64,000 nucleotides of DNA from Phaeosaccion multiseriatum (Eukaryota > Protista > Ochrophyta, other classes), in contig OZ218960.1 in NCBI GenBank assembly GCA_965112735.1, positions 682,001-746,000 of the forward strand, written 5' to 3'. The notes beneath the pieces were generated by a model. It was not told where the DNA came from. It did not search any database and saw only the letters and a program-made list of their open reading frames with translations. This document shows positions 1 to 64,000 of this stretch, piece after piece (position 1 is the stretch's first letter; each line of letters opens with the position of its first letter). A program made the position numbers and the translations under genes.

Positions 1-812
1 GTAACAAGACGGATAGGTGAGGGAGTGGGGGGGGGGGTCACAAATGGCGTAGACATTTCCTTAATGCCTCTTGTGTTGCTCTACTGGGTTGGAGTGTATG
101 TGTGCTCCTTTTGTCTGCTTGCCTCTCCCCATACGCCAGCCTGCTGCCGGCGTGCCTGCATGCATGACCTCATTATCCCTCTCTGCTCTGTATCACCAAC
201 TTCTCTGTCTGACCTGTTGCCTTCTCTGTTTGCTCTGTTTGGTCCGGTCTGGTCTGGTCTGTATCACCAACTGCTCTGCTCAGATTTGAGATAATGCACG
301 AGCATGTGCATGAGTGGTGGATGTGGGGCCTCAAGGCTCTGAGAGAAGGCAAGCAGCAGCAGCAGCAGCAGCAGGAGGAGGAGGAGGAGGAGGGGAAACA
401 GCAGCAGCAGCAGCAGGAGGAGGAGGAGGAGGGGAAACGGCAGCAGCAGCAACAGCAGGAGGAGGAGGAGGAGGGGCAGGAGGGGAGGCAAGGTGCCGCT
501 GCTGAGGAACAGCGCATAGGGCATGCGACCGGGCAGGCAACTCCTTCAGAAGCTCCTGTCGAATCACCAACTGCTGCAGAGGGCACTGCTGCTGCTGAGG
601 GTCAAATTGGGAGCAAAGAGGGCGCCGTGCGGAGGGCATCACCGCAGTCACGGGCAGTTCTAGCAGATCCAGCAGTTGGTGATACAGCTGCACCAGAAGA
701 GGCACCAGGGGCGGCAGCAACAGCGAGACCAGCGACTCCGGAGCAAGCAGCGCCGCCAGAGTCCTCAGGGCTGGCGGTAGAGGCCGCAGCAGCAGCAGCA
801 GCAAGTTGGTGA
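1..812 (+). CDS. 3' end of an unidentified gene: exon ending at 16, intron 17-283, last exon 284-812 (..NKTDRFEIMHEHVHEWWMWGLKAL, then Q/E/A-rich tail)
   Basis: Donor AG|GTGAGG at 17 and acceptor CTCAG at 283; the splice restores the frame of ORF 294..812. Confidence 0.55.
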
Positions 813-1202
813 TCCAGCAGTAGCAGCAGCGAAGCAGCAGGAGCAGCAGGGCGTGCATCCGGAGGGCTGTGAGAGAGAGAGAAAGAGAGCAAAAGCACAC
901 GGGCTAGGAGGCTGCTAAAGAGCTAGCTTGTTACGTGTAGAGTAAGCGTAATAAACGGATGGCGAAGGTGTTTTTTTTTTTTTTTTCTCCTCAATGACCT
1001 CAATTACCACATTGAATTACCAGGCAGTTTTCAAATCACAGGTGGCGACGCTGGATTCGATTTGGATACGCCCCGTGTCAATCGATTTGTCGTCGATCTT
1101 CCCCGTGTCAAACACACATAGAGAGAGGAAGAGAGATCCTCCCGATAGAGAAGGGGGGGTTGTTCAGGAGTCGAAGGGCAAGAGCAGCAGAAGGGCAGCA
1201 AC

Positions 1203-2227
1203 ATGAGCTTGCTCTTTCGCAGCCTGCGCCAGCGGAAAGTGCCGCACCCTTTGTTGCTTTCATTCAAGTTGGGGAGGCTTAGTAGCAGCCAGACCAGCCG
1301 TATAAGCAGCATTGGCGTTGGTAACTCTTCTAGTCGAGGCTTATCCTCCACAGCTGCTGGTGCTGCTACCCCGCTGCACATTCAGGTGTTCGGGGCCAAT
1401 ACAGATGTGGGCAAGACCATCGTTAGTGGGGGGCTCTGCCGAGCGGCGATTGCTGAAGATATGCCGTGCCGGTATGTGTGTCTTTCCCATCTAATATTGT
1501 CATTGCACCCTCCCACGCTGAGGATTGCGCACCCACCGATCCTCTACCGATCCTGTGCTTCTCCCCTCTTGAGACCTTGAAGAGGGGACCTTGGCCGTCC
1601 AAGGGAGGCTAGTTCGGGCGAATGTGCTGGGAGCAGGCCTGGCCAACATGGATACGTATATGAATGACCCCGTCTCTTAGCGCTTGATCGCTCTCCTCAC
1701 GTGGTGCCCCCACCCTCCGTGTTGCCCCCTCCCCCACCCCCCTCCCTCACTCCCCTTGCACTCCGCAGATACATCAAGCCGGTGCAGACGGGCCTGGTGC
1801 ACGACGAGTCCTTCATGCAGCGCTACGTAAGTGCTTCGGACAGCAGCAGTCCGCTCTTGTCGTGCCACACCCTCTGGAGCTACGACCAGCCCGTGTCGCC
1901 GCACCTCGCCGCAGCAGAGGGCACAGGCCCCACCCGCCCGCCCACCGACTCGGCCATCGTGGAGGCCCTTCGAGAGCGCATCTTCAACGACGTACGTAGC
2001 ACTACGTATAGAGTTTCTTTGCTTGAGGGGGGTAGGGTGGGGGGGGGGGGGGGGGTAGAATGGTTTGGGCTCTTTTTCTTCCGTTTTGCTTTCTCGTCCT
2101 CGTGCCTAATGCCCGCCCCCTCCTCCCCCACAAAAGTCATACTTAGTACTTCTTAGGTGATTCCTATACGTCCAATACCCCACCCCCGACCCCCACCCTC
2201 TCCGCGCGCCCACCTCGCAGTCAGAAG

Positions 2228-2263
<36 letters not shown>

Positions 2264-3155
2264 GAGGAGGAGGAGGAGGAGGAGGAGGAGAGAAATCTCC
2301 CTTCCCCTCCCCCGCCTCCTCTGGTCCGAGCCTATCCCTGGTGGAGACGGCGGGGGGCGTGCTCAGCCCCTCCCCCTCCGGCAGCCTGCAAGCAGATCTC
2401 TACCGCCCCCTGCGCCTGCCTGTACTGCTGGTGGGGGATGGGAGGCTCGGTGGCATCGGCGCCACCCTCTCTGCCCTCGAGTCTCTACGCCTCCGAGGCT
2501 ACTCCGTCCTGGGGGTGGCCGTGATTGAGGACAACAACACTAGGGAAGGAGGAGGGGAGAAGGACGGAGGCTTGGGCGACACCAACGCCGCCTTCCTCCG
2601 TGAGCAGCTCAGCAAGTTGCACTCCACGGGTGGACAGGGCGCGGGTTCGATTCCGGTGTACTCCCTCCCACCCATCCCTGCCGACCCCAACGAGTCACTG
2701 GCGGAATGGTACGTGTCCCCCGGGGCCTCCGGAACGTTCCGCGCCATGCTGGCGGCGCTGGGGGAGCAGGCTCTGACTGCACAGAGTGAGGTGTTGGGCA
2801 GCGGGGCGAGAGGAGAGGCGTGCTTCTGGTGGCCCTTCACGCAGCATCGACAGGTATGTACGTAGTTATGTATGGGTTGTGTACGTAGTTACGTATGTTT
2901 GTAGTGTGCAGCGAAGATTAGTGCTTGCTTTCTTGCCGGTGTTTTTTTATTTCGACTGCCTATATGCCTGCCTGCCTATGTACGACCTCCCCTGTCCTGA
3001 CACCTTGCCTTGTGTCCTGACGTTTCCCCCCCTTCAGATCCAGGGCTCTGACGTCATGACGATCGACTCTGCCAGCGGGGACTACTTCGACACCTTCACA
3101 GAGAGGAGGGGCAGGCAAGTCATGTTCGACGCTTGTGCAAGCTGGTGGACACAGG

Positions 3156-3190
<35 letters not shown>

Positions 3191-5719
3191 GGGGGGAGGG
3201 TGGTGAGTTTCGGCTCGTCAGTGCGCGGGGAGGAAACAGAATCTCTCGACCCTTTGTCCCGTCCACTGCCATCCATTGCCATCCATTGCCACCAACCAAG
3301 TACCTGTGTCGTGGCTAACACACTCACGCGCGCACACACACGCATACACATACACACACACGCACACACACGCACACACACACATACACGTACACGTACA
3401 CACGCACACACACACGCACACACACACATACACACACACACTCACACACTCACACACACACAAAGGGGGTGGGCCATGGGGACTCCGGGCTGTCACTGGC
3501 GGTGGCCGCAGCGGCGGGCAGGTACGGGCACGTCATGTTCCCGGGCAATGTGCATGCCCCCGCCCTGGAGCTGTCGGAGGAGCTCGTCAAGGGGGTGGGG
3601 CGGGGCTGGGCCTCCAGAGTGTTCTTCTCGGACGATGGGAGTACGGCGGTGGAGGTGGCTATCAAGATGGGCATGCGGCGCTTCCTGCAGAGCCGGCAGG
3701 AGCAGGAGCAGGGAGGGAGGGGAGGGGGAGGGGGAGGGGCTGATGCTGACCAAAACTCGTCTCCTCGGGCGCTGGCGGTGGTGGCCCAGCAAGGCTGCTA
3801 CCACGGAGACACGCTTGGGGTGATGGACGTGGGAGAGCCGAGTGTGTATAACGAGGGGCAACACCCTTGGTATAAGGCAAGGGGGCTATTCCTGGCCACA
3901 CCCACCCTCGCCTGGAGGGAGGGTCACTTGACAGTACACTTGCCTGACGACTTCAGCGCTGCCGCTGTAGCCGTCCGAGGAGGAGAGGAGGGGGGGGGTG
4001 CATTTGAGTTCGAGTTTGAGTCTCTCGAGGCAGCGTTGGCGGACATGGAGGGGCGGGCCTCCTCTCCCCTCGCCTCTGTGTACCGTGCATATGTCAACAA
4101 GGCCATGGACGACTTCGAGTGTGACTCTTCCTCCCCCACCCTGGCGACTGTGCTGATCGAGCCCGTGCTGATGGGGGCTGGGGGGATGGTGCTCGTGGAT
4201 CCGCTCTTCCACCACGTGCTTGCCATGGAGTGCCGCAAGAGCAGGGGCCTGCCCGTCATCTACGACGAGGTGAGAGGTTCTATCGATGTTATCGATTTTG
4301 TATCGATGTAAATCGATTTTGTTTCGATGTTATATCGATGTCGATGTGTGATGTTGTGCATGACATCAATCCTTTGGGTGTTTCAGTTTCAGCTCAGGAC
4401 TAGTCGTTCAGAGCCCTTACGCGTGATAAGACAAACCCCACCACTTGCTAGGGAGGAGCGTCACCTTGCTATTGTATCTTTGGATGGATAGGCCTTGCTA
4501 TTGTGTGTTTGGTTGGTTTGGAGTAGGGTCAATTCAACCATCTGAAACGGCAGACGGTTATGGAAACTGAATTCTGAAACTGCCTCCAGGTGTTCTCTGG
4601 GCTGTGGCGTCTCGGAGTGGAGAGCGCTCGAGAACTCGTGGGGGTGGATCCGGACATCGCCTGCTACGCCAAGCTCCTCACCGGGGGGATTGTGCCCATG
4701 GCGGTTACACTGGCATCCGAAACAGTGTTCCAGGTGAGTAAGGAGGGAGGGAGGGAGGGAGGGAGGGAAGAGAGCGGCAACAAACAATGGTGGGTTTTTT
4801 ATCTGTTCTTCTCTGACATTGCGCGCACTGCTCTGTCGTCGTTCCTAGTGCTCTTGCTTCGCTGGCACTGCATCTTGTGGGGGTACACCTCATGTCTCTC
4901 TCGCTGTCCCGTTTATCTCTGTGTCTCTCCCTCGCTTTCCCTCTCCCTCCCTCCCTCCCTCCCTCCCCCACCCCCCTTCCTCCATCCCTCCCCCACCCCC
5001 CTTCCTCCATCCCTCCCTCGCTCCATCCCTCCCTCGCTCCAGGCCTTCGATGGCGAGGAGAAGGCGCAGGCTTTGTTGCACGGCCACTCCTACACGGCTC
5101 ACCCCATTGGATGCGCAGCCGCAGTGTATGCGTTACAGGCCTACAAGGAGGTGAGTTAGAGGCATACGGGACGAGGGGAGGGAGGGGCGTGCGAGAGATG
5201 GCGAGATTTAGATTAGAGGCCCTGCCCACACCATTCCTTACACCCGTTACTCTTCCTCCACTCCACAACTCACTACTGTCTCCTTCACCCCCAACCAAAC
5301 CACCCACACACGTGCCTATACTCCTCTAACCAACCCATATGCATCTAATCAACCCCCTCCCTCCTCAGACGGAGCACTACCAGGGTGCGGGTAAGCGTAT
5401 GACCCCCCTGTGGAACGACTCCGGAACGATCCGCGAAATGTCCAAGCTCCCCAACGTCAGCAGAGCCTTCTCCCTCGGCACTGTCATGGCGGTGGAGCTC
5501 AAGCAGACGGACGGAGGGGCGGGCGGGTACACCTCCTCTGCAGGGGCGGGGGTTATTGCTGCCCTGCGTGATGCCGGGGTGTACGCACGTCCACTCGGAA
5601 ACGTGGTGTACCTCATGGCGTCTCCGCTCACGTCTGCGGACGAGTGCGCGCGTCTGCTGGGGCTGCTGCATGACGCACTGAGCCAAGACGCAGCCGACAA
5701 GGCCGCCTCCTTGGAGTAA
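1203..5719 (+). CDS. BIO3-BIO1: Bifunctional dethiobiotin synthetase / 7,8-diaminopelargonic acid aminotransferase with a mitochondrial-type presequence; exons 1203-1471, 1769-1991, 2221-2853, 3038-3154, 3466-4269, 4590-4733, 5043-5150, 5369-5719
   Basis: DTBS motifs GANTDVGKT, YIKPVQTG, VETAGGVLSP, GDGRLGGI; DAPA-AT motifs WWPFTQH, DACASWW, SDDGSTAVEVA, YHGDT, DEVFSG, AKLLTGG, HGHSYTAH, RPLGNV. All introns are GT-AG and phase-compatible. Confidence 0.95.
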
Positions 5720-5856
5720 CGGCAGAGCGTTTCGTTTCATGGGGTCAAGGGCAGCAGCAGCAGTTGTTGGTGATATAGGAGGAGGCGCTTGTTGACGGTG
5801 CGGCAAGGGGTTTTTGTGGGGGACGGGGGCCAACTCGCGAGCGATGTGAGGCATCT

Positions 5857-5925
5857 GGGCTGACTGTAGCTGTTCTGTTGGGCTGACTGTAGCTGTTTTG
5901 TTGGGCTGACTGTAGCTGTTCTGTT
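5857..5925. repeat. Minisatellite, 23-bp unit x3 (GGGCTGACTGTAGCTGTTYTGTT)
   Basis: Direct tandem copies are visible. Confidence 0.85.
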
Positions 5926-6160
5926 CTCTGGCATGCTGCGTGCAGACTGAGACTGCGCTTCACTGTCGTACTGCAGGCACCACACCCCGCCCCCCCCCGT
6001 GACACGTGCAAGTGCTTTGAAAGGAGATTGATTGGCAATGACAAGCCAAATCAGAGGAAGGCCCGCAGCGAGAGCACACGGCATACATAGCATGCAGCGT
6101 ACGTACGCCTACGGTCAGAGGCCCGCCTCGCGTGTTGCTCCTCCCTCCCCCTCACGGCTG

Positions 6161-6199
<39 letters not shown>

Positions 6200-6780
6200 C
6201 CCCTCGCTCGCTCTGCTGACCTCTTCCCGAGTGAGGCGGGCCGAGTGGACTGACTCATGTTGCTCCACCTGCCCGCCTATCTTCCTGCCTGCCTGCCTAC
6301 CTGCCTTGCTCCTCGAGGAGAAGGGGAGGAACAGGCGAGGTCTGCGCGCTCCGACCTTTCTCTTTCTTCAGAGGAGTTGACAGCTGCTGCGAGTGGCTCT
6401 GGCTGCAGCAGCAGTAGCAGAGTGTGAATTGGAGGGTTTGAGCAGAACTTTTAATTTACGTGACTGTGATTACTGGCTCAAGCTGAAAAGCTCGATTTGA
6501 GTATGGGGCAGAAGGCGATGGAGCCAAGCCAGAACTCCATTTTCTCCCCTTGGACTAAACTTACTTATTTCAAAAGACTGCGAACGTGCGTCCCCCCGTC
6601 CCGTGAATAGGTGCTCAGAGCCTCTCTGGTTAGTACTCAGAGGCTGACGGAAGGAATCCATCCATCCATCCATCGACTGCCATCCATCCATCCATCCATC
6701 CAAAACACATCCCTGTCAGTGTGTCTGTGCATCCCCCACCCGTCCCTCCCTCCCTCCCTCCCTCCCTTGCGTACTCGGTA

Positions 6781-6935
6781 CGTCTGAAGCTCAGCATGAC
6801 CACCCTTGTGGGTTCACTAGTCGTGTACCTTACCAGCATGACCACCCTTGCTGGCTCACTGGCCGTATACCTTACCAGACGTATCCAAGGGTACAAGGCT
6901 AGTGAACCAAGGGTGGTCATGCTGATCTTCAGACG
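6781..6935. repeat. Fold-back element with ~37-bp terminal inverted repeats (MITE-like or hairpin RNA)
   Basis: CGTCTGAAGCTCAGCATGACCACCCTTG..GGTTCACTAG (6781-6820) is nearly the reverse complement of 6899-6935; an internal direct copy of CAGCATGACCACCCTTG lies at ~6834. Confidence 0.75.
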
Positions 6936-7847
6936 AACTGCGTAAGGTAGATGTACCACGTACTACTACACATTATATACATAGCTCCAGTCCTCGTTCC
7001 AGTCCTTGCTCCATCCGGGCCTCAGCGTTTTGGGACGCCTTGTTTTCATGCTTCACTGTTGTTAAGCCCGCTCTGACTGGAGTGATCAAGTGCCCCCAGT
7101 CCACCTCGCACGCCTCGGCAGAGCAATCCACCTCAACAGAGGTCGAACCTCCTGTTTCTTTTTTTTCACTTTGTTCTTGTGCCCTCGTCGTTGTTGGTCG
7201 CCCCTTTGTCATTTACCTCTTCCCATCTGAGGCCCCGCGTGCCCATCATTTTTCTCCGGGCGAGCAGACCTAAAAACAGAAGGAACCACAAGTAGTAGGC
7301 GGCGATCAAGCTGTACAGCCCTGACTTCCCAGGCACGATGGGAATCATCTTGTCCACCAGCCTTGGAAGAGCCCGTCTGTGCTTTCCTTCCTCCATCAGT
7401 TGATGATGGCTCTCTCTCTGTCTCGCAGACCTGACGGGTGTCTTGTGACTGTCCATGTGCGCTGAGAAGGGTAGGAGGGGAGGGGGGATTACATAATACA
7501 TTTGAGAAGCGAGTCGGCAACAAAAGTGGGGAGGCGGAGGGAATAAGACCCAGAGCATAACACAGCGGATAATACATACATAAAACGACTACTTACGAGA
7601 CAGAGAAGGTGAGTCCAGATGAGAAGAATCAGTGTCGAACGCGTTCCTAAAGGACAGTTTTTCTAATCTTCAACACAAAAAGAGCTGTTTTTGGTTTGGT
7701 AAGAAGCAGCCAAGCGTGTTGTTATCCTGAGAAGAGTCATGGATGGCACAGCCATTGTGTCTCTTCGATTATCTCTCTTCGATTATCTCTCTTCAGGAGG
7801 AAAGGTCCCCCTTTTATACACGCCTGATGGACTGAACTGATCGAAGG

Positions 7848-8365
7848 ATGACGGACGGTGGGAGTAAGGCCTTGCTGTCAGATCTTCTCGCCTGTCGTTC
7901 CGGCGAAGGGGTCGAAGAGTATGAGAACTTGTGCGAGCCCTTGATGGTGCAGCTGCGTACTGCAGGTATTAGCACAGCAGAGGACCTGCTCAAGCACACC
8001 AGCACGCAGCTCGTTGCCATGACCGACGTCCATCTCCATGTCGTGGATAGACTCGTAGACCAGGTGACTGCCGAGCTCTTTGTGTCTGACTTATTCCCTT
8101 CCCCCTTCAATCTCATGTCGCCCTCCTCTTCTTCTTGCTCTGTGCTACCCTCGTGTGCGTCCTCCTCACCTCACCCTTCGTACGCCACCTTCCCACCCTC
8201 TCTCTCCTCCCCTCCTACGCCTCAGCAGTGTACTCCACTCATATGACTTAAGAGTGTGCCTCCCTTTTCCGATCCTTTTCCCCTCTCCCACCCAACACAC
8301 GCACGCACACACACACGTCTGCTTTCTCTGTCTGTCTTCTCTCTCCATCTCGTTCCTTTCTTTCC

Positions 8366-8401
<36 letters not shown>

Positions 8402-9098
8402 CAGGTCTTACGGGCGCTACTCCCTCCCATGTGCTCAGGACTGGACCTCCACTTAGAGGCCCGGGAGGGCGGCACGAGCATCGCCACGGGGCTGAGTACA
8501 ATCGACCAGGCCATGCAGGGGGGTTTCCCGGCTGGCATGATCACGGAGCTCGTGGGCCCCAGTGGCATTGGCAAGACACAAGTGTGCTTGACGGCGGCCG
8601 TGGCCTGCTGCATGCCGCATGAGATGGGAGGGATGGGGGAGGACGCGGGCATCATCTACATTGACATAGGTAGGAAGGTGGATGGGTTGTCTTATAGGTG
8701 GGTAAGTAAGTAGGTAGATAGGTGGGTGGGAAGGTAGGTAGTGTTTGTACGTGGGCGTGCTTGTGTCCTGGTGGGCGCCCCTACGTTCCCCATTCTTCCG
8801 CCTCTGCGGGCTGCGTCCGTCTCACGTGCTCCCTTGCCATTTGTGCCTCCCTCCCTCCCTCCCTCCCTCCCTCCCTCCCTCCCTCCCCACCTGCCTGCCT
8901 GCCCCCCGCCCGGTGGCAGAGCGTAAGTTCTCCTCCGAGCGCCTGGTGGACATCGCCACACACCGCTGGCCCACCTACTACGGTATAGGGGAGGAGGCCA
9001 ACCTGGAGCGGCTCCTCGGACTCGTAACGGTGTACAGCGACATTCAGAGCCAAGCAGAGCTCAGGGACACCATGCGGTATGTTGTTGCGGTACCGTAT

Positions 9099-9138
<40 letters not shown>

Positions 9139-10520
9139 CAAGTATCCCTTCCATCCCCTGCCATCCCCGTCAGTGTCCCTCCCATCCACTGCCATCCCCG
9201 TCCAGTCCAGAGTCTTTCTCCAGGCGGGCGATGGTCTGTCTGTCAGTCAATCAGCCACTCAGTCGGTCAGTATGACCAGCCACAGTCTGACTCCCCCCCC
9301 CCTCCCCCACTCCCATCCACTGCCATCCCCCCCTTCTCTCCACCCTCAGGGCTCTACGGCCCCTGGTGCAAGACGGACGCAAGCGTCTCATCGTGCTCGA
9401 CTCCGTCGCCGCCCTCGCCAGCATGGCCAGCAGGGGAGGGATGGCAGTCGATGGGAGTGGGGGAGGGGGAGGGAGTGGGAGTGTCAGTGGGATGGGGTCT
9501 GTGGGTGTGCTTGTGGACCTCGCTGCCGAGCTCAAGTTGCTCGCAGGCACGCACAAGGCCGTCGTTTTGGTGACCAACCAGGTGGGGTCAGAGAGGTATA
9601 TGGGTAGAGAGAGAGGCAGGGGACTCAGGGGGAGGAGAGGACGGGGGGTTGCATCTCGGGCACTTGGCGTACCCGCTCCTGCTGGTGTATCACCAACTGC
9701 CGCGGCTGGCTCCTCTAACTGGGCCTACCCTCGGATTGAACCCCTCCCCCCCCCCCTCCTCTGTAGGTGATCAGCGCAAGCCGGGGAGGCGGGGTGGAGG
9801 GTATGTTCAGAGGAGAGGAGGGCTCTGCAGACCCCTCGGACACGTCGGGCAGCATCAGCAACGAGGGAGCTGCGCAGAGCAAGGTCAGGGCCGCGCTGGG
9901 CTCCACGTGGCATCACTGTGTGTCCAATCGGGTACGTAAGGGGTACGTAAGGGTTACGTGAGCCCTGACTAGTGCCAGCGATCGATGGATGGATCGGTGC
10001 GCCTCCAATTCCTTCCAGCCCACATTCACTGCCATCCCCCCCCCCCCCCCGCCGCCGCCGGAGAGAGAAACACACTGTCCTGTGCTTCGCACGACATGTG
10101 GCTGACGCGTTGCTCCTTTGCTCGCTCTTCTCTCATTGGGGAGCCTCGCCCCTTGATCTAAGCAATACACAGGGAGAGAACAAAAGAAAACTGACCCCCC
10201 CCCCTGAGCCTTCTTCTCACCAACTTGTCTCCTCATCCCGCCCGCTCTTCGGAATGATGTACCCTCCCTTCTCTCTGCATTTCTCTCTCTACCTGCCTTT
10301 GTCATCCCCTCCCCTCTCTCCTCCACCCCCCCCTACTCCCTCCCTCATCTCTCTCTCTCTCTCTCTCCCTTCCTCCCCCCGTTCCTCTCCCCAGCTGGTG
10401 CTACAGCAGCTGAGCTGTACCCGGGAGATGAAGATCACCAAGTCTCCAATGGCCCCCGAGCGGAAGTGCTACTACGAGATACAACAAGAGGGGCTTCATG
10501 AGGTGCGCGGGAAGGAGTAA
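7848..10520 (+). CDS. RAD51B: RAD51 paralog (RAD51B-like); exons 7848-8063, 8405-8669, 8920-9076, 9350-9581, 9767-9931, 10395-10520
   Basis: TGLSTIDQAMQGG, Walker A GPSGIGKT, YIDIERKFSSERL, Walker B LIVLDSVA, VLVTNQ, ALGSTWHHCVSNR, KITKSP. Assignment to paralog B is by motif similarity. Confidence 0.8.
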
Positions 10521-12386
10521 GGGAGGGCAGCAAGCCAAGCAGCAAGCAAGCAGCTCAGGGAGGAGGAGGAGGAGGAGGAGGAGGAGGAGGAGGAGGAGGA
10601 GGACGAGGAGGAGGAGGAGGAGGAGGAGGAGGAGGAGGAGGAGGAGGAGCGTCCTGCGAGGGGGGTAAGGGGACATGGAACGTCTTCATCATCATCACGA
10701 CAGAGTGCAACAGTGCGCTGCAGTTGGTGATACAGCAGCGGAGCAGTCAGTACCAAGTACCCAGTACCCAGGGCCAACCCTTTCTCTCGAATAGCGTCGC
10801 ACCACAGCACCCGCTGCTCGCCTCGGTGGCCTCAGCCCTCGGCCCTCACAGGAAGGGCGTGAGCGTCGGCCCGGCCCGCGTATACATGGGTGTCGAAGAT
10901 GGTGCTACGGGAAGCCGTCGTAGGCTCTCTGTGCGCTCTCCGGCGCTCAGTGCATGGGAGTGAGGCGGCAGGCGCCCCAAAAGAGGCAGAGGAGTGTCTC
11001 GTCGGTCGACAGGGCCATTCAAGCGCTGCGGACGGACCGGTGCACGGCTGTATCACCAACTGGTCCAGTGCGGTGCGGTGCGGTGCGGTGCGGTGCGGTG
11101 TGGCGTGCTGCATGTGGCAGGGCCCAAGCCAACCTCTCCCCTCGATACATGTCAAGGAGGGAAGGAGGGGTGGCGTTATCTTCAGGACACCTCCACACAC
11201 AACAGACACGACGATACTAACGACGGTGCTGAAGACAGTGAGTGGACCGTGGACAGGGCGGGGGTTGGGCAGTGGAGTGGGTGACGGTCCCGTGAAGTCA
11301 ACTTCAAAGCAGAGCACGTGTCAACTCTCATCAGCAGAGCGAATGTGCTTGACAGTGACAGGGCATGTCATGTGCTTGACAGGGCATGTCAGCTACGTTC
11401 TCCACTCCCACAGCCCGCTTGACCGTGGCGAGGGGGGGGGGCTTCGCCCTCATGCATGTTCAGTAGGAGTGGGCAGGAGGGGCATCGAACATCACCCCTG
11501 TCAGGAGGGGCATCGGACACCACCGCTGTCGCTCACTAAAGCTGCGGTGGGACTGTGGGTGGAAGTCCTGACGGTGTGGTGCTCTGCGACTCATTGAGAG
11601 CGCCTCATCGAGGGCAGCACACACATGCAGCAAGCGGAACATGTGAGAATGAAAGTGGGCCGGACGCGCGCGCGCACACACACACACAGACAAACTGTTG
11701 CTTGGCGACCGAATCCTCCCTTCCCTTGCCTTCCCTTCCCTTCCCTTCTCTTCATTGATGCATGCATGTACTTCGTAGTACGTCGCAAGTGGACCCCTTT
11801 TCAAGTTGTCCAAAGAATCATGGCAGGACAACGAACCAACTCGGCGTAGATATAATGGACCCAGTGAAGCAACTACGTCTGATTTAAACTCTCGTTCATC
11901 GTGGCCTCTCAAGTGAGCTTTCACTCTCACTGCCACTCTCTTTCTCTCTCTCTCCTGTCTCTCTATTTACAGAACCCCGACCCCCAACAAAACACAATAG
12001 CTCAAAAGGCTTCTCAGGCGCGTGTAGAGGGAGAGCCCGATGGTCCTATTCCTCTTGCCCGGGTGGTCTTGACCACCGCTAGTACCAGCAGGTATGCAGG
12101 TATACACACTGGCCGGCCCCTGTTTGTACCCCGCCCCCCATCGCTCCCCGCTGCCCGGAGTCTGGCTGCCTTCGACTCCTTCTTGTGCTTGCACCCACCG
12201 AGCTGCCGACTCGCCTCTGGGAGCATGCCTAATGATGGCTCAACGGATGATTCCTCCTTCTCTTCCAACGGAGCCCCACCGGCCTGGATCTATCCTCGCT
12301 CTTCCCTTCGGACCAGCAGGTACGCGTGCCACAGCAGCATACAGAAGCCAACAGTGAAGACGAAGAGGTTGCCCGTAGCTGCATGC

Positions 12387-13484
12387 CTATGTGGATGGCC
12401 AATGTACTGGGAAAACCTTAGTGCTACCCTTCCCCCCTCCACTACGTGCAGCTGTCTTACTTCTTCCTGTAGTGCTCATAAAACCAGTACCGGTACGGGG
12501 GGCGGCGCCCGAGTCTATTCGAGTGAATGCCCCTCTGTAAACGAAGTAGAACACTATGAATTCCCAGCCTAGACCAGACGTTCTGAAGGGTACTAGTGCA
12601 GCAGAGGGTCGCTGACGCACCCACGTACTCATCGGATCAACGAGGGTAATGAAAGTCATGAAGGAACCTCCAACCCAGACGTTGGATGTAGCACCCAGCA
12701 CGAGCTGGCACTGCGTCTTGACCTTGCGCAAATCTGGCCCTAGCTCGGGCATCGTCTTAAGCATGCCGAGCAGGCAGGTGGTGGCAACTAGAGTAGCCCC
12801 AACGAGTGCGCTCACAACGGGCAGCATAAGGGCACACATAGTCCAGAACGTGTAGTAGCCTGGGAAAACAATCAGTACCACGCAGGATGATGTCCCTGCG
12901 AAGGCCAAAGCAGCCAAGACTGCCCAGAACCGGCTCTCCACCCAGTTCCGGAGCCGAAGAACGGTTGGTGCGCGAGACAGAAGGCTCCGCGGTAAGGCAG
13001 CAAGCCACAAACGAAGAACCAGCCATGCATTTTCCATACCACACCACATAGAGGCACAAAGAAAGCACCAGGCCATGGCGTCGTCCAGCACCCCTGACCC
13101 ACTGTAAAACCTTCCAGTACTGATGAGTATGGCTGCCATGGAGTAGAGGATGCAAAGTATTGCTCCTATCAACCTGGTTTGCGCTGCACTAGTCTTCGTC
13201 TCCTGCAGCAGTGCCTTCACGCCTCCCCTACGCCGTACATGCCTGCCGAGGATGTACACCACATCGACCAAGTGGACAGCATGGATGAGTAGATGTACCA
13301 TCTCGGGAGTATCTAGGTACGCCTTGGCAACACAAGCACTGTCTCCCACAATGTTCTTGTCGTAATACCCATCCCCACAGTCGGAGCAAATCCCTGTAGC
13401 TTCGTCGCACACGCCTTCGCTCTGGCTCGTACGGCCGAAGGTCGCGGCCGCCTCGTCGCGGCACGCCAGCACGCACGCCGACAT
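12387..13484 (-). CDS. Cys-rich ectodomain + 7TM (GPCR-like) protein, copy 1 (365 aa from MSACV)
   Basis: N-terminal EGF-like GVCDEATGICSDCGDGYY..AC followed by seven hydrophobic segments; open ORF conserved in four copies. Confidence 0.75.
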   Translation of the reverse strand: MSACVLACRDEAAATFGRTSQSEGVCDEATGICSDCGDGYYDKNIVGDSACVAKAYLDTPEMVHLLIHAVHLVDVVYILGRHVRRRGGVKALLQETKTSAAQTRLIGAILCILYSMAAILISTGRFYSGSGVLDDAMAWCFLCASMWCGMENAWLVLRLWLAALPRSLLSRAPTVLRLRNWVESRFWAVLAALAFAGTSSCVVLIVFPGYYTFWTMCALMLPVVSALVGATLVATTCLLGMLKTMPELGPDLRKVKTQCQLVLGATSNVWVGGSFMTFITLVDPMSTWVRQRPSAALVPFRTSGLGWEFIVFYFVYRGAFTRIDSGAAPRTGTGFMSTTGRSKTAARSGGGKGSTKVFPVHWPST

Positions 13485-13528
13485 GTGTCTATGTTGGAGG
13501 GAATCCTGGAGGAGAAATGCGGTAGGAA

Positions 13529-13578
13529 AGATGGCGAGTTGGTGATACAACTTCCGAAACCGTTGGCCTACGCCATCT
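13529..13578. promoter_or_regulatory. Conserved 50-bp inverted-repeat element upstream of 7TM copy 1 (also 15796-15845, 21370-21419, 23628-23677)
   Basis: Outer arms AGATGGCG/CGCCATCT and inner hairpin AGTTG-GTGATA-CAACT. It is conserved in all four copies while the immediate flanks diverge. Function is inferred. Confidence 0.5.
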
Positions 13579-14620
13579 GTGGAACAGGCAGGAAAATACA
13601 TGCGATCTGCCCTTTCGGTATGTCATGTGCTTGACAGGGCATGTCAGCTACGTTCTCCACTCCCACAGCCCGCTTGACCGTGGCGAGGGGGGCGGGGCTT
13701 CACCCTCATGCATTTCAGTAGGAGTGGGCAGGAGGGGCATCGAACATCACCCCTGTCAGGAGGGGCATCGGACACCACCGCTGTCGCTCACTAAAGCTGC
13801 GGTGGGACTGTGGGTGGAAGTCCTGACGGTGTGGTGCTCTGCGACTCATTGAGAGCGCCTCATCGAGGGCGGCACACACATGCAGCAAGCGGAACATGGC
13901 TGTGAGAATGAAAGTGGGCCGGACGCACACACACACAAACACACACACAAACTGTTGCTTGGCGACCGAATCCTCCCTTCCCTTGCCTTCCCTTCCCTTC
14001 ATTGATGCATGCATGTACTTCGGAAGTACGTCGCATGTAGACCCCTCTTCAAGTTTGCCAAAGAATCATGGCAGGACAACGAACCAACGCGGCGTACATG
14101 ACATGGATCCAATGAAGCAACTACATCTGATTAAACTCTCGTTCATCATGGCGTCTCAAGTGAGCTTTCTCTCTCACTGCCACTCTCTTTCTCTCTCCTG
14201 TCTCTCTATTTACAGAACCCCGCCCCTCAATAAGACACGATAGCTCAAAAGGCTTCTCAGGCGTGTGCAGAGGGAGAGCCCGATGGTCCTGCTCCTCTTG
14301 CCCGGGTGGTCTTGACCACCGCCAGCACCAGCAGGTATGCAAACTGGCCGGCCCCTGTTTGTACCCCGCCCCCCATCCCTCCCCGCTGCCCGGAGTCTGA
14401 CTGCCTTCGACTCCTTGTGCTTGCACCCACCGAGCGAGGGCAGCTCGCCTCGGGGAGCATGCATAATGATGGCTCAACGGATGATTCCTCCTTCTCTTCC
14501 AACGGAGCCCCACCGGCCTGGATCTATCCTCGCTCTTCCCTTCGGACCAGCAGGTACGTGTGCCACAGCAGCACACAGAAGCCAACAGTGAAGACGAAGA
14601 GGTCGCCCGTAGCTGCATGC

Positions 14621-15718
14621 CTATCTGGATGGCCAATGTACTGGGAAAACCTTAGTGCTACCCTTTCCCCCTCCACTACGTGCAGCTGTCTTACTTCTTC
14701 CTGTAGTGCTCATAAAACCAGTACCGGTACGGGGGGCGGCGGCCGAGTCGCTTCGAGTGAATGCCCGTCTGTAAATGAAGTAGAACACTATGAATTCCCA
14801 GCCCACACCGGACGCTCTGAATGGTACCATTACAGCAGAGGGTCGCTGACGCATCCACGTACTCATCGGATCAACGAGGGTGATGAAAATCATAGAGGAA
14901 GTGCCAACAAAGACGTTGGATGTAGCACCCAGCACGAGCTGGCACTGCGTCTTGACCTTGCGCAAATCTGGCCCTAGCTCGGGCATCGTCTTAAGCATGC
15001 CGAGCAGGCAGGTGGTGGCAACTAAAGTAGCCCCACCGATTGCGCTCATATAGGGCACCACAAAGGCGAGCTCAGTCCAGAACGTGTAGTAGCCTGGGAG
15101 AACAATCAGTACCACGCAGGATGATGTCCCTGCGAAGGCCATAGCAGCCAAGACTGCCCAGAACCGGCTCTCCACCCAGTTCTGAAGCCGAAGAACGGTT
15201 GGTGCGCGAGACAGAAGGCTCCGCGGTAAGGCAGCAAGCCACAAACGAAGAACCAGCCATGCATTTTCCATACCACACCACATAGAGGCACAAAGAAAGC
15301 ACCAGGCCATGGCGTCGTCCAGCACCCCTGACCCACTGTAAAACCTTCCGGTACTGATGAGTATAGCTGCCATGGAGTAGAGGATGCAAAGTATTGCTCC
15401 TATCAACCTGGTTTGCGCTGCACTAGTCTTCGTCTCCTGCAGCAGTGCCTTCACGCCTCCCCTACGCCGTACATGCCTGCCGAGGATGTACACCACATCG
15501 ACCAAGTGGACAGCATGGATGAGCAGATGTACCATCTCGGGAGTATCTAGGTACGCCTTGGCAACACAAGCACTGTCTCCCACAATGTTCTTGTCGTAAT
15601 ACCCATCCCCACAGTCGGAGCAAATCCCTGTAGCTTCGTCGCACACGCCTTCGCTCTGGCTCGTACGGCCGAATGTCGCGGCCGCCTCGTCGCGGCACGC
15701 CAGCACACACGCCGACAT
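14621..15718 (-). CDS. 7TM GPCR-like protein, copy 2 (365 aa)
   Basis: Intact ORF, near-identical to copy 1. Confidence 0.75.
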   Translation of the reverse strand: MSACVLACRDEAAATFGRTSQSEGVCDEATGICSDCGDGYYDKNIVGDSACVAKAYLDTPEMVHLLIHAVHLVDVVYILGRHVRRRGGVKALLQETKTSAAQTRLIGAILCILYSMAAILISTGRFYSGSGVLDDAMAWCFLCASMWCGMENAWLVLRLWLAALPRSLLSRAPTVLRLQNWVESRFWAVLAAMAFAGTSSCVVLIVLPGYYTFWTELAFVVPYMSAIGGATLVATTCLLGMLKTMPELGPDLRKVKTQCQLVLGATSNVFVGTSSMIFITLVDPMSTWMRQRPSAVMVPFRASGVGWEFIVFYFIYRRAFTRSDSAAAPRTGTGFMSTTGRSKTAARSGGGKGSTKVFPVHWPSR

Positions 15719-15954
15719 GTGTCTATGTTCGAGGGAATCTCCTCCTGAGGAGAATATAGATTAGAAAAAGAATAAATACACACAGTGGGGTGGAAAGATG
15801 GCGAGTTGGTGATACAACTTCCGAAACCGTTGGCCTACGCCATCTGTGGGACGGAGGCAATTTATACTTACAGGCCTTCCGCACAAATATAACTAAAGCG
15901 CGGTCTCTTGGAGTACCCCTTATGAGCAGCCCAACAATTCTCTTCGTACGCTTA

Positions 15955-16440
15955 ATCACTCGCTCACCCCACTCCAGCTACTCACTCGCTCACTCACTCA
16001 TGCACCCACCCACCCACCCACCCACCCACCCACCCCCCCCTCACTCACTCACTCACTCACTCGCACGCACACATTCACACACACAAACACACACAGACAG
16101 ACACACACATACACTCACTCATTCACTCACTCACTATACCCTACACACTCACTCACGCACTCACTCATTCACTCACTCATTCACTCACTCATTCACTCAC
16201 TCATGCACTCACTCACTCACTCAGTCCCTCACTCATGCACTCACTCACTCACTCATTCACTCATGAAATCACTCAATCTCACTCAATCACTCACTCACTC
16301 ACTCACTCACTCACTGGCGCACTCACTAACTCATTCACCCCCCCTCGCACACCGCCTCACTGCCTCACAGACGCACAAGCAGCATGCTCTCTCATTCACG
16401 AACTCACTCACTCGCTCGCTAAATCACTCACCGCTCCATC
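15955..16440. repeat. (CACT)n/(CACC)n compound microsatellite, duplicated at ~23735-24240
   Basis: Visible low-complexity tract. Confidence 0.9.
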
Positions 16441-17982
16441 ACACACACCAACGCAAACACACACATGGTACGATCTGTCAAGTACGCTGGGTGGTTTCGC
16501 CAAAGTGCCTGTCAGATTCTGTAACGTTTGAATGAGGGTGGTTCCTTTGCACGTACAATACAATAATTCCCTAACCAGCCTACGTCTTCCTCTGAGTCAA
16601 AGACATCATGGCCCCCACCATGCTGTGCCTCTGCGGTTCTGTCTCTACTGGTGCCAAGCTGTGTCGATGCGCAGATGAGAGGCACGAAAACCAGGAGCGG
16701 TGGCTGGCTCGCTCGTCTGGCGGCAGCAGTGGCTCGAGTAAGAAGAAGAGCAGCTCCAGTAGGTCGGGTAAGAAGACTGTCTGTCTCTGCGAGTGTCAGC
16801 GGGAGCTCTGGTAGCAATTCGAGTGGGCGTAGTGGAAGGTCGGGCGGTGGTGATTCTTCCTCTTCGGGTCTTGACTGCGGAATGGATGGAACAGAAGGAG
16901 GTGAGAAGGCTCTGAGCTAGACAGATGTATTAGGACGTGCTTGCCGCTACAGAACACTCAGGTGTCGCCCCTTCCTCTCCGGCAGCAAGCGCCATGACTG
17001 ATGGCTCCAGCACATGGTGTCGGACTCGACAAACCCGTTTCCTCCACCCGCTCTTCTCTTGCTACCCTTTTTTTCCCTGTTTGGGTGTGACTAGGTTTCT
17101 GGTTGGGTATGACTAGGCTTTGGGTATTTTCTCCTCGCTCGTGCGACCCTCGACGCTCATCATCTGAATCGCCTGTGTCCTGCCATCTGTGACCGTATGT
17201 GACACTCAGGGACAGCAGATTGAGAGCGCCTCATCGAGGGCGGCACACACATGCAGCAAGCGGCGGAACATGTGAGAATGAAAGTGGGCCGGACCCGCGC
17301 GCGCACACACACACAGACGAACTGTTGCTTGGCGACCGAATCCTCCCTTCCCTTGCCTTCCCTTCCCTTCATTGATGCATGCATGTACTTCGGAAGTACG
17401 TCGCAAGTGGACCCCTGTCAAGTTTGCCAAAGAATCATGGCAGGACAACGAATCAACGCGGCGTACATGACATGGATCCAATGAAGCAACTACGTCTGAT
17501 TAAACTCTCGTTCATCGTGGCGTCTCAAGTGAGCTTTCTCTCTCACTGCCACTCTCTCTCTCTCCTGTCTCTCTATTTACAGAACCCCGCCCCTCAATAA
17601 GACACGATAGCTCAAAAGGCTTCTCAGGCGTGTGCAGAGGGAGAGCGTGATCCTGCTCCTCTTGCCCGGGTGGTCTTGACCACCGCCAGCACCAGCAGGT
17701 ATACATACTGGCCGGCCCCTGTTTGTACCCCGCCCCCCATCCCTCCCCGCTGCCCGGAGTCTGACTGCCTTCGACTCCTTGTGCTTGCACCCACCGAGCT
17801 GCCGACTCGCCTCGGGGAGCATGCATAATGATGGCTCAACGGATGATTCCTCCTTCTCTTCCAACGGAGCCCCAGCGGCCTGGATCTATCCTCGCTGTTC
17901 CCTTCGGACCAGCAGGTACGTGTGCCACAGCAGCATACAGAAGCCAACAGTGAAGACGAAGAGGTCGCCCGTAGCTGCATGC

Positions 17983-19074
17983 CTATCTGGATGGCCAATG
18001 TACTGGGAAAACCTTAGTGCTGCCCTTTCCCCCTCCACTACGTGCAGCTAGCAGGTGTACTGTGCTCATATGTCTAATACCGGAACCGGGGGCGGTGGAG
18101 TCTATTCGAGTGAATGCCCGTTTGTAAACGAAGTAGAACACTGTGAGTTCCCAGCCCAGACCGAACGCTCTGAACGGTACCATTACAGCAGAGGGTCGCT
18201 GACGCATCCACGTACTCATCGGATCAACGAGGGTGAGGAAAGTCATAGAGAAAGTGCCAACACAGATACTAGATGTAGCACCTAGCACGAGCTGGCACTG
18301 CGTCTTGACTTTGCGCAAATCTGGCCCTAGCTCGGGCATCGTCTTAAGCATGCCAAGTAGGCAGGTGGTGGCAACTACAATAGCCCCACCGATTGCGCTC
18401 ATGAAGGGCAGCACAAGGGCGAACTCAGTCCAGAACGTGTAGTAGCCTGGGAGAACAATCAGTACCACGCAGGATGATGTCCCTGCGAAGGCCAAAGCAG
18501 CCAAGACTGCCCAGAACCGGCTCTCCACCCAGTTCCGGAGCCGAAGAACGGTTGGTGCGCGAGACAGAAGGCCCCGCGGTAAGGCAGCAAGCCACAGACG
18601 AAGAACCAGCCATGCATTTCCCGTGCCAAACCACATAGCGGCACAAACAAAGCACCACCAGGCAATGGCGTCGTCCAGTACCCCTGACCCACTGTAGAAC
18701 CTTCCGGTACAGATGAGTATAGCTGTCGTGGTGTAGAGGATGCAAAGCATTGCTCCTATCAACCTGGTTTGCGGTACACCTATCTTCATCTCTTGCGGCA
18801 GTGCCTTCACGCCTCCCCTACGCCGTACATACCTGCCGAGGGTGTACACCACATCGACCAAGTGGACAGCATAGATGAGCAGAAGTACCATCTCGGGAGC
18901 ATCTAGGTACGCCTTGGCAACACAGGCACTCTCTCCCACAATGTTCTTGTCGTAATATCCATCCCCACAGTCGGAGCAAATCCCTGTAGCTTCGTCGCAC
19001 ACGCCTTCGCTCTGGCTCGTACGGCCGAAGGTCGCGGCCGCCTCGTCGCGGCACGCCAGCACGCACGCCGACAT
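17983..19074 (-). CDS. 7TM GPCR-like protein, copy 3 (363 aa, most divergent)
   Basis: Intact ORF with in-frame indels relative to the other copies. Confidence 0.75.
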   Translation of the reverse strand: MSACVLACRDEAAATFGRTSQSEGVCDEATGICSDCGDGYYDKNIVGESACVAKAYLDAPEMVLLLIYAVHLVDVVYTLGRYVRRRGGVKALPQEMKIGVPQTRLIGAMLCILYTTTAILICTGRFYSGSGVLDDAIAWWCFVCAAMWFGTGNAWLVLRLWLAALPRGLLSRAPTVLRLRNWVESRFWAVLAALAFAGTSSCVVLIVLPGYYTFWTEFALVLPFMSAIGGAIVVATTCLLGMLKTMPELGPDLRKVKTQCQLVLGATSSICVGTFSMTFLTLVDPMSTWMRQRPSAVMVPFRAFGLGWELTVFYFVYKRAFTRIDSTAPGSGIRHMSTVHLLAARSGGGKGSTKVFPVHWPSR

Positions 19075-19113
19075 GTGTCTATGTTGGAGGGAATCCTGGA
19101 GGAGAAAGGCGGT

Positions 19114-21354
19114 CTAAATATATTACACCCTTAAGTGCCATCTATGGTTGTCTAAAAGTAATGTCTCACCGCCCCGGGGAACTTAGCCCTCGAGGTCGTG
19201 TCCCTCTGACTCATCAGTTCTTCCCATTGGAACAAAGTTGATACCAGCCAGGATCCTGTGGCGAACCGATCGTTCGTGTCGGGCCCGCTGGAGCGCTACG
19301 GCTAATCGTCGCCGAATGACGCAAACAGCTCTCGCAGAAGCCCTCAGGTCCAGATGTTCGTGCCCCCCAGCCATGTGGGTGGCGAGTGTTTTCAGAAACA
19401 TCTGAGCAGAAGGACCAAATGCGCCTTGCTGTTCTATTGCAAAAGGGACAAGGTGGTACCGCGTGGGGTCATAGTGGATGTCCCCACCCTGGCCTTCCAT
19501 GCCTACCTGTGGCACCCCATACCTGGTCCGCTTGGTCGCTTCAGCCTTCTTGGCTGCCGCGAGTGCCTCCTTCGATGCCTTGGCCCGGTTGGTGGTGTTG
19601 GTGGCATCTGTGAGCGTGACGTCGATCATGAGGGACTTGTGGCCGTCGCCATATTCATGATCGGACGGAAGCTCAAACATCCTGGGGGGAGTCACGATGT
19701 CCATCTCCATCTGCTTGGCCACGTGGGCGTCACTCCTCACGGCGTTGCTCCCCCCTCTCCCTCGTCGCGGGGTGACCGTTCTTGCCCTCATGAAGAAGGG
19801 GAAGCCGGTGTTCTGGACGATCCCTCTGCCCAGGCCCTGGCTCTTCAGCAGGGTGACAAGTGCCTTCTGCACAGCGTCGTGTTGGGGTGTGCTGAGCCCC
19901 GTCTTGGTGCAGGTGACGATGTGCCCCTCCGTCAGCGCCTTGCCAGAGCACTTATGACAGTCCTTGCTGTAGGTGGGGTCAAAGCCAAGTCTTCGCCGAA
20001 TGGCACTCTTGTGCTCGGCGTCGGTAAGGTGGAGTGCTCCCCCTGTTGTCGTGGTCGGCTGAAGGTGGAGCCACGCACCAGCACCCTTCACGCTGTGGCT
20101 GAGGGCTCTGGCCAGGTACTTCTCCCGTTGGTCTTGCTGTGGGATGGCTTTCAATAGTTCCAAGAAGTCTGCCCTCGCCTTCGACGTGAGGAGCTTGGTG
20201 TAACGCTTCTGGGCGCCTCGCCTCTCTCCGTGTCGGCTGTGTGGAATGGAGGGTCCTCCCTCGTCCAACATCTTGGTTTCCTCTGTGCGCCAGCGTGGCC
20301 GGCCGCCCTCATCATCGTCATCACCACCGCCTGGTTCCACGTCCTGCTCATCCTCCGGGGCTGCATCACTTCCGCCATCTGGGTCTTCGTCACTTTCACC
20401 CTGTGGGTCTTCATCACTCCCCCCCCCTGGGTCTGCCTCGCTGTCAGAGGTTGGTCCATCTGCGGTCCCCTGCTGCCCTGCAGCCGCGTCGCCCCCTTCC
20501 GCACCCACCCCAGGGTGTATCACTACGGCCCCAACATTGTCCTCTTCGCTTAAGTCTGCTCCTTTACCCCCAGATTGTGTCTCATCCCCCCCGGGGGCAT
20601 CACTCGCAGCCGGCTGGTCCCCTCTGCCACCGACAGGTGTGTGCCCTTCATGCTCTGGGGTGTCGTCTCTCTCCGGGAAGAGCGTGGTGATCAGCCCTGG
20701 CTCTCTCCATCTGTTGTCACTGAGGTGGGAGATGATTGGCGCCGCGCTGTACAGGGATGCTGTGATTGCCCATGGGGGGAGGTCACAGTATGTGGGCCCG
20801 AGCGCCCCTGGCAGCAAGCCCCCCCCCTTGGGGAGGAGAAGGGCCTCCGGTCTGCTGATGTGGCCGTGGGCGAGCAACACAGCCCATCCTCGCGGGAGGG
20901 ACTTGAGGAAGCGCTCCTGTTGACTGAGAGCACCTTGGGCTGCGTCTGCCTTGGGCGCGCTGGGGAGTTGGTCAAAGACACGTGCTGCCGTGTGGATGAC
21001 ACGGATATGGTATCCGTTGGGTCCCTGCCCACACTGGGACAGGGCCTGTCTGCTCCGCGGTCCCACCTCCCTGAGGGCGAAGGGGAGGGCTTGCATCGCC
21101 CCTGCCAGGAAGGCTGCGTCACAGAGCTCAGCTTGGGGGACGAGTCCCAAGCCCCCATCGCCCACCTTCAGTCTCGCCTGTCTCGCTCGCAGCTCATCAC
21201 CCATGAGGGGGAGCATCCGGAAGGTGTCACTGCCCCTCTGCAGTGCCCTCTCCTCTTGCGCAGCCTTGTGGGCCTGTAGGATGGCCGTAACCGAGGTGCG
21301 CCCTGGATCCAGGGAATTGGTTGCTGTGTAGCCCACAAGGGTATCGAAGAGGGT
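19114..21354 (-). mobile_element. 5'-truncated non-LTR retrotransposon with restriction-like endonuclease (CRE-clade-like); 10-bp TSD GAAAGGCGGT at 19104-19113 and 21355-21364
   Basis: ORF 19183-21336 is open up to the 5' junction. It has the RT-thumb motif RLKVGDGGLGL, CCHC finger CHKC-x8-H-x3-C followed by QHD, and RLE motifs MDIV / IDVT / AEATKRTRY / VPFAIEQQG. There is no YxDD core. An empty site is visible in copy 1 (GGAGAAATGCGGTAGGAAAG). Confidence 0.9.
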
Positions 21355-22464
21355 GAAAGGCGGTAGGAAAGATGGCGAGTTGGTGATACAACTTCCGAAA
21401 CCGTTGGCCTACGCCATCTGTGGAACAGGCAGGAAAATACATGCGATCTGCCCTTTCGGTATGTCATGTGCTTGACAGGGCATGTCAGCTACGTTCTCCA
21501 CTCCCACAGCCCGCTTGACCGTGGCGAGGGGGGCGGTGCTTCACCCTCATGCATGTTCAGTAGGAGTGGGCAGGAGGGGCATCGAACATCACCCCTGTCA
21601 GGAGGGGCATCGGATATCGGATACCACCTCTGTCGCTCACTAAAGCTGCGGTGGGACTGTGGGTGGAAGTCCTGACGGTGTGGTGCTCTGCGACTCATTG
21701 AGAGCGCCTCATCGAGGGCGGCACACACATGCAGCCAGCGGCGGAACATGTGAGAATGAAAGTGGGCCGGACGCGCGCGCACACACACACACACAAACTG
21801 TTGCTTGGCGACCGAATCCTCCCTTCCCTTGCCTTCCCTTCCCTTCATTGATGCATGCATGTACTTCGGAAGTACGTCGCATGTAGACCCCTCTTCAAGT
21901 TTGCCAAAGAATCATGGCAGGACAACGAACCAACTCGGCGTAGATATAATGGATCCAATGAAGCAACTACATCTGATTAAACTCTCGTTCATCGTGGCGT
22001 CTCAAGTGAGCTTTCTCTCTCACTGCCACTCTCTTTCTCTCTCCTGTCTCTCTATTTACAGAACCCCGCCCCTCAATAAGACACGATAGCTCAAAAGGCT
22101 TCTCAGGCGTGTGCAGAGGGAGAGCCCGATGGTCCTGCTCCTCTTGCCCGGGTGGTCTTGACCACCGCCAGCACCAGCAGGTATGCAAACTGGCCGGCCC
22201 CTGTTTGTACCCCGCCCCCCATCCCTCCCCGCTGCCCGGAGTCTGACTGCCTTCGACTCCTTGTGCTTGCACCCACCGAGCTGCCGACTCGCCTCGGGGA
22301 GCATGCATAATGATGGCTCAACGGATGATTCCTCCTTCTCTTCCAACGGAGCCCCACCGGCCTGGATCTATCCTCGCTCTTCCCTTCGGACCAGCAGGTA
22401 CGTGTGCCACAGCAGCATACAGAAGCCAACAGTGAAGACGAAGAGGTTGCCCGTAGCTGCACGC

Positions 22465-23562
22465 CTATGTGGATGGCCAATGTACTGGGAAAACCTTAGT
22501 GCTGCCCTTTCCCCCTCCACTACGTGCAGGTGTCTTACTTCTTCCTGTAGTGCTCATAAAACCAGTACCGGTACGGGGGGCGGCGGCCGAGTCGCTTCGA
22601 GTGAATGCCCGTCTGTAAATGAAGTAGAACACTATGAATTCCCAGCCCACACCGAACGCTCTGAACGGTACCATTACAGCAGAGGGTCGCTGACGCATCC
22701 ACGTACTCATCGGATCAACGAGGGTAATGAAAGTCATCGAGGGAGTTCCAAAACAGACATTGCATGTAGCACCCAGCACGAGATGGCACTGCGTCTTGAC
22801 CTTGCGCAAATCTGGCCCTAGCTCGGGCATCGTCTTAAGCATGCCGAGCAGGCAGGTGGTGGCAACTATAGTAGCCCCACCGAGTGCGCTCATAAAGGGC
22901 AGTATAAGGGCGAGCTCAGTCCAGAACGTGTAGTAGCCTGGGAGAACAATCAGTACCACGCAGGATGATGTCCCTGCGAAGGCCAAAGCAGCCAAGACTG
23001 CCCAGAACCGGCTCTCCACCCAGTTCTGAAGCCGAAGAACGGTTGGTGCGCGAGACAGAAGGCTCCGCGGTAAGGCAGCAAGCCACAAACGAAGAACCAG
23101 CCATGCATTTCCCGTGGCAAACCACATAGCGGCACAAAGAAAGCACCAGGCCATGGCGTCGTCCAGCACCCCTGACCCACTGTAAAACCTTCCGGTACTG
23201 ATGAGTATAGCTGTCGTGGTGTAGAGGATGCAAAGTATTGCTCCTATCAACCTGGTTTGCGCTGCACTAGTCTTCGTCTCCTGCAGCAGTGCCTTCACGC
23301 CTCCCCTACGCCGTACATGCCTGCCGAGGATGTACACCACATCGACCAAGTGGACAGCATGGATGAGCAGATGTACCATCTCGGGAGTATCTAGGTACGC
23401 CTTGGCAACACAAGCACTGTCTCCCACAATGTTCTTGTCGTAATATCCATCCCCACAGTCGGAGCAAATCCCTGTAGCTTCGTCGCACACGCCTTCGCTC
23501 TGGCTCGTACGGCCGAAAGTCGCGGCCGCCTCGTCGCGGCACGCCAGCACACACGCCGACAT
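22465..23562 (-). CDS. 7TM GPCR-like protein, copy 4 (365 aa from MSACV)
   Basis: Intact ORF, a mosaic of copy 2-like and copy 3-like segments. Confidence 0.75.
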   Translation of the reverse strand: MSACVLACRDEAAATFGRTSQSEGVCDEATGICSDCGDGYYDKNIVGDSACVAKAYLDTPEMVHLLIHAVHLVDVVYILGRHVRRRGGVKALLQETKTSAAQTRLIGAILCILYTTTAILISTGRFYSGSGVLDDAMAWCFLCAAMWFATGNAWLVLRLWLAALPRSLLSRAPTVLRLQNWVESRFWAVLAALAFAGTSSCVVLIVLPGYYTFWTELALILPFMSALGGATIVATTCLLGMLKTMPELGPDLRKVKTQCHLVLGATCNVCFGTPSMTFITLVDPMSTWMRQRPSAVMVPFRAFGVGWEFIVFYFIYRRAFTRSDSAAAPRTGTGFMSTTGRSKTPARSGGGKGSTKVFPVHWPST

Positions 23563-24949
23563 GTGTCTATGCTGGAGGGAATCCTGGAGGAGAATATAGA
23601 TAATAGAGAGGGCGGAAAGGGGAGGAAATATGGCGAGTTGGTGATACAACTTCCGAAACCGCTGGCCTGCGCCATCTGTGGGACGGAGGCAATTCATACT
23701 TACAGGCACAAATATAAATAAAACCACCCTTAATCACTCGCTCACCCCACTCCAGCTACTCACTCGCTCACTCACTCATGCACCCACCCACCCACCCACC
23801 CACCCACCCCCCCCTCACTCACTCACTCACTCACTCGCACGCACACATTCACACGCACAAACACACACAGACAGACACACACACATACACTCACTCACCC
23901 CTCACTCACTATATCCTACGCACTCACTCACGCACTCACTCATTCACTCACTCATTCACTCACTCATTCACTCACTCATGTACTCACTCACTCACTCACT
24001 CACTCACTCATGCACTCACTCACTCACTCACTCGCTCACTATACCCTACGCACTCACTCCAGCTACTCACTCACTCACTCACACACACTCACTCACTCAC
24101 TCACTCACTCACTGGCGCACTCACTAACTCATTCACCCCCCCTCGCTCACCGCCTCACTGCCTCACAGACGCACAAGCAGCATGCTCTCTCATTCACGAA
24201 CTCACTCACTCGCTCGCTAAATCACTCACCGCTCCCTCACACACGCAAACGCAAACACACATATGGTACGATATGTCAAGTACGCTGGGTGGTTTGCCAA
24301 AGTGCCTGTCAGATTCTGTAACGTTTGAATGAGGGTGGTTCCTTTGCACGTACAATACAATAATTCCCTAACCAGCCTACGTCTTCCTCTGAGTCAAAGA
24401 CATCATGGCCCCCACCATGCTGTGCCTCTGCCGGTTTGTCTCTACTGGTGCCAAGCTGTGTCGATGCGCAGATGAGAGGCACGAAAACCAGGAGCGGTGG
24501 CTGGCTCGCTCGTCTGGCGGCAGCAGTGGCTCGAGTAAGAAGAAGAGCAGCTGCAGTAGGTCGGGTAAGAAGACTGTCTGTCTCTGCAAGTTCAGCGGGA
24601 GCTCTGGTAACAATTCGAGTGGGCGTAGTGGAAGGTCGGGCGGTGGTGATTCTTCCTCTTTTGGGTCTTGACTGCGGAATGGATGGAACAGAAGGAGGTG
24701 AGAAGGCTCTTAGCTAGACAGATGTATTAGGAAGTGCTTGGCGCTACAGAAAACTCAGGTGTCGCCCCTTCCTCTCCGGCAGCAAGCGCCATGACTGATG
24801 GCTCCAGCACATGGTGTCGGACTCGACAAACCCGTTTCCTCCACCCGCTCTTCTCCTCGCTCGTGCGACCCCCCAACACTCATCATCTTGCATCCCCTCT
24901 CTCCTGCCATCTGTGACCGTATGTCTGAAGCTCATACTCATCCTCGTCA

Positions 24950-27793
24950 TCATGTGTATACGTTCCACACGAGTATGTTCCCATCCTCCCCCGCCGTGAC
25001 GATCTGTCTCCCGTCGGGGCTAAACTTGACCCCCCTGATGGTGTTTGAGTGTCCCTTCCCGGTGGCCACTTGTCTTGCCGTTTCAAAGTCCCACAGCCGT
25101 AGAGCCTTGCCTGTGCCGCCCGTCGCAAAGAGCTGAGGACGCCGCTCGGCCCGCCCCTGACTCCGTCCCGTCCCCTCTCCAGCCCCCTCCTCGCCCTCCT
25201 CCTCGCTCCCTTGGACCCCCCCCCCTCCTCCTCCTCCTCCTTCTCCTCCCTCTCCCTCTCCGGTGTCAATGTCCAAACACAGCGCCTCGTCGCTCATGTC
25301 GTCCGTCAAATCCCGAACAGTGGTCGGGTTGTGTTCTCGAAGGTCCCAATAGTTGACTCTCTTCTCCTGCCCCACTGTAATCACCGTGGTTTGATCGCGA
25401 CTCAAGGCCACGGCGTTGATGCCCCCCATGCGTTGCGAGTGATTGCTAACTTGCTTCTCCGTGCGAAGGTTCCAACAGATGAGTGTGCGGTCTCGAGAGG
25501 CGGACAAGGCGTGCACGTCGTCGCCAAACAGCGCGATGGATGGCACTCTCTGTCCGTGCTGTTTGAGATGGGTGATGAGGTCTCTGGACCGTAACTCCCA
25601 CACGCGAAGTTCCCCCTCCTGCCCTCCCGACATAATGTAACGCTCGTTGCCGCTCAGCACGATTGACGTAACGCCTGGGGGGAGAGGAGTGATGATGGTG
25701 GAGAAGGTGGGGGGGGGGGGGGGCGAAGCAGGAGTTAAGCGGGAGTGCAACGACAGCGAAAAAAAGAGCGAGGTCTTTGGAGGGGGGGGTTGGGTGGCAA
25801 AGACCAAAAGGTAAGGGTGGCGAGGAGGGTGGTTGTGTGGGTGTGTGGGTGTGTGCGTGCGCGTGCAAAAGGGGAGGTAGTTTTCCAGTGTTCGGCAGAA
25901 GGAGGGGGAGACTCGGCGATTATCATCCAACCGTTCTGATGGGCGTTATCGATGGTCCACAGCAGATGGCCACTATCCACGTCATGTGCCCGTATGTTGC
26001 CGTCCGTCCACCCCGAGATCAACATGTCCAGGGTCATGAGCAGGCAGGCAGGCGCGCCTGCATCCCTCACGAGTGCCTGCGTTACCACGGTATAGTCCCC
26101 TGCGTCCCAGATGCGCAGGGTGCAGTCGGTGGAGGACGTGGCGAAGCGGTCGGAGCAGTTGCGGGCGTAGGCCACGGCCGTCACGGGGCCGAAGTGGTTC
26201 TGGCTCACCTGTTTGTTTAGGTTTGTTTGGGTTTTGTTTGTTTCTGTTGGAGGCAGCAGGTAAATTGATTGGCTAGTGCAGCTCCTCTTGACTCTCTCCT
26301 CCTCCCTCCCTCCCTCCCTCCCTCATGACTTAGTGACTAAGTGAGTGCTAAGGCAATGAATAGCTGACTGAGTGCGTGTAAGTCAACTGAAGAACTGAGT
26401 GACGACTCACCACGAGCGAGGCCATGGTCTCAACGCGCACTCTGTAGATGAAGCCCAGGTCTGTGCCAGCAACCACCTGTGCATTTCGTGCGTTTCGTGC
26501 GTTTCGTGTGTTGCGTTGGTTGATGAGTGCGTCAATGAAGAGTGTGCGTTAGTCAGATTTTGGTCAAGGCTCCTGCTCTACCCAGCAGAGCAGACCTGCT
26601 TCTTACTTCTCGCATCAATAAGCAGGGCGGGTCACAAACAAAGCGTGTAATGCACTTCCAGACCGGGCCAGCGGTGTGAACAAACAGATAAAACACAAAC
26701 CCCGGACATACACACCCACACACACACCCACGCGCACACACACCCACACACACACGCACACACACACACACACACGCACACACGCACGCACACGCACCTC
26801 CATGCGGTCTGGTGAGAAGGACATGCCCACGACGGCCCCCTTGAGGCGGCTCTGAGCGGTGTCCTGCATGGTAGTGGCCCCAAAGGCAGTGACCGTGCCG
26901 TCCCCGCCTCCGCAGATGACGCCCTCGGGCCAGCAGAGGAGGCTGTGCACGCCGAGACTGCAGGCACGCACCACCCGCTGACCGAGAAGGTTGGTCTTGA
27001 CGATGCCGAGGATGAAGTCTCCCGTGGTGGTGGCTGCGAAGACTGTCTCTTTGTCGTCGCTGAAGGCGATGGCGGTGATCTGACGGACAGCAGCGCCCCT
27101 ACCCTCGTGCATCATGCGCTCTCCCCGCATCTCACCCGTGAAGGGGTTGAGGGCCCAGAGACAAACGTCATTGTGCCCCGCGGTGGCGAGGAGGTAGTCT
27201 GCGGTGTCTCTCCGCTTGACGTTCTTGACGAAGCCGCCCCAGCAGGCCGTGACCACCGGAGCGGGGTTGTGTTGTGCGATGGTGACGATGAAACCGTTGG
27301 ACATGTCCCACACGAGGATCTTGCGATCCTGCTCTACACCCACCGTCACGAGCAGCTTCTCGTCGTCGCTAAAGGCCACCGCCCCGACCCCGTAGTCATG
27401 CTCGGCCAATCTGTAGAGCAGTCGCTTGCTGGCAAAGTCCCACACGATGGCGTCCGCGTTCTCCCCGTGCTGCCCCGACGCGATGAGCGCCCCGGACTTG
27501 CTAAGGGCCAGGCAGGTGATGTTAGCGTCGTGTCCGTGCAACAGGACCTGTTGGTGCGCGTCGTTGAAGTCACAGATGGCAACTGTGCCCCCCGCCGCCA
27601 CGACAAAGTCCTTGCCGTTGGGGTGGTAGAATGGCCCCCCTCCTGTGCACGAGTACCCAATCGCGTGCTCCAGCTCGAGCTGGGGCCCTATCGCCGCTTC
27701 ATCTTCGTAGCCCCCCCCGCCTCTTGACTTGTCTTCGCTGCTCCGATTTGTGGCTCCTGCAGCGTCCTTCTCTTCCCCGTTCCGAAAAGACAT
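24950..27793 (-). CDS. CFAP52: WD40-repeat cilia/flagella-associated protein (CFAP52/WDR16-like); exons 27793-26798, 26476-26411, 26208-25932, 25674-24950
   Basis: LELEHAIGY N-terminus, QVLLHGHDANITCLALSKSGALIASGQ, LISGWTDGNIRA..LLWTIDNAH, GHSNTIRGVKFSPDGRQIVTAGEDGNILVW; phase-compatible GT-AG introns. Confidence 0.8.
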
Positions 27794-28675
27794 GGCTGCG
27801 TGCGCGCGCCCGTCAACGTTGCCCTGCCAGCTGCTCCAGTAGTAGCAGCAGCAGTTGTAGTGTACGAGGTGCTATTCCGGCCGTGCTGCTAGTACTGGGG
27901 CCTTCAGGGGGTCTGGTGGTGGAGGTTGCACCTTTTCATCACCGGGATGGATTGATGACTGAAGCAGAGTGAAATCCGGGCTTGGACCTCGTCTTCCTTT
28001 CTCAAGTTTCTGTTGCCCTCTCTATGTGTGAATCATGAAATTCTTTGAAGGGGAGTGGGTCCATCGAAGCAAGGGTGGGTGAGGGAGGGGGTTCATGGGA
28101 CAATGAAGAGTTGGATGTGAGTTAGTGAAAAGACGAAGAAGCGGCGATCTGTCTCCTTCTCCACAAGCAATACTACTCCACAGGCTAACACCAAAGCCGA
28201 GGCGCTCGACTAGAAGCAACAGGGGTACGGAAGACCAAGGCAGCAGAATTGGCGGAGGGGAAAGAGAGAGAGAGAGAGGGATCGAGGGAGAGAGACAGAC
28301 CCTATAATGCCGATTGTCATCTTGGGGAAGCACTTGTCGTGAAGGTTGCTTGGTCTCTACGGCACCGTTGCGCTATTCATCTTCCTCATACCGCCCTTCA
28401 CCTGACGTACCTCTCCTCTTCTAGGTTCTGCGGCTTGGCCTCCCCCTCGATAATCCCCCCTCGTAACGGCGTGCTCGCCAAGCTGTGAGCTTGGAGGAGG
28501 AACACGTCCAGATCGCTCGGGAAAAATGAAAGAGGCCAACCAAGGAGGAAAGGAACCATGCTCATGACGTTTCCGTGAGGACACGAAGCATGAGTTCTGA
28601 GGACGGCGGAGGGAGGGGAGGAGACGAGGCAGCCAAGGAAGGGGGGGGGGTCATGCTCTTGATGCTCATGAGGCT

Positions 28676-29647
28676 TTGCAGTTGGGCGAGGTACTCCGGC
28701 TGGTGCTTGGGTACGTGGGAGATGGGCACTTTGGCTTTGTAGGCGGGGTGAGCACCGAGTGGCGGGCCCACTACACCGCCTTGTATCCCGCTTCAACCAC
28801 CTTTGGGTCTGTCGTCAGCTCTGCGGAGCGCCTCCGCTGGGCGAGAAGCCGGGGCCTTCCGCTGTCCAAGTTGCTCTTTCGACACGGGGCCCGGGCGGGC
28901 GATGTGGACACATGCGTCGCTCTCCATGGCATGGGCTGTCCCTGGGACGGAGGAGCGTGTGAGTCCACCGTGCAGAATGGGCGGCACGGTCTGAGTGTTC
29001 TCCAATGGCTGCGCTCCGAAGCTCTGCCCGAGAAAGAGCGCTGCCCGTGGTACCCCAATCTCATCTGCGGACGTGCTGCGGGCGCCGGACACCTCGCCAT
29101 CTTGGAGTGGCTCCTGCACGACGATTGGGAGGAAGGCGGTCCGCCGCCTTGCCGCACAGACACGCTATCCTGGATGTACGCTTGCGAGGGAGGAAACGTG
29201 CACGTGGTGCACTTCCTGCTCAATCATCCCCGTACGAGGAGAGTCGTGCCTGGGCCTGGACCTGCCTCTATGCCTATGTCGCGTCAAGGTGCTGTGGACT
29301 GGCGGCACCGACCTTTCGGGGCCTACTGGGGCGCGGCCTACGCAGCTGCTCACTTCGGCCACCACGAGCTGCTGCGCTATCTACACGCCAAGGCTCGCCA
29401 TTTGTGCTTTTGGAACGAGACTGTGTGCCAGGCTGCGGTCGCCAATGCCCGGAGCCTCGCCATGTTGAAGTGGCTTCGATCCGAGGGTGTTCAGTGTCCG
29501 TGGGACGAACGGTGCTGCCCCCAGGTCATTAGGGACAGCAAGTGGAGGGGAAGGTATGACGAGAAGTGGACAATCGATGAAGAGCTGTTTCAGGAGATCA
29601 AGGAGTGGGTCCATGCCAATGGGCACCCCTGTGACTGCCCGGACTGA
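28676..29647 (+). CDS. Ankyrin-like 'GCPWD' repeat protein; true start may be ATG 28590 if the G10 run at 28641-28650 carries an indel
   Basis: Repeated LQWLR..CPW, AAGAGHLAILEWL, AAHFGHHELLRYL motifs; F-box-like N-terminal V..EWR segment. Confidence 0.75.
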   Translation: MQLGEVLRLVLGYVGDGHFGFVGGVSTEWRAHYTALYPASTTFGSVVSSAERLRWARSRGLPLSKLLFRHGARAGDVDTCVALHGMGCPWDGGACESTVQNGRHGLSVLQWLRSEALPEKERCPWYPNLICGRAAGAGHLAILEWLLHDDWEEGGPPPCRTDTLSWMYACEGGNVHVVHFLLNHPRTRRVVPGPGPASMPMSRQGAVDWRHRPFGAYWGAAYAAAHFGHHELLRYLHAKARHLCFWNETVCQAAVANARSLAMLKWLRSEGVQCPWDERCCPQVIRDSKWRGRYDEKWTIDEELFQEIKEWVHANGHPCDCPD

Positions 29648-29892
29648 GGATACCTTCTTGCTCTGGCGGGCAATGCAAACAAACGGTTTCGGTTGGTGGG
29701 TTGGTGGGTTGGTTGGTTGGTTGATTGGTTGGATGGTTGGATGGTTGAATGGTTGGTTGGTGGATTGGATGGCCACTCATCCGCCGCCAACCCCACCCCT
29801 CTGCCACACTCCACCACGGCGTGTACTTCAGTTCAGTATCGTACTACATCGAAGAATCCAATCGAAATCCATGCGCCCTCCCCGTAGGATCC

Positions 29893-32800
29893 TTAGCCCC
29901 CCTTCGCCCCCTTCGTCCCCCCTTGGGCCCTCTCCCGGTCCTTGATGGCCCTATACTGCGAGAAGCTGAGCCTCTCAGTGAGGCACTCGAAGCGCCAAAG
30001 ACGCAGGGAGCTCTGCACGTGAGGGTCACTCCAGGCCTGCTGCGCGTGTTGGTAGCCCGCCCTGTGAATGAGCTGCTGGAGGATGTCCCGCTTGCTGCTG
30101 TGGCGGAAGGTGTCGGGGAACACACTCCCCCTGTACACCTCTCCCTTCTCGTCCTGGGGCAGGCCGGTGTGGGGGCGTGTGAGTGCGTGGGTGGGCGCGT
30201 GCGAACAAGGGGGGTCGGGAGGGGATGGAGAGGAGGGGGGCGGCACAGAGAAGGCCAGCATTGACGTCAGAGGCCAGAGCAGCAGTGGTGCGTACGTCAG
30301 AGACCAGACCAGAGAGGAGACCTTTCACGCAGTTTTACAGAGCCTTACGTAGAGCCTGACGTCACGTAAACACAAACATAACATAACATAACATAACATA
30401 TCGTAACAGTTACGTTAAGTTACGTACCTGGAACTCCCCCAGCAGTCCGTGCTGTGCGGGGTTGAAGTCGTGAGGCTGCATGGCCCTCTCCAGGCCCCTG
30501 ACCACAAGCACCTTGCAGCGGGTCAGGGGCAGCTGAGCAGCCAGCAGGGGGGAGAAGGAGGAGGCGGAGGCGGAGGGGGAGGGGGAGGAGGAGGAGGAGG
30601 AGAAGGGGGCGCCCATGCTGCCTAGCCTTCCCCAACTGCCTCCTCCTCCTCCTCCTCCTCCTCTTCCGTCGTCGTCACCATCTGTGGCGGCGTTGACGGC
30701 ATACTCGAGGAGAGCCGCGCGGAGGGGCCGCGGGGTGAAGCTGCCCGCGAATCCCGACACCCGATACTTGCTGCCCTTGCTGCTGCCCTTGCGGCTGCCC
30801 TTTTCGAGGGTTTCCCAACGCACAAACAGCGCGGTTGGCGGGTCGGTGTTGTGCCCCAGAGTAGAAAACGAGGCGGCGGCGGAGGAAGAAACGGAGGAAG
30901 AGGAGGCGGCGGTGGAGAAGAGGGAGGACGACGGCGAGGACGACACCAAGCAAGGTGCCGGCGCCGTGTTGGCTCTCTGTCTGCGGCCGATGTGCTGGCT
31001 GACCTCTCTGGCGCTCCAACCCCCCTCGAAGTGCAGCATCAGCGCGTCAAAGGCCTGCAGGCAGAGGCCCCCCTGGGGCCAGAGCCTGAGCATCCCCGGC
31101 CCAAGGGTCGGTGTTGCTGTTGGCGTTGGTGGAGAGGTCTCCTGCTGCTGTGGGCCGAGCGCACGGGGAGGGGCGGATGGAGCCATCACCGGCAGCCGCT
31201 CGTACCACTCCTGCTGCCACCACCACCTCTGCTCTCGCATCACCAACTGCTGCTGCTGCACTTCCTCTACCACGGGCTCCGCCGCTGTTTCGTTGCGCAT
31301 GCCATTTGCGTGACCCATTCCCATGCGTAGAGAGACTTCTCCGTCCTCTCTGCTCTCTGGCCCTCCGTCCGTCCCCTTTCTCTCTATGCTCCCTCGCGCG
31401 TAGCCCTCGACAGGCAAATCGCTTGCGCTAGACAAGACCCCCTTCTCCCTCTGCTGCTGCTGCTGCTCCTCCTCCTCCTCGTCGTCGTCGTCCTCCTCAC
31501 CCTGCTCCTCGTCCTCCTCCTCTTCTTTTTTCTCCTTGTCTTGCTGCTGCTCCGGCTCAGCTTGTAACGGTAGAAGCGCAGGACCTTCCGCTGCCCCTAA
31601 CGACGGTCTTCGATACGCTCGGCCGCCCCCCTCCCCCTCCCCCCCCTCCCATCTGTTGCCAACTCCAACTTCCCTGTCGCCCTCGCCATCGCCCTCGCCG
31701 CGGAGAGAAGCGCCTTCGCCTATCTGCGCCGTCTCTTGCTGTCCTCCCCTTCTCTGCACCTCCACCTCTCCCTCCTCCCCGCCCCTCTCCCCTTCCTCCT
31801 CCTCCTCCTCCTGCTGCTGCTCCTCCTCCTCCTCCTCCCCCTCCTCTTCGTCGTCGTCGCCCTGATTGTTCGCCGTTTCAAGAGCTGTCGGACAAACCAC
31901 TGCTTCTCTCGTGTCCTTCCTTTCCCAACAAGCAGCGGCCTCGATGCATGAGGATAGGGGTGTAGGAGCACCAGCAGCATCGAAGCACGATGATGGGTGC
32001 GGGACAGCAGGACCCCCACCCTTCACTTTACGCACGATTGTTTGCCCCATCCCCTCCATGGGTATGCCCGCAGTAAGGCTACTTGCGCAGCTCCAGGGCC
32101 CCCCTCCCTCTCCCCCTCCTCGTCCTACCGCAGCTGCTCGTGTGTCCCCCATGTCCCTCTCGAAAGATGCTCCTCCTACTCCCTCCCCTACCCTCCTAAC
32201 CCCTCCATCGGACGGCGCCGTGCGACACCTTCTTCGCTGTCCTCCTCCTCCTCCTCCTCCTCCTCCTCCTCCTCCTCCGTCTCTACCTCTTGCTGCGGAT
32301 GCCCTTGATGTACGCAATAACGTGTTGGATGGGCGGCTGTGCATGGCATAGATGCAACTGATGTCCTCAACATGCGCGGCCCCTCCCCAGTCATTCTCGG
32401 GCACACCGCGCTGCCTCACGGGGTCCCTGCTGTACATCCACCACTCGGCCTGTTTCTGCCCCTGTCCTCTCCGGCGGGAGGAGCTCTGGCGTTCCTCACC
32501 CCGGTGCTTCCCTTTTCTGTCTTTTCTCTTCATGCTCTTGCCACCACTCCTGCCCTGTTCGCTCTCTCTCTGACTTGCCGCCTTGCTGCCCCTACTACTG
32601 CCGTGGCGAGCAGACCCACCTAACGCCGTCGAGGGGCGACCGACATAGGCGGCCTTCGAAGTGCCAGCAGGACGGGGCACAAGCAGACGGCAGGTGGCGG
32701 TCGGGGGCCGAGTCACCGCGCCCACCAAAGAGGGCCACGAGGAAGAGGCTCCGTACGGACTATGCGTGGTAGCGCCGCTACCTCTGGTGGTACCCGGGTA

Positions 32801-33349
32801 GGCGGGGCGTGGACGACTTGTCGAAGCGAACCCGCCCTGTCTGTTCCGCCGGATCCGCCTCCTCTGTGTTACGGCACCTACTGGGCGATGCCCGTCGGCA
32901 ATGTGATCCACAAAGAGGAGACTTTTGTTGTCGTCGTCATCTTCCTCATTGTCGTGAATTTGACCCTTCCATTTGCCTCCACCGAGCGTGAGAAGCTTCT
33001 TCTCCTTGGCTCTCTCCTTGTCCTCCTGCCTCTGCTTCTCCTCCTCTCGCCTTTGTGTATCCCTTCTCCTCGCCGCCTCCTCCTCCTCTCGTCGCTTCTG
33101 CTCCCGCTGGCGCTGCATCTCCTCCTCCTCCTCCTGCTTCAGCTTCTTTTCCTTGTCCTCCTCCTCTTTCTCTTTCTCCTTCTCCTCCTTGGCCGCCCCG
33201 ATGGATGAGGCAATCGTGTTTCCTCCAGAGACAGCGACATCGCTTCCGTCTCCGTCTCGCCGCCCCCCCTCCACTCTCGCAGGTAGGCCCTTGGCCTTGG
33301 GTTTGTCCCCCTCAGAGTCGAAGAGACGGCGCAGCCTCGAAAGCACCAT
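29893..33349 (-). CDS. Long low-complexity protein with a divergent C-terminal AMMECR1 domain; exons 33349-30428 and 30153-29893
   Basis: ALFVRW, G.F...LR..LLEYA, FSPL...QLP...CKV, HDF....HGL..EF, then LI.RAGY..LRLWRF....LSFSQY parallel AMMECR1; donor CAG|GTACGT at 30427, acceptor at 30154. Confidence 0.7.
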
Positions 33350-33470
33350 CGAGGAAGGCGAGTCCTCGATCGAGGGGGGCCGCCCTAAAAGTAACGCCAG
33401 CCGCCATCGGAGAGGTTGGCGTAGATGGCAACGAACGATATCCATAGATGGCAATCGTTTGTGCGGTTGA

Positions 33471-36364
33471 ATGGCCGAGTTTGGTGCCTCCGCGTGCCGC
33501 TTCGAGGGATGCAGGTAGAGATGAGGAAGGAGGGGCAGCGCTTGACTCGATTCTCCTGTTCTGAGTAGACCTAACCATTGCGAATCCCACTCTCACCCCC
33601 CCCACCCCTTTCTCTTCCCGTCCGCTCCTCCTCGTCCTCTTCCTCCTTTTACTGCTGATGCTGCAGCACGCACGACTTCCTGCCCTTCGTGTGTGAAGCA
33701 TGTGGGGGCGTGTTTTGCTTGGAGCACCGCAGCGTGGCCGCGCATCGCTGCCACAAGGCAGAGGACTTCCTCTCGGTAGGCAATCCCTTCGTGCCATTTT
33801 GAAGCGACAAAAGACACACGAGAACGGCACACAATGTCTGCGTCCTCATTGTTCCTTCTATAAGACTCTCCACTAACTTGGTGAGGGTGCATGGCCCTTC
33901 TCTGTGCTCTCTCAGCGGCCGGTTGGAGACGATTTGGCGCCTCTCCCAACACCAACACCAACAGCTGAAGACTGCTCTGGGCAGCCTGGAGGGAGGAAGG
34001 CGGGGCACGTGGCTGGGAACGAGGGGGGAGGATTAAGTGGCGGGGGAGCAGGGGCGGATATGGCCGCTCACAGCAGTCGGCATCGAGAGCTTGCGGCACT
34101 GAAGCCGTCGCAGGTGGGGAGGAGGAGGGGTTGCTGCTTGCGGCTGGGCCACGCCTTACTATGCCCTGGTCTTTGGGTTCATTGCATGCCATACATACCT
34201 AGCACCTGATCACCCGTCTCCTATACATTTACGCACGCGATACCTGGCATTTTGCAGCAGCAAACCAAATGTACAAGCAAGTCGTCACTCTCCGTCGAAC
34301 GCCGCGTGTGTGTGCCCTCTCCCTCCTTTCCTCAGGTGATGTCCGCTGCGACATCAAGGTTCAGCGGTAGAGAGGCGGAGCTCAACGCCGAGGTCGTGCA
34401 CTATCGAGTGAGACGCACGGAAGACACGCCCTCGCACACCTCCACCAAGGTCGGGGGGCCAGACAAGTGAGTGGTGATGGCGATGGCAGTCAATGGCAGG
34501 CACTTGGCGATGGTACCTTGTAGTCAATGGCGAGGCATGAGGTGGTACGAGTGCGATGACGCCTATCCTGTTGGGCAGGGTCAACCCTCCCTCCCGTAGC
34601 TCAACTTAGCTTGGCCTAATCCATTCTCCCCTCCCCTCCTCTCCCTCATACGCCTCTATCACAAGGCTGCTGCTCAGGGCCCAAGCGGCAATGGCGAAGG
34701 CATCTTCCACCAAGGGCAAGAGCATTGCAGCAAAGGTCAGCACAGGCATATGGGCATTGTAGGAGGGAAGCGTAGGGCACTGTTTGGGGGGGGGGGGGTA
34801 GGGCTCCCTTGCCGCTCTGTGAGTGCCGTCACTTGGGCTCTTGTCTTTGCTCTCCTCTCCTCTCCTCTCCTCTCCTCTTCTCGTTTGCCCTCATACCCCC
34901 TCCTTTCTTTCTGCTCCTTTTATATCTCTCTCCTCCTCTACTTATTACTTCTATTAGTACTTAGTAGTAAGTATCATTACATAATACCCTCCTCTGATCC
35001 TCTTTCGTCTGTCCCCCTCTCCTCTCCTGCCAGGTGCACCGCATGCTGGTGACCAAGAAGGCCCAGGGAGACCCCAAGGTGCGCCCCGAGGACAGATTCT
35101 TCCTAGAGGTCCGCTACTGGTGAGTGAGTGAGTGAGTGAGTGAGTGAGTGAGTGGGTGAGTGGGTGAGTGAGTGGGTGAGTGGGTGAGTGAGTGAGTGGG
35201 TGAGTGAGTGAGTGGGTGAGTGAGTGAGTGAGTGAGTGAGTGGGTGAGTGGGTGAGTGGGTGAGTGGGTGAGTGAGTGGGTGAGTGGGTGAGTGAGTGGG
35301 TGAGTGAGTGTGTGTGTATGAGAGAGAGTGAGATATGTGTGTGCGCGTGTGTGTCAGTTTCAGTTTCAGTTTCAGTTGTTTTCCTTCGCCTCTATCCTTT
35401 AACGCCTCTCCTCCCGCCATCCCCACCCGTTTCCTTTTTATTCGCTGCTGCGCTTGCTGTATTACCAACTGCTGCTGCTTCTGTACCACCAACTGCTGTT
35501 GCTGCTGCTGCTACTCCTGGATGCAGTGGTAATGACTCGGCCGTACACTACCTCTTCTTCTCACGCACGTGGACTGTGGGGCGAATGCTCGACGAGATAG
35601 TGTCGACGCACAAAGGATGCGTGGAGGGGATGCTCACCAGCCTCCTCACAGATGGAGACGGTCTGGAGGGGCAAGTCGAGGGGCTAGGGGGGTCATTAGC
35701 ACCAGGAGGGGAAACAGTAGCAGCAGCAGCAGGAGGAGGAGGAGGAGGGAAGGGGGCATCCGGTAGCTTGGCAGACACTCCTTTGGCGGTGATGGTGGCT
35801 CGGACCGGACGACAAGTGCCTCTGACAGCGATGCTTTGCGCTCTATCTCAGGAGGAGCTGCAGCCGTTTGAGCTTGTCATCATCGCCCCCCGGGTCGTGG
35901 CAGAGGTCATGGCGAGGGAGGCAGAGGGGGGGATGAGGGAGGAGGAGAGGAAGGGGGAGGGGGATGGAGGGGGGGCAGGAAGCGGGGCAGATGGTGGGGA
36001 CGAACAGAGGACACGAGAGGAGGAGGAGGAGCAGGGGACAGGGGTGGCGCGGATGGCAGTGGATGCGACCGAAGCCAACGAGGAGAAGGAAGGGAAGCAA
36101 GGGGGAAATGGGCAGGGGGAGGGGGAGGAGAAGGAGGCTGATTTGGAGCTGCATTTCAGCCACGGCAAGACCAAGTTCAGTCACTCCGTGCCCTCGTGTC
36201 TGACTGTGCTGGAGCTCAAGCGGGAGCTGTCTGTCCGCCTTGGGGTGCCGCTTGCCAAGCTCAAGCTGCTGTACAAGGGGATGCTCAAGGGGGATGCACT
36301 GCCCCTCTCCAGCACCAAACTCGTGCCAGGTGCCAATGTCATAGTCATGGGGGGCAGCAAGTGA
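33471..36364 (+). CDS. ZFAND1: AN1-type zinc finger protein (ZFAND1-like) with C-terminal ubiquitin-like domain; exons 33471-33514, 33667-33775, 33916-34113, 34336-34466, 34666-34735, 35034-35119, 35527-36364
   Basis: CRFEGCSTHDFLPFVCEACGGVFCLEHR...HRC; AQGDPKVRPEDRFFLEV; LFFSRTWTVGRMLD; UBL TVLELKREL..GVPLAKLKLLYKG..VIVMG. Confidence 0.8.
35119..35310. repeat. (TGAG/TGGG)n intronic microsatellite starting at the splice donor
   Basis: Visible tract. Confidence 0.9.
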
Positions 36365-36885
36365 GGCACAAGTTGTGACTGACCGTGACGGATGAGTCGA
36401 CATAGACATTAGACGGACGGGCACCAAGCGACTGACTGACGACCCGGGCATGGAAGGGCAAGAAGTGGCAAGGTCACCTCGACCATGGCCACTAGCGAGG
36501 GGCGGCAGGGAGGGGAGGCACAAGCTCTCTGGTACTTGTACAGTACCTGGACACTGACGAGGGAGGGAGGGCAGACTGCGCTCCGCCACGTGTACACTGA
36601 AGAGATAGGAAAGAGATAGGGCCACTGCCCCCCCCCCCTCTCTTCCCCAGGGCCCATTCCGCCGCTTCTTCCGTCGCAGCGTGTTCACCTGCTTTCCATC
36701 TCGAAGGATGTGCCATCTCGGCTGTGTCCACTACAGTCACTGACTGGACATGCCTGCCAGGGCCACTGAGACCAGAACACTGGCGATGGATGGCAATGGA
36801 TGGCGGACTCGAAGGGCATGAAAAGGGGGGGGGGAGAGGGGCGAACCTCTACCCTCCTGACTGCCGAGGTGTGACCTTACTGTGA

Positions 36886-36964
36886 TTGCACTGTGACTGC
36901 GCTGAGCTTGCACTGTGACCGCGCTGAGCTTGCACTGTGACTGCGCTGAGCTTGCACTGTGACC
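36886..36964. repeat. 22-bp minisatellite x~3.6 (TTGCACTGTGACYGCGCTGAGC)
   Basis: Direct tandem copies. Confidence 0.85.
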
Positions 36965-38114
36965 GGGACTGTGAGGGAACTGCTGACCCCCACCCGAAGC
37001 TTGAAGGAACGCCTTGGGGTGGGCGGGGAGAGGGCAAGGCACGCTAGAACCCTGTAGGCCTTCATAGGCCTTCATCGGCTTATGGAATGAAAGCCGAAGC
37101 GTCATGCCCCTGGAGTGTGCTCCCAAACGCGTGCCCGGGGGTGGGCTGGCCTTGGCGTAAGCAGTGGCGGCAAACGCGTCTCTGCAGTTTGCAGTGAGCG
37201 CTTCGAGCAGCCCAGGGCCTCTCTCTTTCTTTCCCTCTCTCTCTCTCTCTGCCTGTCTGTGTGTCTCAAACAGAGGGGAGGGGGACAACATCCCTACACA
37301 CACCCCTCACTCGCGGCTTGAAGGAGGGTGAGATTGACATCAGTAACACTTGATTATATTCAAGTCGACTAATCGAATTGTCTGGAAGCTGGGGGGGAGA
37401 TCCTTAGACTTTCCACCCCCCCCTGCCCCGCTGTAAATCGGCCCGTCACATGAGGTCACCGGAAGCAGTAGGCAGCACTAGCCAGGCAGCACTAGCCAGC
37501 CAAGCCACAGGCAAGGCATAGGCCAGACACAGAGAGGCGAAAGACAGAGACAGTCTTCGCCCTTCAGCGCCTGCGATATGCGAGCAACGCAAGAGCGGCG
37601 CTATTCTCTCTGCCTCTCGCTACGAAATGTTTTTAAGTAAGAGCACCGCCCTGCTGGCGACCTGCCTCCAGGGCCTCCAGAGAGAGCAAGCACGAGAAGC
37701 GGCCCCCTGATGCTCTGATGCTCTGATGCTCTGATGCTCGGATGGCTTTCTTCTCGTAGTGCGTGAGGGTGAGCGCCTTGAGGCCTCCGTCTGTAGCGTA
37801 GATAGGCGCCTCAGCTGCTCTCTCTTCTCATGTCCGGATGGCCGTCTCTGTTCCTCCGTACGCCGATTGCCGCTGGTCCGACGCAGAGCCCCAAGCCAAT
37901 GCAATGCGTCCCCGAGGGGTGTACCCGGTGGGTGTCCCCGACGGGAGTACTTGCTATATATATGGCCACCCAATGAGACCCCTCGGGGAGGGGAGGCCCC
38001 AGGGCGGGAAGGGCCCAGTGCCCATTGGGCTTCAGTCCACCATCAGCCGGTGGAGCCGTAGGCCTTTCCCTTGCCCTCTACCCTCAGTCCATCGGCCAGT
38101 GGAGCAGCCTGTCC

Positions 38115-38377
38115 CCTACACCTTATGCCCTATACCCGATACCTTTTTCAAAAGGGTATACCCGATGCCTTAAAATAGGACAACCTATGACATCCCATAC
38201 CCGATGCCTAGTAGGGTATACCCGATCCCTTGCAGGACACCCTATACCCTATGCCTAATAGGACACCCTATACCCTATGCCTAGTAGGGTATACCCGATG
38301 CCTAATAGGACACGCTATACCCTATGCCTAGTAGGGTATACCCGATGCCTTAATAGGACACCCTATACCCTATGCCT
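38115..38377. repeat. Compound satellite built of ATACCC(G/T)ATGCC units with GGGTATACCC palindromes
   Basis: About ten sub-units immediately 3' of the carrier gene stop codon. Confidence 0.8.
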
Positions 38378-40002
38378 TCAGTCCACGACTCTGTGCAGCA
38401 CTCGGAGCGTCGCCTCGTAAATGGGGAATATGACTGCGTTGACCGGATACTGCACATGGGGGGCGGTGTGTTGGACAGCGTGCAAGCCAGGGAAGGGCAT
38501 GATGAGGGAGTGACACCTTCACGTACGTATATACACACATACACTGGTACATATATGCACGTATACATACACACATACATACATACATACATACATACAT
38601 ACATACATACACATACATACATGCAAAGATACATAGATACATACATACATACAAACATACATACATAGATACATACATAGATACATACATACATACATAC
38701 ATACATACATACATACATACATACATACATACATACGTACATACCTACATACATACATACATACATACATACATACATACATACATACATACATACATAC
38801 TTCGAAGTACATACATGCATGCGACGCGCTCTAGCACAGAGCCAGGGAGGGGGGCAGGGTTGGATTCACTCACTCACTGATCACTGACTCACTGACTCAA
38901 TTACTCACCTACACGCTCACTGACTCCCTTACTCACTCGCCCAACTTAATCCCTCCCCCACCCACCCACGATACGCTTTCTCGACCGCCCCCGAGCCAAA
39001 CACAGCACAGCACCACACCGCTCCGCAAGCACACACAACCAACCCTCCCCCTCCCCCTCCCCCTCCCCCTCCCTCCCTCCCTCCCTCCTCTCCTCCCTCC
39101 TCTCCTCCCTCCTCTCCTCCCTCCCCCCTCTCCCTCCCCCTCATCTCCGCCCCCCTCCTAACAAAGTACTGAGTAAGTCACTCACTCACCGCTCTGAGCA
39201 GCGTGGTGCCAATGCCCCTAAAGAAGGCCGGCAACCCCCCTCGCTTGTGCACCTTCTGCGCACACGCCCACACCGAGTTGAGGTGTGGATTATCTGGCCC
39301 TGCTGTCTGCTGGATGCTCTTGACTACATCAAAGGGGTAAACGACCAGCCAGCTGAAGGTCCCTGCTGCGCCCCCTGCTATGAAGGAAGCCGTGTTCTCG
39401 CCCCAGCCATGGTTGGACATGAGCCGTGACTTGATCCCTGCAGCAGTTGGTGACACAACAGTTGGTGATACAGCAGTTGGTGATGCAGCACCAGCAGCAC
39501 CAGCAGCAGTTGGTGATACAGTAGCAGCAGTATACCACACCAAAGGGGTGGGAGGAGGAAAGTGAGGGAGGGGGGGAAAGGGCAGAACAAATGAATGTGT
39601 GTGCGTGTGTGTGTGCGTGTGTGTGTGCGTGTGTGTGTGTGTGTGTGGGTGGGTTCGCGTTGGTGCGCGTGTGTGTGCATGTGTGTTTGTGAGTGTGTGT
39701 GTGTGTGTGCGCGCGCGTGATCTCGGCGGATGAAGTCAAGCCCAAAGCAGAGGACCAAAAAGATCTTGCTTTTGTTACTCATCTTCTCTTCCATCCCCCC
39801 CCCATCCTCCTCCCCTCCCCTCCCCTCCCCTTCTTTCCCTCCCTTCTGCAGCTCGGTACTCACCACCGTAAGAAGCGAAATATATCCCAAACGCTGGGAC
39901 CTCCCTGCGGCAAGCCGTGCAGCGTACACAAGGAAGACAAAGCAAGAGACAGCACCCAGTCAGCTGACAGGCACAGACAGACAGACAGACAGACAGACCG
40001 GC

Positions 40003-40042
<40 letters not shown>

Positions 40043-40046
40043 CGGC

Positions 40047-40090
<44 letters not shown>

Positions 40091-40319
40091 CGGCAGATAG
40101 ACAGACAGGCAGATAGACAGACAGACGGATAGACAGACAGGCAGATAGACAGATAGACAGACAGACAGACAGACAGACAAGACAGACAGACAGACACATA
40201 GACAGACAGACAGACAGATAGACAGACGTACAGATAGATAGACAGACAGACAGACACATAGACAGACAGATAGACAGACAGACAGACACATAGACAGACA
40301 GATAGACAGACAGATAGAC

Positions 40320-40357
<38 letters not shown>

Positions 40358-40418
40358 GCAGACAGACGTACAGATAGATAGACGGACAGAAGACAGACAG
40401 ATAGACAGACAGACAGGC

Positions 40419-40483
<65 letters not shown>

Positions 40484-40511
40484 GGCAGATAGACAAGACA
40501 GACAGACAGAC

Positions 40512-40596
<85 letters not shown>

Positions 40597-40620
40597 CACA
40601 GACAGACAGATAGACAAGAC

Positions 40621-40676
<56 letters not shown>

Positions 40677-40710
40677 GTACAGACAGACAGACAGACAGAC
40701 AGACAGACGT

Positions 40711-40775
<65 letters not shown>

Positions 40776-42591
40776 AAGACAGATAGACAAGACAGACAGA
40801 CAGACAGATAGACAGACCGACAGACAGACATCCATGCGCCTGCCGATACGCCTGCCCATACACCGGCCCTGTCTCCATGCCCTGCTCCGCCCACACACCC
40901 TGCCCATATGCCCATATCCTGCTCCGCTCCATCTCACCTCAGGATGGTGACAGGCCCTCCCTTAAACAGCCCCGCGAGTCCCTCCGCCTTCAGCACCTGT
41001 CGTGCGCAGTCGATCGTGCCCCGATACCGAACCGTAGTCTGGCCTGCCCCTCCTCCTCCTCCTCCTCCTCCTCCTCCTCCTCCTCCTCTGCCTCCTCCTC
41101 CACTCATCATGTGCTGGCGAACTCCCTCAACGCGCCCCCCACCCGTTGACCCCACCGCCGCCGCATCTGGGAGGGGAGCCACAAGGGTCCCGACACCAGG
41201 TACTACAGGCACAAGAGGCACGACAGGGGGTACCACGGGTCTGCTTACCGACCCCTTCTGCACCTGAAGGGGGAACAGGAGGTAAGGAGGGGGGGGGGGG
41301 AGGGGAGGGGAGGGGAGGGGAGGGGAGGGGAGGGGAGGGGGAGGGGAGGGGAGGGGGAGGGGAGGGGAGGGGAGGGGAGGGGAGGGGAGGGGAGGGGAGG
41401 GAAGGGGAGGGAAGGGGAGGGGAGAGGAGTGGAGAGGAGAGGGAGTGGAGGGCAGAGGCGAGGAGGAGAAGATGAGGGGGGGGGGGGGGGGGAGGAGGGG
41501 GCAAGAGGACGGGGGAGGCGATAAGGATTTTAGGGGGAGGGGGAGGGAAGGTGCCCTACAGGTGGTCTCCTGCACGGGACCTTCTGATTCCACGGGACCT
41601 CTTCTGATTTCTTGTGCACTGCACTGTTCTGCGCCGTACCTGAAGCTTGCATTTGATGAGCTCAACGGGGATGGTGACTCCAGACTGCGCCAGCCCGGCC
41701 AGAGAGCCTGACCAGTACTTTTGCCAGAAGGTGGTCTCTGCTCCGCCATTCCGCCTCTCGAAGGCCTGGCAAAGGAGGGGGGGAGGGGGGGTTAGGTGTG
41801 GGTGGTTTGGAGTTGGTTGTTTGCAGGGGTGGAGTGTGGTGGATAGTGGGAGCAGAAACATGCAGAGGGAGCAGTAAGTGGTAGCAGTTGTAAGGAGTAA
41901 GTAGTAGCAGAGGCAAGGAGTTAGTAAGTACTAAGTACTTCGAAGTAAAGCAACAGAAGTAGCAGCAGTAGCAGTAGCAGTAGCAGTAGTAGAAGTACTA
42001 GCGGTAGCAGCAGCAGCAGCAGTAGCAGCAGCAGGAGAAGGAGAGAGAAGAGAGGAGAGAGGAGAGAGGAGAGAGGAGGAGGAGGAGGAGGAGGAGGAGG
42101 AGGAGGAGGAGGAGGAGGAGGAGGAGGAGGAGGAGGAGGAGGAGGAGGAGGAGGAGGAGGAGGAGGAGGAGGAGGAGGAGGAGGAGGAGGAGAAGGAGGA
42201 GGAGGAGGAGGAGGAGGAGGAGGAGGAGGAGGATCGAGAAGTGCTGACGAGTACGGCAGCGCCACCTTGTCACCACCCCCAATGCTTGGTACAAGCGCGT
42301 GCGGACGTTTCGTACGCGTGCACTCTATGCACTGGCTCTTCTCACCTTATTTGTTTGCTCGTAAGAGGAGAAGACGATGGCATTGATGATGGAAGCGGAC
42401 AGTAAGGGCGGCCCCAGGCCCTTGAACAGAGCCGTCACTCCCTCCATGCGCACCGTGTCCACCACGCACTTGCGGGCGGTGAGCAGCTCGCTGCTGCGCG
42501 CCGTCTGGAGGCGCACCTTGACAGTGTCGAAGGGCTGCCCCACGATGATGCCCGCCGCGCCGGAGACGTAGCCGGCGATGAAGTCCATCAT
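38378..42591 (-). CDS. Mitochondrial carrier family protein (carnitine/basic amino-acid carrier-like); exons 42591-42346, 41765-41640, 41263-40938, 39904-39864, 39437-39190, 38449-38378; the ORF may extend further 5'
   Basis: Three PX(D/E)XX(K/R) signatures ([33 protein letters not shown]), plus [10 protein letters not shown] and [10 protein letters not shown]; phase-compatible introns. Confidence 0.9.
38530..38815. repeat. (TACA)n intronic microsatellite
   Basis: Visible tract. Confidence 0.95.
39966..40830. repeat. ~860-bp (GACA)n/(GATA)n intronic microsatellite
   Basis: Visible tract. Confidence 0.95.
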
Positions 42592-43174
42592 GACGCTAGT
42601 GCCGCCCCCAGGCCCATCCCCATTGGTGCTGCCGCCACCGCTGCTGCTACTACTGCTGCTGTTGCCGCTACTGCTATTGCCACTGCTACTACTGCTGGTG
42701 GCAATCGTTGTGCCTCGAGTCCGAATCCGACCGTGACCAGGACACCTGCTGCTGCTGCTGCGGCTGCTGCTGCTGCTCCCTTTTCTCCAGTAGTGGCCTT
42801 GTGCACTGGAGTATTTGGCACAGTTCATGCAGCGGCTGTGGCTCAGGCCTCCCAGAGCTGCACAGCAAGGGGCTCCACAGAAGTTAGGCGCAGTCCACCG
42901 CGTGTTCGTTGAGGTTCCGTTCATCTCCACTGCTCGAGCAACCCACGGGTTGCAGACACAAAAGCAGCGCACAGGCAAGAGTTCACTCAGCAAGGTCCTT
43001 TGGAGGTCGTGGGCGTCTCAGGTTAATGGCGTAATCTCCATGGTATATCGATTATTCTATAACCCTTGCCCTCGCGGTGAACGCCTTCCTTCGATATTGA
43101 AAGTCGATACGTGGCTATACTAAAAGTCGAGCCACGAATTTTAACTTCTCGTACAGTCTGTCAAGCTATATGAT

Positions 43175-44615
43175 TGAAGGTCCTCGAGGGAGGAGGTAGT
43201 CTGTGGGCTCGAGCGAATGTGGCTTGAGAAGCAGAGGAAGAAGCAATTAAAGACCGAAGGGAGGAGCTATGGTAGGGAAGGGAACTTCCTCTCTACTCTC
43301 TCCTCTCTCTCTCTCTCTCTCTTATATGAACCTTCATTTGCATGGGTTGCGAGGTCCCCGTCCGGGGCCTGGGATTGAAGACCCTAGGCGAGCAGCAGCG
43401 GCGTATGATACCCCTGTTCGCAGTGGGAGCGGTGGCAGGGCATTCACGCCTGCCATGTCTGGAATGAGGTCTACTGCAGTGGCATCGATTCTGTCCAACC
43501 CAGAGTTGGACGAGACGTCTCGTCAGTCCGTCTTAGCGGCCATGTTGCCCACTATCGTTGCTGAGGAGGAGCGATCAGCAGCATTGGACACGGAGGATGA
43601 TGACAGGGAACTGACTCTTCTTGAGGCACGGTCAGAATCGAATGAACGAGGGAGTGAGGAGGTACCAGGTGTGGACGCTCCTGCTCTCGATGGAGGCACT
43701 GTGCAAGAAGCAACGAATGAGGAAGGAAGTGAGGAGGCACCAGGTTTGGCAGCTCCTGCTCCATTCCGGAGTGAGGAGGCACGAGGTATGGAAGCTCCTG
43801 CTCCCGGGAGTGAGGAGGCACCAGCCATGGAACCTCCTACTCCAGTTCGTGTGCAAGGCGATGAATTCGCTCAAGGAGTTTCTGCCGCGAACGATGATGA
43901 TACGTTCGTCTTTAACGGAGAAGAAGCAGGGGTTGAGGAGCCGGTGGTGCCCGACCACGAAGCATCGACATGCTCTACTGGGCAGAGACGGCTGCAGGAA
44001 GATGCGGTGGGGCGTGAGCGGTCCCAGCAGCGACTGCATGAGGAAGGTATGCAGGAGAAACACAGGCAGCTGCACGAAGAAGAGGTGGAGCACGAGGGAC
44101 AACAGCTGCGTCTGAGGCAGGAGGTGAAGGAAGGCACTGGGGTTAGTGGAAGAGACTGGGTCTCAGCTGACTTGGTCAGCTATAGCCTGGGCGGCTGGCA
44201 CCAGCTGGCATTGGCACGGAATGGATATGGCTCTACGTGCGCTTCTGTCCCTGGCTCAGGATGGCAACGCACCTCTGCAAGAGCATGAGGTGGTGTATGT
44301 GGAGCAGGGCAAGATCATGCGCTTGAAGAAGGCACTCCACGGCAAGTCATGTGCTTTAAGGGCGGCACTCTACGGCAAGGGCTTGTTTTTGAGGACAACA
44401 TGGGGTGCATCAAGCTGGCGGAGAGCAATGCATCGACGTGGAGGGTGAAGTACATTGATGTTCGGTTTCATTTTCTCCATCACGCGGTGAAGGACGAACT
44501 TATTGCGTTCGAGTACGTGGCTTCGAAGGCGCGCAGTTGGCTGACATTTTGACGAAGCACATGACCCCGACCATACTTGTAGCTTTACGTAAGAAGGGAG
44601 GGGAGGAGAGGTGTG
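43175..44615 (+). mobile_element. Internally deleted, degenerate Ty1/copia LTR retrotransposon remnant
   Basis: RT fragment VYVEQ..RLKKALHG; copia RNase H FEDNMGCIKLA..RVKYIDVRFHFL..V.....FEYVAS followed by frameshifted LADILTK; polypurine tract ~44590-44611; candidate 5' LTR TGAAGGT..ACCTTCA 43175-43336. No matching 3' LTR seen. Confidence 0.75.
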
Positions 44616-46246
44616 GAGAGAAATCGATGTCGACACTGGATATCATCTCTCTCTCCGTTCACTCCTTTTGGTATCTATGTAGCTAATAAGACGCTTTCCC
44701 ACAACCCGTGCAAGTACGACATTGATCTCCAGGAGAGAGATATCCCAGCAAGTGTACAGCGTAGCCCCAGGTACCACACGGCACTGCAGGAGCGATGGGC
44801 GCCGTCCCCGTACCGGAGCAACCCATGGGGACTGCGACGTTGTGAAAACAACAACGCATGTCATCGCAGGCTCTGGGAGCGGAAGGTCGGTGGCTGAGGA
44901 CGGAAGCCGCGGGGGACCTATCGAGGTTCCAACGCGGGGGGAAGTCCATTCCTATTCCCCCACCAACCCCGGAAAGGTTTCCTGAGGGTTGTTTTCCGAG
45001 GGAATTGGGATGACCATTTTTATCTCCCGATAAGAATGGGCCTTAAAACTAGCATATTGACCCCAATGCCTGAGCTCGCAGAACGCGATCTATGTCGATG
45101 TCGGCGCCGAATGTGCATGGAGAGTGCCTCTCCTAGAGCCCCTTCTGCATGCCGCAGAGGCGCTACAATTATCGTCTAGCACTTATATAGCACAAAGCAC
45201 CCCCCCCGCCCCCTGTCTCCCCCCTTCTCTCCCCTCCTCCTCCTTCTCCTTCACCACCTCCACCTCCTCCCCTTTCCTGTCGTGGTGCAACTCGTCACTC
45301 TTTCGTGGACCGGAAGGCCTCCTGCCATGTCACGAACGCTACAAAAGGAGTTCCCTTGGATGGATGTGGGCTGGCGGGCGAGATTGCCCTCTTGCAGAGC
45401 TCCACATCTCCACGGTGCGGTATCCTCATATCCATGCCTCGCTGGAAATTCTCCCCCGACTCAGGCAGATCTGTCGTCCATGATGCAGACAAAGAAGGGG
45501 GCTGAGCGGTCATTCAAGTGGGCCAGGAAATCCACAGGGACATAGCAAGGAAGCGGAGACAGCCTCCCGGTGCTCCTGTCTCAGTTAACTTTGCTGTCGC
45601 GCCCTGTCGCCAAGCTTGATTCAGTCCACCCCCCCCCCCCCCCAAAGGCGCCGCAAGGCAGGGGAGAGGCGGCTCCAGTCGCACACGAGGGCTGTAACAG
45701 CTGAATAACTCCCTCCATAAGACCCACCAGAGGTGTGATCCCTCTGCTGCTCCAGATGCCCGCCCCTATTTCTCCCACTTGTGCTGTTCTCCTGATGTTG
45801 GATCGATGTTGTCACGGCTGAAGGCCCAATTCCCGGCCCGCCTAACTCGCGAATGCTGTCGAGGTCTCTCGCGGCGCTCAGCGAGTTAGTTCTGTGGGCG
45901 ATGACCTCCTCCTCAGCATGGGACGGCGAGGACTTCTCACAGATATCTCCACAGCCCCGGACCTTCAGTGTCTAAAACTCTGCATGCGCCTTCCCTAATA
46001 TGCGTCCTTCGCCTCTGCTAAAGCTGGTGACGGAACCCCCCCCCCCCCCCTTCTGCTCCTCGAGCTGTACACCCCTCCCCCCGCCACCGCCGCCCATTGA
46101 TATGGCAAGTCATACAGATGGTTACCCGTGGCATTGCAAGATATCGGGCCACACACAAGTACGAAACCGTCATACACAAGTACGAAACTACGCGCTGAAA
46201 AGCGTTTTCATGGGCGGAGGCCGGAGGGATCGTGGTGTCTTGCTGA

Positions 46247-46327
46247 TTGGGGGCTTGCGAACCTTCCTTCGCAGCAACGTGGGGCATTGGGGGCTTACGA
46301 ACCTTCCTTCGCAGCAACGTGGGGCAA
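46247..46327. repeat. 40-bp direct repeat x2
   Basis: TTGGGGGCTTRCGAACCTTCCTTCGCAGCAACGTGGGGCA duplicated. Confidence 0.85.
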
Positions 46328-46627
46328 TGGAGCAGCGTAACTACCTACGGGAAAGCGTTTCCTTAGGTCAGCAACGCCCAGCGAGGCCAGCAAAACGCCA
46401 AGAAACGCCAGCAAGTAGTCCATTTCCATAATAAGGGCGCAACTGAAGCTTCCTTCGCCGCAACTTCTTTAAAACACATTGTACTAATTTCCAGCGAGGG
46501 CGGTGCTGCGCAGCGAGGAAGGAAGGAGAATCAGTAATCACAATCACTCTTCGCTTCCAAAGCGCCATCAACAACACCAAGCCCGCCAACAAGCCCCAGC
46601 CAGCCCAAGCCAACACCAAGCAGCAAC

Positions 46628-48826
46628 ATGCCGTCCGTCGCCAGCAACCTCGCGCTCGTTGCAGCCCTCCTTGGGACCAGCTTCCTACCCAAGGCGTATG
46701 CATCCGCCTGTTCAGGAACTCTCTTAACTCACGAACAAGACGTGCAACAGTCGGTGCCAATTCAGGGTTGCCCAAGAGGTGCGTACTCGCGTTTGGGAGG
46801 CAGAAGCCCCCGCTGAGCTACACGTAGGCACTAGCCAGGCACTGGCGTCCTTGCTCCCTCTCACCCTCTTGCTTCCGTGCTCTCCCTCTCATCTCCGCTT
46901 CTCGTCTCTTCCTCCGGTGCCACAACATGCCCCACAGGCGGAATAATCAAGGATGTGAAGGTGAACCTAGACATCACACATAGCTGGGTCGGAGACATGC
47001 GGATTGGTATCGGGAGTATGGACGACGAGGTGCACGTCATGCTGATGCAAAACAGAGGAGGGTATAATGATGGATTCCTAGGAACCTTCGACGACGACGC
47101 AACTGTCCCCATCAGCGACGCGACAGGACCTGTACTTACTGGAGACTTTACGCCTGAACAACCCCTTTCTGCCTTCGACGGCATCTCGATTGGGTCGGAG
47201 GAAAACTGGACCGTCGATTTGAACCTAGTCGACACAGACAGCTCCGACAATGGTTGCCTCAATGCAGTTTCCATTGACGTCATCTGCGAGGTAAGGAGCT
47301 GAATCCCAACCCTTTCTTGTCACTTGAGCTGGAGCCCTTCGTTTTTCAAAGGTCCGTACTCACACTCCTTGGCTCTGCTCCCTTCTTGCGGCCCTCCGCC
47401 CTCCGCCCTCCGCCCTTTCCTGTGTGGCTTCTCCTTCTCCGCCCGGTCCGTCCGTCCGTGCTTCAAGGCGTCGGTGAGTGGTGGTTGGCTCAACGAATAT
47501 GAGACGTGAGGCGGGCCCAGCGCCTGACTGCTTGCTTGCTGCCCCACCCCCCCCCTTGCCTGGTACCCGTGACTCCTTCTTTGCTGCCATGATGTGCCAT
47601 GCTAAAACTCCTTCCTTCCTTCCTCCCCCCCTCTCCCTCTTACTACTGTGACGACTCCGCAGCACATCGACGAGACTACCTGCCCCAACAAATGCCCCAC
47701 CGGACTGAGCATCGCCGACAGCAACGGCCAGTGCGCCACATCCAACCCCACCGATTCCTGCTCGGACCACAACGAGTGTGAAATTCTCGGCGTCGACTGC
47801 GACGTCGAATTGGCCATTCCCTCGTGCAAATTGGACCCACAGACCGGGGACCCGATACCCGCCCCGGACAAGACTCTCCACGGAACATGCGTCAACACCC
47901 ACGCATTCAACCCCAGTATAGAAGGTGTCGGCGTCGGAACCGCATACCTGTGCCGCTACGATTCGGCGGATGTTCACGTCACGGCTTGCGAAATCGATGC
48001 CGAGAATGCCGTGGAGGCTGGTAGCCGACGCCTTCGAGTGGGCGCGGACGGCGAGACGAAGGAGGAGGAGGGGAAGGTCGTCAGCTCCGTGCCCGTCATG
48101 GAGGCCATCGAGAAGTACGGCAAGCACAGCAGCACGGCCTGCGCGGCGCTGGGCTACTCGAGCGTCTTCGACCACGCCACCAACGCCGTGCACTGCGTCA
48201 CCGACGACCACGCCTCGCGCAAGGCCGCCAGGAAACTGGACAGCTACGAGGACTCCGCCACCGACAGCTCAGGCGATGGCTGCATTGACACATGCCCCAA
48301 GGGAAGCTTCCCCATGGCGTGCGTCTGCCCGTGGCAGCTCTCCAGCATCGCTCCGGACGACATCTGCAAGGACCGGGCCGATCAGGCCATGGCGGCCTAT
48401 CAACACGCGCAGAACTGTCCTGGGGGTCTTGACGCGTCGAGCCAGTACACTACTCCTGACAACAGCGCAGCCTTGGCCGACGAAACCAGTGTGAACTGCG
48501 CGGTGTACGGGAGCGCCAACTACTGCAACGAGGACCCCAATTACTACGCCACTACCTGCAACTGGTCGTGCGCTGCTGCCCCATTCGAGACGACGTGCCC
48601 CCCCGATCACCAGGATGTCAACCCCCTCCCGGAGGTGAGTGGTTCAATTTTGCTGTCTGGCTCGAAACTAAGTGCTTTGCGTGGTCATGGCAACACGCCT
48701 AAAATCGCCCTCTTCCCCCAACACCCCCCCCCCCCCTTCTCACAGGGCGATGTTGTTGGCCCCAGTGGGGCCCCGTGCGAGCTCGTCCACGTCACTGGGC
48801 TCATCGGAGACGTCCTCGATTCCTAG
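46628..48826 (+). CDS. Secreted protein: signal peptide + proprotein-convertase P-domain + Cys-rich region with ShK-like motif; exons 46628-46778, 46938-47290, 47663-48634, 48746-48826
   Basis: Hydrophobic leader; P-domain IKDVKVNLDITHSWVGDM..LSAFDG..WTV...D....DNG.L; NC.......YC........TC..SC; phase-compatible introns. Confidence 0.75.
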
Positions 48827-50679
48827 GCGGCTGTTCGATGGCACGGGGCGCAGATGCGTGGGCTGCGGCTAGGAGGGGAGAGGGGGGTTGTTGGGGGCGG
48901 GGGGGTCGCCCATATAAGACGAAGGAGAGGAGAGGATATTTCGGTCTTTTACATGTTGTCTGCTTTTCTGCTTTTCTAATTCATGCGTTGTCTGCTTTGT
49001 TAAAATTTTAGTGAGTATTTGCTTTGCACCAAGAGGGTCATGTAACCTTCATTACTTAATCAAAATATATTGTTGGAGTGTTGTTCTTTTAATTAATTGG
49101 TTCTCGAGGGTGAAGGCGCGCGCCACGATCAAAGCTCCAACAAAAGGCTTGGGGGGTGAGGCAAGGTAGGAGGGAAAGGGGTGGGTAGACTGTGGTGTTC
49201 CCCCCCCTTCGGTCGCCCCGCCCTCCGACCGAGACTCTGCGCCACGCACAGCGGCGGCCACAAGGCACCCGAAGAGTTGTTGTTGTTGTTGTTGTTGTTG
49301 TTCTTCTTCTTCTTCTTCTTCTTCTCCCTGGGGCCAGCCACTGCGCGGCGTCATCACAGCCCCACTTCCGCACAGCCGCAGCAGCAGCGCGATGGGGTGG
49401 CTTCCTGCCTCCTCCTTCCTCCCTTCATGCATGTGCATGCCTGCACGCATCACCAGCTGCTACCGCTGCTTCCTCTGCCTCTGCCTCTGCCTCTGCCAGC
49501 CATTACTGAGCAAACGCCACCAGCGCCGCGAGCAGCCTCTTGTCAAGAGAGGGCGAGCGCAGCACTGGCGATGAGCGCCACACCAACACGTCAACAGAGC
49601 ACAGGGGGGGCGCACGCAAGCACGGCGGAGGGACCCACCCGCTCACATGCGCAACACTCCAACCCACACCCACATACACACCACACACCCACACTCCAAC
49701 GCACACCTGCGACAACGCTCGAGTCCTTGAGCAAGGTGCTCTGCTGTGCGGCCACCACCCCCACCACGGCAGCCACACGGCCCAGCAGGAGGCCGAGGCG
49801 TCGCAGCAGGGACGCCAGGACGGTCCAGTAGGGTAAGTACGCCTCCTCCGGGAGCCGCGCCCGTGAATGGCAGTAGATGGGGGGAGGGCGCCGCTGAGGA
49901 GGAGGGAGGAGGAGGAGGAGGAGGAGGAGGAGGAGGAGGAGGAGGAGGAGGAGGAGCAGGAGGAGGAGGAGGAGGAGGAGGAGGAGGAGGAGGAGGAGGA
50001 GGAGGATGAATAAGAGGGAGATGAATGAGCGGTATTGCAAAACAGTCAGCGCTGGGGCAATGCCTCCCGCGCTCCCTCCATCCATCCTTCCTTTGCCACG
50101 CCCGATTCGAAGGCGCCATGTTCGCACTTCAACAGCAACAACGAGATCCCTATGCCTATTACCGTGCAAATACGTGTAGATCAATAACCCCTGCCACCCC
50201 ACCACACCCCCACTTGAGAGTACCAAGTCTTGCTACGTCGCAGCAGTGCCTCTCTGACCTCTGTACCTGCAGCATGGTCGAAAAAGAATCCCCGAGAGGT
50301 GCAGGAAAGGTCAAGTTCAACATCGAATTCAACTCACTCGCCACCTGCTTCTCCTTTGCGACACCTCTCCCTCCATGTCCGACGCCGCGCCATGTGAGTG
50401 ACTATGTCAGAGAAGGTGGGCAACAGCACAGCCGCAATGAAGGCGGGAAAGACGCCTCCGAGGAGGGACGTTAGGCTCGGAGGGGTCCGTCGCAGCCTGA
50501 GGGTGGGCGGGTATCAGAGGCGGTGAGGAATGGGAGGGCGAGGATGAGAGAGTGCAGGAGAAGAGGAGGAGGGGAGAGAAGAAGGGGGAGGAGGGGGGAG
50601 GAGGAAGGACAAAGCCTCAGCACTCGACAAGGGATAAAGACAAAAGTGCGAATGCGAGAGCTGCCTCATCGAGGTGCAG

Positions 50680-52567
50680 CACACATGTCTGCTCACGGAC
50701 CCCTGCTGTACCTGACGTGAGAAGAGGAGGTGAGGAAGGGGGGGGGGGGAGGGACGGAGGACGGGAGGGGAGGGGAGAGGCCGGGGGGGAGGAGGCGGGG
50801 AGGAGGGAAGGGAGGGGACGGGAGGGGGGAGGAGGGGAGGCGGGGAGGAGGGAAGGGAGGGGACGGGAGGGGGGAGGAGGGGAGGGGGGGGGAGGGGAAA
50901 GCAGGGGAGGGGAGGGGAAAGCAGGGGAGGGGAAAGGAGGGGAAGGGAAAGGAGGGGAGGGGAGAGAAGGGGAGGGGAGAGAAGGGGAGGGGAGAGAAGG
51001 GGAGGGGAGGGGAGGGGAGGGGAGGGGAGGGGAGAGAAGGGGAGGGGGAGTGGAGGGCAGAGGCGAGGAGGAGAAGATGAGAGGGGGGGAGGGGGGGGGA
51101 CGAGGAGGCAAGAGAAGGGGGAAGGCGATGAGAAGTTCAGGGGAGGAAGAGGGGAGGATACCCTACAGGTTGTCTACTGCACGGGACACCTTCTAATTCC
51201 TTGTGCACTGCACTGCACAGTACCTGAATAAGCTTGCATTTGATGAGCTCAACGGGGATGGTGACTCCAGACTGCGCCAGCCCGGCCAGAGAGCCTGACC
51301 AGTACTCTTGCCAGAAGGTGGTCTCTGCTCCGCCATTCTGCCTCTCGAAGGCCTGGCAAAGTAGGGGGGGAGGGGCGTAGGAGGAGTCGGGAGGGGGGGG
51401 TTAGGTGTGGGTGGTTTGGAGTTGGTTGTTTGCAGGGGTGGAGTGTGGTGGATAGTGGGAGCAGAAACATGCAGAGAAAGCAGTAAGTGGTATATAGCAG
51501 TACTAAGTAGTAAGGAGGAAGTAGTAGTAGGAAGCAGTAAGGAGGAAGTAGTAGCAGTAGTAGTAGTAGCAGCAGCAGCAGCAGGAGGAGGAGGAGGAGG
51601 AGGAGGAGGAGGAGGAGGAGGAGGAGGAGGAGGAGGAGGAGGAGGAGGAGGAGGAGGAGGAGGAGGAGGAGGAGGAGGAGGAGGAGGAGGAGGAGGAGGA
51701 GGAGGAGGAGGAGGATGAGGATGAGGATCGAGAAGTGCTGACAAGTACGGCAGCGCCACCTTGCCACCACCCCAATGCTTGGTACAAGCGCGTGCGGACG
51801 TTTCGTACGCGTGCACTCTATGCACTGGCTCTTCTCACCTGTTTGCTCGTAAGAGGAGAAGACGACGGCATTGATGATGGAAGCGGACAGTAAGGGCGGC
51901 CCCAGGTCCTTGAACAGAGCCGTCACTCCCTCCATGCGCACCGTGTCCACCACGCACTTGCGGGCGGTGAGCAGCTCGCTGCTGTGCGCCGTCTGGAGGC
52001 GCACCTTGACAGTGTCGATGGGCTGCCCCACGATGATGCCTGTCACCCCATCATGACGCTAGTGCCGCCCCCAGGCCCGTCCCCATTGGCGCCACTGCTG
52101 CTACTGCTGCTGCTGCTGCCGCTACTACTATCCACTATTGCCACTGCTACTACTGCTGGTGGCAATCGTTGTGCCTCGAGTCCGAATCCGACTGTGACCA
52201 GGACACCTGCTGCTGCTGCGGCTGCTGCTGCTGCTCTCTTTTCTCCAGTAGTGGCCTTGTGCACTGGAGTATTTGGCACAGTTCATGCAGCGGCTGTGGC
52301 TCAGGCCTCCCAGAGCTGCACAGCAAGGGGCTCCACAGAAGTTAGGCGCAGTCCACCGCGTGTTCGTTGAGGTTCCGTTCATCTCCGCTGCTCGAGCAAC
52401 CCACGGGCTGCAGACACAAAAGCAGCGCACAGGCAAGAGTTCACTCACCAATGTCCTTTGGAGGTCGTGGGCGTCTCAGGTTAATGGCGTAATCTCCATG
52501 GTATATCGATTATTCTATAACCCTTTTGCCCTGCGGTGAACGCCTTCCCTCTATACTGAAAGTCGAT
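50680..52567 (-). pseudogene. Partial duplicate of the mitochondrial carrier gene 5' half (paralog of ~41240-43110) with frameshifts and truncation
   Basis: Near-identical exons 1-2 and introns; deletion after ATGATG breaks the frame; exon 3 diverges after VQQGSVSR. Confidence 0.85.
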
Positions 52568-52818
52568 GCTGACAGGCTCGACTTTGACGATTCACTTGAC
52601 GGAAGAAGGAAGAAGGAAGGGAAGGAAAAAAGAAGGAAGGGGGCTTGGGGTAGAAGAGACGACCAAGGAGGAGGCGGGGAGGCTAATGGGCGGGGCTTTT
52701 CACATTCCCTCTTCCTTTTTACCCTACCTCACTTTTCGATTCCTTGAAGGATCGACAAGTCCACACGCGTGCGTAGCCCCAGCACCCAGCACCCAGCACC
52801 GAGAGGCCCAGCGGAGCC

Positions 52819-55800
52819 ATGGTGGTGGATGCAGCGAGCAAGGCAGCGAGCAAGGCGAGGGCGGCCGAGTACGCCAAGGCCCTCGCCGCCAAGAAGGCTG
52901 CTGGTACCTCTCAGTCAGCCAAGCCCGCTGTAAAGGCCAGGCCAGCAGCACCAGCAGCAGCGTCAAGCATCGGGACCGCCAAGACTCCCGCAAAGACCAA
53001 GGCCTCTTTCACGGGTGTGGCCATGTCAGCACTGGAGCGGGCCAGGCAGGAGCAGCGCTTGGAGGTGGCGGGGAGGGAGGGCGCCCGAGCAGCGAAATTG
53101 GCCACTACCGAGACTCGCAACAGCGAGGACACCCAGGAGGAGGATGAAAAGAAACAGAGGTGGGTGGGTGCTAGTCGAGTGGGGAAAGGGGGGAGTAACG
53201 GAGTAGGCGCCGAGTGATTTCAAGGCCTGCAGCTCAGTCCAGTCCATTCTGCTGGTAATGAATACTTTTCCGCACATTTGAGTATTTCCCTCCGCGACAC
53301 TAACCACCCCACTTGCGCCCCTCTCTCCCCTCGTGCACGTCCGCCCGTCAGCAGTAGCAAGAAGGGCAAGAAGAGGGTCCGGCCCGAGGACGACGAGAAG
53401 GAGGAAGATACGCAGCTCAAGAAGAAGAGCTCCTCCTCCAAGCGCAAGGCAACTGTTGGGGTTGGTGCTACAGCTGCACAGGCCAAGCGCCCTCCTCCTC
53501 CTCCTCAGCAGCAGCAGCAGCAGCAGCAGCAGTTGGCGGTACAGCCAAAGAGCACTCTGATGTACGAGAGCGACGAGGAGCAATCCGTCGTGGACATTTC
53601 CAGCGACGGGGAAGATGACGATGTCAGCATGGATGGCTCGAGGAACGGGGAAGGGTCGTCATCAGGGTCGAGGAACGGGGAAGGGTCTTCAACGGAGGAC
53701 GAGTCAGATGCAACAGCGGACACCTCGGCGGCTGACGGAGGTGAGTGAATGAGCATATCAGCGCTTTGTCTGTTGACCTTAGTGTTTTGTAACTTGCGGG
53801 ACGGTACCTTACACCGCTTTTGGTGGGCCACTCTGCACATCGTTGGTCCGACCCTTCGAGGGAAACTCGTGGCCCGCCCCGCTGGAGAAAAGAGGAAGGG
53901 AGGGCGGAGGGAAGGAATGAAGAAAGCGATTTGTTTGTTTTGATCGTCGAAGGAGGCAGGAGGTGGAGGTGGAATCGTTGCAGGATCATTGCACATCGTC
54001 ATTCTTCGCGCCATACCCTCCCCTCCCCCCTTGACATGTGCCTCCAGGCGTGCAGCGCGCCCCTGCGGCCCGCTCCGGGGGCCCTGACCGCCGCATCGTG
54101 TCTGTCCGGCCCTACGTAAACGGCACCAAGGCAAGGTCGCACGGCTACTGCGCGGTAAGAAAGGAAGGAAGGAAGGAAGGAAGGAAGGAAGGAAGGAAGC
54201 CCTCTCGGTCAGGCGGCCGGCCCTCTCAGTCAGGCAGCTGGTAATTCAGTCATCGGTAACCTGTTGAAGCGTGCCGGTCCGGTTGTGTTGTCCCCGTTCG
54301 GCCGTAGGGGTGTGTGTCCCGCTCACCCCTCCTCCCCCCCCCCTCTCTCTCTCCCTTAACGAGCAGGTGCAGGCGGGCAACTCTCAGATCGACTTGATGG
54401 CAGGCAGCAAGGCAGACCCTACGCAGGTGTGTGGTGGTGATGGATCCATCGGTGCTCTTCCTTCCTGCGTCCTTCCCGAGCCGAGGCAGGCAAAGGCGGG
54501 CAAAGGCAGGGGCAGAGACAGCAGTAGAGCCAGCGATAGAGACAGCCTGAGGGACGATACCTCAACTGGGCAGAGAGGGATGATATTATGTCAAGCACTC
54601 TTCTCTCCTTCTCGCAGGCCTACCTGCCTGTATGTCTCTCCCGTCTGCCCATATACCTCTGCCCGCCGTGTGCCCATATACCCGCCTTCCCCCGTCCGTC
54701 TCTTGCCTGTGCCCGTGCTTGGGCCCCACTCCTCCCTCCGTCCCTCCCTTCCTCCAGGCCGACCCTGACCTCAGGGCCAAAGCCGCGCAGAGAGAGGGCA
54801 ACCCCTTCTCTGGGAAGAGAGCGCAGCCCAGCTCGATGGCAGCAGACGACTCGGTGAGTGGCGCTCGTGAGCGGACAGTAGGGAGTGAGCAGTGTAGCAG
54901 TTGGTGATACAGCACTTACTTACGTGCATGCTGTGCGGCAGTCGAGGGGATGTCATGGCCGCGGTTAGCCTTTGGCTAGTCTGTGGTTGTTGCCTGTGGT
55001 TGGACCACCCGCCTCCGCCTCTCGCCCCCCCCCCCCCCCACCTCCCTCCACTCACTCACTCTCTCTTTCTGTTTCGCATACTCGTACCAGGACTTGTTAC
55101 TGGACGAAGCGGAGCCTGCGGCAAGCGGTGGCGGGTGTGGGCGCGTGTTTAGGATGTGTGTGGTGTTGCTGACGCTGGTGGTCGCTGCGGGGGCGGCTGT
55201 GTTCGGCCTCGCCCCCTCCTACGAACCCGCTCGGGAGATTAAGCACTCTGTCAAGGTGAGGGAGTGAGCAAAGAGAGGGGGACCCGTCGGCAAGCAGCGG
55301 CTCGCTGCTCTGCTGCTGCTGAGGACCGTCCCCACCTCTGTAGCCTGCGTGTCCTAACCTGAGGCTGCGCTGCGCTGTGCTGAGCCGAACTCCGCCTCTT
55401 CCCTCCTTCTCCCCCCTCGTCAGGACTGGGGCTCTTCGGTCTGGAGCTTCCTGGATCAGGCCTGGGACGAGGTGAAAGAGGTTGCTGACTCCACTACCAC
55501 ATTCGGAGTCGCCATGCTGCAGCAGGGGCCGCGGGAGGGGCAGGAGGAGCAGCAGCAGGAGAAGGAGGAGGAGGTGGCGGTTCCCACCGTGAAGACGCAA
55601 GCCGAGCCTGTGATTGAGCAGCCGAAGCAGCAGCAGGAGGAGCAGGGGGAGGGGGAGGTGGGGGAGGTGCGAAGCGCGAAGGAGGAATTGGAGCCCGTGG
55701 GTGAGGCCGCCACTGCCTCTGGCTCGACAACGGAAGAAGTTGAGGTGGCAGGTGATGGATCCATCCCGCCTGAGCAACAGGAGGAGCAGCGACAGAGGCA

Positions 55801-58046
55801 GCAAAGGGAGGAGCAGCACCAGCAGCGGCAGCAGAAGATCATGGAAGAGAAGCTGCAGCAGCAGAGACAAGTTCCTGCGTTCAAGTGCCCCAACGGGGGT
55901 GTTTGTGAGGGTAATGTCCTGACGAGTTGTGTGGAGGGGTTGGAACTGTCAGCAGATAGCAAGGCGTGTGTGCTGCCATATGTGCCTCTGGCGGAGAGCG
56001 TCGAGAGGTGAGTCAGTGGAGCGACCCATGTGGGCGAGGATGGGGAGCGTGACGCAGGGAAGAAGCAGGTGGGGTAGGGAAGGAAGAATGGGGGGTGGGA
56101 GAATGGCTTGAAGATAAGATGAGAGAGTAAAGACGTAGGACTCGTAGACATGGAGAGGGAGCTGAGCACATGTAGGGAGACCGCGTTGCTGCTCGGTGCA
56201 AAGGGGAGTAGGGGCAGCAGCAGCAGCAGCAGCAGCAGCAACAACCCAAAGGATATAAAGAAGAGAGAAGAGGAGGAGCAGCCGCGGGCCAAAGGGGCCA
56301 GAGGAGAGACTGTGCTTGTAAGGGGAGTCTCGCGCACCCACCCACATTCAGACACTGCCACTGATGGCGTGTAGGTAGGTCGATCGTTCAGACGCTACCG
56401 CTGAGGACGGGTATGGCAGGTAGGCAGATGGGAGTAGGAAGAGTCCTAAGGCAATGTTCGTGAAGCGACGCTGACCCCAGGGAAGGAAAGGGGGCAAGTT
56501 TGAATGCAAAGAAGAGAATCACGAGACAGACTGGGACCGGAAACGGGCACCTTGGCAGCTTGCGCTTGGTGGTGAGTGGGCGTGCTCACGGCATCAGCAC
56601 CAGAACCCACACCCCCATGCCGCTCCAGACCCCCCCTTCTTTCTATTGACTGCCGCCACCGTGTGGTGCGTGACTTGACTCACTTCCGATCGATCGGACC
56701 GAGGCACACACTGCGCTGGTGGACCTCTTATCCCATTCGTCCCCAGGGGCGGTCCGGGCGGGGGCGGCCGCAGAGGAACAAAGAGGGGAGGAGGGAGGAG
56801 GAGGACAGGCAAAGCTCATTCAAAGCCACGCTAATCGATCCTCCTCTTCTGTCCGCTCCTCTCCTCTTCCCTCCCTTCCGCTGCTGCTGCTCCTGCTCCT
56901 CCTCCTCCTCCTCCTCCTCCGCCCCCTGCTGCGGCGCTGGACCACCACCAACCTTCTTTACAACAACAACAATCCAACACAAAAGGCTGCTGCGGCCTCT
57001 CCTCACGCCCCCCTCCAGTCTGCTGGAGAGCTTCAGACGGGGTGTGCAACGCCGCGTGCAAGCGCTCACCACTGCCGCCCTAGTGGCTCTGTCGCTCCTC
57101 CTCCTGCTGCTGCTGCTGCTGGCCCTGCTGGATTGGATCCGTCGCAGGCAGTGGCTGGCCCGCAAGGAGGAGTGTGTGTGCGTGAACGAAGCCTACCTTC
57201 GCCTTCTTGCTCACAGCGCGAGGGTGGAGGAGCAGCGCTTGCATAGCCCCACCATCAAGCCTCCGCCCATGCAGGTAAGCGGATCAGTTTTCAGTTCTAA
57301 GTTTTTATGACCTTGTCAAAATCCGCTTGTCGGTGTGCAAAAAAGTGAAACTGGGAACTGACCGGGGCCTTGTCCCCTGACACACGATTGCAAGCCCGCT
57401 GATCTCGTGCCCAACACATGTGATGCCCAACTGTGATTCCCAACATATGATGCTCAACATGTCATGCCCAACATGTCATGCCCAACATGTCATGCCCAAC
57501 GAATGGCACATGCATGCCCACTCAGGTGGCCCACTTGCAGGAGGAAGTGCTTCACCTGAGCCACGTCAAGCCCAAGCAGCGCGCCCGCCTCCTCAGCCGA
57601 GTGTGGCCCGTGGTGGAGGCCAAGTTCAGGGCAGACAGGTGCGTGTGTGTACGTCCGTAATTGCTCGCCCGTCCTCCTCCTCTCCTCCTCCTCCTCCTCC
57701 TCCTCCTCCTCCTCCTCCTCCTCCTCCTCCTCCTCCTCCTCCTCCTCCTCCTCCTCCTCCTCCTCCTCCTCCTCCTCCTCCTCCTCCTCCTCCTCCTCCT
57801 CCTCCTCCTTCTCCTCCTTCTCCTCCTCCTACTCCTCCTCCTCCTCCTCCTCCTCCTCCTCCTCTTTCCTCCTCCTCCTCCTTCTCCTCCTTCTCCTCCT
57901 CCTACTCCTCCTCCTCCTCCTCCTCCTCCTCCTCCTCCTCTTTCCTCCTCCTCCTCCTTACTCTCTCCTTCTCTCCCTCCCTCCCCCACCCCTCCTCTGT
58001 CTCTCCCTATGCACACGCACACGCACACACACACACACACACACAC

Positions 58047-58081
<35 letters not shown>

Positions 58082-58395
58082 GCAGTCGCATCCGCACCTC
58101 AGTCTCGACGGTGCGCGGCCAGGCCAACGTGCGCTGCTTAGAATGGATCGCAGCGTCTACGGAGGCCTCCAGCATCCGTGCCGTTACGCCCCCCCCGCCC
58201 CCGAGACTCCTTCTGCTGCGCATCGCCCCCGCTCTTATCAACAATGCTCAGCAGATCGCCCCCACCCTCGCATCACCTGGGCCTGCTGCAACAGCCGTAT
58301 CACCAACTGCGGTGTCACCAGCGGCCACCCCTGCTAGTCCGTCTCTTGCCCCTCCCGACCGCCCCTCCTTCCCCTCTTCTCCGACGGATGACTAA
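52819..58395 (+). CDS. Inner nuclear membrane Man1/Src1-like protein; exons 52819-53159, 53352-53740, 54048-54154, 54367-54426, 54758-54853, 55091-55255, 55424-56007, 57019-57274, 57526-57638, 58086-58395
   Basis: Basic disordered N-terminus, two TM helices flanking luminal CPNGGVCEG..C..G...C, C-terminal VWPVVEAKFRADSRIR...VRG......LEW resembling the MSC domain; all GT-AG and in phase. Confidence 0.65.
57408..57520. repeat. ~14-bp intronic minisatellite (CCCAACATGTCATG)n
   Basis: About seven degenerate copies. Confidence 0.8.
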
Positions 58396-58521
58396 TGCGG
58401 ATGGCAGTGGATGGCAGTGGATGGCCCGTGGGCTGGGTCGATGAAAGACGAAGCTCTGCAGGACTGACTTTACTTGACTGCAAGCCTCCATACGGGGGGG
58501 GACTTCAAGGGCTGGAGGTAG

Positions 58522-58806
58522 ATGGATGGTGGATGCGGAGAAGTGGTTGTATGCAAGGCTCTTCATAGCATGGACTGTGGCTGGGGTTGGAGTGTGTGCA
58601 ATGCTTCCGTGGGGAATGAGAGGTACGGATTGAGCATCCTGCCATGGGTGTGCGGACGGAGGATTCGCTGCGCAGGGAGAGGTGCCCATGGAATGAAGGG
58701 GTGTACGAAGCAGCTGGGAAGGGGGAGCTGGAGATACTGGAATGGCTGCTCTCAACAGACGAAGCGAAGGCACCAGCGAACTTCAATATCTCCAATGGCT
58801 CGATAA
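58522..58806 (+). pseudogene. Frameshifted fragment paralogous to the ankyrin-like gene at 28676
   Basis: LHSMDCGW..C..RYGLSILPW / RTE..RERCPWNE..AAGKGELEILEWLL matches LHGMGCPW..RHGLSVLQWLRSE..KERCPW..AAGAGHLAILEWLL across two frames. Confidence 0.7.
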
Positions 58807-59069
58807 TATATTTATGCTGGGGTATCTTCGTGCACAGCTTGGGTTTGGGTTTTTGTTTGTTTCATTTGGTTTGGTTTGGTTTGGCGTGGTGCTGGACGCG
58901 GGAACGTATTGCATACTCTGCATCTCACCCCATCATCGTTCGCCAACCCCCCCCCCCTCCCCCCACGACCCATCTTTCCTCCGCTCCTCTCTCTTGTCAA
59001 CTGCACTGCTGCAGGGCGCTACGATCATATCCCGACTTCGCTAAATCTCAGCGTGCCCAATACTGACCA

Positions 59070-60980
59070 CTATTTTCTTGGTAGTGGCGTTCCTGCCATT
59101 GAACTGTCCTGTTCTCTATGATCAAATAGAGACGGCATCCATGCCTTCATGGCATCCTGCACGTCTTGCATTTGAAGTGGGTGGTGGTTTGTGTACACTG
59201 CTTTCCAAAGCGCCTGTACAACGGGGTCGATGATTCCAGTTGTCAGTTTCGCAGCTTCGAAGTAATCTTCTTCACCATAGCCCGTCTGATTGAAGGTTGG
59301 CTCCACATACGGATTCGATATCTCTGGCGAAAAGCGCTCTAGATTGCCTTCGAGTGCAGCACGTACGGTCATTTCAATGGCAGATACATACGGTGGACTT
59401 GCCCACGCCATTTCAAGGTCCTCATGGATAGCCCTGACCAAGCCGCCGCCGACTTGCACCACCGGGTGCAAGAACAGATTGATCAGTTTCTTGGTGTCAG
59501 TGAAGCGATGAATGGCATTAAACACATGGGCAGAAGTACGAGCTCGTCCATCTCCCCAAGCGAAGTACAGAGCAATGGCGCCGTCCTGTTTCGCGATGTC
59601 TTGGTGAAACTCGTGTGTGATGCCCTGGTAGTAGCGATACGCATTCTGGTTTTTCTCACCCCCACCTAGTACGGGAACCGCAACGTCTCTCAAGACGACA
59701 CCATCTTGTAGGATGATCAAGTCGTCGGCGAACTGACAACGCGACACTATTCGATCAACGACTTGGTCTCTCGTCAGCACATCATAAGGGTAGGCCTCAC
59801 CGTCATCCTCTTCGCGAATGTGATGGACAAGGTTTCGGATCAAGTAGCGGTAGCCAGACAAGAAGCCTCCTGCCCCTCTTCGGAAGTCTGGCTCGTGCAT
59901 CAACCAACCAATGTAGTGAACGAATGGATTCTCTGCCGACTGGTACCAATCCGTAGTCGGTGGGAAAGTTGAGTTGAGCGTCAAGCCGCCAGGGACATGC
60001 GACTCGAACCCAGTGGTGATCACAAAGGCCTCACAAGCAAAATCATCCAGCCACGCGGCGATCCTCAGCGCACCGTGAACAATACTGAGCTGCGATGCGT
60101 TCAAGATCGTCTCCAATCCCTGAGTTTGTGGGGGCCGGATGTCTGCGAAAGAATCGACTGTATCAAGAAGTTTGCCGTTTAGGTTCTCTAGCACCTGCAA
60201 GTACTTGACTCTCACGTCGCCAGTGTATCGTGTAACAGAGGAGAGACGATGGGGGTGCTTGCCGTATAGGATCACTCTGTCTGCGACGTCAAAGGTGTTC
60301 TCGGCAACCTCAAAGCCACTGTTTCCATTCCCTAGGATGCAAACCCGACGCTGCTTCGCCATTTCCTTCGTCATGCGCGAGTAAGGAGTGCCTCCCATCG
60401 CCCGAAGGAGCGGCTCTGATTTCTCGCGCAGTCCTGTGGCGACAAAGATGCGACGTCTGGCACAGCGCTCTATTCTGTCGGCTGTAATGACACAGGGCTT
60501 TCCGTCAACGACGCGTTCGACCTCGACGCCATGTTCGACGTTAAGCCCCGCCATGTCCGCCACGCGAGTCATATACCGATGCCAATCGATTCCCTTTGGA
60601 AAGTAATCTTCCGTAACTTCGCGCATCGTCAAAGGAGCCTCCAGCATACTGTGCCAGTCGTACCGAAGTCTCTCTCTCTCGTCCCGCGTCCCCTTATTCA
60701 CCGAGATGAGCTCGCCAAAGACTGGAAATCGGGTCCAGAAGGACCCCACTACGTCCTCTCTCTCCAGAATGGCATAGGAGTAGTTGTACTTTTGCAGAAA
60801 GAGCCCCAGCTGAAGACCGCCTCCTCCCGCACCGATAATCAAATAGTCGGGGACGAGATCAGCAGAAGAGGAAGGATCCGGTTGGAGGGAGGGCGACGGT
60901 CTTGCAAATAAACAACAAGTCGCCAGGACCAGCAGGTACACTACAAGAGACGTCCTGCAGACACGGAAGGGCAACCCCAT
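59070..60980 (-). CDS. FOXRED2: FAD-dependent oxidoreductase (FOXRED2/ERFAD-like), intronless, with signal peptide; likely start ATG 60980 within ORF 59070-61082
   Basis: IIGAGGGGLQLGLFLQ..ILER...GSFWTRFP...LISVNK..LRYDWHSML; ILGNGNSGFE; YTGDVR; AGGFLSGYRY; FLHPV. Confidence 0.8.
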   Translation of the reverse strand: MGLPFRVCRTSLVVYLLVLATCCLFARPSPSLQPDPSSSADLVPDYLIIGAGGGGLQLGLFLQKYNYSYAILEREDVVGSFWTRFPVFGELISVNKGTRDERERLRYDWHSMLEAPLTMREVTEDYFPKGIDWHRYMTRVADMAGLNVEHGVEVERVVDGKPCVITADRIERCARRRIFVATGLREKSEPLLRAMGGTPYSRMTKEMAKQRRVCILGNGNSGFEVAENTFDVADRVILYGKHPHRLSSVTRYTGDVRVKYLQVLENLNGKLLDTVDSFADIRPPQTQGLETILNASQLSIVHGALRIAAWLDDFACEAFVITTGFESHVPGGLTLNSTFPPTTDWYQSAENPFVHYIGWLMHEPDFRRGAGGFLSGYRYLIRNLVHHIREEDDGEAYPYDVLTRDQVVDRIVSRCQFADDLIILQDGVVLRDVAVPVLGGGEKNQNAYRYYQGITHEFHQDIAKQDGAIALYFAWGDGRARTSAHVFNAIHRFTDTKKLINLFLHPVVQVGGGLVRAIHEDLEMAWASPPYVSAIEMTVRAALEGNLERFSPEISNPYVEPTFNQTGYGEEDYFEAAKLTTGIIDPVVQALWKAVYTNHHPLQMQDVQDAMKAWMPSLFDHREQDSSMAGTPLPRK

Positions 60981-61291
60981 GTTCAGGACCAAAGTCATAG
61001 AGCTTGGTGTGCATAAGACCAGGACTGGTAGTTGATCGACGGTTATCGCACAGCCGTCGTTTTTTATTCCGTGTCGTTTCATGGCAGTTTCGTTTTGAGT
61101 TTCGCTCGATCATCTCTCAGCACTCCTCATTCGTGTTTTGCGTATTTGTACTCTGTGACTCCGACATCTAAACAGCCAACAAGGCTCAGAATGCAAAGGC
61201 AACACTTCGACCGTGCTTCTCATGAAGGTACTCCGCCGAGGAGGGTCCCGAAGGATGACGTGAGTACCAGCAGAGCCACAAAACTAGCAGG

Positions 61292-62414
61292 ATGAGAGAT
61301 GGCCGACAGGACAAGGACCCGATTCGATCGGGAAAGATTTTCCATCTGTCTCAGCAGAGTTTGGTCTCGCTTCGATCGCCCCTGCCTCGAATGCGGGCCT
61401 CGCCTGGAGGAGGAGGAGGAGGAGATGCAGGGGGAGGAGGGGGGGGGGCAGCGGGAGGAGCGGGAGGAGCAGCAGCGGGAGGAGGGGGAGAAACAAGAGC
61501 GGCAGCTACAACTGCTCCCCCGGTAGCAGGATCATGGGGTGCACGCCCAACGAGCAGTGGAGGGGGTGGAGGACGTCGAGGGATCGTTACAAATCCTCAG
61601 CCTAGGTCTGCTGGTGGTGGTGCCAGATCGGGCGAGAGGTTTATAGGAAAAGCAGTAGTATCGCTACCCGGGGGTGCAGCAGGGGGAGGGGGACCTTTTC
61701 CCCTTCCTGCCTCCTTCTCACACTCCCACTCACCGAGCTCCGGTACTCAGCAGCAACAGCAGCAGCAGCACTACGCCGCTGTTGCCGCCGACGATCCTCC
61801 TCAGCTCACTCCCGTGTACTGCCCCTCTCCTTTGCGCTCCACCCCCAACGGGAGGAGACCTTCCAATCCACCAGTGCGGAAGGTAAGAAATATGGCAACA
61901 CCATCCGCAGCAGGAGTTGCAGCAGGAGTAGCTTCAAACGAGCAGAGCGCCGGGACCAGCAACAGCAGAAGTAGTAGCGAACAGGAGTTGGTAACGCAGC
62001 AGGAGCAGCTTGTTCGCCGCCCGATCCCAATGTACGGGTCAGCGGGGAAGCGGCCACCACCCGCAGGCTCACGATTAGGTCAGGGGCGCTCAGACTCGGC
62101 CACCGTGGAGCTTGAGCTGGAGCTGAGAGCAGGGCCGAAGGAGGCAGAGGCAGGGCAGGGGTCAGGGCCAGGGTCAGATTCTGGCTTGAGCGCGGGAAAG
62201 GCGATAGGTCGTGGGGGACAGGGGATGCTGCCCCCGCCCCCGCCCTTTTCGCCTGGTTCGGCCTATGCCGCCGCCTCAGCAGGGCGTCGACACGATAAGA
62301 GGGGCGACATTCACAGCAAGTTTATGGGTCTGTTCACCAAGAGTCCCATACCCAAGGCCGTCACCCGACTCCCCGGCTACGAAGTGGGGGTTATGCGGCA
62401 TGGGTACTCCCACT

Positions 62415-62457
<43 letters not shown>

Positions 62458-64000
62458 ACCGAGGGAAGGCGCTTCCCACGCCGCACGTGTCGACCGCACT
62501 CCTGATGCTGCTGCTGGGACTGCTGCTCATCGTCTCGACGCTGATGAAGGGATGAACCCACCTGCCCTGGGGGAGGGGTTTCTCGGAAAGGGAAGAGGAA
62601 AAAGACGGGGCGAGGGACAGGGAGGGGATCACATGGCTGGGGAAAGGGGGCAGGCTGGCATGCGGAGCTGGGGCAGTGGTGGAGAGGAACAAGCGACAAC
62701 GAGGAGGGTTCAGGTGGGAGGGTGCAGAGGGGAAAGGCGTGAGGGAGGCAAGGGTAGGCAAGGTGGAGCGGTGAATGATGGTGTTGGCGACGGCTCGAAT
62801 GGTGAGAGCACCAACACCGGCATGCGCCATGTCCGAGTGGAGGGAGAAGGGGGGCAGGAGCGCCGCGACGATGGTGGGGAACGAGCAGCTGGAGGAGGAG
62901 AAGGAGGAGGGGCGGGCGGGGTAGGGCAGGCAGGACACGCGAGGTCTGCCACACACTCTGCGGTCAGGGCGTCTGGTCCGGCAGCACGCTCAAGGGATGG
63001 GACACATCTTGATGATGAAACTCCTCCTGTGGACCATGCTCCTTCATCTGTGGCCGGCTCCAGCGGGGCGGACTCGTTTGTCGAGGTCGATTCTGTCGGC
63101 GGTGATGGGGTTGTAGGTCTTGGAGGAGGCGATGGTGGTGCCGGGGACGATGAAGAGAACCCCATCCCTGGCTTGGTTCGAGCGGGCGGTGCAGAAGGGA
63201 ATGGGCGGGTTGCATCAGCAGCAGTGGCCAAAGGAGGAGCAAAGGCCGACGAAAGGGACGGGGAGCGAAGGAGGGCGGCGGAAGCTTCAGGTGCTCAGGA
63301 GGGAGTGGCTCCGCCCACCACGGCGGAAGGGAAGGAGGGGGCACAGGAGACACATGATGGTGCGCCGCAGTCGCCCCCGCCTCCATCGCCAGTCAGGAAG
63401 CTCATGCCGAGGAGGCAGTCGCTCCAAGAGAGCAAGAAAGATGGTGCAAGGAAGGCAGGGAAGGGTGGAGCTTCTGTGTCGAGAGGGGCGGCCGCTGGAG
63501 GAGTACCAGTGCCATTGGCAGAGGCGAAAGGAGCAAAGATTGACAGAACAGCAGCAGAGAAGGCGGCGGCGGCAGTGTTGGACGAAGCACAGGTGAGTGA
63601 ACATGCTTCCGCTGCCGCTTTGGGTGTCCTCTATGCCTCCCTCTCCAACCTTTCGCTCGGCTTGCGGCGCTGAGGCTGCTATTTGGACGAATACCGTCTC
63701 CACCCGTCCTTCCATTCTCACCCACACACCATCCCTCTTCTGGCAGTCTTTTACCTCACCCGACTTGTACCTCCATAACCTTTACGCTCTCCCCACCCCC
63801 GCCCCCTCCTCCCCCGCCCCCTCTGCCTTCCTCCCCTCCCCTTCCCCCATTCTGAATCCTCCCTTTAGGTGACCGGGAGGAGCGGCAGTGGTCAGCAGCT
63901 TGATAGGGGGGGGGGGAGGGGCGCCGGAATGGAGAGTGGAAAGAAGACGGGGAGAAGGAGAGGCCAAGATGGAGGAAAGAAGGGAGAAGGTGGGGTAAAC
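61292..64000 (+). CDS. Unidentified G/A-rich low-complexity protein; first exon to ~63592, next exon from ~63869, continues past window
   Basis: 793-aa open frame, donor CAG|GTGAGT at 63593 and acceptor TTTAG at 63868; no recognisable domain. Confidence 0.5.

Follow-up and report, generated by a model that had tools for sequence, protein, structure and literature searches.

Two hypothetical proteins of Tribonema minus, KAG5177583.1 and KAG5177565.1, are the closest sequence relatives of the gene array described here. Both lie on one contig, and a third T. minus copy, broken and unannotated, adjoins one of them. Among named families, the nearest clusters to the membrane part of the array proteins by language-model features are THH1/TOM1/TOM3 (PF06454), GPR137 and PRRT3, which are handled as GPCR-like 7TM families (PMC12716839, PMC11195488). 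GPR137 is lysosomal (PMC12716839). The Remi-sans-famille (RSF) GPCRs form an orphan 7TM family with a weak TOM1 link and an added helix, a short one, lying between TM6 and TM7 (PMC12716839). Heterokonts possess most GPCR pathway parts (PMC3971589). For mode of evolution, the comparison is with the primate red/green opsins, in which a divergence peak under conversion is the signature of selected sites (PMC3924837).

We analysed a 64,000-nucleotide stretch of DNA, the window. On its minus strand are four intact, intronless ORFs, all opening at a common methionine (MSACV), whose products are 83–93% identical in pairwise comparison. The preliminary description had reported four intact ORFs of 363–365 aa; these were recovered, and the TM3, TM5 and TM6 strings that it quoted were exact.

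13484–12387, minus strand: copy A ORF, 365 aa, EGF-like cap plus 7TM
15718–14621, minus strand: copy B ORF, 365 aa, the copy modelled, as a GPCR-like seven-helix bundle
19074–17983, minus strand: copy C ORF, 363 aa, the most diverged copy, with three in-frame indels
23562–22465, minus strand: copy D ORF, 365 aa

Only in copy A is there a further in-frame ATG upstream, at 13601.

The array arose by duplication of a two-gene unit; its two instances are the pairs (D,C) and (B,A), and the junction lies near 17219. This follows from two blocks, each holding one copy and its upstream DNA, that are 93% identical. The blocks and other features of the array are as follows.

13511–17058, strand not applicable: doublet block, copy B and its upstream DNA
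21352–24855, strand not applicable: doublet partner block, copy D and its upstream DNA
15980–16338, strand not applicable: (ACTC)n array upstream of copy B
23758–24136, strand not applicable: matching (ACTC)n array upstream of copy D
11593–12386, minus strand: common non-coding 3' flank (copy A shown), 3–6% divergent between copies
19104–21364, minus strand: 5'-truncated non-LTR retrotransposon with CCHC knuckle and RLE-type endonuclease motifs

The common 3' flank served as our yardstick of non-coding divergence. The retrotransposon sits 30 bases upstream of the copy C start, is bounded by a 10-bp target-site duplication (19104–19113 and 21355–21364) and contains an ORF of 717 codons (21336–19183); its family was called from motifs, the Pfam search giving no match. 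A conserved 50-base element lies upstream of each copy, and its folding was no better than that of shuffles (z −1.4 to −0.4, where the stem may be cut short in two of the four windows). An assembly artefact was rejected, since the copies differ by 7–17% and contigs from public runs span the stretch. A pseudogene array was also rejected, because the frames are intact and the cap is under purifying selection.

Differences among the copies are unevenly placed. Across the 58 residues of the ectodomain, copies A–D show a single amino-acid difference, and TM4 has one in residues 184–206, with a second, F/L207, just past the helix; the near-identity claimed earlier for these two parts therefore stands, at one difference each. 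TM1 and TM4 are nearly invariant among A, B and D. Loop 3 is invariant among the copies, as is the end of TM3, which is also conserved with Tribonema. Differences in intracellular loop 1, TM1 and the C-tail are nearly all private to copy C, in which loop 1 and the C-tail differ strongly. The stretches where variation was mapped are these.

Residues 216–232, minus strand (B 15023–15073; A 12789–12839; C 18376–18426; D 22867–22917): TM5 divergence island, different in every pair
Residues 267–279, minus strand (B 14882–14920; A 12648–12686; C 18235–18273; D 22726–22764): TM6 divergence island, different in every pair
15266–15376 (copy B shown), minus strand: TM2–TM3 conversion tract, alignment codons 115–152, in which A=B and C=D

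The two islands are the only stretches that differ in all six pairs. Base divergence across those pairs was 14–27% in the TM5 island and 21–33% in the TM6 island, against 1.8–7.5% in the rest of the gene and 3–6% in the 3' flank. Three-state sites, six in number, all fall within TM5 or TM6. When A, B and D were compared, 15 variable bases fell in one 60-nt window, a count reached in 0 of 2000 shuffles. Most changes in TM5 are non-synonymous (per pair, a mean of 8.2 against 2.3 synonymous), and TM6 synonymous divergence is also high (pS 0.196). The strong variability that the preliminary description had seen in TM5 and in TM6 was thus upheld. The hypervariability that it extended to TM2 and TM3 was not borne out: differences there belong nearly all to the one two-state tract at codons 115–152. 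That tract, grouping A,B versus C,D, is a clear instance of a wider pattern in which informative sites swap partners along the gene, so that ancestry is mosaic.

The islands were picked after the data had been seen, and so were tested by a window scan. In simulations made for this analysis, simple models that assume a uniform mutation rate, neutral mutation plus conversion gave a window as extreme as TM6 in ≤3% of runs and two such windows in ≤1%, whether distant donors contributed imports or not. With imports from donors 15–30% divergent, both islands appeared in ≤0.4% of runs. The crowding of divergence into TM5 and TM6 looks non-neutral, a reading that we regard as supported.

Substitution rates tell a less direct story. 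Whole-gene pN/pS was 0.82. On a single tree of the four sequences, site models preferred a site class whose omega is near 5 (M8 v M8a, p=3e-4), a result that we set aside because the ancestry of the gene is mosaic; with regional trees, again of only four sequences, M1a v M2a gave p=0.20, and the significance of site-wise dN/dS above 1 was gone. On regional trees the cap has omega ~0.05 (p=0.001), which is purifying selection. TM5 has omega ~2 (0.75–6) and TM6 omega ~0.75 with the deepest synonymous tree; no region of the four sequences had omega significantly >1. Omega is ~1 over the membrane part and C-tail. The substitutions, at least 128 in number, include no stop codon (P ~0.02 under neutrality), and every indel preserves the frame. 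With no significant omega >1 by region and a deep TM6 synonymous tree, the islands are therefore old sequence, either maintained as distinct or imported; regional omega does not show them to be evolving fast.

We consider it unlikely that the pattern reflects neutral or relaxed drift of young, partly redundant 7TM copies, the islands being chance imports from distant paralogues at lipid-facing sites. Drift would be consistent with the omega of the membrane part and C-tail, with the high synonymous divergence of TM6, with TM5 variation on a hydrophobic face (see below), with the more diverged paralogue pieces in the same sample, and with copy C, which has many private changes and a retrotransposon close to its start. 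Against it, donor-import simulations rarely reproduced both islands, TM4 and TM1 are nearly invariant among A, B and D although they too would be expected to have lipid faces, and the reading frames are intact.

We searched for relatives of the 7TM protein by several routes. When 1.84 billion proteins were searched exhaustively with HMMER, two matched (E 5e-9 and 2e-6), both of them the T. minus hypothetical proteins. Pfam gave no match, even at E 10, and neither did a PDB sequence search; word-based homologue searches found no further relatives, and a metagenome scan found no relative. No class Pfam model matched for GPCR classes A, B, C, F, cAMP or Ste2, nor did any solved member by sequence. 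Hmmscan gave no match to the THH1/TOM1/TOM3 (PF06454) and GPR137 models, and the RSF motif NxLQxxMNxL is absent from the 7TM copies. In the literature, covered mostly without subscription papers, we found no account of this EGF-cap 7TM family. By the tests run, the EGF-cap 7TM proteins are an unnamed ochrophyte family that shows a known evolutionary pattern and lies outside any named GPCR class, TOM1/GPR137 and RSF. The preliminary description had not recognised the family as a described one, in agreement with the lack of a Pfam match and with sequence relatives limited to T. minus hypotheticals.

The Tribonema genes entered the comparison as single exons or as database proteins, with no spliced model joined. 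They share with the array a Met-x-Cys start, a six-Cys EGF-like cap, helices collinear from cap to TM7, conserved TM3 and TM6 ends, the TM5 proline and a small paralogue cluster on one contig. They differ in being ~30% identical, intron-rich and longer in loop 3, and are uncharacterised. A longer N-terminus for the array proteins was rejected on two grounds: the upstream ATG is in copy A only, and Tribonema begins at the same Met. In one close Tribonema pair, the TM5/TM6 exons (74%, 80%) are no more divergent than the TM1–3/TM7 exons (69%, 68%). Contigs of public DNA runs contain pieces 10–20% diverged from copy B, some with TM6 codons absent from A–D; therefore further paralogues exist. A look for RNA runs that contain the stretch found none. 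A neighbouring WD40 gene finds its best named relatives in Chrysoparadoxa, Triparma, Aureococcus and brown algae; others, weaker, carry the name CFAP52. The host is thus an ochrophyte alga with a flagellar gene, a flagellated stramenopile in keeping with the flagellated protist proposed earlier.

Each protein begins with a cap that is strongly conserved.

15545–15718, minus strand: N-terminal six-cysteine EGF-like cap (copy B, residues 1–58), without signal peptide, omega ~0.05

The six Cys are present in all four copies and in the Tribonema relatives. An EGF_2 Pfam match was weak (E 0.007, under the cut-off) and came from Tribonema P0002 only. By language-model features, with 0.9 as the threshold for a lead, the nearest clusters were unnamed and EGF_2-bearing eukaryotic ones at 0.93–0.95 (one EGF_2 cluster at 0.94). 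The membrane part gave weaker likeness (0.82–0.89) to the TOM1, GPR137 and PRRT3 7TM clusters, the nearest named ones scoring 0.87–0.89, under 0.9. GPR137 is without an extra domain, whereas these copies bear the EGF-like cap.

Hydropathy analysis gave seven membrane helices. K/R counts were 5, 3 and 4 in the inner loops versus 1, 0 and 2 in the outer loops; this positive-inside pattern, together with the six-Cys cap, fits a predicted topology with the N-terminus outside and the C-terminus inside. An AlphaFold model from six input sequences had seven long helices (54–85, 99–128, 135–162, 173–206, 213–243, 250–281 and 293–321), an extra short helix at 285–291 and a small stranded cap, at a mean pLDDT of 56. 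A second model was poorer (pLDDT 50), with six helices and TM7 absent (pLDDT there ~28), and its structure search gave mixed matches at Z ~10, so that it backs the GPCR-like fold weakly. With the better model, the best 50 Foldseek matches were all GPCRs, at an E of just 5e-3 to 5e-2. An exhaustive structure search with the same model gave 7TM GPCR-like folds, across classes, for all of the best 50 matches, the top ones at Z 15.3–15.6 (rmsd 4.3 and 236 aligned residues at Z 15.3), where a Z near 13–15 is not much higher than helical bundles attain by chance. In an Atlas shape search a GPR143 cluster matched at TM 0.54. A GPCR-like seven-helix fold is likely on these models. The 7TM GPCR-like fold with an extracellular Cys-rich cap that was first suggested for these genes accordingly gains backing from the AlphaFold helices, structure matches and loop charges, with a model of low confidence and an E of 5e-3 at best. 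The short helix that comes after TM6 and before TM7 is a likeness to RSF GPCRs; unlike these copies, RSF proteins carry the NxLQxxMNxL motif and no additional domain.

The same searches bear on whether a 7TM fold need imply signalling. AdipoR2, LYCHOS and TMEM87A were among the structure matches, within ~2 Z of the best GPCR, and the Atlas shape search ranked an HlyIII cluster first. The proteins could then be enzymes, channels or organelle membrane proteins, as are PAQR/AdipoR, TMEM87A and lysosomal GPR137, with islands that tune a substrate site; the absence of both a GPCR class motif and a Pfam match would agree. We hold this to be quite improbable. The predicted N-out topology with its disulfide cap is opposite to that of PAQR, no metal-binding His cluster was seen conserved with Tribonema, and most GPCR pathway parts are present in heterokonts.

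TM5 variable sites lie on one helical-wheel face (p=0.04 for periodicity); small, conserved residues occupy the face opposite, and the variable face and hydrophobic moment are 17 degrees apart. A variable face that coincides with the hydrophobic face usually indicates lipid exposure, and the pocket-lining position first proposed for the variable residues gained no backing from the helical wheel. The TM5 variable set includes E/M216 and G/V228, and its residues are mostly large and hydrophobic. TM6 variation is spread over all helix faces, including polar sites such as N268, which is common to Tribonema. Variable sites lean toward the outer half of the membrane, not significantly (p=0.09–0.14). 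The invariant loop 3 and conserved TM3 end would suit a common cytoplasmic partner.

The large hydrophobic residues on one face of TM5 could also be read as a protein-protein surface, an outward TM5/TM6 face that engages a partner, a protein of a parasite or virus, or a second copy (choice of dimer). The nearest named look-alike, THH1/TOM1/TOM3, includes a plant factor required for tobamovirus multiplication, by a title cited in PMC12716839, and its likeness of <0.9 makes it a lead at most. Yet the most exposed parts, the cap and outer loops, are nearly invariant (omega ~0.05), which argues against an arms race, and TM6 varies on all faces rather than one. Selection on such a surface is decidedly unlikely in our judgement, and so, to the same degree, is the corollary that divergence lets the copies escape or keeps them from cross-pairing.

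The best explanation, to which we assign about an even chance, is that the copies are paralogues of an unnamed ochrophyte GPCR-fold family, homogenised by conversion, in which selection keeps TM5 and TM6 distinct and the islands set ligand specificity. Duplication of the two-gene unit produced the four copies, and gene conversion would hold most of the sequence alike. Selection would purge conversions that erase the TM5/TM6 stretches, every copy thereby retaining its own version, and synonymous differences linked to these stretches would be carried along. The islands, in the outer-to-middle parts of the helices, may decide what small ligand is bound within the bundle or next to it; the ligand would bind the outer half at TM5/TM6, beneath the fixed, putatively disulfide-bonded EGF-like cap. 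The invariant cap, TM4, TM3 end and loop 3 would retain a shared folding and signalling interface, and the common cytoplasmic face, with its basic inner loops, could relay the signal, perhaps to a G protein.

By analogy, the array appears to evolve like an animal chemoreceptor or opsin array. Like the primate red/green opsins, it consists of conversion-homogenised tandem 7TM paralogues with a divergence peak at few helix sites (PMC3924837); unlike them, it has four or more states rather than two, and there is no sequence relation.

The products of the four genes are most likely receptors, and the pattern hints, short of proof, that the molecule sensed differs from copy to copy. In the literature, again mostly without subscription papers, we found no expanded, diversifying GPCR-like receptor arrays described in ochrophyte algae, and no algal pheromone receptor identified. 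It is possible, if doubtful, that the array is one cluster of a large undescribed ochrophyte chemoreceptor repertoire, comparable to animal smell and taste arrays, with TM5/TM6 cassettes swapped on a fixed scaffold to recognise different hydrophobic cues, for instance pheromones, oxylipins or prey signals. If the copies are drifting neutrally, they form a young gene cluster of the ordinary kind, belonging to an orphan 7TM family. If they are receptors, the array offers a ready test set of four natural variants, ~30 helix residues apart on a fixed scaffold, and exchanging two short stretches should shift ligand specificity.

Each of the four receptor-like gene copies in the tandem array retains a conserved 50-base element on its upstream side, and the flanking DNA to left and right of the element differs between copies. 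Its predicted folding showed no improvement over shuffled sequences. A pyrimidine run ending in CAG occurs at equivalent sites, the CAG lying ∼21 bases 5′ of the start codon. The upstream features are:

13525-13580, 15790-15845, 21372-21422 and 23626-23680 (−), conserved 50-base element, one per copy
about 13505-13520 (−), and the equivalent site in the other copies, pyrimidine run with terminal CAG
19104-21364 (−), truncated non-LTR retrotransposon flanked by a target-site duplication of 10 bases; its sequence carries a CCHC knuckle and motifs of the RLE type

Because the run with its CAG looks like a splice acceptor, the four copies may contain a 5′ UTR intron. Copy C, the most diverged of the four, is parted from its own upstream element by the retrotransposon, which lies on the upstream side, 30 bases from the start of copy C; no further copy of this retrotransposon was found within the 64-kb window.

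Among the Tribonema minus relatives, the third paralogue, which lacks annotation (L002, the DNA carrying it, 18647-23517, +), has a frameshifted first exon and a stop in its TM7 exon.

Elsewhere in the window, the longest simple repeat is an (ACAG)n array, and a Pfam search with the 793- and 1014-codon ORFs returned zero matches over the cut-off. The remaining features are:

3469-4311 (+), class III aminotransferase coding piece
24950-27793 (−), multi-exon, CFAP52-related WD40 gene
28676-29647 (+), ankyrin-repeat coding piece
30410-33454 (−), 1014-codon ORF
35276-36364 (+), ubiquitin-like coding piece
39973-40830, (ACAG)n, 214 copies
59070-61082 (−), 670-codon ORF matching PF13738, pyridine nucleotide-disulphide oxidoreductase
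61292-63673 (+), 793-codon ORF

The WD40 gene is immediately upstream of the array, and the duplication of a two-gene unit that gave (D,C) and (B,A) took in DNA immediately beyond the end of this gene.
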